NCBI RefSeq assembly: GCF_964204645.1
Contig: NC_134028.1
Span: 14,453,653-14,517,652, forward strand
Length of the DNA: 64,000 nucleotides
Direction of reading: 5' to 3'
Source: Tubulanus polymorphus
Taxonomy: Eukaryota > Animalia > Nemertea
This document shows, piece by piece, positions 1 to 64,000 of this stretch. Both the position numbers and the translations under genes were made by a program. The notes beneath the pieces were generated by a model, which was not told the origin of the DNA, ran no database searches, and was given only the letters and a program-made list of their open reading frames with translations. How positions within the stretch are numbered: position 1 is the stretch's first letter; the number at the start of each line of letters is the position of its first letter.

Positions 1-87
1 AATTACATGATTTAGTTTAATTCTCATTTCTTTACCATGTTTAAAATCAAACCCAAAACATATACTCGGTCCAACAGTTATATTCAT
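1..87 (-). CDS. N-terminal part of 116-118 aa hypothetical Polinton protein (MNITVGPS...)
   Basis: Homologous to starts of 28781-29137 and 40317-40667; truncated by window edge. Confidence 0.7.
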   Translation of the reverse strand, partial: MNITVGPSICFGFDFKHGKEMRIKLNHVI

Positions 88-104
88 TTATATAGTGAAA
101 AGAA

Positions 105-863
105 TTACTCTCTACATCTTATAACTAATTCATAAATTACAGGGAAATTATTTAAATCAATTAAGTGCCCATTATGATTTCTAATTTCTAATCTAAAATT
201 ATTAAAACGAGGAATGCATGGTTTGAAATCACATTCTGTTAAATTATAATTTATTTGTGTTCCAAATTCTTTAACATTCTTCAATGGTAAAATGTTTAGT
301 AAACCAGAATTACAAGTTATATCTTTAGTTGCTTCGAATGTTTTTGTAGGATCGATTAAATTGCAATAAATATAAAAGTGTGTAAAAGGCATTATATTTG
401 AATTACCATCTACGTTTCCTGTAACAGTATCTGGTACAATTCCTAACAGTTTAGCTATAGGTTTTTTTACCATAAATGCATGTTGACATTCATCATATAC
501 ATTTATTTTAATTTTATTTGTGCTATCACTTTTTATAAATCTAAATAAAAATTTATCATCTCTTCTAATTTTCAACCGTGCTCTTCGATTAATTTCTTGA
601 GCTAATGTTTCTAAATTATATAATCCTGGTTTTAAAATTAGATGAAAACATTTATCTACATTTCTAATATGAATTAAAACAGTATTATCTTCAATAGTTT
701 TATCCGATATATTATAAAAAGAATTACATAAACTTATATTTACTAATTTTAAATCTACACAATTCTGGAATTCTCTATCTAATTGTACTAGTAAATTATG
801 AGATTTATAATTTTTAAGTTTTCTAGAATCAACAAATATTCTGTATTCTTTTAATTCTACCAT
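105..863 (-). CDS. Minor capsid protein (penton, single jelly-roll), intact ORF
   Basis: 252 aa with NSFYNI, PGLYNLETL, FYIYCNLI, LLNILP and LEIRNHNGHLIDLNN..YEL motifs typical of Polinton/virophage minor capsid proteins. Confidence 0.75.
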   Translation of the reverse strand: MVELKEYRIFVDSRKLKNYKSHNLLVQLDREFQNCVDLKLVNISLCNSFYNISDKTIEDNTVLIHIRNVDKCFHLILKPGLYNLETLAQEINRRARLKIRRDDKFLFRFIKSDSTNKIKINVYDECQHAFMVKKPIAKLLGIVPDTVTGNVDGNSNIMPFTHFYIYCNLIDPTKTFEATKDITCNSGLLNILPLKNVKEFGTQINYNLTECDFKPCIPRFNNFRLEIRNHNGHLIDLNNFPVIYELVIRCRE

Positions 864-880
864 TTATTTTACATATTTTC

Positions 881-1231
881 TTATTCGAAATCTATTTCAT
901 GGTGCCCTTTTTCATTCTTACCTTTGTATACGAAATAGAAATCTGAACATAATTCTTCTAGGTCTTCACTTGATAATCTATGAAATCTATCCGGTAAATA
1001 TGTTCTGAATTTATATGTATTTCCTTTTAATCCTTCATATTCTAAGTGTATAACTAATTTATCTCCATATTTGTTAGTAACTGTATAAATATTTGTAATT
1101 AGATATTTCTTATGGATTATTAATTCTTTTAACTTCTTAAATTTATAATCTACTGATTTGACATTTGAAGTATCTTTTATTCTATCTAGAAATGATTTGT
1201 TGTTCTCACTGCGTGTTTGTTTACTCTCCAT
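881..1231 (-). CDS. Small conserved Polinton protein, possible OB-fold ssDNA-binding protein
   Basis: FKKLxEL...KYLIT...KYGDKLVIHL...YLPDRF; directly downstream of PolB in three copies; fold assignment is inference. Confidence 0.55.
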   Translation of the reverse strand: MESKQTRSENNKSFLDRIKDTSNVKSVDYKFKKLKELIIHKKYLITNIYTVTNKYGDKLVIHLEYEGLKGNTYKFRTYLPDRFHRLSSEDLEELCSDFYFVYKGKNEKGHHEIDFE

Positions 1232-1260
1232 TTTAATAACATATTTTTATTAAAATTTGA

Positions 1261-4200
1261 TTAACACGTTAGGATTCTTTTCATTATCTCATTCTCTTTT
1301 GTTTCTTCTCTTTTAAATTTTAAATATTCATCTAAATTACAACCATAAGCAACTGTATAAATTCCATCATCTAAAATATATCTTTTATCATCAAATGGGT
1401 TTAGACTTATCTTTTCAATTTCTTCAATAAACATTTCATGATCTTCAGATCTTAAACATCGCATCTTATGTTTTCTAACTTCTTCATTGAATATACAATT
1501 GATGTAATCTTTGAAATGAATATTCTTTTCTACTACACTTTTGGTTATTCCTTTTAACTTTTTAGCTTCATGTTCTTTAGTTTTATATGAATACATTTTA
1601 GATCTAATACCGATGAATTCAATCATTTCTTCACTACCTAATTCATCTTTGAATTTACAAGGAACTTTTATTATCATTGCTAAACAATTCATGATCTTTA
1701 GGATAATTACTGAAATCAAAATGATGTTTTAATGTTTTTAAATCATCAGTTATGTTATCAGTTTTTATCTTTAATATGTAACCGTCGGTATCAAAATATA
1801 ATATTTCTATATGTTTTTCTCCAAAAAGTGGTTGTAATACATTATAATAGAATTCATACATTAGTAATTTTGATAATCATAAAACTGAAGCGCCAACATA
1901 GATTGGTTTATTAAATTTCATTGATGTTCTTCTCATCTTAACTGCAGCTAAATTTTCATCAAATATTCTGTTACCAATGAACTTAGGATATGATTGTAAA
2001 TACCTTATCCTTTTACCATTACTAACTAACTCAATATCATTTCTATTTCTAATATTTTCATCACAAGTCTTACCATAGAATGCATTATTCATTAACTTGA
2101 AGAAATCTTTCTCGAAATCAGTTTTAGCTTTAGTTCTCTGTTTGGTGTTAAAATCTATATATTTTTCTAACCACTTAGATTGGCTAAATGAAATATCTCT
2201 ATGTACTTTTTTTAGAACCATTCCCTGATTCAAATAAAACTTTAACATTCTATAATGTACTACATAATTATATTTATCTTCTTGAGTTACCATTAACTTT
2301 TCTGTATGAATATGATTTTCGGGTTTAATTCTTTTTTGGTAATTTGATAATTCTTCATGAGTTACAGTTTTATGTTCGGGACAGTAAGCTAGATTTCTAG
2401 ATTTAAATTTAATATGTTCAGGATATTCTAAATCTACAACAAAAAAATAACCAGTATCTGAATCATCTGCAATATCTAGAATTCTTTTCTTCCAATCAAA
2501 TTTATCATTATTTTCATTCTGTAAAACTTCAGTTAATTCAAATACTCCATAAGGATGTGGTTCCATCATTGCCCAACCATACAAATTATTTGCATCTATA
2601 TATAATAACTAATATCCAGGGTTATCATTTACATTGAAATATCTATCACCTAATACACCTGAAACTCCTCCTCTTATAGATTTTTCAAATGATAGTAATT
2701 GATCTATATTTGTTAACAAATCCATTTTTATATCTGTAAATTTTAAACCACAATCCCATGTTAATCCTGGACTTGAATAACAATGACAAGGATCAATTTG
2801 AAAATATTTTAGGTTTACATCTCTAAACCTTTCGAATATATCGGTTAATAATAATACATCTGATTTTAAATATAAATCTACTAATTGCCCATGATTTTCT
2901 ATTTTGAAATGATTCCAAATATTCAATGTTCTATTATAGACTTTATCTTTAACATATTCATTTTTTAATTCATCATAGAATTGTTCTTTCAATAATTCAG
3001 TTATATTGAAATCATTATGTGATTTATGAAATGAATATGGAATTGCTCCTTTATATCTCATTAATTGAAAATCATCATTATTTGGGTAGTGTTATTTTAA
3101 TGTTTTTAATTCATCATCAACTAATGATTTTGATAAGTTATCTAATGAACTATTTAAAAATCTATATGAATCTATAAATCTTAGGCAACCAAATTGGAAT
3201 GATATATAATTCTCAGATGTTTTAGCTAACATTCTAAATTTATAAGTTGGTATTTTATCTTATGATCTATTTGAATTTAATCTTTCTATTTCATTATTAA
3301 TTTCTTCTATTTTATGGCATAACTGTTTGATGAATAAATGTGCATCATACCCTGATAGATTATGAAATATAACTGGTACAAAATTAATTTTCTTAGCTTG
3401 TAAGTTACAATTCTCATGTGCAGCGCCTCTTAACTTTCCGTTCAAATGATCATGGTCTCTTACTTTTTTATCTCTAAAATTAAATATCTTTTCACAATAA
3501 TAACATTTATCTGCAAACTCAAATGCTTCTTTATCTTCTTCTGTCATTATAATTTCTATATTTGTATTCAATAATTTACTAAATCTTATTTCATATTCAA
3601 TTAATAAGTCACAAAAATGATTGATAACATTTTCATTTCTATAATGATAATATTCACTTTCAATTAGTTCTGGGTAATCAGATTTAATATATAACCCGAA
3701 AGCCGCAGCTGATTGATGAATCTTTTTAATAGTATTTGTTTTTGGTGGTTCTTCTGAAAAATCATTTTCATTAGAATTTAATTTCTTTCTTTTATAATAT
3801 ATTTCTTTTCTATCTTGATCAGTTAATTCTTTATTTAATGATTCAAAATCTCCATATATAACAAATGGAACTTTATTTTTGTAATCATATTTTTTGAATT
3901 CTAATATTTTATCCTTTTCATTTGGTAAAACTAATTTACAATAATCATGATTTTCACATAATTGTTTATGATTTAATAATGTACTTTCATTACTGAATTT
4001 ATGTAAACATTTTCTACATAGATATATCTTATTATGGTGATCACTTTCTGTTCTAAAGAATAAATCTATTTGTTTAATCCACATATAATGATTCTCATAA
4101 TATAATATATCTATAACATCGTTTGAATCATAATCTTTTGATAGGTATAAAGGTTCTAATGTATAATGTTTTATATTGTTACCTTTTGTATTTGGTAATT

Positions 4201-5305
4201 TGATTAAATCAAATAAATTCATCTTTATATTATTAACTCTTTCTATTTTTGGGATGTTTTTAATTATAACAGGATACTTATCTATCTTATAATTATTTTC
4301 AAATGGTTTATAATTTGTTAATCTATAAGTATGTTTATTATAATCTTCAAGTGGGTGTAAGCAACTTATTATAGCCCATAGAAAACATTTATCATCTTCA
4401 TTTTGTACATTTATAACAGCATTAGTTTTAAATGGTAGTTTAATATAACTCGATGCTTCAATATCTGGTTCTTTATAATATGATACTTTATTTTCATCAA
4501 TTGGTTTTGATTTAGTTAACTTATTATATTTTGTGCTATAAACATGTAAAGTCATAAATATTATTTCATCAAATATTAAACCAGATCCTTCAAAATATTT
4601 CTCTTCTATTTTAGTTTTTACTTCATTATAACATTTATCTAATTTATCATCTATATGTTGTTTATATATAATATGTTGTGAATGAGAATTTATATTATAT
4701 ATTGGTTTATCTTCAGATTTTATAAACTTTACTTTAACTGATATACTAATTTTAGGGTATTCAACATCAGTTATTATTTTTATAATATTTTTCATATTTT
4801 CTAAATGTTTTTTATTTTCTTCTAATGTTTTTCTTTTATGAAATTTAAACTCCATAGCTGCTGGACCAATATCACTTTTAAATGCTTCGGTTATCTCTAT
4901 ATCTTTTTTATTATCTTATGAATTAATATATTTACTTACATCTTCCATGTATTGTCTTTTATTGTTTAATTTATTTTTTATGCTTTTAATTGTCTTCTGT
5001 TTCTTAACATTATCTTTATCAAAATAATCTTCACCTAAAATAACATTATTCATATTTCTAATATGACTTTTAGATTTTAAATGTTCATTATAATATCTTT
5101 TATCACTGAATGATTGATTACATGTATCACATTTATATATTTCTTTTTCATTCATTAATTCATCTAATTTAGTTTCTAATATATCATCTTTATATTCTAG
5201 TTTCAATTTATTCTCTAAATGTGTTTTAGTTTTATTGTGTCTTGCTTTTTGGGATTTATCTATATTGATATTACATGTTGGGCAGTAGTACTTATTTGCT
5301 TCCAT
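1261..5305 (-). pseudogene. polB: Protein-primed family B DNA polymerase (pPolB) with N-terminal zinc fingers, vOTU-like and EndoVII-like domains; several stops/frameshifts
   Basis: Exo motifs YGDFES, FHNLSGYD, YLKSDV; KLMNNAFYGKT; YFDTDG (normally DTDS); INVQNEDDKCFLWAI; CYYC...VRDHDHLNGK.RGAAHENCN; split over ORFs 4916-5305, 3260-4855, 2609-3061, 1877-2584, 1655-1861, 1261-1719. Confidence 0.95.
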
Positions 5306-5535
5306 TTTAATACTAAAATTTTTATTAAAATTGATTTTAGAAGTTCAATGATTTATATCATGTATTATTTCAATCACACTTTACTAACACTTTTAATGTT
5401 TAAAAATCTAACTCATACAAATATGAATATAAGTTTATAAAATAACTATTTATATATCTATTCTATAAGAGCTTACACTTTTATATTGAATAATCTGTCA
5501 ATTTAAATGTTATTCATGTATATGATTATTTTAAG

Positions 5536-5801
5536 AGTAATAGGGGTAATAGGCTTTCAGGTTAAAGGTTGAACGGGCGGGTGAGTAAAAATGAAAAACA
5601 TGAAAATAATAACAATTTCTACTTGAATTAGGAGTGAAACTCATAAAAATGAAAAATAAATTCGAGCGTGTGAGAATTTATTTTTCATTTTTATGAGTTT
5701 CGCGAGTAATTCAAGTAGAAATTGTTATTATTTTCACGTTTTTCATTTTTACGAGCTCGACCGTTCGACCTTTGGCCTGAAAGCCTATTACCCCTATTAC
5801 T
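5536..5801. repeat. Terminal fold-back palindrome of E1 (266 bp, type A)
   Basis: AGTAATAGGGGTAATAGGCTTTCAGG at 5536 pairs with CCTGAAAGCCTATTACCCCTATTACT ending 5801; apex AATTCGAGCGTGTGAGAATT. Confidence 0.95.
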
Positions 5802-6749
5802 GATATTCTATCGAGTCAGATGGTAGTCTAGATTATTGTATATGACATCAATAATTAACAACCTTCCATGGATACGAAGCAGCCTAAGCCTATATCCTAC
5901 CATCATTTTTTAGAAAATCTCAGCATCATTTCAAAGGTCGATCTTAGAAAATATGTAGGACGTGTTCACAGGACAAAAATCCTTCCAAAATTTCAAATTT
6001 CTGAAAGCCAAGATACTTCAGGCTTTTGGTGCAGAACAAAATGCATATCCTCAAATTGAAAATTGTGTTTTCAAAGTAAATGATCAATGCGGAATTGTTT
6101 CGAACTCAGGGTTCTCCCATTTACTCTCCTGTACTTTACAATGGTTTCAATGAGATAAGTCACGCATTGCTGTGTTCAGATGGTCAGTTGAATACTTCTT
6201 CATTGTATTGAAAGGTATTTCATACTAAATGCATCTTTTCTTAAATGCGTTGTTATTACTCAAAATAAAACATTACCCATAAGTTTGAATTCTCACTGAA
6301 CTACTACATCCCTATAACAAATATATATTTCATATCAGGCGATTAACTTAGATCTGTGGACATTGCACAGCCGCTACGAAACATATAATAATACTACATT
6401 ATCCTTTCATCTATTCATATAAATGATATATGATATTGTTTTTATTGTTCAGTTCGAACGCCTCGAACGTAAAAGTATGACTCGTTTCGCATTGGTATAG
6501 ACTACGCACAACACAAATGAAAACCTTTACCACGTTCATATGTATGCATGCGCACGAATCGAATCGTTGTGCGTTCAAAACCCCAATTTAAAATCTTTAG
6601 CATTTAGTGGGAAATTTCAAAGTAAGCTCGCCACGTACAATGAAAATCGGACAAGACTTTTCTTAAGTGCCAAATTTGAATATGTTAGAGTAGCACTGAC
6701 GAATGATTTAGGCAATAACCCAAGTCATTTCTAAAACCAGTTAACCAGT

Positions 6750-7510
6750 ATATGGACTGTACTGGTGTAGCTTGTCCAGGCAAAAGTGTTGTTAGATTTA
6801 CGTTCAGGCCAATTGAAGTAATTTGATACCAAACAAAATAGTGTTGCTTGAGAATCAGATAAATATAGCTCTATGGTCAGTACTGGCCAAGAATTGGGCA
6901 GTTGTATAGTTGTTAGATCAAAGACCATTCCATATTTAATTATTTGACGCTAAACACGACTGTGTTACTTCTAAAAATAGACAAATTACTTCAAGGTCGG
7001 TATCGGTCAAGAATTGGTCAGTTAAATAGTTACATCACTGCCAACATATCTAGTCGCTAGACACCCAAACACGATTTTATTGCTCATTGATACTAAACAT
7101 ATGAATTACTTATGGTCAGTTCTAGTTGTCACTGGTCAGTACTGGTCAAGCATTGGTCAATCAAAACAATTTTTAGATTAATGCCCACATCATATCTTGT
7201 CATCTGACGCCAAACAACTTTTTTTTACAATACAGGGCCTGGTTTCATAGATGTGGAAGCAAAATAATCCCTGGGAACATTTTGAAATTTGTCAGTTATA
7301 ACCATGGTTTCTCATTGTTACTATGGTGGTTGTCATCCAGATTGAGGATTTACCCCTAGGGATAACTTTGATACTAAGTCTATGAAACCGGGCCCATACG
7401 ATTCACTATATTGCCAGTACTGGTCATGCATTGGTCTAAACCAGAGCCCACCCCATCTAAACACGATTGTGTCGTTTCGAAAATTTATCTTTTGGGCACT
7501 TTGTGGTCAG
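6750..7510. repeat. Degenerate host tandem repeat (~120 bp units)
   Basis: Recurring GGTCAGTACTGGTCAAG(A/C)ATTGGTCA and AAACACGA motifs. Confidence 0.55.
7235..7395. mobile_element. Small MITE (possibly PIF/Harbinger-type)
   Basis: TIRs GGGCCTGGTTTCATAGA / TCTATGAAACCGGGCCC; interrupts the tandem repeat; TSD not clear. Confidence 0.6.
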
Positions 7511-8980
7511 CCATGTTCTTTTACATTCTTATTTTGCATTTTATCTCGAACACCGAAAGATTGAATTACTAATTAATTCAACAGATCATTCATTAATGAA
7601 AATAAAGATCAGTTAACAGTCCTCAGTCTGAATAAAATGTCTCACCGCCAACACCGAAGCCCCAGCCTGTACCCCATAACTATTATCTGCAGCATGCCCG
7701 CACAACGGATGGTGAGAATATTATACTATTCCATCGTACTTCACGCGAGCAACAAGCCTAATCTTACATAGATCGAAGATGAAAGGAGTTCTATTGTTCG
7801 AGGAGAGCTGTTGCTGTTTTCCTACCTTGGCGCTGAATGAACGGGAATTTAGTCAGAAATTAACCAGATAAGGCGGATTACCCAAGGAATAGAGCTATAC
7901 CTTATTAGGCGAAATAAACGTCTTGAAAGGTAAGTGGCAAACGGAAATTTGATATTGATTTTACCTTAATTGTAAGGACGTATATACCGGTACCGGTCTA
8001 GGCGGAGTCTACTTATGGACAATTAACAGCCAGAACCAAACATAATACATACACTGTGAAAAACAAACTAGGCTATGTCAAAAACATGTACTAAGCATGT
8101 TTGCGACTTGGAATAAATATATGACTCATTTAGTTGAGAGAATGCGTGAATCTATGTGAGAACTTGGAACTACATTTAGTACCCGTACGTGTCAATAAAA
8201 TAATGAAAACATCCACCAACAACGACTGACTACTCTTAAATCAATACAATAGCCATTTCTCATTCTAAAACGAAGCATTTACAGTAATTTGGATGTGAAT
8301 AGTACGTAGACCCATGAGGCAAAACATTGCATTGAATAAGGCAGCCATAAAAATACGTCCTAATCAGATGCTTGCCGGTTCAGGCTGGTTTTAAGATTGT
8401 TTACATTGAACCAAAATCGAAGTTTAAAACTATGTACGTCAACAAGAATTCTTACCGCCGATCACATCAGGCCTACTTTTACTAGTCGATTTCCGATTTT
8501 GGCTCCCGCTAGGTGTGGTGCGGGTCACCAAATAAAAAAAAAATAATCAGACAAAATCTACCAATCGAAAAAAGAAATTAATCGAAAATCATCTTATAAG
8601 GATAATTTCTATTAACATCATTACCAAATGACCGATCACCTGTAGAATTAAAACTTTGCGTCTGAATAGTGGAATTCGAACCTGAATTTCTACATCGATT
8701 GATCCGGTTCAATGTCCTCAACTGGGTATCCCTGCGGGATGATCCTTTACTACATGTATTTATAGTGCTATTAAGAAATTAAGAAATTCCGCCTTATTGG
8801 AAAATTCCACCGGTTCCGTGGACACCGCGAAATACAACAATGTCGGAAATTAGAAATGAACCAAACCAAAATTTCAATGTTCTGTTTCAATGGCCACTTG
8901 TAAGCATGATCCTCGAAATGAGATGTTTCGTTGGTTTGTGGCGATCACGGTAGACGTCTCAAAAACATGTTTGATACATA

Positions 8981-9143
8981 CCGACTTATCAATACTAGCA
9001 GCCCGATCTACACTCAGTGTAGAAGAGTACTGGTCGCCAACAACGTTGTCCCGATCATTAGTAAATCCCTCGTTATCGAATGACTGGGGTTGACCGGAAT
9101 CATGTTGATTCATACTTTGCAATTGTATACCGGTACTCGACAT
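8981..9143 (-). CDS. Probable first coding exon of a host gene (MSSTGIQLQSMNQHDS...DNEGF...)
   Basis: Acceptor TTTCAG immediately before AAACATG, donor GTATGT after ...DKS, upstream donor GTGAGT at ~9521; product unknown. Confidence 0.4.
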
Positions 9144-12100
9144 GTTTCTGAAATACACATGAAGATCGTAATGGAAAATAGAAAGGTCCCTAAGCTTGAT
9201 CTTCATTAATGTTAATAAGTATGTTTATTAATCGTCAATGTTAATAGTTGTCGTCGTGTACTTATTTCGCATACCACTAATTAAAAATTATTGATTCCGC
9301 AGTACGGGGGGGGGGGGAAGCGATTACACTTCCATGAAATCTCATATACGCATTCGCTTCTTCGATCCCCCCACCTCTAGACAACCACTGACATTATATA
9401 TTATTAGAAATAATTCACAAATTAACGTATTGGAAAAACCATGTAGCCTCCTATTCGTGCCTTACAAATTTGTACCGGGTATTCTAAAGATAATCAAATG
9501 ATTAAGTAAGCTTGGACTCACCTCTTGAATCTGAATTCACTTTCAAAAATAGCTAGCACGACGCTCTACGCATAGACCTGCAGTACTCACAGTGCAAGAA
9601 TAAACATCGAGAGCCTTTACAAATTCAGGAATTCACCGAACGAGTTGTAATTTTAGGGACATGCGTGCAATGTGCTATGCTATACACGTATGTATAGGCA
9701 AAAGTACATGTTTCATACCACCTAATAATCTCAACTGCATAATATGTTCATGGAACCTTCGACCAATGACCACTTTCAAAACGATAAGCATATTCATTCA
9801 GTTATACGGCAGTTCTTCATAGCACTTTTCACAATCACAATACAGACATATAGAGACATTTATGAGATGAGACCTAAGAGACATGATCGCAGCGAAGTTG
9901 ATCTGCAGTCTGTGAAATAAGTCACAGGTGTTTGCATATTCTGTGTGCATATATTGATTAAGTCCGTTATTGTCGCGATGTGTTAAACAATTTGATGTCA
10001 TTTAACGTCCACATTTGAAAATGACTGACTATTGATCTTAAAATAAGGATTGACCCTGTTATTTATTTGATTGTAGATTTCGTTTGGTTTTTTCGAGTTG
10101 GTGTCCCTTACAAACCAACCACTAAGCATGTAGTGTTTCAGTACGCTAGGCTTACTAATGAAAAACTACGCGATCCCAAAATTTCTATTAGCACTACAGG
10201 TGACTACAGGTTAAGTATCGTATATTGGTATGCTCAATCTGACCTGTTTTTCCTACGTATTGCATGGATATAATTTTCACGCCAATGTTATCAGTGGGAA
10301 CCACAATACTACTTACTCGTAAGTTTTAGTTTTTCTATTCATCATAATCAAATGATATGATTGTCGATGAAAATCAGTATATACTCGTACACAGAATTGC
10401 AAAAATATTCACAGGAAAAAGTGCAGGATACGAGTACCATACTATAGGAAATTGACTTGTTCTGTTATATTCTGTTATTACTATCATTTTGAAAGTACTA
10501 AGTTATTAAACCTGAAAACATCACTGTATCGTACATCATTGGCCAACTGTCTATCACACATTCTTACTGATGTTCTGTTGTGAAATACCATTACTAATGA
10601 CGAATGAACCAATTGAATTGCAGCCTTCAGGATAAAATTTGCATTCAGAAATATAAACGCGCAATCCGATCGCGGCTTTGAAATAGTGGCCATTTTTCAA
10701 GCATTTTTTTGCTGTCGTATGCTGAGTAACTAAATAATCTAGTAATCTAGTATTCTACCGGTATGAATGAATGACAGGGATCTTTTGAGTCATCTGCATC
10801 AGCGATAACAGGTTTTCTCACAACTCCCACAAATATAAAAATCAGAATAATTTCTTGTTAAATTTCAATTAAACTCTATTTCAATGTCAAATTACTCTCA
10901 ATTTTTGGTGCATACCACTACAATTGAATATATCAGATACCCAGAGGTAGCCTATTCCTGTCAAATTGTATTGGTGTCACTGCAGACTAGAATTTTAGGC
11001 CCACTGTTATTTTATTATTAGCTCAATATGAAAAAACAATTACATTCATTGATTTTTGAAACTAGGACTAACTCATGACATGAGCTGGCATTATAAGCTA
11101 GACCAGTTAGCCTAAACGTGATAGGTTGTTGTTGGCCCCACCCGAAAGAAGTCCAATCGTTTACCACACCTACACCAATAAGCAGTCCACCTTGTTTTCG
11201 AAAATTTAGTAAGCGGAGGCATTATTTCTTGCGCCATCCAATGATTTGGTGAAGGAGATACAACAGCTTCCTAAAATCGATGAATACGGGAGACTTGATT
11301 TCGCATTATGAGGTATTTGCCTAGTTAAAGATTCAATGGTCGCTAATTTTTGCACTTCGCGAATTAATTCCAGTGGGCTATTGTCGTTTGTAGATGCAGT
11401 CCATGTCATTTAAGGTTTCTCAAAATCAATTGTCACAGGAGTGAGAGGAATATGGATTCTTCGATTCATTATAAATAGGCCTACACACAATTTCAAACAT
11501 CAGACTCAATTCGATATTCAAGCCCCGGTCTTACATACTTACCAAAATTTATCGATGTCAATTAACCTCTTATATACAATTATTAATTTATCACTTATAA
11601 CATATCTTATTAATCTATTTACGTAGTCTCAAATGTTTTGGGACTTTCTTAAATGTACGTATTAAAATGTAAACAAATTTTAGTCCCTATGTCCTCAGAA
11701 ATACATGAATGAACAGTTGAAACATTTTCGAAATATGTCGACTATGCCCTTAAATCAACCTATTAATTGGTCCCATAAGGAATAGTGTTTTAGTTATATA
11801 CGTAATGCCCAAAGGTCTTCGCATTTACAGATAAGATTACGTAAGTGATTCGTGCGCAACACGATAGGTACACAATTAATAGAAATCTGAATCGCTGCTT
11901 CTTTGCGTATCCTTAATTGAGAGTACGGTGCCGTATCAAAATTTTGTACATTGGCTGCGGGAAGAATTCCTCTCGTAGTCAAAAACAATTATCTAGAAAA
12001 GAACACACGATGTAGGCGATGCATGACACAATGTTTACAAATTCAAGGGCCTGAGGAAGCAATAAAGCTTAAGCTTTTTGTCTTAAAGAAAACTGAAATA

Positions 12101-12471
12101 GCAATGTGTGCAAAAATTACAGTACTTCAGCATTGGTTTGGCCAATCCAAGATTGCATGGTTTCAAAGTCGTTCGTGCCGTCAGTCATTTATATTTGAAT
12201 TTTGACACTCTAAAAAAAGGCGAAATACGGGTAAAATGGTTTTTGTGAGTGTTTTTGAGTATATAGTTCCTTATTCATTATATGCGCGTATCTAAACTGT
12301 AGTTTAATCGCGTTGAATATCAGGACTATGATAAAAGTCGGTGTGGTGGCAGCACCTGCTGGCTCAGGATTTTTGATAACTGTATCTAGGAGTATTGGAT
12401 AATGTGGATTTTAGGTGTTTCACCTGTCAATTTCATGAATGAACTATGCGTTAAGACGTGTTTGTATTGCT

Positions 12472-12740
12472 AGTAATAGGGAATATCTTGTTTCATACCA
12501 AAGGTCGAAAGGTCGAGCTCACAAAAAATGAAAAATATGAAAATAATAACAATTTCTATTTGAATTAGTAGCGAAACTCATATAAAATGAAAAATAATTC
12601 TCGCACACTCGAATTTATTTTTCATTTTATATGAGTTTCACTCCTAATTCAAATAGAAATTATTATTATTTTCATATTTTTCATTTTTTACTCACTAGCC
12701 CTTTCAACCTTTGATATGAAACAAGATATTCCCTATTACT
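12472..12740. repeat. Left terminal palindrome of E2 (269 bp, type A)
   Basis: AGTAATAGGGAATATCTTGTTTCATA ... TATGAAACAAGATATTCCCTATTACT. Confidence 0.95.
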
Positions 12741-12819
12741 CTTAAAATATTCATATTTATGAATAAAATATAAATGAATAACTTCTAAAATCAATTTTAA
12801 TAAAAAATTTAGTATTAAA

Positions 12820-13047
12820 ATGGAAGCAAATAAGTACTACTGTCCAACATGTAATATCAATATAGATAAATCCCAAAAAGCAAGACACAATAAAACTAAA
12901 ACACATTTAGAGAATAAATTGAAACTAGAATATTTACAGTTATATTCAGAACAGTTAACAAAGGCAAAGAAATTTATTGAATTATGGAATAATGATCCAA
13001 ATAATGAACAATACGTTGAGGAATTTGATATCAAGGATATGATTTAG
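12820..13047 (+). CDS. Small chimeric ORF: TIR-encoded C2H2 zinc finger fused to HNH-like C-terminal tail
   Basis: First 38 codons identical to PolB N-terminus (MEANKYYCPTC...H...H..EY); tail ELWNNDPNNEQYVEEFDIKD matches the end of HNH ORF 32251-32925. Confidence 0.6.
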   Translation: MEANKYYCPTCNINIDKSQKARHNKTKTHLENKLKLEYLQLYSEQLTKAKKFIELWNNDPNNEQYVEEFDIKDMI

Positions 13048-13296
13048 ATATTTCATGTCGGTTGTTTCTATTTACATAATTATATATTCATTATGTAAAT
13101 AAAATTATGATTAACGCATGCGCATTAAGCAAAAGCGCGCCTGAATGCGCGGTTTTACCCAGTGGTATGATTTAGATATAAAGGAATCGAAACGACTTAT
13201 CAAAAGCAGCGAGGAATGAAAAAGGATGACGTTGGTCGAAGAAATGGAAGAGGATTCTAAAATATTAACCAATTTAGTAAAAAATATGCATAATAA

Positions 13297-13950
13297 ATGG
13301 AATCAGAACAACCACAAACTATCAATATTACAAATAACACTGGTGTTATAAATATATACTACAAGAAGTGTTCTAAGTGTGAATTAGATAAATTAGCTTT
13401 AACAGAATTTAGTAAGCGTAAGATTAGCAAAGATGGTTTTCAATATTGCAGTAAAACTTGTTTTAAACTATATACCAAACAATATAGAGAAGATAATAGA
13501 GAAGCTTATAATGATTATATGACAGAATATATGAGAGAAAGATATCAAACAGATCTTAATTTTAGATTGAAACAATGTTTAAGGACTAGATTAACACAAT
13601 TATTCAACAAAGAAACGCATTCAGAAACACTATCTAATCTATTGGGTTGTTCAGATGAATTTTTCAAATCATGGATAATATATCAATTCGATGATAAAAT
13701 GAATATAGATAATTATGGTGAATACTTTCATATTGATCACGTGTTGCCGATTTCTAAATTTGACATGAGTGATGATTATAATAAGAAGCTAATATGGAGC
13801 TGGAAAAATTTAAGACCTTTAGAAAAGAAGGAAAACATAATTAAATCTAACAAACTAGATATGAAATTATATTTAGATCAACTGGATAAAGCAAAGACAT
13901 TTGTTGAATTATGGAATTCAACACATAATGAAAAATACGTTGAATATTAA
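13297..13950 (+). CDS. HNH endonuclease-like protein with N-terminal Cys motif
   Basis: KKCSKC...FS...DG.QY.CKTC N-terminus; HIDHVLP...W.NLRPL...N..KSNK HNH core. Confidence 0.8.
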   Translation: MESEQPQTINITNNTGVINIYYKKCSKCELDKLALTEFSKRKISKDGFQYCSKTCFKLYTKQYREDNREAYNDYMTEYMRERYQTDLNFRLKQCLRTRLTQLFNKETHSETLSNLLGCSDEFFKSWIIYQFDDKMNIDNYGEYFHIDHVLPISKFDMSDDYNKKLIWSWKNLRPLEKKENIIKSNKLDMKLYLDQLDKAKTFVELWNSTHNEKYVEY

Positions 13951-15107
13951 ACGCTTAGAAAACCGGTTACTCTCGATCTATGTCAAACCGCCTGTATGTA
14001 ATTATATTAGGTTGTTTACAAAAACATCTGTGCCGCATTTCATATTCAGTTGAATAGGGCGCACCTCATTTGAATATTGATCGAACGTGCTATTTCAGTT
14101 GAAAAGGATTAATCAATTATATTACAAAAGAAGGAACATCTGTTGCACCAGACGGTGTTTAGCTAGTGAATAACTGGCAGTTATAAACGCGCAGCACATA
14201 AGCATAGGAACGTATAGGATATTCTCTCTATAAACACAATTTTAGGAGTTCACAGTTATAAATGTAAGTACTGTTTTTGTTGTTATTAAGGCGTTGGGAA
14301 ACGTTAAACATGTAAAACTTATCCTGGTAAGATGCGCCACAAATGGTCATGTTTAAGTGTTGTAATTAATATTTTACAACTACAACTTCAAGTTAGTTAT
14401 ATTCTACGCTAGATATTTATCTTTTAGATAACAAAATGAAGACCATTGAATCAAGAAAGTGAAGATAGATGGATGTGGAATCAGAAATTATGGATATTTC
14501 AACTCATGAGACTGTAGCAGTTTAGCCATACTGTATAGGCTTTCAATGCATTACGTTTGTCGGAATGTCAATTGCGTCATTAAGCTGTTGTTAATGTCAC
14601 ACAGTGACAGATGTTGTATTGTACTTTATTGATTCCTGCATTCCACGCATAACTTAACGCTCCTCTCAGGAGCGGCTTGGAATGTGGAAATCGATAATGA
14701 TTGTAGAATAAAATATATATGTGTTTATGAAATAGTATTTCCACCAGTCGTTTCTTTGAATTTATTTTCAGTTTTAGGATTTATTATCAAGAATCCGAAA
14801 TGACTTATCTGGACAGTTATAATTACTGCTCCTATAGATAAACAATAGTAGTGAGATAATCTAAATCCTAATTTAAATAAAATATAATAAAAAAACAATA
14901 ACTTCATCTAGCTAGTGAATTCTATTATATTTTTAATACTTTCTTTTCAAAAAGAGAATACTTTATATTTTGAATAGATTCAAATAGAAATTCTTTAAGT
15001 TCAAATAGCTAGTATCAGTAGTCAATACTAGAATTCTTTAACTTTAACTATCTAGTATCATTTTATAATACTTATAATATTTTTCTTATTGAATTTCTCT
15101 AATATAA

Positions 15108-15715
15108 ATGTCAAAGAAATCTAATAAGAATAGTATTGATATTGAAAAAACATTAGATGATTTGGGTATAAATGATAATAAAGATACAGTTGTTTCTAAT
15201 TCTTTTCAAGTTAATAACAATATAGATTATGAATACTATTTATATTGTAAGCATCATATAGAACTATTGATTGCCGGTGGAAAAACTAAGGAGTTTTAAA
15301 ATAGAATCATTACTTTTCAAGAACTAGACTCTATGAAACCAGATAAAGTAATAAAATATTTTAAGATTTATGAAGAAGCTAGATTAGCTAGAATAAATGA
15401 TTCTATTTCAGATGGTATTGTCAAATGTTATTCTAAGTTATGTCCCAGTTAATACCAATTGATGACGAAAATAAATTATATAGTGATTTGAAAAATGACT
15501 ATTTAGTTATGACTGAATTACAAAAATGGGTTGGATATGCTTCATTTCAATTAGGATCGGTTATGACATTAATTTCTACTGGTGTCATAACATTTTCGAA
15601 TATCAAACCTATGGAATATAAATCAGGTAAGAACGAAACAGATGACGCTGTACTACAACCAAACGTCGAAACAGAAAATGAATCAGAACAAAAATTAACT
15701 AAGATAAATGAGTGA
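15108..15715 (+). pseudogene. Conserved hypothetical Polinton protein (~200 aa), frameshifted
   Basis: Homologous to 31368-31970 and 49965-50567. Confidence 0.7.
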
Positions 15716-16077
15716 TGGAGTTAAGAAAAAAGGCTAGATCTGAAAAACAAATTAAATGGGCAAGAGAATTAGGTAAAAGATCTTCAGAATTATAACAAGC
15801 TAAGAAAAAGAAATTAACTGTTATAAATGAATCACAGACTTTATCTGATATTGATTCAAATAACAATCCATCTAATTCTTCAAATGCTGGAAGTAATTAT
15901 AAATTATATATTACAATTGGATTAGTAACAGTTATTATATTATCTGGTGTAATATATAAATCAAAATTCAAATCTGATTATAACAATAATGATTCCAATG
16001 ACAATAAACCTATCATACCAAATAAGTCAAATCATAAAGTCATTGAAACTAAATCTAAATTATTATTAATGGATTAA
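15708..16077 (+). pseudogene. Basic N-terminus single-TM protein (MSDGVKKKARSEKQ...), frameshifted
   Basis: Homologous to intact 31004-31375 and 50560-50931. Confidence 0.7.
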
Positions 16078-16083
16078 AATAAG

Positions 16084-17175
16084 ATGAAAAAAGAACAATA
16101 TTTAAGAGATTTATATTATAACCCAGAAAGTGAAGTATCATATTCTAACGTTTCAGAATTATGGAATAAAATTAAATCTGATAATGAAAATGGTGATATA
16201 AAATATAGTGAATTAAAATCATGGTTACAAAATCAACCAACATATCAAATCCACAAGAAAATGGATAAAACTTATTTAACAAGAAAAGTTATGGTTTCAT
16301 ATATCGATCAACAATGGCAAGCAGATTTAATTGACATGAAGAACTTAGAAGAACACAACAAAGGATATTTCTGGATGCTGAATGTTATAGACATATTCAG
16401 TAGATACGCATGGTCAATTCCAATCAAAAATTAAACTGGTAAAGAAGTAACAAATGCTTTTAAATCAATATTTAAAGAAGCTATTCCAGATAAGATACAA
16501 TTTGATGAAGGTAAGGAATTCTATAACAAACATTTTAAAAAACTATTATCTGATAACGATGTAGAATATTTTTCAACACACTCAGATAAAAAAGCATCTA
16601 TTATAGAAAGATTTAATAAAACATTGAAATCTAGAATGTGGAAATATTTTACTGCTAATGAAACATACAAATATATCGATGTGTTAGATGATTTAGTGAA
16701 AGGTTATAATAATTCTAAACATAGTTCTATAAATATGAAACCAATACAAGCTAGAAAAGAAGATAATTCAGAAATAGTATGGAATAATTTATATGGAGCG
16801 TTTGTTACACATGATTTTGGAGAACCTAAATTTAAAATAGGACAACACGTAAGAATATCTAAATATAGAAAAACATTTTATAAAGGTTATACCCCTAATT
16901 TTACAGAAGAAATATTTAAAATTAAAAAGATAATATTAACTTAACCTTTTCTTTATAAACTAGAAGATCTAAAAGATGAAGAAATATTAGATTATTTCTA
17001 TGAACAAGAATTATCACTTGTGCCAAATCCAGAAGAAATAGAATATAAAATAGAAAAAGTATTGAAAACAAAAACTCTTAAAGGAAAAAAGTATTCTTTG
17101 GTGAAATATAAAGGATATGATGATAAATTTAATGAATGGATTTTATCTAGTAAAATTAAAAGAATAAATGAATAA
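16084..17175 (+). pseudogene. int: Retroviral-like (rve) integrase with C-terminal chromodomain; in-frame stops
   Basis: QQWQADLIDM, IQFDEGKEF, KASIIERFNKTLK (DDE); YKIEKVL...YSLVKYKGYDDKFNEWI chromodomain. Confidence 0.93.
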
Positions 17176-17774
17176 ATGAATAAAGATTTATTTATATTTG
17201 AACCGCATAATATGTTAGTTACTGGAGTAACCAATTGTGGTAAAACACATTTCATATTAGATTTGTTAGAAACTATTTATAAGAATCATATTGATAATAT
17301 AATATTATTCTGCCCTACTTATGAAATGAATAAAACATATGATAGGGATATAGTTAAGATGAAAAAGTTTATTATATTAAATCCTAAAACAATAAAAGAA
17401 AATTTAGATAATTGTATAAAAATAGCATTTACATGAATACATTATTCATTGTAGATGATTGCGCAAATTTACATGATTCAAAAGTGAGAGAAAGTGAGTT
17501 ATGTTATCTAGCTTTCTCTGGAAGACATTTCGGGATAACAACATGGGTTTTAAATCAAAAATATAATTCAATTGTTAAAGACTTTAGGGAGAATATAAGA
17601 TTTCTAGTTTTATTTTATAACAAAGATAAAAAATCTATGCAACAATCATTGGAAGAAAATCAAATTATACCTACTGAATTACATGATGAATATATGAATA
17701 AATTAAAGAATAATAAAGGTTCAAAATGATTACTGAGACTACAATTTCCCTATGAATATAAGTTTATAAAATAA
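17176..17774 (+). pseudogene. A32/FtsK-like packaging ATPase, internal deletion
   Basis: Walker A GVTNCGKT, Walker B IVDD, SGRHFGIT..LNQ. Confidence 0.9.
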
Positions 17775-17789
17775 CTATTTATATATCTA

Positions 17790-18350
17790 TCTATATAATA
17801 CGTATTAAATACGTATTAGATACGTATTAAATACATTAATACTTAAAACCCCATTTTTAAAATAATATATTATTCATATAATTTTCAACCAATTTATTTT
17901 TATTTTTTTCAACTAATATATGAATAAGTTTAAAGAATAATAAAGGTTCAAAATTATTACTGAGACTACAATTTCCCTATGAATATAAGTTTATAAAATA
18001 ACTATTTATATATCTATCTATCTAATACGTATTAAATACGTATTAAATACATTAATACTTAAAACCCCATTTTTAAAATAATATATTATTCATATAATTT
18101 TCAACCAATTTATTTTTATTTTTTTCAACTAATATATGAATAAGTTTGAAAATAATAAAGGTTATTTATTATTACTGAGGTTTCAATATAAATTTAAAAA
18201 AGAAATATAATTTAATGTATTTTCAAATAATATGTATTAAATACATATTAGATACGTATTAGATATGTATTAGATATGTATTAAATACGTATTAGATACC
18301 TTAATACTTAAAACCCCCTTTTTTATTTACTATTATTTTTTACAATTTTC
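17790..18350. terminator. Convergent intergenic zone with 11-bp TAATACGTATTA-type repeats; local ~225 bp duplication
   Basis: Lies between converging + and - gene blocks; equivalent zones at 20372-20740 and 29155-29282; terminator role inferred. Confidence 0.4.
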
Positions 18351-18358
18351 AACCTTTA

Positions 18359-19228
18359 TTACTTTTTGAGTGTTAGATAATCACTTTCTGAATCACTTTC
18401 ACTATCAGACCCTAACAATTTATTCAAATGCTCTACCGTATCTTCATAAATAATTGGTTTATTGATATACTTATTAGTCGTCTCAACTATATCTTTATTT
18501 TCTGATTTAAGTTTCATAGAATCTTTATTATCAATGCGCTTTCCTGTATTTTCATTATTATCTTTATTAGTGTTTGCTCCTAATATTTCATTTACAATGT
18601 TTGATTCTAATTTAATAGCATCGGTTAAATCTAATTCATCTTTATTAGGCGTTGCTAATAATAAATCTTTATATAATTCTTTACCATTTACTTTTTGATT
18701 TGAAACAAACTTTGTAACATATCTAAATGGGTGTTCTATAAATTCTCTTAAACCAACACGTTTTAAAACATTAGTAATATGTGAATTTGTATTCATATGA
18801 TTATTCCAATTTGATGGAGCGTTTGAAAATTCACCTTTACAATAATCACAATAATTTCTATTTTCACTAACATTTAATATTATTGCATTATTAGATGTAG
18901 AAGGTATTACATTATTAGATGTAGAAGGTATTGCATTATTAGATGTAGAAGGTATTACATTATTAGATCTAGAAGGTATTACATTATTAGATGTAGAAGG
19001 TATTACATTATTAGATATAGAAGGTATTACATTATTATCAATTACATTACTTAAATTATCAACAACTTCACTTTTATTATTATCGATTTCTATTAGTTTA
19101 GTTTTATAAATTTTGAAAAAAGGATCAAATATCAAAGCTATATTACAAGGTATTACATAATATAAACCATCATTATTTCCATGTGTATCGATGTATGGAA
19201 TATGTTTATATACTTTACCTCCTTCCAT
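18359..19228 (-). CDS. Hypothetical protein with (PSTSNNVI)n repeats and C2H2 zinc finger
   Basis: 24-bp tandem repeat ~18885-19050; CDYC...NWNNHMNTNSH. Confidence 0.75.
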   Translation of the reverse strand: MEGGKVYKHIPYIDTHGNNDGLYYVIPCNIALIFDPFFKIYKTKLIEIDNNKSEVVDNLSNVIDNNVIPSISNNVIPSTSNNVIPSRSNNVIPSTSNNAIPSTSNNVIPSTSNNAIILNVSENRNYCDYCKGEFSNAPSNWNNHMNTNSHITNVLKRVGLREFIEHPFRYVTKFVSNQKVNGKELYKDLLLATPNKDELDLTDAIKLESNIVNEILGANTNKDNNENTGKRIDNKDSMKLKSENKDIVETTNKYINKPIIYEDTVEHLNKLLGSDSESDSESDYLTLKK

Positions 19229-19260
19229 TTATTATATAAATTTTTATTAAAGTTAAAATT

Positions 19261-19535
19261 TTAATACATAACACTATTCAATTGAGAATTTACAATATTT
19301 AATTGCGCGTCAGATATAATATAAATGTGCATTTTGAAATTTTTGATTCCTTTATTCTTTGTCATGAATAATTGTATTCCATCTTTAGTGTTTTGTAATT
19401 TTTCTTCCAGAGCCATGTAATGAATTATCCTCTGTTGTTCTAAAATCTAACCATAATGCATATTTATTACCGGTATAATAATCAATTTGATCAATATTAC
19501 AATTTTCAGATGATTTTACTTTTTCATTCATAAAA
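19261..19535 (-). pseudogene. Major capsid protein 3' fragment (duplicated segment)
   Basis: Near-identical to 35039-35312. Confidence 0.8.
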
Positions 19536-19759
19536 ATAATATTTATGACTTTACATGTTTATAGCACAAAATATAAGTCTATGGTTAGATTTTAGAACAA
19601 CAGAGGATAATTCATTACATGGCTCTGGAATAGAATACAAAATAGAAAAAGTATTGAAAACAAAAACTCTTAAAGGAAAAAAGTATTCTTTGGTGAAATA
19701 TAAAGGATATGATGATAAATTTAATGAATGGATTTTATCTAGTAAAATTAAAAGAATAA

Positions 19760-20371
19760 ATGAATAAAGATTTATTTATATTTGAACCGCATAATATGTT
19801 AATAACTGGAGTAACCAATTGTGGTAAAACACATTTCATATTAGATTTGTTAGAAACTATTTATAAGAATCATTTTGATAATATAATATTATTCTGTCCT
19901 ACTTATGAAATGAATAAAACATATAATAGAGATATGGTTAAGATGAAAAAGTTTATTATATTAAATCCTAAAACAGTAAAAGAAAATTTAGATAATTGTA
20001 TAAAAATAGCAATTGATACTTATAAAGGATCAAATACATTATGCATTGTAGATGATTGCGCAAATTTACATGATTCAAAAGTTAGAGAAAGTGAGTTATG
20101 TTATCTAGCTTTCTCTGGGAGACATTTTGGGATAACAACATGGGTTTTAAATCAAAAATATAATTCAATTGTTAAAGACTTTAGGGAGAATATAAGATTT
20201 CTAGTTTTATTTTATAATAAAGATAGAAAATCTATGCAACAATCATTGGAAGAAAATCAAATTATACCTACTGAATTACATGATGAATATATGAATAAAT
20301 TAAAGAATAATAAAGGTTCAAAATTATTACTGAGATTACAATTTCCATATGAATATAAATTTATAAAATAA
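19760..20371 (+). CDS. A32/FtsK-like packaging ATPase, intact second copy
   Basis: GVTNCGKT, CIVDD, SGRH; preceded by chromodomain-coding end of integrase (19631-19767). Confidence 0.9.
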   Translation: MNKDLFIFEPHNMLITGVTNCGKTHFILDLLETIYKNHFDNIILFCPTYEMNKTYNRDMVKMKKFIILNPKTVKENLDNCIKIAIDTYKGSNTLCIVDDCANLHDSKVRESELCYLAFSGRHFGITTWVLNQKYNSIVKDFRENIRFLVLFYNKDRKSMQQSLEENQIIPTELHDEYMNKLKNNKGSKLLLRLQFPYEYKFIK

Positions 20372-20743
20372 CTATTTGTATACCTATGTATTAGATATCC
20401 TATTAGATACCCTAATACCTAATACCCCACTAGATACCCTAATACCTGATACCCTAATACCTGATACCCTATTAGATACCTTAAATACTTAAAACCCCCT
20501 TTTTTAAAATAAATATTATTTATACAATTTTCAACCAATTTATTTTCATTTTTTCAACTAATATATGAATAAGTTTGAAAATAATAAAGGTTATTTATTA
20601 TTACTGAGGTTTCAATATAAATTTAAAAAGAAATATAATTTAAGGTATTTTCAAATAATATGTATTAGATATGTATTAGATACCTTAAATACTTAAAACC
20701 CCCTTTTTTATTTACTATTATTTTATACAATTTTCAACCTGTA

Positions 20744-21458
20744 TTACTTCTTGAGTGTTAGATAATTACTTTCTGAATCACTTTCATCATCACTCTCCAA
20801 TTCACTATCATACCCCATCAATTTTTTCAAATTCTCTACCGAATTTTCTTCTTTAAATTCTTTATTATTTTTGTACTTATTCTTCACCCTTTTTACTGTA
20901 TCTTCATAAATAATTGGTTTATTGATATACTTATTAGTCATCTCAACTATATCTTTATTTTCTGATTTAAGTTTCATAGAATCTTTATTATCAATGCGCT
21001 TTCCTGTATTTTCATTATTATCTTTATTAGTGTTTGCTCCTAATATTTCATTTACAGTGTTTGATCCTAATATTTCATTAGCATCAGTTAAATCTAATTC
21101 ATCTTTATTGGGTGTTGCTAATAAAAAATCTTCATATAATTCTTTACCATTTACTTTTTTATTTGAAACAAATTTGGTAACATATCTAAATGGGTGTTCT
21201 ATAAATTCTCTTAAACCAACACGTTCTATTACATTAGTAATATGTGAATTTGTATTCATATGTTTATTCCAATTTGATGGAGCGTTTGAAAATTCACCTT
21301 TACAATAATCACAATAATTTCTATTTTCACTTACATTTAATATTATTGCATTATTATATGTAGAAGGTATTACATTATTTGATGTAGAGGGTATTACATT
21401 ATTAGATGTAGTAGGTATTACATTATTAGATGTAGTAGGTATTACATTATTAGATGTA
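20744..21458 (-). pseudogene. 3' part of repeat/zinc-finger gene split by E3 insertion
   Basis: Homologous to 18359-19228; 5' part resumes at 34813-35006. Confidence 0.85.
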
Positions 21459-21862
21459 AGTAATAGGGGTAATGGGCTTTCAGGCCAAAGGTCGAACGGT
21501 CGAGCTCATTAAAAAACAAAACATTAAAAGTAATTAAAAACTATAATATATTTTCAAAACCGTGTGCATTTTATATTAAAACTAATTATTTATTCTAAGA
21601 TATCAATAATCTAAAAAGCATATTGTATTAAATCAATTGGTCGCTCCACTTCGCTACCGCTCCGCTCCGCGACCAATTGATTTATTTACAATACACAAAT
21701 TCATATAATCAAATATATTTTAATAATAATAATTATTCTATTATTCAACTGAAATACACACGGTTATGAAAATATATTATAGTTTTAAATTACTTTTAAT
21801 ATTTGTTATTAATGAACTCGACCATTCAACCTTTAACTTGAAAGCCCATTACCCCTATTACT
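21459..21862. repeat. Terminal palindrome of E3 (404 bp, type B)
   Basis: AGTAATAGGGGTAATGGGCTTTCA ... TGAAAGCCCATTACCCCTATTACT; apical stem AATCAATTGGTCGC/GCGACCAATTGATT. Confidence 0.95.
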
Positions 21863-21942
21863 CTTAAAATATTCATATAAATGAATAACATTTAAATCAT
21901 TGAACTTCTAAAATCAATTTTAATAAAAAATTTAGTATTAAA

Positions 21943-24900
21943 ATGGAAGCAAATAAGTACTACTGTCCAACATGTAATATCAATATAGATAAATCCCAAA
22001 AAGCAAGACACAATAAAACTAAAACACATTCAGAGAATAAATTGAAAATAGAATATAAAGATGATATATTAGAAACTAAATTAGAAGAATTAAAGAATGA
22101 AAAAGAAACATACACATGTGATACATGTAATCAATCATTCAGTGATAAAAGATATTATAAAGAACATTAAAAATCTAAAAGTCATATAAGAAATAAGAAT
22201 AATGATATTTTAGGTGAAGATTATTTTGATGAAGATAATGATAAGAAACCGAAGACAATTAAAAGCATAAAAAATAAATTAAACAATAAAAGACCATACA
22301 TGGAAGATGTAAGAAATTATATTAATTCATTAGATAATAAAAAAGATATAGAGATAACCGAAGCATTTAAAAGTGATATTGGCCCAGCAGCTATCGAGTT
22401 TAAATTTCATAAAGGAAAAACATTAGAAGAAAATAAAAAACATTTGGGAAAATATGAAAGAAATAATAAAAATAATAACTGATGTTGAATATCCTAAAAT
22501 TAGTATATCAGTTAAAGTCAAATTCATAAAATCTGAAGATAAACCAATATATAATATAAATTCTCATTCACAACATATTATATCTAAACAACATATAGAT
22601 GATAGATTAGATAAATGTTATAATGAAGTAAAAACTAAAATAGAAGAGAAATATTTTGAAGGATCTGGTTTAATATTTGATGAAATAATATTTATGACTT
22701 TACATGTTTATAACACAAAATATAATAAGTTAACTAAATCAAAACCAATAGATGAAAATAATGTATCATATTATAAAGAACCAGATATTGAAGCATCGAG
22801 TTATATTAAACTACCATTTAAAACTAATGCTGTAATAAATGTACAAAATGAAGATGATAAATGTTTTCTATGGGCTATAATAAGTTGTTTACACCCAGTT
22901 GAAGATTATAATAAACATACTTATAGATTAACAAATTATAAACTATTTGAAAATAATTATAAGATAGATAAGTATCCTGTTATAATTAAAGACATCCCAA
23001 AAATAGAAAGAGATAATAATTTAAGAATAAATGTATTTGATTTAATCAAATTACCAAATACAAAAGGTAACAACATAAAACATTATACATTAGAACCTTT
23101 ATATCTATCAAAAGATTATGATTCAAATGGTGTTATAGATATATTATATTATGAGAATCATTATATGTGGATTAAACAAATAGATTTATTTTTTAAATCA
23201 GAAAATGATCACCATAAAATATATCTTTGTAGAAAATGTTTACATAGATTCAGTAATGAAAGTACATTATTAAATCATAAACAATTATGTGAAAATCATG
23301 AGTTATTGTAAATTAGTTTTACCAAATGAAAAAGATAAAATATTAGAATTCAAAAAATATGATTACAAAAATAAAGTACCATTTGTAATATATGGAGATT
23401 TTGAATCATTAAATAAAGAATTAACTGATCAAGATAAAAAAGAAATATATTATAAAAGAAAGAAATTAAATTCTAATGAAAATGATTTTTCTGAAGAACC
23501 ACCAAAAACAAATACTATTAAAAAGATTCATCAATCAGCTGCAGCTTTCGGGTTATACATTAAATCTGATTACCCAGAACTAATTGAAAGTGAATATTAT
23601 AATTATAGAAATGAAAATGTTATCAATCATTTTTGTGACTTATTAATTGAATATGAAATAAGATTTAGTAAATTATTGAATACATATATAGAAATTATAA
23701 TGACAGAAAAAGATAAAGAAGAATTTGTGTTTGCAGGTAAATGTTATTATTGTGAAAAGATATTTAATTATAAAGATAAAAAAGTAAGAGATCATGACCA
23801 TTTGAATGGTAAATTTAGAGGTGCAGCGCATGAGGCTTGCAATTTACAAGCCAAAAAAGTAAATTTTGTCCCCATTATATTTCACAATTTATCGGGGTAT
23901 GATGCACATTTATTCATCAAACAGTTATGCCATAAAATAGAAGAAATCAATAATGAAATAGAAAGATTAAATTCAAATAGATCAAAAGATAAAATACCAA
24001 CTTATAAATTTAGAATGTTAGCTAAAACATCTGAGAATTATATATCATTCCAATTTGGTTGCCTAAGATTTATAGATTCATATAGATTTTTAAATAGTTC
24101 ATTAGATAACTTATCAAAATCATTAGTTGATGATGAATTAAAGATATTCAAAGAAAATGACCCAAATAATGATGATTTTCAATTAATGAGATATAAAGGA
24201 GCAATTCCATATTCTTTCTATAAAAATCATAATGATTTTAACATAACTGAATTATTAAAAGAACAATTCTATGATGAATTAAAAAATGAATATGTTAAAG
24301 ATGAAGTATATAATAGAACATTGAATATTTGGAATCATTTCAAAATAGAAAATCATGGGCAATTAGTAGATTTATATTTAAAATCAGATGTATTATTATT
24401 AACCGATAAGAAAGAATTCTAGATATTGCAGATGATTCAGATACTGGTTACTTCTTTGTTGTAGACTTAGAATATCCTGAACATATTAAATTTAAATCTA
24501 GAAATCTAGCTTACTGTCCCGAACATAAAACTGTAACTCATGAAGAATTATCAAGTTATCAAAAAAGAATTAAACCCGAAAATCATATTCATACAGAAAA
24601 GTTAATGGTAACTCAAGAAGATAAATATAATTATGTAGTACATTATAGAATGTTAAAGTTTTATCTAAATCAAGGAATGGTTCTAAAAAAAGTACATAGA
24701 TATATTTCATTTAGTCAATCTAAGTGGTTAGAAAAATATATAGATTTTAACACCAAACAGAGAACTAAAGCTAAAACTGATTTCGAGAAAGATTTCTTCA
24801 AGTTAATGAATAATGCATTCTATGGTAAGACTTGTGAAAATATTAGAAATAGAAATGATATTGAGTTAGTTAGTAATGGTAAAAGGATAAGGCATTAACA

Positions 24901-25643
24901 ATCATATCCTAAGTTCATTGGTAACAGAATATTTGATGAAAATTTAGCCGCAGTTAAAATGAGAAGAACTTCTATGAAATTTAATAAACCAATCTATGTT
25001 GGCGCTTCAGTTTTAGAATTATCAAAATTACTAATGTATGAATTCTATTATAATGTATTACAACCACTTTTTGGAGAAAAACATATAGAAATATTATATT
25101 TTGATACCGATTCTTACATATTAAAGATAAAAACTGATAACATAACAGATGATTTAAAAACATTAAAACATCATTTTGATTTTAGTAATTATCCTAAAAA
25201 TCATGAATTGTTTAGCAATGATAATATAAAAGTTCCCGGTAAATTCAAAGATGAATTAGGTGGTGAAGAAATGATTGAATTCATTGGTATTAGATCTAAA
25301 ATGTATTCATATAAAACTAAAGCTCATGAAGCTAAAAAGTTAAAAGGAATAACCAAAAGTGTAGTAGAAAAGAATATTCATTTCAAAGATTATATCAATT
25401 GTATATTCAATGAAGAAGTTAGAAAACATAAGATGAGATGTTTAAGATCTGAAGATCATGAAATGTTTATTGAAGAAATTGAAAAGATAAGTCTAAACCC
25501 ATTTGATGATAAAAGATATATTTTAGATGATGGAATTTGGAATTCATACGGTTGCTTATGGTTGTAATTTAGATGAATACTTAAAATTTAAAAGAGAAGA
25601 AAAAAAAGAGAACGAGATAATGAAAAGAATTCTAACGTGTTAA
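21943..25643 (+). pseudogene. polB: pPolB, fragmented; ~350 bp deletion at ~24409 removes DANNLY motif
   Basis: Same motifs as 1261-5305; YFDTDS present in 24959-25567. Confidence 0.95.
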
Positions 25644-25672
25644 TCAAATTTTAATAAAAATATGTTATTAAA

Positions 25673-25970
25673 ATGGAGAGTAAACAAGCACACAGTGAGA
25701 ACAACAAATTATTTCTAGATAGAATTAAAGATATAACAAATGTAAAATCTGTAGATTATAAATTCAAAAAGTTAACAGAATTAACAATCCATAAGAAATA
25801 TCTAATTACAAATATTGATACAGTTACTAATAACTATGGAGATAAATTAGTTATACACTTAGAATATGAAGGATTAAAAGGAAATACATATAAATTCAGA
25901 ACATATTTACCGGATAGATTTCATAGATTATCAAGTGAAGATTTAGAAGAATTATGTTCTGGAGATTTCT
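25673..25970 (+). pseudogene. Small OB-like protein gene truncated by LINE insertion
   Basis: Matches 41451-41804 up to LCSGDF, then diverges. Confidence 0.8.
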
Positions 25971-26316
25971 TCGATATCCAACTTCAAAATTCAGCTTCAG
26001 CGTTATCTTCGTTCCACTTATTAATTATCTGTGTAATCTTTTATAACGTGCCACATTACTTTATCTGCAATTGTCTATGTATATTATGTATATTTGGTTT
26101 GTTTGGTAAACTAGGAATGAATGTGAATTGGTGTATATGTCTGTGTGTATGTGAGAGTGTATGGACGAGGGATTAGGACTAGATTAAGCCAACTTTGGCT
26201 TCTCCTAATTCCTCGCATAATTTATTGGTACATTGTTTTCCATATATTGTGTATTCATTTGTAAACTCTGTAACAATCTTTTATGCAAATAAATAAATCA
26301 TCAATCATCATAAATC
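25971..26316 (+). mobile_element. 5'-truncated LINE (CR1/L2-like) 3' end
   Basis: Encodes SISNFKIQLQRYLRSTY* (resembles ORF2 C-terminus), followed by 3' UTR, AATAAA and (ATCA)n-like tail. Confidence 0.65.
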
Positions 26317-27641
26317 AATTTAGCATTTTCATGGGATTTATTATCATCATTTAGTTTAATTATATCATGTTGAATAACACCGTGTGGGTGCCATACGGCA
26401 CCATTATCAGTTCTTATATCACCGTGTGGGTGCCGTACGGCACTATCTTCTGATGTATTGTAATCTTTTATTTTAGAATCATTATTTAATTTAATATTAT
26501 TAGTTTAAGTTTCTGTTGATTGAATATGTTTTTTAATTTTTTCACCTTCCATTAATTTTGGAGCAGTAATAATCTTTTTATTTATATCATTTAACCCAAA
26601 TGAATTATTTATTGTTGCAGTTTTAATTAGATTATTATAACCAATTATGTTTCCCATCTTTAATACTAAATCATTAGAAATAATTAATAGATTAGGGCCT
26701 AAACAATAATTTAATCTAATATGTGATTTATCTAAATAATTTTGATATCTTATAATGTTTTCTGGAATCGATCTATTTTTATCATTATGAATGGAATCTT
26801 CAAATAATACTTTGAATTGTTTCTGCGCATCGAATGAAGTGTTATCATTTCCAATTATTGGTGATCTTGTTTCAACTTGCGCACCTAGAATACATATCAA
26901 ATAAGTTCTAATAGATTGATTTATTCTTTGTATTCCAGCTTTAGTAAAACCTTCACTATTTTCTAAAATGAAATTAACCCAACCATTATTGTTTTGTTGT
27001 TGTATATTATTATAATATTTTGGTAATTCATTCCAATTTAGTGTTCTAATATCTGAATTTGTCATTATTTTTCCAAATTCTTTAGTATATAATATTCCTA
27101 ATCCACCCATTGTTCCAATTTTTGCTCTAAAATCTTTATTTGAATTAATATTAAATTCATTACATATTTTATAAAACTTAGAAAAATTAATATTATTATT
27201 CAATTCTTTAAAATATTTTGAACCTGGTAAAGGACATTCTAATTCATCTAATATTAATTTTATTTGAAAATAAGTATGAAATCTAAAAAGTGATAACATC
27301 AATGGTAAACTTGGTTTGTTTAAATGATCATTCCAACTAATTCCACATCCTGTTGTTGCACAATAAACAGCAAAATTCAATTGGTTCTGCCAATACTTCA
27401 TATTAGATTTTAATAACCATTGTTTTGCCTCATTTAAATTTTTGAAATTAATTGTATACACATGAAATATATTTTCCATCTTTGCATTAAAATTATTAGT
27501 TTCAGTAACATAAATTTCTAAATTAGTTAATGAATCTAAAACTTTATTTCTTTATGTAATATCTTTATTAAAATCTATTGCTGGAATATTATATTTAATT
27601 GATTTATTATATTGGAAAGCTTTTGGAAAACTATCTGCCAT
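26317..27641 (-). pseudogene. Conserved Polinton hypothetical protein (WQNQLNFAVYCATTGCG), C-terminal TM lost
   Basis: ORF 26505-27479; homologous to 37790-39169. Confidence 0.75.
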
Positions 27642-27657
27642 TTATATAATTAAAAAA

Positions 27658-28092
27658 TTAATAATTTATTAATTCTTTTAATAATTTATCTTGTTCTTCA
27701 ACTGTTATATGTCCATTTAAACTTATGATATAATCTAGTGTATTCTTTAATTTATTAATTTCTTTTATATTAGTTTTAATTTTTTCTTTATTACTTTTTA
27801 TATTTAATTTTGAACTTATACCGGTTAAAACACTTGAACTTAATCCTAACACACCAATTGATATAGCTAAAGGTGTTAATGGACTGAATATTGCTAAAAA
27901 TGTTATTACAGAACTAATTGTAACCGAACCACTTATAATCAAATAATATATAATTTTAGATTTTAGATATTTTTTCTTTTTTATCTTTAAGTCACTTTCA
28001 AATTCTAATATTTGTTTTTCTAAATATATTTTTAATTTAGTTTTATTTATATCATGAGGAATAATATCAATATTATCAACTTTATCTTCCAT
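27658..28092 (-). CDS. Coiled-coil two-TM small protein
   Basis: Hydrophobic hairpin IIYYLIISG...GVLGLSSSVLTGI; homolog at 39186-39620. Confidence 0.7.
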   Translation of the reverse strand: MEDKVDNIDIIPHDINKTKLKIYLEKQILEFESDLKIKKKKYLKSKIIYYLIISGSVTISSVITFLAIFSPLTPLAISIGVLGLSSSVLTGISSKLNIKSNKEKIKTNIKEINKLKNTLDYIISLNGHITVEEQDKLLKELINY

Positions 28093-28111
28093 TTATTTAG
28101 CAAAAAAATTA

Positions 28112-28534
28112 CTAATTAGTAAACTTATAAGCAACAAATATAACAACAACAGTTCCGCCTAAAATCCAAATTATTTCATATTTCTGTTGTTCTTTACTTG
28201 GGGTATAATAATCTGATAATTTAGGTTTGTATAGATGTAATTTTTCTTTATTGGTTACCGCGTTATATAAACTCATTGCATCATCAACTGTTTGAAAATC
28301 TCTATGTGCAATCTTCTGATCATATAATTCTTTGTTAATATAATCCATATAGTTTTGCCTCTTTTCTCTATATTCTTCTGCTGCTTTATTATATTTCTCT
28401 AATGCTAAGTTATGTCTTCTTTGTTCTCCTAATGAACTATTTTTATCAATATGCTTAAATAAATATCCACCTCCAGTAAATGCTAAAGCGTTAACAATTG
28501 CCGATCCTATAATAGTTATAATTGCAGAAGCCAT
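28112..28534 (-). CDS. Small protein with amphipathic N-terminus, coiled coil and C-terminal TM
   Basis: MASAIITIIGSAIVNALAFTGG...RRHNLALE; homolog at 39641-40063. Confidence 0.7.
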   Translation of the reverse strand: MASAIITIIGSAIVNALAFTGGGYLFKHIDKNSSLGEQRRHNLALEKYNKAAEEYREKRQNYMDYINKELYDQKIAHRDFQTVDDAMSLYNAVTNKEKLHLYKPKLSDYYTPSKEQQKYEIIWILGGTVVVIFVAYKFTN

Positions 28535-28558
28535 TTATTTAGCAAAAAAATTATGCAT

Positions 28559-28780
28559 TTATATGGGAGGAATATATTTTTGTTTTTCCAAATAATCAAT
28601 AGTTAAATTAGATAAAGTAACTGCTAACGTTAATTTTAAAGTATCATTTATATCAAATCTATCATCATTAACACTTCCCATTTTGAATACTTTTTTTAAT
28701 ACCATTGAATAACCAACAGTTCCAACTGATAGTAATGCGCCATTATATAATCCAGTTATTATCCACTTATTATCACTCAT
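28559..28780 (-). CDS. 73 aa hydrophobic protein
   Basis: Conserved with 40088-40309. Confidence 0.65.
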   Translation of the reverse strand: MSDNKWIITGLYNGALLSVGTVGYSMVLKKVFKMGSVNDDRFDINDTLKLTLAVTLSNLTIDYLEKQKYIPPI

Positions 28781-29137
28781 TTATTTATCAAAAAAATTAC
28801 TATCATCAAAATATTTAGTTATCTTATTTATGATTATTTCAACATTTATTTCATTACTAGTTTCATTTGTATATATTTCAATTATTATTTTTTTAATATC
28901 ATCGATGATAAAATCTTCATCTAATTCATAAAATCTTAAAGATTCTCTAATTAAATTAGTAATCTTTTCTACATTTAAAGTTTCTTTATCTATTGTTTTT
29001 TCAAACTCAAATGTTGTTTCATTAGAAAATGTGATATTTTTGATATGTGTAATTACATCATTAACGTTAAATTTCATTTCTTTCTCAAGTTTAAAATCAA
29101 ATCCAAAACATATACTCGGTCCAACAGTTATATTCAT
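28781..29137 (-). CDS. 118 aa acidic hypothetical protein
   Basis: Conserved with 40317-40667. Confidence 0.65.
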   Translation of the reverse strand: MNITVGPSICFGFDFKLEKEMKFNVNDVITHIKNITFSNETTFEFEKTIDKETLNVEKITNLIRESLRFYELDEDFIIDDIKKIIIEIYTNETSNEINVEIIINKITKYFDDSNFFDK

Positions 29138-29282
29138 TTATATAGTGAAAAAAATAAAAATAAATTGGTTGAAAATTATATGAATAATATTTATTTTAAA
29201 AAAAGGAGGTTTTAAGTATTAAATACATTAATACGTATTTAATACGTATTTAATACGTATTAGATAGATAGATATATAAATT

Positions 29283-29894
29283 TTATTTTATAAATTTATA
29301 TTCATAGGGAAATTGTAGTCTCAGTAATAATTTTGAACCTTTATTATTCTTTATTTTATTCATGTATTCATCATGTAATTCAGTAGGTATAATTTGATTT
29401 TCTTCCAATGATTGTTGCATAGATTTTTTATCTTTGTTATAAAATAAAACTAGAAATCTAATGTTTTCTCTAAAGTCTTTAACAATTGAATTATATTTTT
29501 GATTTAAAACCCAAGTTGTTATCCCGAAATGTCTCCCAGAGAAAGCTAAATAACATAACTCACTTTCTCTCACTTTTGAATCATGTAAATTTGCGCAATC
29601 ATCTATAATAAATAATGTATTTGATCCTTTATAAGTATCAATTGCTATTTTTATACAATTATCTAAATTTTCTTTCACTGTTTTAGGATCTAATATAATA
29701 AACTTTTTCATCTTAACTATATCTCTATTATATGTTTTATTCATTTCATAAGTAGGACAGAATAATATTATATTATCAAAATGATTCTTATAAATAGTTT
29801 CTAACAAGTCTAATATGAAATGTGTTTTACCACAATTGGTTACTCCAGTAACTAAAATATTATGCGGTTCAAATATAAATAAATCTTTATTCAT
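29283..29894 (-). CDS. A32/FtsK-like packaging ATPase, intact
   Basis: GVTNCGKT, FIIDD, SGRH. Confidence 0.9.
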   Translation of the reverse strand: MNKDLFIFEPHNILVTGVTNCGKTHFILDLLETIYKNHFDNIILFCPTYEMNKTYNRDIVKMKKFIILDPKTVKENLDNCIKIAIDTYKGSNTLFIIDDCANLHDSKVRESELCYLAFSGRHFGITTWVLNQKYNSIVKDFRENIRFLVLFYNKDKKSMQQSLEENQIIPTELHDEYMNKIKNNKGSKLLLRLQFPYEYKFIK

Positions 29895-30997
29895 TTATTC
29901 TTTTAATTTTACTAGATAAAATCCATTCATTAAATTTATCATCATATCCTTTATATTTCACCAAAGAATCCTTTTTTCCTTTAAGAGTTTTTGTTTTCAA
30001 TACTTTTTCTATTTTGTATTCTATTTTATCTGGATTTGGTACAAGTGATAATTCTTGTTCATAGAAATAACCTAATATTTCTTCATCTTTTAGATCTTCT
30101 AATTTATAAACAAAAGGTTTAGTTAATATTATCTTTTTAATCTTGAATATTTCTTCAGTAAAATTTGGAGTATAACCTTTATGAAATGTTTTTCTATATT
30201 TAGATATTCTAACGTGTTGTCTAATTTTGAATCTAGGTTCACCGAAATCATGTGTAACAAACGCACCATATAAATTATTCCAAACTATTTCCGAATTATC
30301 TTCTTTTCTAGCTTGTATAGGTTTCATATTTATAGAACTATGTTTAGAATTATTATAACCTTTCACTAAATCATCTAATATATAGATATATTTATATGTT
30401 TCATTAGCAGTAAAATATTTCCACATTCTAGTTTTCAATGTTTTATTAAATCTTTCTATAATAGATGCTTTTTTGTCTGAGTGTGTTGAAAAATAGTCTA
30501 CATCGTTATCAGATAATAGCTTTTTAAAATGTTTGTTATAAAATTCCTTACCTTCATCAAATTGTATCTTATCTGGAATAGCTTCTTTAAATATTGATTT
30601 AAAAGCATTTGTAACTTCTATTCCAGTTTTATTTTTGATTGGAATTGACCACGCGTATCGACTGAATATGTCTATAACATTCAGTATCCAGAAATATCCT
30701 TTGTTGTATTCTTCTAAGTTCTTCATGTCAATTAAATCTGCTTGCCATTGTTGATCAATATGAAACCATAACTTTTCTCGTTAAATAAGTTTTATCCATT
30801 TTCTTGTGGATTCGATACGTTGGTTGATTTTGTAACCATGATTTTAATTCACTATATTTTATATCACCATCTGGGTGCCATACGGCACCATTTTCATTAT
30901 CAGATTTAATTTTATTCCATAATTCTGAAACGTTAGAATATGATACTTCACTTTCTGGGTTATAATATAAATCTCTTAAATATTATTCTTTTTTCAT
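29887..30997 (-). pseudogene. int: rve integrase with chromodomain, disrupted N-terminus
   Basis: ORF 29887-30726 carries FDEGKEF, IERFNKTLK and chromodomain. Confidence 0.93.
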
Positions 30998-31003
30998 CTT
31001 CTT

Positions 31004-31375
31004 TTAATCCATTAATAATAATTTAGATTTAGTTTCAATGGCTTTATGATTTGACTTATTTTCTGGTATAATATGTTTCCGATTGTCATTGGAATCATAT
31101 TTATCATCAGATTTGAATTTTGATTTATATATTACGCCGGATAATATAATAATTGTGATTAACCCAATTGTAATATATAAGTAATTATTTCTTCCACTAT
31201 TAGAAGAATAAGATGGATTATCATTCGAATCAATATGAGATAATTTCTGTGATTCATTTATATCAGTTAATTTCTTTTTCTTAGCTTTTTTTAATTCTGA
31301 AGATCTTTTACCTAATTCTCTTGCCCATTTAATTTGTTTCTCGGATCTAGCCTTTTTCTTAACTCCATCACTCAT
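31004..31375 (-). CDS. Basic N-terminus single-TM protein
   Basis: 123 aa; TM YITIGLITIIILSGVIY. Confidence 0.7.
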   Translation of the reverse strand: MSDGVKKKARSEKQIKWARELGKRSSELKKAKKKKLTDINESQKLSHIDSNDNPSYSSNSGRNNYLYITIGLITIIILSGVIYKSKFKSDDKYDSNDNRKHIIPENKSNHKAIETKSKLLLMD

Positions 31376-31970
31376 TTATTTTAGTTAATTTTTGTTCTGA
31401 TTCATTTTCTGTTCCGACGTTTGGTTGTAGTACATCTGTTTCGTTCTTACCTGCTTTATATTCCATAGGCTTGATATTCGAAAATGTTATGACGCCAGTA
31501 GAAATTAATGTCATAACCGATCCTAATTAAAATGAAGCATAACCAACCCATTTTTGTAATTCAGTCATAACTAAATAGTCATTTTTTAAATCACTATATA
31601 ATTTATTTTCATCATCAATTGGTATTAACTGGTTACATAACTTAGAATAACATTTGACAGTACCATTCGAAATAGAATCATTTATTTTAGCTAATCTTGC
31701 TTCTTCATAAATCTTAAAATATTTTATTACTTTATCTGGTTTCATAGAGTCTAGTTCTTGAAAAGTAATGATTCTATTTAAAAACTCCTTAGATTTCCCG
31801 CCAGCAATTTATTATTCAAGATGATGCTTAAAATATAAATAGTATTCATAATCTATATTGTTATTAACTTGAATAGAATTAGAAACAACTGTTTCTTTAT
31901 TATCACTAATACCCAAATCATCTAATGTCTTTTCAATATCAATACTATTCTTATTAGATTTCTTTGACAT
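31368..31970 (-). pseudogene. Conserved hypothetical Polinton protein
   Basis: Homologous to 15108-15715. Confidence 0.7.
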
Positions 31971-32250
31971 TTATATTAGAGAAATTTAATAAGAAAAATA
32001 TTATAAGTATTATGAAATGATACTAGCTAGTTAAAGCTAGAGAATTCTAGTATTAGTTATTGTTTTTTAGTATTTTTTATTTGTGATATCAAGTATTCTT
32101 TTTTGAAAAGAAAATATTAAAAATTAAAATAGATATAATAGATAGTTGAAGGTATGTAATTTTTATTATATTTTATTTAAATTAGGATTTAGATTATCTC
32201 ACTACTTTTGTTTATCTATTAGGAGCAGTGATTATAACTGTCCAGATAAG

Positions 32251-32925
32251 TCATTTCGGATCCTTGATATCAAATTCCTCAACATATTGTTCATTATTTG
32301 GATCATTGTTCCATAATTCAACAAATGTCTTTGCTTTATCCAGTTGATCTAAATATAATTTCATATCTAGTTTATTAGATTTAATTATGTTTTCCTTCTT
32401 TTCTAAAGGCCTTAAATTTTTCCAACTCCAAATAAGTTTTTTATTGTATTCATCATTCATGTTAAATTTAGATATTGGTAACACGTGATCAATATGGTAA
32501 TAATCCCCATAATTATCTATATTCATTTTATCATCGAATTGAAATATAATCCATGATTTGAGAAATTCATCTGAACAACCCAACAAATTAGATAATGTTT
32601 CTGAATGTGTTTCTTTGTTGAATAATTGTGTTAATCTAGACCCTAAGCATTGTTTCAATCTAAAATTAAGATCTGTTTGATATCTTCCTCTCATATATTC
32701 TGTCATATAATCATTGTAAGCTTCTCTATTATCTTCTCGATATTGTTTGGTATATAGTTTAGTACAAGTTTTACAGCAATATTGAAAACCATCTTTGCTA
32801 ATCTTACGCTTACTAAATTCTGTTAATGATTTATCTAATTCACATTTAGAACACTTCTTGTAATATATATTTATAACGCCAGTGTTATTTGTAATATTGA
32901 TAATTTGTGGTTGTTCTGGTTCCAT
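32251..32925 (-). CDS. HNH endonuclease-like protein, intact
   Basis: CSKC, CCKTC, HIDHVLP...NLRPL...N. Confidence 0.8.
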   Translation of the reverse strand: MEPEQPQIINITNNTGVINIYYKKCSKCELDKSLTEFSKRKISKDGFQYCCKTCTKLYTKQYREDNREAYNDYMTEYMRGRYQTDLNFRLKQCLGSRLTQLFNKETHSETLSNLLGCSDEFLKSWIIFQFDDKMNIDNYGDYYHIDHVLPISKFNMNDEYNKKLIWSWKNLRPLEKKENIIKSNKLDMKLYLDQLDKAKTFVELWNNDPNNEQYVEEFDIKDPK

Positions 32926-33044
32926 TTATTATACGTATTTTTTTACTAAATTTGTTAATAATTTTAGAATCCTTCTCCATTTCTTCGACCAACGTCATCC
33001 TTTTTCATTCCTCGCCGCTTTTGATAAGTTGTTTCGATTCCTTG

Positions 33045-33410
33045 ATATCTAAATCATACCAGTTACAATACCCGCGTCACATGCGGACATACAGGCGCGC
33101 TTTTGCTTAATACGCATGCGTTAATCATAATTATATATTCATTCTATAAATTCTGTAAAATAGAAACAACCAAACACAGAAAATATCAAAACGTGTTCGC
33201 ATTAGGCAAACCGCGCATTCATGCGCGGTTTTGCTCAATGCGCATGCGTTAATCATAATTATATATTCATTATGTAAATAGAAACAACCGACATCAAATA
33301 TCTAAATCATACCACTGGGCAAAACCGCGCATTCGTGCGCGGTTTTGATCAATGCGCATGCGTTAATCATAATTATATTTACATTCTAGAAATAGAAACG
33401 ACCGAACATA
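33045..33410. repeat. Tandem ~115-130 bp hairpin repeats (about 3 units)
   Basis: Units contain TGCGCATGCG and AAACCGCGCATTCATGCGCGGTTT. Confidence 0.85.
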
Positions 33411-34075
33411 AAAATTCACCAAACAGATTTACACAATACATTATACAAGTTGTTCAGTCATTTCTTCCAATACATCATTTGACTTCTATAAATACAATTT
33501 ATAATTACAAACATTTTTTCAATTGCTGGTAAATATTTAACTACATCAATAAATGTTAAACTTAATCATTGGAGTCTTAATGTTTTTGAAATTCTTATAT
33601 AGTTTCTTCGTCGATCTTTTGGCGATTCTATTGGTTCGATATCCATTGCTGTTGATTCCTCAGTCAGAAAGAGTATCTTGAGTTTCTCTATCACTTCTTG
33701 ATTCGTATGGTGTTTTATTAATCTAAAAGATATTAGCGGCAACTCTAGCCATCTAAAAGATATACTAAATACACTTAAATATATCTAAAGGTTTCATATT
33801 TAATAGCCTTAATAACTACAACAAACAGTACTTACATTTAGATTTATAATTGTAAACTATAAACTCCTAATTTCGTTTCGAAAGATAGAATATCCTGAGC
33901 ACAATATTACAGCGCCTTTTCATTTCTTGCCACGTCATCTGGTTCCGGTTCTAGCGTGTTCTCTCTCTGCACGTTTGTAATAATGAGTCATAAGTCTCGG
34001 CGTCATAGTAACAGCTGTAACAGCTGTGAATTTATAGATTTATTCCATAGCTCTGTACATTGAATGTATATAGGC

Positions 34076-34327
34076 TCAAATAGAATTATGTTCTAGTATA
34101 AACATCAGATCCTTGATATCAAATTCCTCAACGTATTGTTCATTATTTGGATCATTATTCCATAATTCAATAAATTTCTTTCCCTTTGTTAACTGTTCTG
34201 AATATAACTGTAAATATTCTAGTTTCAATTTATTCTCTGAATGTGTTTTAGTTTTATTGTGTCTTGCTTTTTGGGATTTATCTATATTGATATTACATGT
34301 TGGACAGTAGTACTTATTTGCTTCCAT
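34076..34327 (-). CDS. Small chimeric ZnF/HNH-tail ORF
   Basis: Homolog of 12820-13047. Confidence 0.6.
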   Translation of the reverse strand: MEANKYYCPTCNINIDKSQKARHNKTKTHSENKLKLEYLQLYSEQLTKGKKFIELWNNDPNNEQYVEEFDIKDLMFILEHNSI

Positions 34328-34407
34328 TTTAATACTAAATTTTTTATTAAAATTGATTTTAGAAGTTCAATGATTTAAATGTTATTCATTTATATGAATA
34401 TTTTAAG

Positions 34408-34812
34408 AGTAATAGGGGTAATGGGCTTTCAAGTTAAAGGTTGAATGGTCGAGTTCATTAATAACAAATATTAAAAGTAATTTAAAACTATAATATATTT
34501 TCATAACCGTGTGTATTTCAGTTGAATAATAGAATAATTATTATTATTAAAATATATTTGATTATATGAATTTGTGTATTGTAAATAAATCAATTGGTCG
34601 TGGAGCGGAGCGGTAGCGAAGTGGAGCGACCAATTGATTTAATACAATATGCTTTTTAGATTATTGATATCTTAGAATAAATATTTAGTTTTAATATAAA
34701 ATGCACACGGTTATGAAAATATATTATAGTTTTTAATTACTTTTAATGTTTTGTTTTTTTAATGAGCTCGACCGTTCGACCTTTGGCCTGAAAGCCCATT
34801 ACCCCTATTACT
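34408..34812. repeat. Terminal palindrome of E3 (405 bp, type B)
   Basis: Reverse complement of 21459-21862. Confidence 0.95.
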
Positions 34813-35006
34813 GATGTAGAAGGTATTACATTATTATCAATTACATTACTTTTATTATTATCGATTTCTATTAGTTTAGTTTTATAAATTTTGAAAATAG
34901 GATCAAATATCAAAGCTATATTACAAGGTATTACATAATATAAACCATCATTATTTTCATGTGTATCGATGTATGGAATATGTTTATATACTTTACCTCC
35001 TTCCAT
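34813..35006 (-). pseudogene. 5' part of repeat/zinc-finger gene of E2
   Basis: MEGGKVYKHIPY... up to VIPSTS, cut by E3. Confidence 0.85.
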
Positions 35007-35038
35007 TTATTATATAAATTTTTATTAAAGTTAAAATT

Positions 35039-36284
35039 TTAATACATAACACTATTCAATTGAGAATTTACAATATTTAATTGCGCGTCAGATATAATAT
35101 AAATGTGCATTTTGAAATTTTTGATTCCTTTATTCTTTGTCATGAATAATTGTATTCCATCTTTAGTGTTTTGTAATTTTTTTCCAGAACCATGTAATGA
35201 ATTATCCTCTGTTGTTCTAAAATATAACCATAATGCATATTTATTGCCGGTATAATAATCAATTTGATTAATATTACAATTTTCAGATGATTTCACTTTT
35301 TCATTCATAAAATGTTTTCTAATTTCTGGCCATTGATCTATCATTCTCATTCCTTGACAAAATATTTTATTTGCTATTCCTTCGATAGTTATTTCTACTT
35401 TTGTTATTTCAGGATTATAATAATTATCAACATTTATTGCGCCATTAGTATATGTTGCAATGGTAAAAAATATTAATATACCTTTAATAGATCTTCTTGG
35501 GAAGTTAATATTCTCATTAATTATTTCATCATTTGCATTAATAGTTACGGTTTTAAATTTATCAATATAATCATATAATAATGAAAATCCTTGATTGTAT
35601 TTAGTATGAATTATACTTGAAATATTCATCAGTTACTGTATCATATTCTAAACATATATTCGATAATTTATAACTCATGTCTTTATTAACGCTAGATATT
35701 ACAATTTCATTAACAGGAGCAAATGTTATTTCGAATATAACATCTTCTTGAATTGCGTATTTATATAAAGGTGCATTGTCATTTATCAATTCAAAGTCTA
35801 ATGGAATTTTATATTTGCTTCCATATATACTTTTTATCAATTTATCTACAGCATTAGTTAATATTGCGCTATTAGCTTCTGATCTTAATTTATTTTGGTT
35901 TTCTGATTGGATTCCTTTAAATATCATAATATTTCTATTTTCTTTAGTTAACCATAAATCTTTATAATGCATAAATAAATTATAATCATCTAATGAGAAA
36001 ACTGTTTCTGGTCCAATCTTTATAATTAATTTTTTAATCAAATATCTTCCAACATTATCAACAACATAATTATTATTATTACCAGTCACTTTTATATCGG
36101 CTGATAAATAAATACTATTTGGAACATAAAAAGTATTTTGTGTTAATCTAGGAATTCTAACAATTAAAGTTTCATCAGGATTAATATTAGAAGGGTTATG
36201 AGTAATTATATGATGTGATCTCTCTGCTTTAATAGCATTAGATATTCTATGATTCTTAGAAGGATTGATATAACTCCCACTCAT
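35039..36284 (-). pseudogene. Major capsid protein (double jelly-roll/hexon-like), one frameshift
   Basis: HNPSNINPDETLIVRIPRL, NVGR..IKKL, YKLSNICLEYD, PRRSIKGIL, YALW..FRT..DN.LHGSG, YIISDAQLNI; ORFs 35601-36284 and 35039-35629; pattern resembles invertebrate Polinton MCPs. Confidence 0.75.
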
Positions 36285-36304
36285 TTATTTAACAAAAAAA
36301 TTAA

Positions 36305-37762
36305 TTATTTATTTTTTATCATATTCACTAACCCAAAAGTAATAGCACTTACAACTGTAATTAAAAATAAAATAATATGTTCAGCAGCAAAGTTAATAAT
36401 GTTTCCTGCAGATTTCAATATAAAACCAACAATTGATGCAATAATTCCAGGTAATGCTGTAGCAGATTTTTGAGATAGTTCCCATAGATATTTTGCTAAC
36501 TTTTTTAAACCATCCTTAACTTTATCTTGTATAGAATTATTATCATTCGGGGGTTTATCTGGTTTATTGGGAGTAGGAGTAGATTTCAAAGCATTTGATA
36601 TTGCTAAACGTATTGTTGTAAATAACATAGTTACTGCTGTTAGAATTGAAAGAATTGTTATTCCTTCAAACTTAAATAATAATTTTATTCTATCTTTCAA
36701 TGATATTCTAGAATCTGGTTTTATTAGATATATTTTAAAAACATCCTTTAATCTATTAATATTATAATCATATGATTTTAATAATAATTTAATTTCTTCT
36801 TTTTGTAATTCTATGTTATATTCTAAATCATCTTTTTCTTTTCCTAAATATGCATTTCTTTTTCTAAATTCATTTTCATCAATTGCTTTACGATCAAGAT
36901 CAGACTTTAGTTGTTCTATTTCTTCATTTTTATCAGTTAATTCTTTTTCTAAAGTTCTAATTTTAAAATCTCTTATACTTTTATCATGCATAATCTTATC
37001 AGATGCAAGTCTTATACTAATAATTTCTCTTATTGCTTTATCAGAAAATATATCTAAATCTTCTAATTGTTGATCTGTTGCATCAAGTAATCCCTTCGGT
37101 AAAAGTTTTTCAGTTTGAACTTCTCTTGAATTAGGTCTACCAGTTTTGGAAGTTATATTCTGTTCAGAAGTTGTTTCTGGTTCTAAATTATTATCGATTG
37201 TTTCAAATAATTCATTAATTCTTTGTTTAAATACTCTTTCATTTTTAATAATTTCTTCTTGTGTTACATCTTCTATTTCATTACTGTTTCTTATTATTTT
37301 AATTCTAGATAGTAATGAGTCAGACTTAAGCAAAGTTGATTCTGCTAATATTTTGTTTTGTTTTTTATAAGAGATATCAATATAATAATCATCTTTCAAA
37401 CGATAATAATATTCACCATCTAAAAACTTTAATTCTTTTACTAAAAGTCTGGCACCTCTGGCATTTATATTATATCCAGATTCTTCAAATACATGTTTGA
37501 AATTATAAATATATTCATTATATTCTAAATTTCCCTTTAATAAACCTGGATTTTCATTTTCAATAGGTATTCTCGATCTAGTTCTTCTATCAAATTCATC
37601 TGTTGATGGGGCTTTAGAACCACTATCTGCTAAATTAGAATTATATGCTGATTCATTACCATCATCAATATTAGTTTCTGCATCATTATAATCATCATCA
37701 ATATATCCTTCATTATTAATTCCCATTTCTCCCATTTCATAATCTTCTCCGCCTTCTGCCAT
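36305..37762 (-). CDS. 485 aa acidic/coiled-coil protein with C-terminal hydrophobic helices
   Basis: Intact ORF; heptad region then GITILSILTAV and LPGIIASIVGFILK...IILFLITVV. Confidence 0.75.
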   Translation of the reverse strand: MAEGGEDYEMGEMGINNEGYIDDDYNDAETNIDDGNESAYNSNLADSGSKAPSTDEFDRRTRSRIPIENENPGLLKGNLEYNEYIYNFKHVFEESGYNINARGARLLVKELKFLDGEYYYRLKDDYYIDISYKKQNKILAESTLLKSDSLLSRIKIIRNSNEIEDVTQEEIIKNERVFKQRINELFETIDNNLEPETTSEQNITSKTGRPNSREVQTEKLLPKGLLDATDQQLEDLDIFSDKAIREIISIRLASDKIMHDKSIRDFKIRTLEKELTDKNEEIEQLKSDLDRKAIDENEFRKRNAYLGKEKDDLEYNIELQKEEIKLLLKSYDYNINRLKDVFKIYLIKPDSRISLKDRIKLLFKFEGITILSILTAVTMLFTTIRLAISNALKSTPTPNKPDKPPNDNNSIQDKVKDGLKKLAKYLWELSQKSATALPGIIASIVGFILKSAGNIINFAAEHIILFLITVVSAITFGLVNMIKNK

Positions 37763-37789
37763 TTACATAATAAAAAAATTAAAATTTAA

Positions 37790-39169
37790 AATATAATATT
37801 CCTCCGATTACAATTCCTATACAAGTTATAGCTAATTTAGCATTTTCATGGGATTTATTATCATCATTTAGTTTAATTATTTCATGTTGAATAATATCTT
37901 TTTAAATATTTTCTGATGTATTGTAATCTTTTATTTTAGAATCATTATTTAATTTAATATTCTTAGTTTTAGTTTGTGTTGATTGAATGTGTTTTTTAAT
38001 TTTTTCATCTTCCATTAATTTTGGAGCAGTTATAATCTTTTTATTTATATCATTCAATCCAAATGAATTATTTATTGTTGCAGTTTTAATTAGATTATTA
38101 TAACCAATTATTTTTCCCATCTTTAATACTAAATCATTAGAAATAATTAATAGATTAGGGCCTATACAATAATTTAATCTAATATGTGATTTATCTAAAT
38201 AATTTTGATATCTTACAATGTTTTCCGGAATCGATCTATTTTTATCATTATGTATGGAATCTTCAAATAATTCTTTGAATTGTTTCTGTGTATCAAATGA
38301 TGTATTCAAATTTCCAATTATTGGGGATCTTGTTTCAACTTGCGCACCTAAAATACATATCAAATAAGTTCTAATAGATTGATTTATTCTTTCTATACCT
38401 GATTTAGTAAAACCTTCACTATTTTCTAAAATAAAATAAACCCAACCATTATTGTTTTCTTGTTTTAAATGATCATAAAATTTCGGTAATTTTATTGAAA
38501 TTTAATGTTTCTAAATCCTTAGTTTCTATTTAACCATAACCTAATTTATTATTATAGATATTATAAAAACTATTAGATGGTATGGGAAGTGCACAATATT
38601 CTGCAATCTTTTTAGGGCAAGGAAGTGATCTTATTGTTCCAATTTTTGTTCTAAAATCAGAATTATTTATATCTATATTAAATTCATTACAAATTTTATA
38701 AAACTTTGATAAATTAATATTATTATCTAATTCTTTAAAATACCTAGATCCTGGTAAAGCGCACTCTAAATCATTTAATATTATTCTGATTTGAAAGTAT
38801 GTATGAAATCTAAATAAACTTTGAATTAATTTATATTTAGAATTATTCAAATGATCATTCCAACTAATTCCACATCCTGTTGTTGCACAATAAACTGCAA
38901 AATTTAATTGGTTCTGCCAATACTTCATATTAGATTTTAATAACCATTGTTTTTCATCTTTCAATTTTTTAAAATTAATTAAATATACATGAAATATATT
39001 TTCCATCTTTGCATTAAAATTATTAGTTTCAGTAACATAAATTTCTAAATTAGTTAATGAATCTAAAAGTTCATTTCTATATGTAATATCTTTATTAAAA
39101 TCTATTGCAGGAATATTATATTTAATTGATTTATTATATTGGAAAAGCTTTTGGAAAACTATCTGCCAT
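37790..39169 (-). pseudogene. Conserved Polinton hypothetical protein with C-terminal TM
   Basis: ORF pieces 38530-39006 and 37902-38363. Confidence 0.75.
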
Positions 39170-39185
39170 TTATATAATTAAAAAA

Positions 39186-39620
39186 TTAATAATTTACTAA
39201 TTCTTTTAATAATTTATCTTGTTTTTCAACTGTTATATGGCCATTTAAACTTATTATATAATCTAGTGTATTCTTTAATTTATTAATTTCTTTTATATTA
39301 GTTTTAATTTTTTCTTTATTACTTTTTATATTTAATTTTGAACTTATACCAGTTAATACACTTGAACTTAATCCTAATACACCAATTGATATAGCTAAAG
39401 GTGTTAATGGACTGAATATTGCTAGAAATGTTATTACAGAACTAATTGTAACCGAACCACTTATAATCAAATAATATATAATTTTACTTTTTAAATATTT
39501 TTTCTTTTTAACTTTTAAGTCACTTTCAAATTCTAATATTTGTTTTTCTAAATATGTTTTTAATTTAGTTTTACTGATATCATGAGGAATAATATCAATA
39601 TTATCAACTTTATCTTCCAT
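39186..39620 (-). CDS. Coiled-coil two-TM small protein
   Basis: Homolog of 27658-28092. Confidence 0.7.
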   Translation of the reverse strand: MEDKVDNIDIIPHDISKTKLKTYLEKQILEFESDLKVKKKKYLKSKIIYYLIISGSVTISSVITFLAIFSPLTPLAISIGVLGLSSSVLTGISSKLNIKSNKEKIKTNIKEINKLKNTLDYIISLNGHITVEKQDKLLKELVNY

Positions 39621-39640
39621 TTATTTAGCAAAAAAAATTA

Positions 39641-40063
39641 CTAATTAGTAAACTTATACGCTACAAATATAACAATAACAGTTCCACCTAAAATCCATAT
39701 TATTTCATATTTCTTCTGTTCATTACTTGGTGTATAATAATCTGATAATTTAGGTTTGTATAGATGTCATTTTTCTTTATTTGTTACCGCGTTATATAAA
39801 CTCATTGCATCATCAACTGATTGAAAATCTCTATGTGAAATCTTCTGATCATATAATTCTTTGTTAATATAATCCATATAGTTTTGTCGTTTTTCTCTAT
39901 ATTCTTCTGCTGCTTTATTTTATTTCTCTAATGCTAAGTTATGTCTTCTTTGTTCTCCTAATGAACTATTTTTATCAATATGCTTGAATAAATAACCACC
40001 ACCAGTAAATTCTGAAGCGTTAACAATTGCCGATCCTATAATAGTTATAACTGCAGAAGCCAT
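39641..40063 (-). pseudogene. Amphipathic/TM small protein with nonsense mutations
   Basis: Homolog of 28112-28534. Confidence 0.7.
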
Positions 40064-40087
40064 TTATTTAGTAAAATAATTATGCAT

Positions 40088-40309
40088 TTATATGGGAGGA
40101 ATATATTTATGTTTTTCTAAATAATCAATAGTTAAATTAGATAAAGTAACGGCTAACGTTAATTTTAAAATATCATTAATATCAAATCTATCAACATTAA
40201 CACATCCCATTTTAAATACTTTTTTTGATACCATTGAATAACCAACAGTTCCAACTGATAGTAATGCTCCATTATATAATCCAGTTATTATCCACTTATT
40301 ATCACTCAT
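40088..40309 (-). CDS. 73 aa hydrophobic protein
   Basis: Homolog of 28559-28780. Confidence 0.65.
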   Translation of the reverse strand: MSDNKWIITGLYNGALLSVGTVGYSMVSKKVFKMGCVNVDRFDINDILKLTLAVTLSNLTIDYLEKHKYIPPI

Positions 40310-40316
40310 TTATTTA

Positions 40317-40667
40317 TCAAAAAAAATTACTATCATCAAAATATTTAGTTAACTTATTTACGATTAATTCAACATTTATTTCATTACTAGTTTCATTTGT
40401 ATATATTTCAATTATTATTTTTTTAATATCATCTATAATAAAATCTTCATCTAATTCATAAAATCTTAAAGATTCTCTAATTAAATTAGTAATCTTTTCT
40501 ACATTTGAAGTTTCTTTATCTATTGTTGTTTCATACTCAAATGTTGTTTCATTAGAAAATGTAATATTTTTGATATGTGTAATTACATCATTAATGTTAA
40601 ATTTCATTTCTTTCTCATGTTTAAAATCAAACCCAAAACATATACTCGGTCCAACAGTTATATTCAT
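40317..40667 (-). CDS. 116 aa acidic hypothetical protein
   Basis: Homolog of 28781-29137. Confidence 0.65.
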   Translation of the reverse strand: MNITVGPSICFGFDFKHEKEMKFNINDVITHIKNITFSNETTFEYETTIDKETSNVEKITNLIRESLRFYELDEDFIIDDIKKIIIEIYTNETSNEINVELIVNKLTKYFDDSNFF

Positions 40668-40683
40668 TTATATAGTGAAAAAA

Positions 40684-41436
40684 TTACTCTCTACATCTTA
40701 TAACTAATTCATATATCACAGGAAAGTTATTTAAATCAATTAAATATCCATTATGTTTTCTTATTTCTAATTTAAACTTATTAAATTTAGGAATGCAAGG
40801 TTTAAAATCACATTCTGTTAAATTATAATTGATTTGAGTTCCAAATTGTTTCACATTTTTTAGCGGTAAAATATTTAGTATACTAGAACTACAAATTGTT
40901 TCTTTAGTTGCTTCGAAAGTTTTTGTAGGCTCGATTAAATTGCAATAAATAGAAAAGTGTGTAAAAGGTATTATATTTGAGCTGCCTTCTGCGTTTCCAG
41001 TAACTGTAAGCGGTTTAATTCCTAACATTTTAGCCAGTGGTTTGTTTACCATAAATTTATGTTGTTCATTAGATATCTTTATTCTAATTTTATTAGTACT
41101 ATCAATTTTATTAATTTAATTTCAAATACAGAAGTGCCCCCGATTTTCAACCGAGCTCTTCTATTAATTTCCTGCGCTAATGATTCTAAATAATATAATC
41201 CTGGTTTTAAAAATATATGAAACCATTTATCTTTATTTCTCATATAAATCATAAACCCTCTATGTTCAAAAGTTTTATCCGATACATTGTAAAAAGAATT
41301 ACATAAACTTACATTTACTAATTTTAAATCAACACAATTCTTAAATTCTCTATCTAATTGTTAGTAAATTATGTGATTTATAATTTGTAAGTCTTCTAGA
41401 ATCAACAAATATTCTGTATTCTTTTAATTCTACCAT
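40684..41436 (-). pseudogene. Minor capsid protein (penton), frameshifted
   Basis: Homolog of 105-863. Confidence 0.75.
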
Positions 41437-41450
41437 TTATTTTACAGATT

Positions 41451-41804
41451 TTATTCAAAATCTATTTCATGGTGCCCTTTTTCATTCTTACCTTTGTATA
41501 TGAAATAGAAATCTCCAGAACATAATTCTTCTAGATCTTCACTTGATAATCTATGAAATCTATCTGGTAAATATGTTCTGAATTTATGTGTATATCCTTT
41601 TAATCCTTCATATTCTAAGTGTATAACTAATTTATCTCCATAGTTATTAGTAACTGTATCAATATTTGTAATTAGATATTTCTTATGAATTGTTAATTCT
41701 GTTAACTTTTTGAATTTATAATCTACAGATTTTACATTTGTGATATCTTTAATTCTATCTAGAAATAATTTGTTTTTCTCACTGTGCGTTTGTTTACTCT
41801 CCAT
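41451..41804 (-). CDS. Small OB-like protein
   Basis: Homolog of 881-1231. Confidence 0.6.
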   Translation of the reverse strand: MESKQTHSEKNKLFLDRIKDITNVKSVDYKFKKLTELTIHKKYLITNIDTVTNNYGDKLVIHLEYEGLKGYTHKFRTYLPDRFHRLSSEDLEELCSGDFYFIYKGKNEKGHHEIDFE

Positions 41805-41833
41805 TTATAATACATATTTTTATTAAAATTTGA

Positions 41834-44800
41834 TTAACACGTTAGAATTCTTTTCATTATCTCGTTCTCTTTTGTTTCTTCTCTTTTAAATTTTAAGTAT
41901 TCATCTAAATTACAACCATAAGCAACTGTATAAATTCCATCATCTAAAATATATCTTTTTTCATCAAATGGGTTTAGACTTATCTTTTCAATTTCTTCAA
42001 TATACATTTCATGATCTTCAGATCTTAAACATCTCATCTTATGTTTTCTAACTTCTTCATTGAATATACAATTGATGTAATCTTTGAAATGAATATTCTT
42101 TTCTACTACATTTTTGGTTATTCCTTTTAACTTTTTAGCTTCGTGTTCTTTAGTTTTATATGAATACATTTTAGATCTAATACCTATGAACTCTATCATT
42201 TCTTCACCACCTAATTCATCCTTAAACTTCCCTGGAACTTTTTAATTATCATTGCTAAACAATTCATGATCTTTAGGATAGTTACTAAAATCAAAATGAT
42301 GTTTTAATGTTTTTAAATCATCTGTTATGTTATCAGTTTTTATCTTTAATATGTAACTGTCAGTATCAAAATATAATATTTCTATATGTTTTTCTCCAAA
42401 AAGTGGTTGTAATACATTATAATAGAATTCATACATTAGTAATTTTGATAATTCTAAAACTGAAGCGCCAACATAGATTGGTTTATTAAATTTCATTGAT
42501 GTTCTTCTCATTTTAACTGCGGCTAAATTTTCATCAAATATTCTGTTACCAATGAACTTAGGATATGATTGTAAATGTCTAATTCTTTTACCATTACTAA
42601 CTAACTCAATATCATTTCTATTTCTAATATTTTCACAAGTCTTACCATAGAATGCATTGTTCATTAACTTGAAGAAATCTTTCTCGAAATCAGTTTTAGC
42701 TTCAGTTCTCTGTTTGGTGTTAAAATCTATATATTTTTCTAACCACTTAGATTGACTAAATGAAATATATCTATGTACTTTTTTTAGAACCATTCCTTGT
42801 TTTAGATAAAACTTTAACATTCTATAATGTACTTCATAATTATATTTATCTTCTTGAGTTACCATTAACTTTTCTGTATGAATATGATTTTCGGGTTTAA
42901 TTCTTTTTTGATAATTTGATAATTCTTCATGAGTTACAGTTTTATGTTCGGGACAGTAAGCTAGATTTCTAGATTTAAATTTTTTATCTTCAGGATATTC
43001 TAAATCTACAACAAAGAAGTAACCAGTAACTGAATCATCTGCAATATCTAGAATTCTTTTCTTCCAATCAAATTTATCATTATTTTCATTCTGTAAAACT
43101 TCACTTATTTCAAATACTCCATAAGGTTGTGGTTCCATCATTGCCCAACCATACAAATTATTTGCATCTATATATAATAACTTATATCCAGGGTTATCAT
43201 TTACAATGAAATATCTATCACCTAATACACCTGAAACTCCTCCTCTTATAGATTTTTCAAATAATAGTAATTGATCTATATTTGTTAACAAATCCATTTT
43301 TATATCTGTAAATTTTAATCCACAATCCCATGTTAATCCTGGTGATGAATAACAATGACATGGATCAATATTGAAATATTTTAGGTTTACATCTCTAAAC
43401 CTATCGAATATATCGGTTAATAATAATACATCTGATTTTAAATATAAATCTACTAATTGTCCATGATTTTATTTTGAAATGATTCCAAATATTCAATGTT
43501 CTATTATATACTTCATCTTTAACATATTCATTTTTTAATTCATCATAGAATTGTTCTTTTAATAATTCAGTTATGTTAAAATCATTATGTGATTTATAAA
43601 ATGAATATGGAATTGCGCCTTTATATCTCATTAATTGAAAATCATCATTATTTGGGTAGTGTTGCTTTAATATTTTTAATTCATCATCAACTAATGATTT
43701 TGATAAGTTATCTAATGAACTATTTAAAAATCTATATGAATCTATAAATCTTAGGCAACCAAATTGGAATGATATATAATTCTCAGATGTTTTAGCTAAC
43801 ATTCTAAATTTATACGTTGGTATTTTATCTTTTGATCTATTTGAATTTAATCTTTCTATTTCATTATTAATTTCTTCTATTTTATGATATAACTGTTTGA
43901 TGAATAAATGTGCATCATATCTTGATAGATTATGAAATATAACTGGTACAAAGTTAATTTTCTTAGCATATTCTCATGTGCAGCGCCTCTAAACTTTCCA
44001 TTCAAATGATCATGGTCTCTTACTTTTTTATCTTTAAAATTAAATATCTTTTCACAATATTAACATTTTTCTGCAAACGCAAATTCTTCTTTATCTTCTT
44101 CTGTCATTATAATTTCTATATTTGTATTCAATAATTAACTAAATCTTATTTCATATTCAATCAATAAGTCACAAAAATGATTGATAACATTTTCATTTCC
44201 ATAATGATAATATTCACTTTCAATTAGTTCTGGATAATCAGATTTTATATATAACCCGAAAGCCGCAGCTGATTGATGAATCTTTTTAATTGTATTTGTT
44301 ATTGGTGGTTCATCTAAAAAATCATTTTCATTAGAATTTAATTTCTTTCTTTTATAATATATTTCTTTTCTATCTTGATCAGTTAGTTCTTTATTTAATG
44401 ATTCAAAATCACCATATATTACAAATGGTACTTTATTTTTGTAATCATATTTTTTGAATTCTAATATTTTATTTTTTCATTTGGTAAAACTAATTTACAA
44501 TAATCATGATTTTCACATAATTGTTTATGATTTAATAATGCACTTTCATTACTGAATCTATGTAAACATTTTCTACAAAGATATATTTTATTATCAAAAT
44601 CATTTTCTGATTTAAAAAATAAATCAATTCTTTTAATCCACATGTAATGATTCTCATAATATAATATATCTATAACATCATTTGAATCATAATCTTTTGA
44701 TAGATATAAAGGTTCTAATGTATAATGTTTTATATTGTTACCTTTTGTATTTGGTAACATGTAAAGTCATAAATATTATTTCATCAAATATTAAACCAGA

Positions 44801-45520
44801 TCCTTCAAAATATTTCTCTTCTATTTTAGTTTTTACTTCATTATAACATTTATCTAATTTATCATCTATATGTTGTTTATATATAATATGTTGTGAATGA
44901 GAATTTATATTATATATTGGTTTATCTTCAGATTTTATAAACTTTACTTTAACTGATGTACTAATTTTAGGATATTCAACATCAGTTATTATTTTTATTG
45001 TTTCTTTCATATTTTCTAAATGTTTTTTATTTTCTTCTAATGTTTTTCCTTTATGAAATTTAAACTCGATAGCTGCTGGGCCAATATCACTTTTAAATGC
45101 TTCGGTTATCTCTATATATTTTTTATTATCTAATGAATTAATATAATTTCTTACATCTTCCATGTATGGTCTTTTATTGTTTAATTTATTTCTTATTCTT
45201 GTAATTGTCTTCTGTTTCTTATCATTATCTTTATCAAAATAATCTTCACCTAAAATATCATTATTCTTATTTCTAATATGACTTTTAGATTTTAAATGTT
45301 CTTTATAATATCTTTTATCACTGAATGATTGATTACATGTATCACATTTATATGTTTCTTTTTCATTCTTTAATTCATCTAATTTAGTTTCTAATATATC
45401 ATCTTCATATTCTAGTTTCAATTTACTCTCTAAATGTGTTTTAGTTTTATTGTGTCTTGCTTTTTGGGATTTATCTATATTGATTTTACATGTTGCACAG
45501 TAGTACTTATTTGCTTCCAT
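41834..45520 (-). pseudogene. polB: pPolB of E2, fragmented
   Basis: YIDANNLYG, KLMNNAFYGKT, YFDTDS in 42242-43297; ~345 bp deletion at ~44757. Confidence 0.95.
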
Positions 45521-45599
45521 TTTAATACTAAATGTTTTATTAAAATTGATTTTAGAAGTTATTCATTTATATTTTATTCATATATATGAATATCTTAAG

Positions 45600-45867
45600 A
45601 GTAATAGGGAATATCTTATTTCATATCAAAGGTTGAAAGGGCTAGTGAGTAAAAAATGAAAAATATGAAAATAATAATAATTTCTATTTGAATTAGGAGT
45701 GAAACTCATATAAAATGAAAAATAATTTCGAGTGTGCGAGAATTATTTTTCATTTTATATGAGTTTCGCTACTAATTCAAATAGAAATTGTTATTATTTT
45801 CATATTTTTCATTTTTTTGAGCTCGACCTTTCGACCTTTGGTATGAAACAAGATATTCCCTATTACT
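45600..45867. repeat. Right terminal palindrome of E2 (268 bp, type A)
   Basis: Reverse complement of 12472-12740; apex CGAGTGTGCGAG. Confidence 0.95.
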
Positions 45868-46935
45868 ATTGCTGTATTTTTCCAGGTTAATCGTACTAGC
45901 GTTTAAGAACTGCTAAAAATGTTTTCAAAGTTTCCTGAAATAATTTTCTATAAATTTATATCGCACACCAATTAGATCTGCATCAAATAGATGAGCTATG
46001 TTATGTTTCCCCTTTCTGTGGGTATCCTACTGATGAGGATATAACCACACCCTTTCATTGAAGGAAAATATACCACCATAATGGGTACACTGCTATTAGC
46101 GGGAGAACATCGATACTAAAAACATTTCAATTCTACGTCGTTTCGGTTCCCAGTCAAAGATCCCATAAGATATGCACTGCGCCTGCGCCAATCAGTTGCA
46201 CGCCGATTATAGCGCTGTATATATCAGTATGATATTTTACGCCTAATAATCGTAAGTTTTTGCAGACTCATTTGCAGACTGTCATTGTTACATTATGAAT
46301 AATAATGGTAAAGATGTAGCAGAGCTTCTCCGTTGGAGAATCTTTGTGGAACGGAGCAGCCAACGCTGGCGGTTGTTACACAGACTAGTGTGTCTAGTGG
46401 AACGATCGATAGGTCATGTGCGAAAGCCCGTAACTCGAGGTCGACGGCTAAAAGTTCGAATTATAAGACGAGAAGCAGTAGTGCTAGTACTGCAAGACTT
46501 CTGATAAATATGATACTGTTGTGGTGTTGGAACTCCACCAATGTTGCGGGTATGGATTCTCCACCTATGTTGTGGTTCGTATATCTTCCAGTGCTGTGAA
46601 TCCGGGTTGGGTTGTCCAACTAGCGTCGTGGTAATAATTCCTCTTAACGATGGTGCGAGGACACTCTCTCAGATCAGATCTCCGTCCTTGGTCTTGACTT
46701 CTTACACGGCTCCCAGATATAACTTAACAATTTCTAAAGATATCTTTCGTTTATTTCTTCTTACTAGATGTATACAGATCATTCCCCGGAGCTCTCCCTC
46801 TCTCTCTACTAGATGTATACAGATCATTCCCCGGAGCTCTACTATCTCGTGCTTACAAAAACCTCCCTATTTATATCACTTTCTATTTTGTGACGTGTGC
46901 AGGTCCTCTTCCACACATGGCATGAAATTCATGGA

Positions 46936-47335
46936 AGTAATAGGGGTTTAGTTGTTTCAGGCCAAAGGTCGAACGGTCGAGTTCATTAAAAAACAAAACA
47001 TTAAAAGTAATTAAAAACTATAATATATTTTCATAACCGTGTGCATTTTATATTAAAAACTAAATATTTATTCTAAGATATCAATAATTTAAAAAGCATA
47101 TTGTATTAAATCAATTGGTCGCTCCACTTCGCTACCGCTCCGCGACCAATTGATTTATTTACAATACACAAATTCATATAATCAAATATATTCAAATAAT
47201 AATAATTATTCTATTGTTCAATTGAAATACACACGGTTATGAAAATATATTATAGTTTTTAATTACTTTTAATATTTGTTATTAATGAACTCGACCATTC
47301 AACCTTTAACCTGAAACAACTAAACCCCTATTACT
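46936..47335. repeat. Terminal palindrome of E4 (400 bp, type B)
   Basis: AGTAATAGGGGTTTAGTTGTTTCAGG ... CCTGAAACAACTAAACCCCTATTACT. Confidence 0.95.
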
Positions 47336-47415
47336 CTTAAAATAATCATATAAATGAATAACATTTAAATCATTGAACTTCTAAAATCAATTTTAATAAA
47401 AAATTTAGTATTAAA

Positions 47416-47667
47416 ATGGAAGCAAATAAGTACTACTGTCCAACATGTAAAATCAATATAGATAAATCCCAAAAAGCAAGACACAATAAAACTAAAACAC
47501 ATTCAGAGAATAAATTGAAACTAGAATATTTACAGTTATATTCAGAACAGTTAACAAAGGGAAAGAAATTTATTGAATTATGAAATAATGATCCAAATAA
47601 TGAACAATACGTTGAGGAATTTGATATCAAGGATCTGATGTTTATACTAGAACATGATTCTATTTGA
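47416..47667 (+). pseudogene. Chimeric ZnF/HNH-tail ORF with nonsense codon
   Basis: TGG>TGA at 47581. Confidence 0.6.
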
Positions 47668-48462
47668 GCCTATATACATTCAATGTACAGAGCTATGGAA
47701 TAAATCTATAAATTCACAGCTGTTACAGCTGTTACTATGACGCCGAGACATATGAGTCATTATTACAAACGTGCAGAGAAAATTCTAGAAAGGTGTGCTG
47801 GAACTCTGAATAGAGATGACACATCATAATCAGAAACGTGTAGAATATTCTAGAAAGGCGCGCCGGAACCAGATGACGTGGCATAATCAACGACGTGTCA
47901 TTCTAGAAATCGCCCCGGAAATGAAAAGGCGCTGTAACATTGTGCTCAGGATATTCTATCTTTCGAAACGAAATTAGGAGTTTATAGTTTACAATTATAA
48001 ATCTAAATGTAAGTACTGTTTGTTGTAGTTATTAAGGCTATTAAATATGAAACCTTTAGATATATTTAAGTGTATTTAGTATATCTTTTAGATAGCTAGA
48101 GTTACCGCTAATATCTTTTAGATTAATAAAACGCCATACGAATCAAGAAGTGATAGAGAAACTCAAGATACTCTTTCTGACTGAGGAATTAACAGCAATG
48201 GATATCAAACCAATAGAATCACCAAAAGATCGAAGAAGAAATATAAGAATTTCAAAAACATTAAGACTCCAATGATTAAGTTTAACGTTTGTTGATATAG
48301 TTAAATATTTACCAGCAATTGAAAAAATGTTTGTAATTATAAATTGTATTTATAGAAATCAAATGATGTATTGGAAGAAATGACTGAACAACTTGTATAA
48401 TGTATTGCGTAAATCTACTTGGTGAATTTTTATGTTCAGTCGTTTCAATAATGATTCGTTTC

Positions 48463-48882
48463 AATTATGATTAGCGCATGCGCATTAAGCAAAAGCGCGC
48501 ATGAATGCGCGGTTTGCCTAATGCGAACACGTTTAGATATTTCATGTCGGTCGTTTCTATTCAGAATGAATATATAATTATGATTAACGCATGCGCATTG
48601 AGCAAAACCGGACCTGAATGCGCGGTTTGCTCAGTTGTATGATTTAGATATTTCATGTCGGTCGTTTCTATTTACATAATGAATATATAATTATGATTAA
48701 CGCATGCGCATTAAGCAAAACCGCGCATGAATGCGCGGTTTGCCTAATGCGAACACGTTTTGATATTTTCTGTGTTCGGTTGTTTCTATTTTACAGAATT
48801 TATAGAATGAATATATAATTATGATTAACGCATGCGCATTAAGCAAAACCGCGCACGAATGCGCGGTTTTGTCCAGTGGTAT
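48463..48882. repeat. Tandem hairpin repeat array (4 units)
   Basis: AATTATGATTA unit starts at 48463, 48576, 48689, 48817. Confidence 0.9.
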
Positions 48883-49011
48883 TATTTATATGTAAAGGAA
48901 TCGAAACAATTTATCAAAAGCAACGAAGAATGATAAAAGATGACGTTGGTCGAAGAAATGGAAGAGGATTCTAAAATATTAACCAATTTAGTAAAAAAAT
49001 ACGTATAATAA

Positions 49012-49686
49012 ATGGAACCAGAACAACCACAAATTATCAATATTACAAATAACACTGGCGTTATAAACATATACTACAAGAAGTGTTCTAAATGTGAATT
49101 AGATAAATCATTAACAGAATTTAGTAAGCGTAAGATTAGCAAAGATGGTTTTCAATATTGCTGTAAAACTTGTACTAAACTATATACCAAACAATATCGA
49201 GAAGATAATAGAGAAGCTTACAATGATTATATGACAGAATATATGAGAGGAAGATATCAAACAGATCTTAATTTTAGATTGAAACAATGCTTAAGGACTA
49301 GATTAACACAATTATTCAACAAAGAAACACATTCAGAAACACTATCTAATCTATTGGGTTGTTCAGATGAATTTCTCAAATCATGGATTATATTTCAATT
49401 CGATGATAAAATGAATATAGATAATTATGGGGATTATTACCATATTGATCACGTGTTACCAATATCTAAATTTAACATGAATGATGAATACAATAAAAAA
49501 CTTATTTGGGGTTGGAAGAATTTAAGACCTTTAGAAAAGAAGGAAAACATAATTAAATCTAATAAACTAGATATGAAATTATATTTAGATCAACTGGATA
49601 AAGCAAAGACATTTGTTGAATTATGGAACAATAATCCAAATAATGAACGATACGTTGAGGAATTTGATATCAAGGATCCGAAATGA
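49012..49686 (+). CDS. HNH endonuclease-like protein, intact
   Basis: Near-identical to 32251-32925. Confidence 0.8.
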   Translation: MEPEQPQIINITNNTGVINIYYKKCSKCELDKSLTEFSKRKISKDGFQYCCKTCTKLYTKQYREDNREAYNDYMTEYMRGRYQTDLNFRLKQCLRTRLTQLFNKETHSETLSNLLGCSDEFLKSWIIFQFDDKMNIDNYGDYYHIDHVLPISKFNMNDEYNKKLIWGWKNLRPLEKKENIIKSNKLDMKLYLDQLDKAKTFVELWNNNPNNERYVEEFDIKDPK

Positions 49687-49964
49687 CTTATCTGGACAGT
49701 TATAACTACTGCTCCTAATAGATAAACAAAAGTAGTGAGATATCAAATAGAATTTAAATAAAATATAATAAAAATTACATACCTTCAACTATCTATTATT
49801 TCTATTTTAATTTTTAATATTTTCTTTTCAAAAAAGAATACTTTATATCACAAATAAAAAATACTAAAAAAACAATATCTTATACTAGAATTCTTTAGCT
49901 TTAACTAGCTAGTATCATTTTATAATACTTATAATATTTTTCTTATTAAATTTCTCTAATATAA

Positions 49965-50567
49965 ATGTCAAAGAAATCTAATAAGAATAGTATTGATATT
50001 GAAAAGACATTAGATGATTTGGGTATAAGTGATAATAAAGATACAGTTGTTTCTAATTCTATTCAAGTTAATAACAATATAGATTATGAATACTATTTAT
50101 ATTGTAAGCATCATCTTGAATTATAAATTGCTGGTGGGAAATCTAAGGAGTTTTTAAATAGAATCATTACTTTTCAAGAACTAGACTCTATGAAACCAGA
50201 TAAAGTAATAAAATATTTTAAGATTTATGAAGAAGCTAGATTGGCTCGAATAAATGATTCTATTTCAGATGGTATTGTCAAATGTTATTCTAAGTTATGT
50301 AACCAGTTAATACCAATTGATGATGAAAATAAATTATATAGTGATTTAAAAAATGACTACTTAGTTATGACTGAATTACAAAAATGGGTTGGATATGCTT
50401 CATTTCAATTAGGATCTGTTATGACATTAATTTCTACTGGTCTCATAACATTTTCGAATATCAAGCCTATGGAATATAAATCAGGTAAGAACGAAACAGA
50501 TGTACTACAACCAAACAGTGAAACAGAAAATGAATCAGAACAAAAATTAACTAAAATAAATGAGTGA
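49965..50567 (+). pseudogene. Conserved hypothetical Polinton protein (in-frame stop)
   Basis: Homolog of 15108-15715. Confidence 0.7.
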
Positions 50568-50931
50568 TGGAGTTAAGAAAAAGGCTAGATCCGAGAAACA
50601 AATTAAATGGGCAAGAGAATTAGGTAAAAGATCTGCGGAATTAAAAAAAGCTAAGAAAAAGAAATTAACTGATATAAATGAATCACAGAAATTATCTGAT
50701 ATTGATTCAAATAATAATCCATCTGATTCTTCTAATGCTGGAAGTAATTATAAATTATATATTACAATTGGATTAGTAACAGTTATTATATTATCCGGTG
50801 TAATATATAAATCAAAGTTCAAATCTGATGATAAATATGATTCCAATGACAATCGGAAACATATTATACCAGAAAATAAGTCAAATCATAAAGCCATTGA
50901 AACTAAATCTAAATTATTATTAATGGATTAA
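50560..50931 (+). CDS. Basic N-terminus single-TM protein
   Basis: Homolog of 31004-31375. Confidence 0.7.
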   Translation: MSDGVKKKARSEKQIKWARELGKRSAELKKAKKKKLTDINESQKLSDIDSNNNPSDSSNAGSNYKLYITIGLVTVIILSGVIYKSKFKSDDKYDSNDNRKHIIPENKSNHKAIETKSKLLLMD

Positions 50932-50937
50932 AATAGA

Positions 50938-51878
50938 ATGAAAAAAGAACAATATCTAAGAGATTTATATTATAACCCAGAGAGTGAAGTATCATATTTT
51001 AGTATTTCAGAATTATGGAATAAAATTAAATCTGATAAGGAAAATGGTGGTATAAAATATAGCGAATTAAAATCATGGTTACAAAATCAACCAACATATC
51101 AAATACACAAGAAAATGGATAAAACTTATTTAACGAGAAAAGTTATGATACGCATGGTCAATTCCAATCAAAAATTAAACTGGTATAGAAGTAACAAATG
51201 CTTTTAAATCTATATTTAAAGAAGCTATTCCAGATAAGATACAATTTGATGAAGGTAAGGAATTTTATAACAAACATTTCAAAAAACTATTATCTGATAA
51301 CGATGTAGATTATTTTTCAACACATTCAGGTAAAAAAGCATCTATTATAGAAAGATTTAATAAAACATTGAAAACTAGAATGTGGAAATATTTTACTGCT
51401 AATGAAACATATAAATATATCGATGTCTTAGATGATTTAGTGAAAGGTTATAATAATTCTAAACATAGTTCTATAAATATGAAACCTATACAAGCTAGAA
51501 AAGAAGATAATTCAGAAATAGTTTGGAATAATTTATATGGTGCGTTTGTTACACATGATTTTGGAGAACCTAAATTTAAAATTGGACAACACGTAAGAAT
51601 ATCTAAATATAGAAAAACCTTTTATAAAGGTTATACCCCAAATTTTACAGAAGAAATATTTGTTTATAAATTAGAAGATCTAAAAGATGAAGAAATATTA
51701 GGTTATTTCTATGAACAAGAATTATCACTTGTACCAAATCCAGATGAAATAGATAGAAAAAGTATTGAAAACAAAAACTCTTAAAGGAAAAAAGTATTCT
51801 TTGGTGAAATATAAAGGATATGATGATAAATTTAATGAATGGATTTTATCTAGTAAAATTAAAAGAATAAATGAATAA
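50938..51878 (+). pseudogene. int: rve integrase with internal deletions
   Basis: First catalytic Asp region deleted at ~51147; remainder homologous to 16084-17175. Confidence 0.9.
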
Positions 51879-52391
51879 AGATTTATTTATATTTGAACCG
51901 CATAATATGTTAATAACTGGAGTAACCAATTGTGGTAAAACACATTTCATATTAGACTTGTTAGAAACTATTTATAAGAATCATTTTGATAATATAATAT
52001 TATTCTGTCCTACTTATGAAATGAATAAAACATATAATAGAGATATAGTTAAGATGAAAAAGTTTATTATATTAAATCCTAAAACAGTAAAAGAAAATTT
52101 AGATAATTGTATTAAAATAGCAATTGATACTTATAAAGGATCAAATACATTATTCATTATAGATGATTGCGCAAATTTACATGATTCAAAAGTTAGAGAA
52201 AGTGAGTTATGTTATTTGGCTTTCTCTGGGAGACATTTTGGAATAACAACATGGGTTTTAAATCAAAAATATAATTCAATTGTTAAAGACTTTAGGGAGA
52301 ATATAAGATTTCTAGTTTTATTTTATAACAAAGATAAAAAATCTATGCAACAATCATTGGAAGAAAATCAAATTATACCTACTGAATTACA
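51871..52391 (+). pseudogene. Packaging ATPase, 3'-truncated
   Basis: GVTNCGKT; diverges after IIPTEL. Confidence 0.9.
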
Positions 52392-54388
52392 GGGATGGTT
52401 TCATCCCAACTGGGAAAAGTGATTTGAAACATTATCTTGTAGCAGGAGGGTTAATATTGGCTGCGCTTTGCTTGTACTATGAGAATATTAGAAAGGATTT
52501 GATGAATGAAAATAATAAATTGAGTAAGAAGTTAAAGAAGTTAAATGGAAACAATCACAGAAATAAAAAGAATAAAAAAGTTAATTTAGAAAATGATATT
52601 GAGGATTAAAACAGCGCCTTTTAATTTAATTCATTCTATATATCTTAACTATAAAAATGAGTGAAAATAAGGTATTAGAAATATTACATCTAATATATAA
52701 TAGACCGCTTTTGCTTCTGCTCATGCGCCAATTACATAATTTATTCTGTAAACTACGACATTCAAACATAGAACAGTAACCGATCAATACAGAACAGCCG
52801 TCGCCATCAACAACGGCCGAACGACTAATGTACGCACATCTGCAATTCCGGCATATATAATACAACATGATGAAACAGCTTCAGTCTCTTGAGTTGAAAT
52901 ATCTATAATTTCGGACTCCATATCCATCCATCTTCACCTTCTTGATTCAATGGTCTTCATTTTGTTATCTAAAAGATATCTAGCGTAGAACAATAATTAA
53001 CTTGAAGTTGAACCAGGTTTATACTAAAATTTAGCTTGTATCTCACTTCATTACAACGCGTAGTACTCCAAACTCAGAGTGATATTGTTAAATATAGATT
53101 GATAAACTTGAACTTATTTAAAGTAATCCCTTTCGGATGTCTTATACTCACTGCGTTGTTGTGAAAATGAATTACTGTACTTAAATATGTTAAAAGGTTT
53201 CATATTTAGTAACCCCTTTTCCCTACTTCATAATATATGTACTTACATTTAGATTTAGACCCGTAAACTGTAAACTGTAAACTCCTCATTGCGTTTCGAG
53301 AGAGAATATCCTGTGAGTTCTGTATATACCATCTATTCAGTTCGGGCGCGCCTTCCAGAATGATCTAATGCGTCTGCGGTTTATTATGACTCAACATCGA
53401 GGCCTTGTCTGGTGTCATGGAAACGCTTGACAGCTGTGAATTTATAGGCTTAATGAAATTAATTCTTTACAATTGAAATGTAATAGATGTTTTAGTAAAC
53501 AAGAGCTATGTATTATATACATACAAGGCTCAAATAGAGTTGTCGGTTTTCTAACCACTGATTAAAACCTCAGAATGCGGTTGATTCTGCGAGCTACTAT
53601 TCCATAATTCAACAAAAGTCTTTGCTTTAACCAGTTGATCTAAATATAACATTAAATCTAGTTTATTAGATTTATTTATATTTTCCTTCTTTTCTAAAGG
53701 TCTTAAATTTCTCCAGCTCCAGATTAGCTTCTAATTATAATCATCACTCATGTCAAATTTAGAAATCGGCAACACGTGTTTAATATGAAAGTATTCACCA
53801 TAATTATCTATATTCATTTTATCATCGAATTGATATATTATCCATGATTTGAGAAATCCATCTGAACAACCTAACAAATTAGATAGTGTTTCTGAATGTG
53901 TTTCTTTGTTGAATAACTGTGTTAATCTAGACCTTAAACATTGTTTCATTTTAAAATTAAGATCTGTTTTATATTTTTCTCTCTCATATATTCTGTCATA
54001 TAATCATTATAAGCTTCTCTATTATCTGCTCGATATTGCTTAGTATATAATTTAATACAAGTTTTGCAGCAATATTGAAAACCATCGTTGCTAATCTTAC
54101 GCTTACTAAATTCTGTTATAGCTAATCTATCTAATTCACATTTAGAACACTTTTATAGTATATATTTATAACACCAGTGTTATTTGTAATATTGATAGTT
54201 TGTGATTGTTCTGGTTCCATTTTAATATCAAATTTTTTTACTAAATTGATTTTAGAAGTTATTCATTTATATGTTATTCATATAGGGAATATGGTGGTTC
54301 ATATCAAAGGTTGAAGGGGCGAGTGAGTAAAAATGAAAAAATGAATTCGAGCGTGCGAGAATTTATTTTTTCATTTTTTATGAGCTCG
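52392..54388 (-). mobile_element. Divergent Polinton left-end fragment E5
   Basis: Shortened type A palindrome (54282-54388), HNH pseudogene, spliced-cassette homolog. Confidence 0.75.
53560..54220 (-). pseudogene. HNH endonuclease-like pseudogene
   Basis: MEPEQSQTINITNNTG start at 54220; frameshifts and stops. Confidence 0.8.
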
Positions 54389-56782
54389 GTAAATAGTCCT
54401 TTTTTATCTAGTGTTGTGATTCTCAGTAAATTGTGATTTTATATATCTACCCTTGTTTACAACATTATTTACTATATTTCAGCCCCAAGATAACAATTAT
54501 GTGTTACTGTCAATTATTCATACCAAACCTTTTGCATGACTGCAATTACTACATTCAGCATGTCTATGTATGTAACTAAATTAATCCAATGTCAACAAAT
54601 TAATAAAGGTAAATATTCTTATGTAATCAAAAATTTCGCAATTTTCACTGGCTTGTGCTTATATATCCATTATCTTTTATATCAATTTAACAATTATTCA
54701 TTATATTTCAGTCAAAGGAGAACAAGTTATGTGATTCCATAAATTATTCACATAAAACCATCTTAGTCAAACATGACAATTCATATCCATCTGTGAGCTA
54801 TATGAATACAATGTCAACAAACTAATAAATGTAAATAACCTTATCTAATCCTAAATGTTGATAATTTTTACTTTATTGTATGTTTCATATATCTACATAT
54901 CTATCAGCAAAGTACAATTTCTTATTGCTTTCACCATATATTTTGCAGTATAAATCATAATGGCTTCATACTATGCTCCTATGACCCAGGTGCACAAATA
55001 AGTTTCACCACTGCATTCATAAACAGACATGTTTTACCAAAGTTTGACTCATGTTAATAGACTATAATTCAGGTAATTTCAATTGTTTACTTTATTTTTT
55101 ATTAATATGCAATTGTACATATGAATGTTTTCCCTATCATTGCACTATATTTGCAGAATCCACAATTTATATATAAGTACCAATAGTCATTTGCCTGAAT
55201 CGACTTCAAATCAGGTATGTTGTCACAATTTATTCTTGAATTAATTTTCTTTCAATACAACCTTCAATACATAAATAACACTTCAAAATGAATTTTTGTA
55301 TTTAACTGATGATTCTTCTTTTTTACAGCAATACAGCAATATAATTTTTAAAAAGGCTACTTCATCTTCCGTAATGAGTTTGATATTCTCCAATCCTTGG
55401 ATTTTTTATACAATTCTATTACAATAATAGTGAATGTTGTGTAACAAAATTGGCTAAATGCAAAGTGTCTTTCAGTCATCAATCTGGGTCAATGTGCATA
55501 TTCCATGGACACGTATAGGCCTTCTTTTGGCCCTCTAATCAGAATTTCAGTTACACTATAAAACTATTTCATTTTATTACTTCTACTAATTATAACCATT
55601 TTTACACAAAATTCTTATTGTTCAAAAGTATCACATGTTTCCAGTACATTTATCTTTTCAACAAGCTTATTATGTAAACTGCTATTACTTTCGCCAAATA
55701 TAATATATCCACTATTGACAAAAAAGTTGCCATAGCAATGTATCTTAATTTTTCTTTGTGAAACTAACCCACCTGATTTGTATAGATCTTATGACAATAA
55801 TAGCTATGAACATTTGAAAATTTGTCTGTTATTACAACAAACTTTGTCAATGTGTTGCTATGGAAACTGTTTTATTGATTTCACATTTTCCTCGGAGGCT
55901 TCAGTTGCACTATACCCTTCTTTGTATAAACAGGCCCTAATGTTTAAAAAAACAAATTTTATACGTATTACCCATTAATAATTAATCCACAAACGCACAA
56001 TTAAGAAATTAAAAGACACTTCTATGTTATTCTGATATTATTATATATATTATAGTATTATAATATTAATAAATATCTCATTTTATAGATGTAACTTAAA
56101 TGACTTTCTTATTTAAATTTTCTTATTGTTTATATCAACTTGGAAATGTCACATGTATCTTTCTTGATACTGGAACCCCATCCATACTATAAGCTTTTAT
56201 CTACACCGAATGTTAGCACACTACCCAAACTATTTCTACTATATCGCCCTACACTGCTGCCACATATCGGTGGCAAAATTTATCAGTTTTATTCACAAAC
56301 ATTGAGCGATGGTTATGAAGGGGCCATCTCAGGTATATTTTAACCTTTCTATTCGTTGCCACTCAACGAATACTTCTCAACTTCAACGTTATCAAAATCA
56401 TAAACGTTCAATGATGCTTGAAATCCAAACGATTTACAATCATTGTAAACGTTTACCGTCAATAAATCCTACTTTGAATTGTGTCCCTTTGCCATGCGGT
56501 GACGGTCCCTATGAGCCTATCTCGCCCACCACCGCATTGATAGACGCCATTTTGTCAGTACCATCGAAGTCGTCATCGGACATATAATTGGTTAGTACGA
56601 CTTCACAATTTATTTGTTAAGGGTAATGTCATCGTATATGATTGAAATTAAATACAACTATGGTGTCAATCTTGTTAATCCCCTCGTTATTTTTCTACAG
56701 ACACTGCATTATCGTTTTAACAATACCAACAAACAACGCTGCCCGTCGCGTCGCACGTGTAAGTAAGTATCGGCAATGTTGT

Positions 56783-57390
56783 GGCGCTATTGCACTTCGT
56801 ACCCCCCTCCCAAAAATTTTATTTCCGTATATTATTAATCAGGGAGGTCTGTAGAGTCAAGATTAATTACTTTTGACAAAAAAAAATAATTTTTTCCAAG
56901 CCAAATTCTGATAATTTGGGGCCGATTCAAACGACGACGGGTCGGCCATGTTTCCGCACTTATTACCACAGAAAGTCTATATCTCCATAAATTGAATTGA
57001 ATTGACAAAACCTCGTTTTTGGGCATATAACTTCTTATATCAGAACATCTTTAAATCAATAGCTAAGTATGAAATGCAAACATACGCGTCATTTTCAGAG
57101 ATGCTTATGTTTGAAAACATGGTTTTTGCAAAGTTTTAATGTCATGACATTTCAGTAGAGGGTTAGAAACTTTGATTGAATATCGATGATTGAATTTGAT
57201 CCAATATGACGTTGTTGACGTATCAACGAATTTACACGCGATTTAGGGCCCAAAATAACACATTTTTTAACCTAGAAATAGTAAGTTTTTTGGGTCAAAA
57301 CTTACTGATTTTGAATCCCTAGACCTCCCTTATAATAAATACGCTGCAATAAAAAAATTTTGGGAGGGGGTACGAAAGTGCAATAGCGCC
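56783..57390. mobile_element. Mutator-like MITE (608 bp)
   Basis: Long imperfect TIRs GGCGCTATTGCACTT / AAGTGCAATAGCGCC; 9-bp TSD CAATGTTGT at 56774-56782 and 57391-57399. Confidence 0.9.
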
Positions 57391-57875
57391 CAATGTTGTT
57401 GTAATACTCCCACTCTTGCACATTCCTACCCCCCTCCCGAAAATGTTTATTTCTGTATATTTGTCACTACGAACATCAATAAATTCACCCTCTATGGAGC
57501 GAATGCAGTTTAGGTGTCCCTAATGGTTATGTACCTAACCTAACCTTTACACTCTTTAATGACACTAGCGCCACACAGTGGAAAGGTGACCTTTACTGCA
57601 GTTAGACCATCAACAATTCAATCAAACTGTATGTTTCTGCTTCTCCTTATTCATGTTAATTACCATACGCACAATCATTCCCTATACACCAGTTCAACTG
57701 TGCTTGCATCCTAATAATCTGAATCTACTGTAATACCACAGTTCTATGTAGTGTATTCTGTATAAGACACAATTTTCTACCCACATTGTTGCTTTCATCT
57801 AAAATACCTGCAATCATCCCCAAAATGTATAGATGCATATATCGTATGAAATCATCAACCACTTTTTCAGGTACA

Positions 57876-59467
57876 ATGTCATCTGCCGAAGGTTATGTCC
57901 ATGCTGCTAGCCCCGTGAAAAACTCAGCTTCAAATCGAAAATATTTCAACTGTGTACTACAAACAGCCCGAGACACATATAGTGACACTGTTTTCTTCCT
58001 GGAAGAACCATTTCAGACAATTAAATCAGCAAAATTGAAAAAAAAACTCCTATTAAATTAGACAATATAACTATGAAGCTTGAGTATAGAAACCCCTCTG
58101 AGAAAGATGTTGAATTTGGCCTTTCATCAAAAGTTAAATCCGTTGCGAAAGACCTCAGTTTTCAATACAAAGCTCCGCCAACTGATACACACTTAACATT
58201 GAAAGATGTCAAAGATCGCAATTCCAACCAAGTGGCGAGTATATTCCACCTTTAAAATTACTCTTTTTATAGCCTACTTGAACCAGAAAAACGTTATGCT
58301 TTGTAAACCACTTGTGTTATATGTTAATAATTTTTAAACCAAGATGCATTCACCCGACCCCCCCCCCCCCCATCACCTGAAGTGGCATATATAACATTTA
58401 GTGCAAATCCTGACTATTTTTGTGCAATATACTTTATCTGCACTACAGGTGTACATATTTTTTTATCAATTCTGACAAATCTCAAAATCATATTCCTTCT
58501 ATATGATCTACACGTTATTAACTGACCTTCTTCATTGTCATATGCAGACAAACTACAAGATGTCAAACCCTAGAATTTATGCTTCCCCCAAATAGTGTCT
58601 ACATGACACTCCACTGACACCCCCATTGTATAATTCTGTAACCAATATAACATTTTGTTCTCAAAATGTGAATTTCATTTGCCTCAAAATTGTTTTGATT
58701 TGACATTCATAGATATATTTCAAATTTCCTATTTCATTTTATATCACATGCAACATTAATGATTACCTATTTCACCGCGTAGGTTACAGTCAAAGCTTAA
58801 GTTCTTGGATCATATTCTGGAGTCAAACGTCAAGCAGTACGAGGCCAAATCTTAGAAAAACAAGTCTTCTTAATCACTGATACAACTGGCACAATCCAGC
58901 TAACAGTATGGGGTGACTTGTGACAAGGATCACTCGTATGAATTCAAAAATGAGTCCATCAAATTTTTTGATGAGAAATTACTTTCCACAACTCGTACCA
59001 CCACTTTGTCAAAAATCAAAGATCTCACGGATGTTCGATTTGATATGTCAATGTTGAATGAAGAAGTAACAACAGGCGAAATAACCGAAATCAAAATTAA
59101 TCAATCATTTGCTTGCAGTTCGTGCAGACGTCCAACAAATAAAAGTACTAATGAATTTACACGATGTACGCACTGTGGAATGAAACAAAAATCTACAAGA
59201 CTATCACCCAGAATTGTGGCAAATGCAACCATCCTCGGTAAAAGAGTCAACATTTATTTAGCTGTGCTAGGTGAATTTCTCAAATCCAATAACAAATTGT
59301 CTCTCCTACAAAACATTGATAACTTGGAAGACTATTTGCTCTCTGTAGGAATTGTAAATGCATATCTATCAGGTACCACTGTCATTGTTCTATCTCTTCC
59401 ACAAAAGATGACAACACGTGACAAAGGTAATGAAAAACCAAACAACAATCCTACATTAACTAAGTAA
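57876..59467 (+). pseudogene. RPA70-like multi-OB-fold/zinc-ribbon gene, spliced, disrupted
   Basis: EGYVHAASPVK...KYFNCVLQT; ITDTTGTIQLTVWG; CSSC...CTHC; probable intron ~58232-58782; frameshift and stop. Confidence 0.6.
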
Positions 59468-59479
59468 TTATTCATTGTT

Positions 59480-60270
59480 CACCATACTCCTTTGGCCAAA
59501 ATGCTTGCTTGTGAATCAATACTGTGACATGTAATTCCCATACCTGCTGAAAAATTATATTTTTTTGTGTCATCAAATGGAACTCAATACATTTTTGTTG
59601 CTGTGTCATTTCATCTAAACTGAAGAACATTTTACTAATTCAATTATTAATCTTATTTCACACAACTATGGCGTTATTATATTTTGTGAAACATCAAATG
59701 CAACTCAAAACAAAATACATTTTTGTTGCCATGTAATTATTCCATGTATGCTAATGTCTGACTTGAAACAATTGGTATATGTTCACATTTTTCCTGAATC
59801 TGCAATCCACATTTGTACCATTTTACTGATTCTATTCCTCTTATTACACATACCTATACTGTCAATATATTTTATGTACCATCAAATGCAACTCAAAAGA
59901 TTTTTGTTGCTGTGTAACTCCACCTATGCTAATGAACATTTTTCTGATTCTATTTCTCATATTGCACATACCTATAATGTCATGATATTCTATGTAACAT
60001 CAAATGCAACTCAATACATTTTTGTTGCAGCGTGATTCCATCTATGGTGATGACCATTTTAGTTATTCTATATTTCATTATTCACACAACTATAGTGATC
60101 TTATATTTTATGTATCAAATGCAACTCAATACATTTTTGTTGCGGTGTAATTTCGTCAATGGTTATTCCCATTTTACAAATTCTAATTTTCTTTATTCAC
60201 ACAACTGTACTGATATTATATTTTATGTATCAAATGCATCTCAATACATTATGTTGCTGTAAAATTCCAT
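59480..60270. repeat. Degenerate tandem repeat (~120-180 bp units)
   Basis: Recurring CATCAAATGCAACTCAATACATTTTTGTTGC. Confidence 0.75.
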
Positions 60271-61537
60271 CTATGCTAATGTCTCTTAAAACTATTGTTA
60301 TCTGTTTACATTTGATTTATAACTGTCATCTGTGGAGAAATTTTTTTACAAGCATACATCTTTTTTCGATTGTTGTAACTTATCAACATATTTTTCTGTT
60401 TTCAACACCCTGCCATTAAACCCAATATTAGCTGCTAAATGCACAGCTTAGATAATGTCATTTATGCACATCAAGTACATGTATCACTAACCTGCGCACT
60501 CATTCTACTGTGACATATTTTGTACCATTACTCGACACAAGTTATCTCTATAAAAAGGATTGTTATCTATTCATGTGATTGATATTCACATGATTTTTCC
60601 CAAGTATTTGCTGCACACATAAATAATATTCTTTATGTAATATTGCCATTGTCTCAAAATATTTTTGATTACTCATAGTTATTTGTCATTATTATTTAAT
60701 TTTTATTCAAAAGCAACTTGTATACATTTTTGTTGCTGTGTAATTCCAACTATACTGGTCAATGACATCAAAGTTTTAGTTTCTGTTCACTTGTTTGACT
60801 TCTATTTAATACAGGTATTCTTATAAATACACTATGCATTTTCAATTTGTACTTACCATAATAGTTTATTTTTCATAAATTAAATTTATATTTTAATTAA
60901 ATAATTTCCAAATCTTTTCTATGCCCTCTGCAACAATAAACTTACCAAGGACTATTACATATTCAGTTGCACGTTGATAACTGATATCTATCGTCCCTTC
61001 AAATAATTCTATGAACATTATTACTGAAAATGCCGGTGGCTCACAATCAAGGGCGGATCTAAAGGGAGACAATGACAGGAGCACAGGCAATTCATAAGAG
61101 AAGGCAGTATCCATGACAGGCGAGCGCCGGAGGCGCGAAGCGTTCGCAGGGGGCCTCCCCCAGAAAATTTTTGAATTTCAACCCGTTTTGATGCAATTTC
61201 CAGGCACCTGAGACACAAAAATGACATTCTGCAACAATTCTTTAAGAGATGAGAATTTATTTATATTGAAACAACTAATCAAGCTGACAAGTCGATCCCG
61301 TAACCAATGTTACAGACGGGTAATCTACTCGACTCCACAGACAACTATACGACCCCGAGTAACCCCTGTTACCCCTGTATTTGTCTATTACAATAAATTA
61401 TGTTATGTTAAACCGTATTGGTGTGACTTGACACATTAAATGCGTATCCCGCATTGATATATTTCTATTATCCACTTTTCAAATAATTAATAGCACGCCT
61501 GCTCAGAAAACCCGTTATCGCTGCCTTGCAGCTATAT

Positions 61538-61605
61538 TTATTATTATTATTAGGGTTTCTGCTGCCTCGGCAGAAACCCTATTGTATTCCTGCGGATTAT
61601 TATTT
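61538..61605. mobile_element. Probable Helentron/DINE-like non-autonomous element end
   Basis: (TTA)n followed by hairpin TAGGGTTTCTGCTG-CCT-CGGCAGAAACCCTA and TTGT. Confidence 0.4.
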
Positions 61606-64000
61606 TAACATATTTTCCACTAAATTTTGTCACATAAAAATCATCTTCTATCAGATTCGACTACTAACAGCTTTTAAACGAAATGTTAAACTCTGATCGT
61701 AATATGATAGTCTCTTGCTCCGCGTAGATTCTATGGATGTACTGTGCATCCTATTTTAAACTTAAAATTACTTAAAGCTAGTACCGGTGGAAATAGCAAT
61801 CGTCGATCATGACACGCATACTGGCGCGAATCTGAAAGTTCGTGACGTCATTTCATAAATAAATAATAAAGGAGGGCTCCGAGAATATCCAAATCACAGG
61901 TTACTGTGAATAACTGGGGTTCGACCATTCACAATTTAGAAATGTACTTCCTTGTTTGTGAAGTAAGTTTATTCATACTGTTATTAAAAGCAGTATCTTT
62001 AAACAACCTATAATAGTATAGTTTTGTTCGTGGATATCAATACTTCGAAAAATCAACAGCGGTTTATTTATTTACTGTACCAGTACGCGTTTTCTTAATT
62101 GAATTGAATTGGTCCGGTCCAAAAGGCGAGTCATACTAGTTGCCGTCAGAAAATGTCAGCATCGGTGATACCTTGTTATCGTCGATATTAAACGGTCTAA
62201 AGTCAGTTTATACATCACCTACATTACAAATTGGAGGTCCCTTGTACATGTACGTCACACATCGTGACGCAGCGGCGATGTAATGTCATAGGAGAACAAA
62301 GTCAGTTGAAAATACCTACCCACTGCACCGATAAAGAATGATTGCTAGCCAGAAACCAGTTACAGTCTGGTGAGTGACATGGAGAGTGATGGTACCGTTC
62401 GTGATTACGTTTTTATAATGGTTATTGGACGTCAATTTCTTATGTGAATTGTTGTCCCCATCTGATCGCTTGACTTGTCAGACTGACTTGTCACTCCTCT
62501 ACTAATAGTAACACCATAAGGCCTTCCCTCCTGCATAGTGATACGCCGATCACAATCCTCTCCTTAGTCGTTAATTAATAAAAGCAATAATCGGTCCCTG
62601 GCGAGAGAACGTGTCCGCGTACAAACCCAAGTAAAACTAGAATACCGGAAATTTTGAATGGATATAACAATACAAGATGAATTTATTTACCTTGATATTC
62701 AACACAGTTCTCCAGTTCTACACAATCCAAATCCTAGCTCTAAATTCCTATTGCACTCTCCTGTTCGTAACCCGTCCTGAATCAAGTCCCAGACCAGCTT
62801 TTAACAAGTATCTACGAGTGTCTCCCGAGTGACTGCTCTCTCAAGATGCGGATCCCTTTTATAGAAAGAATCGGCATTCTTAAAATACCGACTCTCCCAC
62901 TCGACTTTTGGCAAGGAGCAGCAACCTTACTGTCATGACTGTTTTGGTCATATAGAATTTGGCCTTAAATGATTCGCTGATCTAAAATTATTTGAGAAAC
63001 TGATTTGCTAAACCAACTTTTTCCTTCCAACCCTCCTGTCATGACGCGGAATGATTTATTCACTCCTTGCTTATCATCGTTGAGAAAACAGCTACTCTCA
63101 GCGAGTTACCAACAGACGTATACAACAAGAGAAACTTTAGAGAGCTAGTATTATCATTTAACACAAATTAATTTTCTTAAAACTTTAGCGATTATAGAGA
63201 CTTTGTTCTCATTTAACATCTAGGATATTCAAATTAAATATATTTTTGAAACTATAGTATTTGTCTCAGATTACGGTACCACTGATTATTTCTTTTTGAA
63301 TTACTATAAATACTTTTGATTCGGAACTTCATTATGATCCCCCATCTCTCTTAAGATCATTCTATAACTGTTATACTAAATAAATTTGATTACAATGCGG
63401 GATAAAGCAAAACAACAATATCTCCCCGTACTTCCGTTTTTCTTTTTATAGAAAGTAGTCGGGAGTATCATGAAGTAACAGCGTGATTCTTTCACCAGCC
63501 GCATAATAAATGCAACCCATTGTTCCGACCAAATACGGTTCCGTCTATTCTTAAGTTTATAAAAAGATTTCTGAATGTTTGCCAGATAACGCAGCAGAAG
63601 AACCGAGAAAGAATTATTTTTACACCAGGCTGATTTATGGTCAGCGCTGATAGATCAAAGCATCAAACGACAACCTGCTTACTACATCTTACTACGTTTG
63701 TTGTCTGAAACCATTAATAACCACCAACGCATTCAGGAAATCAACATTACAAACATTTTTAGCTACTACGAAATCTTGCTGCGGATCAATAGTTTACCCT
63801 ATAGGCCAAATTTGTGCTTTGGGCCAAATTCGGGTTTCTTATCTAGTCAACTTTTTTTCGGAACTAATAATAACCGAATATGCGCTTAAACTGTCACTAG
63901 GGAATGGTAAAAACACCGTAGCTTCGTTCTTCTCGATGTTATTTCCCCCAAAACCTGGCACATAGTACTTTGCGCGTAGTAGCACATGAGCTAAGTAGCA

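Follow-up and report, generated by a model that had tools for sequence, protein, structure and literature searches.

Long terminal palindromes of fixed polarity and strand-biased pairing in a clade of Polintons from Tubulanus polymorphus

The window, a stretch of 64,000 nucleotides from the nemertean Tubulanus polymorphus, was resolved by self-comparison into four elements, A, B, C and D (Table 1). C is nested in B, and A and D are partial: A ends at 5801 and continues beyond the window edge, and D starts at 46936 and loses homology to the other copies near 52391. The terminal inverted repeats (TIRs) and 6-bp target-site duplications (TSDs) of B and C agree with the Polinton pattern of long TIRs and a TSD of 5–8 bp. 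The duplication flanking C is the weaker of the two, as its hexamer recurs in the surrounding 24-bp tandem array. Each TIR consists of a palindrome followed by approximately 190 bp of interior sequence. The beginning of polB lies inside the TIR (12829–12933, 34214–34318 and 47428–47529), so that a short copy of it is also found at the opposite end of the element. Within B, a duplication (17037–19009 and 19629–21458) includes the 24-bp coding tandem array into which C was inserted, and an inverted duplication of about 250 bp with 75% identity, in capsid-gene-like sequence, occupies a rearrangement junction at 19391–19642. Altogether, at least five copies of one family, one of them inside another, form a local cluster within 55 kb (1–54400).

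Table 1. Elements, terminal palindromes and genes located in the window
Feature	Coordinates	Strand	Basis or details
polB of element A, broken by stops and a frameshift	1264..5305	-	tblastn with P0001
Endonuclease VII-like insert in PolB, motif intact	3398..3544	-	PF02945, E 4.5e-5
OTU-like protease domain predicted in PolB, with Cys and His	4061..4438	-	Z 7.3 to viral OTUs; both residues in 54/54
Terminal-protein domain predicted in PolB, with a little-finger-like fold; Ser in Ser-Gly loop, helix 2/strand 4	4538..4852	-	predicted structure, alignment
Terminal palindrome of element A, short type, 266 bp; terminus at 5801	5536..5801	-	exact motifs, folding; orientation by homology to other ends
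Element B	12472..45867	.	TIRs 463 bp (98%); TSD ATTGCT at 12466-12471 and 45868-45873; carries nested C
Left terminal palindrome of B, short type, 269 bp	12472..12740	+	motif, arm alignment, reads
Interior part of TIR, ~190 bp, common to all ends, including first ~34 codons of polB	12741..12933	+	self-comparison, homology
ORF adjoining the non-polB end	13297..13950	+	copies 32251-32925, 49012-49686; no Pfam match
A32-like packaging ATPase	19760..20371	+	PF04665, E 3.5e-12; more copies 29283-29894, 51871-52422
Element C, nested in B	21459..34812	.	TIRs 599 bp (99%); TSD GATGTA at 21453-21458 and 34813-34818
Left terminal palindrome of C, long type, 404 bp	21459..21862	+	motif, arm alignment
rve integrase and chromodomain, element C	29887..30726	-	PF00665 (E 9e-8), PF00385
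Right terminal palindrome of C, 405 bp	34408..34812	-	motif, arm alignment
Probable double jelly-roll major capsid gene, two ORFs (first one searched)	35039..36284	-	feature search, no Pfam match
Right terminal palindrome of B, 268 bp	45600..45867	-	motif, arm alignment
Terminal palindrome of element D, long type, 400 bp	46936..47335	+	motif, self-comparison, arm alignment
Seventh end, decayed: shortened palindrome, inner-type arm, outer tip lost, same polarity	~54280..54390	-	

The elements are Polintons. They share with the Polinton/Maverick elements (Polintoviricetes) an rve integrase, an A32 ATPase, long TIRs, AGT...ACT ends and 6-bp TSDs, and with the divergent OTU-PolB class of these elements ('Beta' in PMC8502044) a PolB with predicted terminal-protein and OTU domains. 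The assignment to the Beta class is suggested solely by the absence of a PF03175 match in the two polymerase-domain pieces scanned. A jelly-roll capsid, probable here, may be another common feature; the gene is a lead, and its feature scores of 0.96–0.98 refer to clusters in which a minority of the members carry Capsid_N, DJR-like or Sputnik MCP families. The ORF adjoining the non-polB end contains what we take, by eye, to be an HNH-like motif. The Pfam scan covered 17 ORFs of the window, and no Rep-type (HUH) nickase family was matched among them. A search for an Ulp1-like protease with one distant query yielded no credible match, which is a weak test on decayed element copies.

Every polB copy in the window is interrupted. 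A structural model of the N-terminal PolB stretch (mean pLDDT 75.6) contained a four-strand, two-helix domain, resembling the little finger of Y-family polymerases (Pol eta, Z = 8.9), and an OTU fold (Z = 7.3), both Z scores being modest. According to passages of PMC11071308, such a little-finger-like fold is the terminal-protein domain, and its linking Ser or Tyr stands next to a Gly between helix 2 and strand 4. The window PolB has Ser-Gly at this position; the Ser is present in 53 of the 54 aligned proteins, and the Cys and His of the OTU domain in all 54. The polymerase part matched phi29 polymerase best (E = 3.5e-9), and a sequence search of solved structures with the N-terminal alignment returned two weak zinc-finger matches and nothing more. 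PolB thus appears to retain a predicted terminal-protein module, i.e., a capacity for protein priming. The endonuclease VII-like insert was considered as a partner specific to the palindromes and was rejected in this role, as it is carried by 11 of the 11 loci checked with or without a palindrome, including two where none was seen (L004 and L022). PMC11071308 reads it, in the part available, as a homing-endonuclease relic.

The 10-mer AGTAATAGGG was found exactly at positions 5536, 12472, 21459, 34408, 45600 and 46936, and its reverse complement, CCCTATTACT, ending exactly at 5801, 12740, 21862, 34812, 45867 and 47335. Neither has a further exact copy in the window, which leaves six occurrences of each. 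The ends bounded by these motifs are palindromes of 266–405 bp, as the first-pass annotation had described; all are imperfect, and they belong to the four elements. Arm alignments yielded Watson–Crick pairs in 116/133, 118/135, 158/213, 159/215, 120/136 and 159/210 columns for the six ends in coordinate order. At all six, the outermost 26 bp pair at 25–26 of 26 positions. The short type (approximately 268 bp, in A and B) and the long type (approximately 403 bp, in C and D) have only the first 50 bp or so of each arm in common. Folding of end 5536–5801, the one end out of six for which a shuffle control was calculated, gave –115.8 kcal/mol, compared with an average of –22.3 for 200 shuffles (z = –27), none of which folded as well. 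An Rfam search across 5000–48000 gave no match. The annotation had listed six intact ends, all of which we recovered; a seventh, decayed end is also present. Its statement that the TSDs place the whole palindrome inside the element held for four of the six ends (those of B and C) and not for A and D, whose partner ends lie outside the window.

Raw reads were taken from a public run (X4) of a study separate from that of the other three runs, and 12 in 100 of the run was read. The depth was 2.4–3.9 on the flank (12300–12469), 1,046–2,170 over the palindrome and 1,685–2,032 on the interior repeat. From this depth, the genome contains roughly several hundred such ends. At position 12472, 491 reads left the palindrome into unrelated flanks (agreement 0.37), indicating a true element terminus at this position. 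Approximately 900 reads spanned the inner junction at 5535/5536. Since the depth of the palindrome did not exceed that of the interior, there is no large population of solo palindromes; nor did any solo palindrome with its own TSD occur in the window. The somewhat lower depth over the palindrome may stem from ends that diverge from the B-type reference, or from a share of ends that lack the palindrome. The annotation had allowed for an assembly artefact, recognizable by palindromes missing from the raw reads; several hundred palindrome-type ends in reads of a separate study speak against it. The palindromes are a real, family-wide and conserved trait of a Polinton clade.

These counts also speak against the weakest explanation, that the palindromes are separate miniature inverted-repeat elements sitting at the ends or an assembly artefact, which is highly improbable: each palindrome does resemble a small element with inverted ends, but no TSD flanks a single palindrome, the TSDs bound B and C as wholes, the palindromes are no deeper in the reads than the interior repeat, and the reads leaving at 12472 and those crossing the inner junction are as described above.

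The two arms are distinguishable, and the outer/inner arm polarity was identical at 6 of 6 ends, with C in the outer and T in the inner arm at tip positions 27 and 35 of every element. For a flip-flop test, reads were aligned, with a 94% cut-off, to a segment of A made up of 96 bp from the interior and 50 bp from the adjoining inner arm. The outer-arm letter adjoined the interior in 53 of 753 reads at position 27, in 30 of 751 at position 28 and in 19 of 699 at position 35. As a flipped arm would show the outer letter at every one of these positions, the raw ceiling is 2.7%. The cut-off drops some reads with three extra mismatches, but the depth falls by just about 9% over positions 27–34, and no pile of loose ends appeared at position 26 among the rows listed; a flipped share of 50% is thereby excluded. 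We rejected a flip-flop of the kind described for AAV ITRs, which exist as independent flip and flop forms (available text of PMC11575299), and classical AAV-type hairpin transfer is consequently disfavored. Some bocaparvovirus termini have a single form and are nevertheless thought to replicate by a rolling hairpin (passages of PMC8242256), so fixed polarity does not exclude all forms of self-priming.

Comparison of the elements revealed concerted change of the arms. Positions 11–19 vary among A, B, C and D, and within each element the two arms match one another there. Of the 129 columns compared between A and B, 96 were constant, 15 had changed in both arms together, 8 retained an identical mismatch and 10 had changed in some other way. 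The wobble sites 27 and 35 persist in all four elements, and site 27 also in the close relative L024, with the neighboring positions homogenized. The mismatches are strand-biased. Pooled over the six ends, whose copies are not independent, transition mismatches fell as G·T 55 times on the 3'-terminal strand and 5 times on the other. When distinct sites were counted and the count was confined to the well-paired stems (bases 1–128 in A and B, 1–112 in C and D, leaving out the poorly paired middle of the long type and adding position 19 of B's right end), 12 of 15 placed G·T on the 3'-end strand (12 vs. 3, p = 0.035); these counts are small, the copies are related to one another, and four of the 12 (sites 45–51) lie in a bubble of uncertain alignment. 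All eight sites common to at least two elements had this orientation (p = 0.008). At six of six ends, the 3'-end strand folded better than the other strand, by 8.6–12.5 kcal/mol. Deamination of single strands could be the source of the bias, and it would likewise imply a single-stranded 3'-end strand. The suggestion of the first-pass annotation that a single strand folds its own 3' end is favored by the G·T bias, the concerted arms and the (nearly) perfect terminal 26 bp.

Relatives were collected as 116 loci with PolB alignments. Three close ones have a visible polB-side end (L024, L025 and L028), and two of them carry palindromes. L024, 86% identical in the searched part of PolB, has a full palindrome of 257 bp starting with AGTAAT; its wobbles number 7 on the 3'-end strand and 1 on the other, and its two strands fold equally (–69.5 vs. 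–69.4 kcal/mol). L025 (82%) starts within the palindrome and keeps the center and the inner-type arm. In L028 (64% over the whole PolB), the AGT terminus and, in register with it, the subterminal repeat motif are present at 158–205, and the fold-back is absent (z = –1.0); its end is either a deleted copy or a pre-palindrome state.

The annotation had left two options side by side, a local duplex origin and a self-priming 3'-OH. These are not equal, because AAV-type transfer is disfavored by the lack of flip-flop and a predicted terminal-protein module is kept. The reading that we tentatively prefer, with a probability of roughly 40%, is that the 3' end of a displaced strand folds locally and that terminal-protein priming copies the palindrome in place. 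It starts from the identical arm polarity at both ends, the joint evolution of the arms outside the fixed wobble sites, and a PolB predicted to combine a terminal-protein, an OTU and a phi29-like polymerase domain. Once displaced or excised, a single strand would fold at both tips sooner than its ends could meet across 13–20 kb. Terminal-protein priming on the folded 3' tip would then open the hairpin and regenerate the whole palindrome in its original orientation. Of the subterminal GGTCGA repeat motif, the inner copy is degenerate, and presumably only the outer end would be recognized in duplex DNA, while the G·T pairs may maintain the fold. Terminal-protein priming on a local fold is the simplest cycle that fits the fixed polarity, the folding of the 3' strand and the intact terminal-protein module, and it requires no nuclease step. 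Streptomyces telomeres offer a precedent, with terminal-protein priming on a folded 3' end described in passages of PMC4513846.

Several points weigh against this local-fold, protein-primed cycle. All the data come from integrated DNA or ordinary genomic reads, in which no free or snap-back form was seen. The folded end has a 5' overhang, and phi29 origins with such an overhang are markedly weaker, as reported in the available part of PMC4150772. Competition from self-priming is to be expected, since a paired 3'-OH that lies flush with its template can act as a normal primer. Pairing of the two ends with each other is thermodynamically favored over a pair of local hairpins (–296 vs. –204 and –457 vs. 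–222 kcal/mol), and thus the local fold would win only kinetically. The strands of L024 fold equally, though its wobbles lean the same way, and L028 keeps the subterminal motif without a fold-back.

Self-priming with asymmetric resolution is the main rival, albeit a somewhat doubtful one. Here, the folded 3'-OH would start the second strand, the closed end would be opened asymmetrically at the outer boundary marked by the intact outer motif, and the terminal protein would act at open ends only or patch the palindrome afterwards. The geometry and the contrast of intact and degenerate motifs fit this scheme: the 3'-OH is flush with the template, with the terminal 26 bp paired as given above, and the G·T bias lies on the 3'-end strand. 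Candidate nucleases would be the endonuclease VII-like insert and the HNH-like ORF recognized by eye. The single-form parvovirus termini mentioned above are compatible with it, a Streptomyces telomere underwent fold-back extension in vitro (passages of PMC4513846), and the same model was proposed for protist virophages in the available section of bioRxiv 10.64898/2026.07.28.741278. On the other hand, the lack of flip-flop excludes plain hairpin transfer, so that hypothetical extra steps would be needed; outer-type arms joined to the interior, as expected of inverted dimers, make up at most a few percent of the reads; the 17 scanned ORFs include no Rep-type nickase family; and the endonuclease VII-like insert also occurs in L004 and L022. 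A hybrid cycle, which we rate as rather doubtful, would combine the two: the 3' fold-back primes, the motif asymmetry guides a nuclease or integrase cut, and the terminal protein rebuilds the palindrome. A single element would thereby unite hairpin priming of the parvovirus type with protein priming of the adenovirus type, a combination absent from the literature searched.

It is unlikely that the palindrome arose once by fold-back copying and has since been carried passively or merely shields a single-stranded tip, with template switching keeping the arms alike and strand-biased C-to-T change producing the wobbles. The terminal motif of L028, in register and without an inner arm, agrees with such an origin, as do the variable length and center of the palindromes (257–405 bp) and the location of several wobbles at CpG sites. 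Among the 34 loci with at least 400 bases upstream of polB, a long palindrome lies just there in 2 (L024 and the distant L114). Two weaker matches (L008 and L011) were rejected as end palindromes, being arrays of short repeats. The absence from distant loci is weak evidence, as the true ends of most distant contigs are not established. Moreover, neutral CpG decay would yield both strand orientations, and the wobble sites 27 and 35 were kept through four elements while their neighbors were homogenized.

A further scheme, which is quite unlikely, has the chromosomal palindrome extruding as a cruciform whose base is cleaved by the endonuclease VII-like domain or the integrase, so that the element is released with hairpins at its two ends. 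Cruciforms are substrates of T4 endonuclease VII, the insert has an intact motif, and if the cut followed one diagonal, the element would keep the hairpin of the better-paired 3' strand. However, extrusion requires both strands to fold, and on the other strand the wobble sites are C·A mismatches; the insert is also common in relatives without a visible palindrome, and PMC11071308 reads it as a relic.

The replication of Polintons is itself still a model, comprising excision, end-to-end pairing and protein priming, and direct evidence for the panhandle is described as lacking even for PRD1 and adenovirus (PMC11886824). The present elements differ from other Polinton/Maverick elements in that the outer 266–405 bp of each TIR is itself a palindrome. 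Neither 'hairpin' nor 'palindrom-' is used in the main text of the preprint on nematode Polintons (10.1101/2023.08.22.554363) or of the paper on adintoviruses (PMC8502044), and the available passages of PMC11296320 and PMC6431247 contain nothing on Polinton end palindromes. A full-text literature search, with Repbase reports outside its range, located one direct precedent, the virophage preprint cited above. Its available section describes palindromes inside the terminal repeats, beside the TSD, in endogenous virophage subtypes 1, 2, 5 and 6 as well as PLV subtype 4 of Halocafeteria seosinensis, proposes hairpin priming, and associates the palindromes preferentially with non-pPolB replication genes. 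The mechanism that the first-pass annotation called unusual for a Polinton is consequently not wholly new, having been proposed there for virophages and one Polinton-like virus subtype. The palindrome given as an example there measures 52 nt, and most of the carriers are non-pPolB, whereas the present ones measure 266–405 bp and sit on a pPolB element with a terminal-protein module; the section covered says nothing of polarity or wobble bias. With hairpin-ended relatives already in that preprint, our results add palindromes on a pPolB element with a terminal-protein module, the lack of flip-flop and the strand-biased wobbles. Terminal palindromes are thus not confined to elements that have lost the protein-primed polymerase.

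Parvovirus hairpins (AAV ITRs and those of some bocaparvoviruses) are likewise imperfect terminal palindromes able to place a 3'-OH on their own template, and predicted folding indicates that the present ends can pair their 3' end in the AAV manner. The ends described here differ from AAV ITRs in lacking flip-flop, and their carrier is an integrated element of 13–20 kb with its own polymerase and with no Rep nickase among the ORFs scanned. At Streptomyces telomeres, where Tap and Tpg patch the ends, a folded 3' end of approximately 300 nt is the template for terminal-protein-primed synthesis (PMC4513846, same passages). This is an analogy only, since those telomeres have several short hairpins, belong to a bacterial replicon with an internal origin and employ unrelated proteins, whereas the present ends form one long fold-back. 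A high-copy family with strand-biased hairpin ends of fixed orientation provides a short, defined substrate for comparing protein priming with self-priming.

Searches beyond the close relatives were carried out in several ways. Viral contigs gave no match in an end-motif search or in a single-protein locus search, and a stricter end pattern found none in 97 loci; the pattern was too strict, as L028 has the motif by eye. L114, with 29% PolB identity, contains a 184-bp palindrome (4657–4840) between divergently oriented genes, approximately 140 bp before the polB start, which may represent an internal origin or a place where two ends are joined. Two related viral contigs contain internal arrays of perfect palindromes of 24 bp (L015, 11572–11934, and L016, 5705–6067).

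Follow-up and report, generated by a model that had tools for sequence, protein, structure and literature searches.

Polinton termini in Tubulanus polymorphus open with long fold-back palindromes that carry a co-varying 10-nt spacer

The usual end of a Polinton is a perfect AGT repeat, and the mode of Polinton replication has never been demonstrated. Polintons (Mavericks) of group 2, the Alpha-adintovirus type, encode a pPolB with predicted TP and vOTU domains (PMC8502044; 10.1101/2024.03.18.585575). The adintovirus paper mentions ITRs, and the available part of its text does not use the word 'hairpin' (PMC8502044).

Folded termini are described from several other systems. In Halocafeteria seosinensis virophages and PLV subtype 4, which are rve-integrated polisuviruses, palindromes lie within the TIR beside the TSD, measure 52 nt in the example given, accompany mainly non-pPolB replicases and have been explained by a hairpin-priming model; the accessible portion of that report mentions neither a spacer that varies nor co-variation of the arms, nor any strand polarity (10.64898/2026.07.28.741278). 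For Streptomyces telomeres, which are TP-capped ends of linear DNA, it has been shown with Tap that the 3' strand folds onto an internal complement and that truncated ends are refilled on this fold-back, in a bacterial setting with an internal origin, Tap as primase (with Tpg), repair of up to 4 nt and a conserved telomere sequence (PMC5449611). Parvovirus telomeres (AAV ITR; MVM left end) are imperfect terminal palindromes in which fixed mismatches distinguish the arms and, in MVM, can make them functionally unequal, and they depend on nicking by an HUH Rep and hairpin transfer (PMC1185569). For adenovirus and PRD1, the displaced strand is thought to regain a duplex origin intramolecularly by pairing its two genome ends, a panhandle that is also invoked for homology restoration; the fate of the displaced strand is debated, and the end-to-end panhandle is the usual model although direct evidence is wanting (PMC11886824).

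Here, we describe a window, the whole stretch of DNA that was analysed, of 64,000 nt from Tubulanus polymorphus (GCF_964204645.1, NC_134028.1, 14,453,653–14,517,652, forward strand), which holds five copies or remnants (E1–E5) of one AT-rich element family. These are Polintons: besides pPolB they share with the described elements, as far as the consulted parts of the sources go, an rve integrase, an A32 ATPase, long TIRs starting with AGT and a 6-bp TSD, and possibly a capsid gene. They differ in that their TIRs open with a fold-back of 266–405 nt and their ends read AGTAAT instead of a perfect AGT repeat. Unlike the protist palindromes, they are associated with pPolB as the only replicase detected in the window. 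As in Streptomyces, predicted folds and mismatch polarity indicate a 3' strand whose terminal bases pair with an internal complement; the window elements, however, combine a single long stem with a B-family polymerase and a spacer that varies, and refilling is here proposed only. In contrast to parvoviruses, no HUH Rep was matched (Pfam) in the 21 ORFs scanned, several ORFs being unassigned, the predicted TP domain is retained, and none of the six termini, all from integrated copies, is a flipped isomer, although the MVM left end likewise has a single form. Whereas the adenovirus and PRD1 panhandle joins two genome ends, the complementary partner of each 3' end lies only 130–200 nt away at the same terminus.

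In the literature searched, with subscription papers, Repbase and preprint supplements outside its scope, we came across no pPolB Polinton whose ends are described as long hairpins with strand polarity and a spacer that co-varies; the H. seosinensis report is the only related description there, and its supplements may list its palindromes (10.64898/2026.07.28.741278). Self-matching hairpin ends are a likely new means by which protein-primed genomes preserve their termini. A local, strand-polarised fold-back with a natural marker of copying between arms makes the questions of Polinton replication and of the panhandle testable.

Terminal palindromes and the 10-nt spacer

Both elements that have two ends, E2 and the E3 nested in it, carry long TIRs with AG...CT ends and a 6-bp TSD (Table 1), whereas E1 has only its right end (at 5801), E4 only its left end (at 46936) and E5 is a remnant. 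Each element end opens with an imperfect palindrome of 266–269 nt in E1 and E2 (short type) or 400–405 nt in E3 and E4 (long type). The initial annotation had reported AATATCTTGT at 12482–12491, flanked by AGTAATAGGG and TTCA, and direct reading confirms this as well as all five 10-mers that it quoted for E1–E5. The pattern AGTAATAGGG-N10-TTCA is found 12 times in the window, in both arms of six hairpins, against 0.02 expected, and none of 100 shuffles reaches 12. Spacer length is 10 nt in all 13 window arms and in the 4 arms of the relatives L111, L113 and L114. Over positions 1–24 the arms are identical at five of the six termini, the exception being position 19 of E2 right, so that the annotated complementarity of the arms at positions 11–20 holds in the window with one change; it fails in L111, which is mismatched at positions 11 and 15. 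E5 is unable to test co-variation because only its inner arm remains, without AGTAA.

Table 1. Features of the window discussed in the text (window coordinates)
Feature	Position	Strand	Remarks
Element E2 (Polinton)	12472..45867		TIR ~462 nt, 98%; 6-bp TSD ATTGCT at 12466-12471 and 45868-45873
Element E3, nested in E2	21459..34812		TIR ~599 nt, 99%; 6-bp TSD GATGTA
E5 remnant	54283..54388	+	inner arm, spacer 54288-54297; much shorter central hairpin; outer end lost
E2 left palindrome, short type	12472..12740		269 nt; outer arm begins at element end
E2 left outer-arm spacer (positions 11-20)	12482..12491	+	reads AATATCTTGT
E2 left inner-arm spacer	12721..12730	-	exact copy
E2 right palindrome	45600..45867		268 nt; inner spacer 45610-45619 (one private substitution), outer 45848-45857
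E1 right palindrome, short type	5536..5801		266 nt; spacers 5546-5555, 5782-5791
E3 left palindrome, long type	21459..21862		404 nt; spacers 21469-21478, 21843-21852
E3 right palindrome	34408..34812		405 nt; spacers 34418-34427, 34793-34802
E4 left palindrome, long type	46936..47335		400 nt; spacers 46946-46955, 47316-47325
E1 pPolB, uninterrupted stretch	3260..4915	-	predicted TP fold, likely vOTU domain, exonuclease with inserted endonuclease VII
E2 pPolB	41837..45508	-	broken into several frames; E3 copy 21955-25640 (+), broken as well
Small ORF, possible OB-fold single-strand binding protein	41451..41804	-	always beside pPolB; weak lead
E3 rve integrase with chromodomain	29887..30780	-	copies: E2 16078-16944 (+), E4 51179-51784 (+)
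A32-type packaging ATPase	29283..29894	-	copies 19760-20371 (+), 51871-52422 (+)
Stand-alone HNH/endonuclease VII-like ORF	13297..13950	+	adjoins TIR; copies 32251-32925 (-), 49012-49686 (+)
Likely double jelly-roll major capsid gene	35039..36284	-	two frames; lead only

Divergence peaks locally at the spacer and is doubled in both arms. E3 and E4 differ at 6/10 spacer sites in each arm, compared with 12/542 in the flanks (10/359 in the hairpin interior and 2/183 in the adjoining body; Fisher p 9e-8), a pattern that, judged from sequence, is likely to reflect a block change together with copying from arm to arm. Between E1 and E2, the spacer differs at 7/10 sites versus 27/226 elsewhere (p 6e-5). 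A swap of the hairpin centre could give the mosaic of E1, but not the E3/E4 pattern, where the body is near-identical too.

It had also been annotated that only the last ~24 nt are homogenised. For E3 and E4 this stands, as no column outside positions 11–20 co-varies within the first 130 and all other changes affect a single arm; for E1 and E2 it does not, with further co-variation at positions 25, 26, 39, 65 and 87 and two indels (~51 and ~111), and with perfect runs of 27–44 bp inside the stems. Arm coupling is tightest at the end and looser further in. The deeper co-variation of E1 and E2 extends across persisting mismatches and therefore cannot come from refilling of the end, nor does template switching account for it; it requires a second process. 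Arm-specific differences 5–15 nt from the spacer are present in every copy, and an inner-arm change at position 25 of E3 is retained at both of its ends. The perfect stem terminates exactly at the host junction, and at none of the six junctions does the 3' end continue into body sequence. In E1, positions 11–18 exactly repeat positions 2–9 (shuffle p 0.0006, best of 9 rows).

Raw reads of an independent study (run X5; 1,934 million letters) were aligned to the inner arm and body of E2; their variants mix inner and outer arms, are unphased, and their shares were summed by hand. Among the sites listed, four that are diagnostic of the E3 type show it in 766–867 of 2,005–2,059 reads (38–43%) and a fifth in 1,300 of 2,021; among the rows listed, 632 further clipped reads match this type, which is also the commonest. 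As the E1 and E3 spacers are moreover one base apart, the spacer is not element-specific, contrary to the initial annotation, and a few haplotypes are common to many copies. Body read depth in the same run is ~1,000–1,150, which would correspond to hundreds of element copies if the genome measures 0.5–1 Gb. The spacer also types subfamilies of a high-copy element.

Mismatch polarity and relatives

Mismatches were read on the strand that has its 3' end at the terminus, leaving out T.T pairs. In DNA, mismatches with G are the most stable ones, and on this strand G.T, G.A and G.G account for 12/13 in E1, 11/12 in E2 left, 7/9 in E3 and 6/7 in E4; the bias per element is borderline, being reached by 1, 4, 4 and 6 of 60 randomisations. 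Counting each site once, as entered by hand, mismatches common to at least two elements contain G at 12 of 13 sites (p 0.002) and private ones at 6 of 10, and therefore the bias lies in retention and not in mutation. In predicted folds the 3'-ended strand is better by 8.6–12.5 kcal/mol at all six termini. On sequence grounds, the polarity of the shared mismatches points to a single-strand fold-back that is probably selected. A twin GGTCGA motif is present in the outer arm and absent from the inner arm; the outer type of arm faces host DNA in 6/6 cases and the inner type faces the body in 7/7. L111 likewise has no flipped end.

Among 80 metagenome loci retained, three close relatives have sufficient upstream DNA. 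L111 has a complete hairpin of ~257 nt, L113 an inner arm on a contig that begins within the stem, and L114 an outer arm that lacks an inner partner. All three retain the layout AGTAA...(10)-spacer(10)-TT[CG]A, and the hairpin design persists where polymerases are 64–78% identical to P0001, or 72% identical to that of the window. L111 shows no strand bias (30/60 randomisations) and equal fold energies of its strands; this copy may have decayed, or its assembly may combine different copies. In the relatives, the spacers are closer to the window types than shuffles are (summed best match 20 vs 13.8, p 0.003), so the spacer is not wholly free. Of 99 loci from distant relatives, the 69 of at least 4 kb were compared with themselves: a long terminal fold-back is absent from the five with a recognisable end (L137, L192, L211, L214 and L219), and L190 has an inverted structure at its contig end. 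By this comparison the terminal hairpin looks like a clade feature.

Motif searches added little beyond these loci. Viral contigs gave 109 matches to the framed motif; the downstream terminus motif accompanied none of them, and we regard these as chance. Stricter patterns gave 0 matches in metagenome contigs and 0 in viral contigs, a looser pattern in 221 loci matched L111 and L114 only, and locus searches with a single protein, pPolB or the integrase, gave no match. As a separate observation, one distant Polinton has an internal 184-nt hairpin, bounded by ACTACT/AGTAGT in the opposite order to a terminus, a short way upstream of its polymerase (L218:4657-4840).

Possible origins of the arm match

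What keeps the two arms alike? The best explanation, to which we assign an even chance, is that the 10-mer is a fixed-length variable spacer whose arms are matched by templated copying in cis when the 3'-ended strand folds back. In the series of steps that we infer, pPolB would replicate by terminal-protein priming and strand displacement, and the 3' end of the displaced strand would snap back on the inner arm, giving a blunt duplex end of 24–26 perfect base pairs as a local replacement for the panhandle that in adenovirus and PRD1 is proposed to span the whole genome. Any 3' end that had been trimmed would then be refilled on the inner arm, which we slightly favour over a template switch of the nascent strand that copies the outer arm into the inner one. 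Positions 1–10 and 21–50 would be boxes bound by protein and separated by one turn of the helix. With the G.T and G.A mismatches that it retains, the inner arm could pair with the end and yet lack the twin GGTCGA, and hence would serve neither as a further origin nor as an integrase site. Haplotypes of the spacer would change as blocks, probably when co-resident lineages exchange them or when slip-back leads to recopying, and would then reach all four arms.

Templated copying is supported because six changes are doubled in both arms within flanks that diverge by 1–3%, which is hard to obtain by stepwise compensation; the test set for it comprises the four elements with both arms, plus L111. 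The polarity of the mismatches favours refilling over template switching, and the repeat in E1 favours an origin of its spacer at the outer arm by slip-back, not by inner-to-outer copying. L114, with an outer arm and no inner arm, counts against fold-back copying. Of the end-patching proposed in the initial annotation, templated copying (six doubled changes) and the fold-back of the 3' strand (mismatch polarity) are supported, whereas the strict 24-nt tract has to be given up in view of E1 and E2. Precedents exist for several steps in the accessible parts of the literature: fold-back templating repairs a TP-capped 3' end in Streptomyces (PMC5449611), stems are fixed by single template-switch events (PMC8794818), and slip-back over 1–3 nt is a normal move of protein-primed polymerases (PMC5175343). 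The fast turnover of positions 11–20 is left unexplained by copying alone, by refill or template switch alike; old haplotypes passed between lineages, or selection acting on a code, may account for it. The idea that endonuclease VII proofreads the stem while sparing G-containing mismatches was set aside; the available portion of PMC5587813 gives no such preferences.

Selection on a code is the core of an alternative that we consider unlikely, in which the spacer is a lineage-specific recognition code for the zinc fingers or TP of the polymerase, or for the integrase, under diversifying or balancing selection, and the arms match because they need to pair. The block-like divergence within near-identical flanks would suit such a code, as would the likeness of the relatives' spacers to the window types, which implies a constrained sequence or old haplotypes. 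E1 and E3, with near-identical spacers, differ at 4/92 TP residues compared with 8/130 and 8/94 to E2 (n=3), and pPolB and DDE integrases have been argued, in the accessible part of one report, to work on the same ends (10.64898/2026.10.13.758929). However, only three sequences each are compared for polymerase and integrase, E3 and E4 differ at 6/10 spacer sites and at 2/183 in the part of the TIR with the first zinc-finger codons, integrase substitutions (5 between E2 and E3 beyond shared ones; few in all pairs) follow no pattern by spacer type, and one haplotype dominates the reads among the rows listed. Folded single strands are the substrates of attC and IS200 recombination, and here too the hairpin could be an excision or integration substrate of which the structure is read, its arms being matched by selection and occasional patch conversion and not by end refill. 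The strand-polarised mismatches, the stop of the perfect stem exactly at the host junction and the co-variation scattered along the short-type stem all fit, but six doubled changes at a background divergence of 1–3% require a copying event, and we judge this quite unlikely.

If the 3' fold-back instead primed its own extension, as in a parvovirus-like rolling hairpin, the fused or stand-alone endonuclease VII could resolve the product, with mismatches giving asymmetric resolution as at the MVM left end. A 3'-OH paired over 24–26 bp in predicted folds is a ready primer, two endonuclease VII-like domains are encoded, MVM holds one orientation by means of an asymmetric bubble (PMC1185569, as far as its consulted text goes), and hairpin priming is proposed for the protist palindromes (10.64898/2026.07.28.741278). 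The absence of flipped ends at the six termini and in L111, the retained predicted TP domain with its Ser loop and the lack of an HUH Rep among the 21 ORFs scanned argue against it, as does the preferential association of the protist palindromes with non-pPolB replicases in the accessible part of that report, and self-priming seems rather unlikely to us. That the arms were homogenised by assembly, or that the fold-back is an accidental duplication, is very improbable: the paired arms are indeed read from a single assembly, and an accidental origin is among those offered for the protist palindromes (10.64898/2026.07.28.741278, available part), but arm-specific differences close to the spacer recur in every copy, the reads of the independent study show the loop turn and variant letters, the design persists in the relatives, and retained mismatches are polarised while private ones are not. 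Templated fold-back copying could, finally, belong to an origin that corrects itself by folding back and carries a barcode in one Polinton clade: the 10-nt spacer would be rewritten in all four arms at once, and the proteins of replication or integration would read it. This extension is rather improbable in our estimate; if true, co-resident lineages could tell which ends are theirs and which belong to a competitor or a defective copy.

Gene content and structural variants

All three window copies of pPolB are broken. Among 7988 candidates scored, 1092 are homologues, the best three being 69–72% identical and several bearing PF03175, and Pfam places an endonuclease VII domain within the polymerase. 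The model of its N-terminal 551 residues (pLDDT 85.8) has five strands and two helices, and a Gly-Ser111-Gly loop that follows the second helix and precedes the last strand occupies the position at which linking residues of polinton terminal proteins were placed in the consulted part of a previous study (10.1101/2024.03.18.585575). The best fold hits of this region are Y-family polymerases (LF/PAD-like, 112–129 columns, E 0.002 or weaker, matched range inferred). The Ser-Gly is invariant in 10/10 close rows and falls outside the invariant columns of the 77-row alignment, whereas Cys177 and His276 of the likely vOTU domain are invariant in 77/77. Judging by this model, protein priming is likely to be retained.

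The rve integrase (PF00665, E 1.8e-9, plus a chromodomain) and the A32 ATPase (PF04665, E 1.6e-11) were recognised by Pfam, and the E3 copy of the HNH/endonuclease VII-like ORF matches phrog_1035 (E 5e-19). Look-alikes of the capsid candidate in the Atlas (0.96–0.98) include DJR capsid clusters, with recognition below threshold and no match in Pfam and PHROG. An adenain maturation protease was found in none of the 21 ORFs scanned, which come from decayed copies and leave out short ORFs. The small ORF beside pPolB is a weak lead to an OB fold (Atlas 0.85, best Z 6.0), and both it and the stand-alone endonuclease VII-like gene accompany the polymerase in relatives also. It lies between hairpin and polymerase in L111:571-933 and L113:338-721 and downstream of the polymerase in the window (881–1231), and the HNH gene has been relocated in the opposite way.

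Several structural variants were noted besides. The TIRs are enlarged at the non-polymerase end, where they take in the first ~34 codons of the polymerase with its first zinc finger (12741–12933, 34214–34407 and 47336–47529); the E5 end is without this segment and runs directly into the HNH ORF. At the right end of E1, an extra ~145 nt separate the inner arm from the start of the polymerase (5355–5500), and 474 reads depart from the E2 sequence at the matching place, making this a common variant. In the E5 hairpin (54330–54384) the two arms have lost length symmetrically, and some reads turn at other places (joints 12639/12644 and 12675), which suggests hairpin length variants or library artefacts. 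E2 contains a ~2.6 kb tandem duplication of the ATPase and a repeat-rich ORF (17037–21458 and 34813–35312), and E3 is inserted in a 24-nt tandem array in the second copy of it. In some copies, reads show a 113–128-nt tandem repeat at 13038–13165, with doubled depth around a GC-rich motif, and a host-region ORF at 58904–59467 has paired CxxC motifs.

Follow-up and report, generated by a model that had tools for sequence, protein, structure and literature searches.

The DNA at the ends of the Polintons in this 64-kb window (the window being the whole stretch of DNA analysed here) can be folded into long hairpins, and the evidence supports folding of one particular strand, that with its 3′ end at the terminus of the element. 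That a specific single strand and not a double-stranded cruciform is the structure in question was the core of the original prediction, and it is supported by covariation and fixed wobbles in the stem, by mismatch counts on the two strands, by folding energies in 6 of 6 complete copies, and by controls in which CpG decay and deamination failed to account for the pattern. We infer that the fold is functional rather than a repair by-product of the folding strand.

What kind of element carries such a hairpin? Several copies of an AT-rich element lie in the window, and the element encodes a pPolB containing an Endonuclease VII insert, an rve integrase with a chromodomain, and an A32-type ATPase. 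E3, which bears 34408-34812 at its right end, is a Polinton/Maverick (Table 1). TIRs in the window are 99% identical over 599 bp and 98% identical over 463 bp, and the element ends read AGTAAT...ATTACT (5′-AG end), which differs by one base from the (AGT)2//(ACT)2 given in the available text of PMC8097293. Homologues of the pPolB are annotated as DNA_pol_B_2, those with named hosts being in insect genomes, and the closest fold matches of its N-terminal half are adintovirus/MELD PolB proteins. The host is probably an animal. The pPolB copies in the window are fragmented into pieces. All ORFs of E3 with at least 100 aa point inward, and its right TIR carries the first pPolB codons (ATG at 34327, - strand); at 34076-34327 this end opens a short ORF that reads inward and begins as pPolB does at its N-terminus. 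The segment 35039-36284, a putative double jelly-roll capsid region, gave no Pfam match, and none of the 19 ORFs scanned out of 64 listed matched a HUH/Rep nickase family in Pfam. The integrase had no relatives among viral contigs, the pPolB had no match among phage records, and metagenome contigs contained 0 matches to a DNA pattern of the hairpin.

A 24-bp tandem repeat within an element ORF is found at 18833-19091 and again at 21296-21506, and E3 sits inside one copy of it; thus, E3 is nested in E2. E2 also has an internal duplication (17037-18106 vs 19629-20739), and, where a rearrangement has joined two segments (19391-19642), a fold-back duplication whose arms are near-perfect, which has no preferred strand by folding energy and looks like a template switch. 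Degenerate tandem repeats occupy 59557-60313 in the flanking DNA.

Table 1. Features of the Polintons and their terminal hairpins in the window (for hairpins, the strand is the one that is 3′-terminal)
Feature	Position	Strand	Remarks
E3 Polinton	21459-34812		nested in E2; TIRs and 6-bp TSD
E2	12472-45867		contains E3; TSD ATTGCT
E3 right TIR	34214..34812		599 bp, 99% identity with left TIR
E3 left TIR	21459..22056
Left 6-bp TSD of E3	21453..21458	+	GATGTA
Right 6-bp TSD of E3	34813..34818	+
Type B terminal hairpin, E3 right end	34408..34812	+
Type B terminal hairpin, E3 left end	21459..21862	-
Type A terminal hairpin, E1 right end	5536..5801	+	three tandem G·A sites
Type A terminal hairpin, E2 left end	12472..12740	-
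Type A terminal hairpin, E2 right end	45600..45867	+
Type B terminal hairpin, E5 left end	46936..47335	-
Short, truncated type A hairpin	54280..54389	+	tandem G·A apex; distal outer arm missing
Inner-arm T residues pairing with outer-arm G	34434..34454	+
Type B purine-rich apex	34602..34627	+	GCGGAGC (34605), GCGGTAGC (34610) and near-match GCGAAGT (34616), overlapping
E1 pPolB fragment	3260..4855	-	predicted TP domain, vOTU motif, Endonuclease VII insert
E3 pPolB	22454..25567	+	several ORF pieces, inward from left TIR
E3 rve integrase and chromodomain	29887..30726	-	PF00665, E 9e-8
E3 A32-type packaging ATPase	29283..29894	-	PF04665, E 3.5e-12, from a profile scan of the near-identical copy 19760-20371

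Of the 599 bp of E3's right TIR, the hairpin at 34408-34812 takes up the outer 405, and the fold-backs in general occupy the outer 58-68% of each TIR. There are 6 complete hairpins in the window, of type A (266-269 nt) or type B (400-405 nt), and one fragment, all of them at element ends. These go back to four insertions and a fragment; those at 12472 and 45600 share a TSD, so that they are the two ends of one insertion, E2, and the number of independent units is reduced accordingly. Copies were counted within the window and in raw reads. The short form at 54280-54389 is devoid of the middle stem segment of the 266-nt type A form, and the long type A form looks like the short one with a segment added between two G·A sites. 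Folding is far beyond what is obtained with shuffled sequences (-116 vs -27 and -21 kcal/mol, 30 shuffles each), and on the 3′-terminal strand the last base pairs flush with the first base of the inner arm, as a 3′ end folding onto its template in the manner of parvoviruses is expected to do. In type B, neither strand pairs well in the middle of the stem. The outer arm was said to read always CCAAAGGTCGAA and the inner arm T(T/C)AAAGGTTGAA, and indeed every complete hairpin (6 of 6) has the former and every inner arm (7 of 7) the latter. The G·A sites TGAG/CGAG at 5582/5752-5755 and GGAG/CGAG at 5631/5703 are also there; the second GAG/GAG site is tandem only in the 5536-5801 copy, and the copies at 12472 and 45600 have one G·A pair there. 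Apex sequences of both types A and B are as described, except that the 46936 copy (type B) is short of one GGAGC unit.

In the right hairpin of E3, whose + strand is the 3′-terminal one, T·G pairs are found at 34434/34786, 34435/34785, 34442/34778, 34446/34774 and 34454/34766. The original prediction held that T-G pairs occur on the 3′-terminal strand only. A strong excess is real, with 18 distinct G·T sites against 4 A·C sites on that strand (binomial p 0.004; read by hand, several of them in the loosely paired type B middle and dependent on the alignment), but the rule is not absolute: A·C stands at 34432/34788 (in both TIRs of E3), at 45618/45849, at 5600/5737, and once in the loosely paired type B middle. 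Sites that recur in the two TIRs of one element or in more than one element, which therefore predate insertion, are G·T rather than A·C at 13:2 (p 0.007), those common to at least two elements at 10:1 (p 0.012), and those of a single TIR at 5:2 (p 0.45). It is to be noted that these p values overstate independence, as there are four insertions plus a fragment, the sites are inherited, and columns 11-19 perhaps reflect a few block changes. The per-strand count by which the prediction was to be checked is thus asymmetric in the window copies (18:4, 13:2 and 10:1). In excerpts of PMC8163305, G·T and tandem G·A are given as stable in DNA and A·C as weak. With DNA parameters the 3′-terminal strand is more stable than its complement by 8.6-12.5 kcal/mol in 6 of 6 copies, where ViennaRNA treats tandem G·A as unpaired, so that these energies say nothing on sheared pairs.

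How the stem has changed is also informative. Among its first 47 columns, 12 change on both arms together, with at least two Watson-Crick pair types among the six copies, and deeper indels in one arm of the type A stem have their counterpart in the other. T·G is kept at columns 27 and 35 in every copy (6 of 6), although the neighbouring columns 25, 26 and 39 have changed. The wobbling T lies almost always on the inner arm: it is found in 5 of 9 columns with G on the outer arm and 0 of 16 with G on the inner arm in the 34408-34812 copy (Fisher p 0.002), and in 4 of 8 and 1 of 18, respectively, in the 5536 copy (Fisher p 0.02). C is more numerous on the outer arm, and therefore simple deamination of the whole strand would strike the outer arm, too. 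On the same strand in the adjacent pPolB DNA (three copies), C>T was counted at 15/264 and G>A at 13/191; further in (936-2487, 24411-25970 and 41507-43059), on what is the antisense strand of three pPolB copies, G>A is above C>T (15/153 vs 6/227, p 0.005). The 164 columns of the TIR interior show few changes.

Is the hairpin present in both orientations, flip and flop? Raw WGS reads carrying the same species label, from about 12% of run X7 (1.9 Gb read), were aligned to the hairpin at two levels of likeness. At 85%, over the TIR interior and inner arm, depth steps from 2409 to 3670 at the arm start, 1120 reads have mixed flanks, and C is found in 50% of reads at 34442, a share which this layout gives under flip/flop or fixed orientation alike. 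The layout at 96% on 5400-5590 shuts out C-type arms; there, depth runs smoothly over the arm boundary (351, 390, 415) with no step, no group of loose ends at the arm start is among the groups listed, and C replaces the diagnostic T in 4 of 377 reads, this 1% being a minimum, as the 96% threshold works against C-type arms. Since there is no step and C is rare, the T-type arms are inner arms, and neither flip/flop nor a common stand-alone hairpin element is seen. Thus, the orientation of the hairpin is fixed, with sensitivity to a minority above about one tenth. Inversion of the parvovirus type was seen neither in the reads nor in the window, where 7 of 7 inner arms are T-type, and a hairpin alone with host DNA on both sides, as a MITE or stand-alone foldback should be, was not found, the T-type arms being joined to the TIR interior. 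A depth of about 2400 together with the 1120 mixed-flank reads likely corresponds to many insertions, hundreds or more.

The apexes are of two designs. That of type A is stem-GA-G(C/T)-GT-G(C/T)-GA-stem. That of type B is made of mini-hairpin motifs: GCGNNAGC occurs at 5 sites in the 64 kb, 3 of which are type B apexes on the 3′-terminal strand, and GCGNAGC at 9 sites, of which 4 are. Such GCGNAGC/GCGNNAGC mini-hairpins are, in excerpts of PMC13037366, unusually stable as DNA and located at single-stranded origins; their RNA forms are far less stable, with a Tm of 39 C as against 76.5 C for DNA. A motif scan of 182 loci and the window, which recovered two of the four type A copies in the window, found the tandem G·A cap with unrelated stems on the 3′-terminal strand at L017 and at L109/L180; a stem-GA-GC-loop-GC-GA-stem apex was seen by eye at L069, and the apex of L179 is exactly GCGAAGC. 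An apex motif, either tandem G·A or mini-hairpin, is on the 3′-terminal strand in 4 of 9 hairpins of related elements.

How general is the feature? A hairpin of at least 80 nt lies near pPolB in 7 of 54 non-redundant related loci having at least 800 bases upstream, and most related Polintons seem to manage without a terminal hairpin, or their end lies elsewhere. In the nine related-element hairpins, whose termini were inferred from position and end motif without TSDs and several of which look decayed, the excess of G·T over A·C is weak (32:22, p 0.22), that of G·A over C·T is 30:14 (p 0.02), and the pooled ratio is 62:36 (p 0.011). Four clean hairpins give 13:0 and the five others 49:36, a split made after seeing the data and therefore carrying no test. 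Energy favours the 3′-terminal strand in 7 of the nine; L003 and L069 slightly favour the other strand, and single hairpins run against the trend in mismatches (A·C 6 vs G·T 5 in L069, C·T 6 vs G·A 2 in L125). The polymerases of L017 and L109 are related. Dropped before counting were L031 (end undefined, locally duplicated), L076 and L028 (subterminal), L084 and L096 (repeat-built), L117, L119, L164, L109 8055-8222 and L179 18081-18340 (not placed at the pPolB-side end), L180 (same family as L109), and the foldbacks of the G002 family (L133, L147, L149-L151, L161, L176 and L177). In this Polinton-like family the foldbacks are subterminal and built of repeated short palindromic units, which occur in both orientations and vary in length among copies; they show no consistent strand bias. 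The near-perfect terminal hairpin at L179 12255-12428 stands beside a pPolB of another class without Endonuclease VII insert, which weakens a link between the hairpin and this domain. This pPolB is also encoded by 36 loci (L107-L142) in prokaryotic genome bins, and G002 has 140 matches; these are probably contigs of eukaryotic origin in the bins. Taken together, the strand-specific feature recurs in related elements but is not universal, and outside the family of the window the G·A signal is clearer than that of G·T.

What, then, may the folded strand be used for? Protein-primed polymerases template on a 3′ end, and DDE integrases act on 3′ ends; thus, the favoured strand is the one that the enzymes of the element would handle. 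In the pPolB of 3260-4855, the predicted order of strands and helices is as in Polinton TPs, with Ser92 beside a Gly in the loop between the second helix (65-87) and the last strand (94-106), the assignment being a comparison of predicted secondary structure with the description in the available text of 10.1101/2024.03.18.585575 and involving no superposition on a TP model. A vOTU motif (Cys157/His257) follows the TP domain, so protein priming appears to be retained in these predictions. We give about an even chance to the idea that the hairpin is a local fold-back origin on a single-stranded intermediate, at which TP-pPolB starts. Strand-displacement synthesis would leave a single strand of the element of 13-20 kb, and the 3′ end of this displaced or excised strand might fold locally instead of pairing with the far TIR. 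The fold-back would rebuild a duplex end at the 3′ terminus, from which TP-pPolB could start the complementary strand; as it would copy first the outer arm, then the apex and then the inner arm, orientation and mismatches should stay unchanged. The outer arm may be held by sequence recognition and the inner arm may only need to pair, so that T opposite G and sheared G·A would be tolerated and A opposite C would not. The other strand pairs worse, and therefore a cruciform formed by the inserted double-stranded element would be destabilised by these mismatches. The fold might also offer the integrase or the Endonuclease VII domain a branched substrate at the junction with host DNA.

It might even be possible, although we consider it doubtful, that some Polintons have an obligatory single-stranded stage and a hybrid telomere, in which a parvovirus-like hairpin of single orientation, capped by sheared G·A or a mini-hairpin, is combined with protein priming and the folded 3′ strand is cut from the chromosome by the integrase or the nuclease insert of the polymerase (copy-out). 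If so, the nuclease inserts of pPolB, Endonuclease VII here and VSR in marine lineages, could be adapted to ends that are branched or contain mismatches. T·G mismatches are where VSR nicks. A VSR insert is described in the literature for pPolBs of marine nematodes and molluscs, and may connect to wobble-bearing ends.

Could the asymmetry arise without selection on the structure? A palindrome that had once arisen might be refreshed by fold-back copying, with G·T and sheared G·A escaping repair, or with C on a displaced inner arm being deaminated; the strand would be real and its structure unselected. We regard this as unlikely, even though it needs no new function, expects the homogenisation of the arms, and has beside it the separate fold-back duplication at 19391-19642, the accidental annealing given as an alternative in the available text of 10.64898/2026.07.28.741278, and the absence of the hairpin from most related loci. 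Against it, the T·G of columns 27 and 35 has persisted though columns 25, 26 and 39 changed on both arms, and deamination does not produce apexes of the tandem G·A or mini-hairpin kind, which are found again on stems that are unrelated. Even this reading requires that the 3′-terminal strand folds.

Quite unlikely, in our view, is self-priming like that of parvoviruses, where the paired 3′-OH is extended into a hairpin-closed duplex, to be resolved by a nuclease such as the Endonuclease VII domain. The flush pairing of the 3′ end with a template running inward would suit it, the Endonuclease VII residues are invariant in 29 sequences, the same model is proposed for virophage/PLV palindromes in the available text of 10.64898/2026.07.28.741278, and excerpts of PMC1185569 describe parvovirus left ends of single orientation. 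Nevertheless, the flip/flop expected from simple terminal resolution is absent, a HUH/Rep family match is lacking among the ORFs scanned, and the same preprint ties palindromes to non-pPolB elements. TP and vOTU motifs are intact, which makes a folded origin for protein priming likelier than either self-priming or a repair by-product.

The structure could also be formed in RNA, as a regulatory hairpin or source of small RNA in an outward or antisense transcript, where G·U and tandem G·A are ordinary pairs and the 3′-terminal strand is the more stable by about 17-37 kcal/mol with RNA parameters. This is very unlikely: the ORFs of E3 are all inward, so that mRNA would carry the other, less stable strand, the stem stops exactly at the DNA terminus, and no Rfam match at E<=1 was found in 33900-35200. 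DNA is favoured because the favoured strand is antisense to the inward genes and the apex motifs are, by the melting temperatures given above, stabler as DNA. Highly improbable is a signal for packaging or capsid assembly, read as mismatched folded DNA with no role in initiation; mismatches in the vaccinia hairpin are needed for virion maturation and not for DNA synthesis (excerpts of PMC8956199), and the element does encode an A32-type ATPase, but poxvirus telomeres are covalently closed and flip/flop, unlike the fixed orientation and open TIRs with TSDs found here. Finally, a palindrome that was once perfect might have acquired its mismatches by CpG deamination when already inserted, which the original prediction named as what would refute it, or by a C>T bias that is general and strand-specific. 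This can practically be dismissed, although six shared G·T sites are in CpG context and the T·G of a single TIR at 34601 fits late CpG decay, as decay of duplex DNA should yield TG and CA equally, the G·T sites common to TIRs and elements are older than insertion, columns 27, 28, 62, 79 and 107 are non-CpG, the host flanks are not CpG-depleted (o/e 0.83 and 0.95) and the hairpins are CpG-rich (1.56), and neighbouring pPolB DNA has no C>T excess.

A folded origin for protein priming on a single-stranded intermediate, if correct, would bear on how these elements replicate. The exit of a Polinton from the chromosome and a protein-primed start without a free end are still a model, which rests on a proposed single-stranded intermediate; the asymmetry of mismatches in a terminal fold-back would be a footprint of that intermediate in the sequence, and names its strand. 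It also defines short substrates, namely the two strands of one hairpin and variants of its wobbles and apex, for the biochemistry of TP-pPolB and integrase.

How does the arrangement compare with known systems? In adenovirus, the two distant ITRs of a displaced single strand pair with each other and so restore a double-stranded origin at which TP-primed synthesis can start; the difference from that panhandle is that each end here can fold locally. With Polinton/Maverick elements of adintovirus type, as defined in the available text of PMC8097293 and 10.1101/2024.03.18.585575, the present ones share pPolB with TP and vOTU, rve integrase, A32 ATPase, TIRs, 6-bp TSD and the 5′-AG end, and they differ in that the outer TIR is a fold-back with strand-biased mismatches. 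In the literature searched, openly available main texts, no description was found of Polinton ends with strand-biased mismatches or a fixed orientation: the words hairpin and palindrome are absent from the main text of PMC8097293, PMC8502044 and 10.1101/2023.08.22.554363 as available, and from the searched passages of PMC12220804, 10.64898/2026.10.13.758929 has in its available text one mention of a palindromic repeat in a figure legend, and excerpts of PMC11296320 mention hairpins for poxvirus telomeres. Bidnavirus ITRs are stated in the available part of PMC4061559 not to form parvovirus-like hairpins. Parvovirus telomeres themselves (left end of MVM/LuIII) resemble the present hairpins in being imperfect terminal fold-backs with a mismatch bubble and, at some ends, one orientation (excerpts of PMC1185569); parvoviruses differ in that they self-prime with a HUH nickase, of which none was detected here among 19 ORFs, while protein priming appears to be retained. 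Mini-hairpin DNAs of phage G4, RSF1010-type ssiA and N4 (excerpts of PMC13037366) have the same GCGNAGC/GCGNNAGC motifs in folded single-stranded DNA; there they are read by primase or RNA polymerase in bacteria. Comparable in position are the terminal palindromes of Halocafeteria virophages and PLVs, described with a hairpin-priming model in the available text of 10.64898/2026.07.28.741278, the section 7 of which does not mention mismatch type, strand or orientation. They, too, lie inside the TIR and adjoin the TSD, and a hairpin-based model of replication is given for them, but they are 52 nt in the figured subtype as compared with 266-405 nt here, and they go preferentially with non-pPolB replicases rather than with TP-pPolB. 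Thus, the hairpins of this window extend terminal palindromes from non-pPolB virophages and PLVs to elements that encode pPolB.
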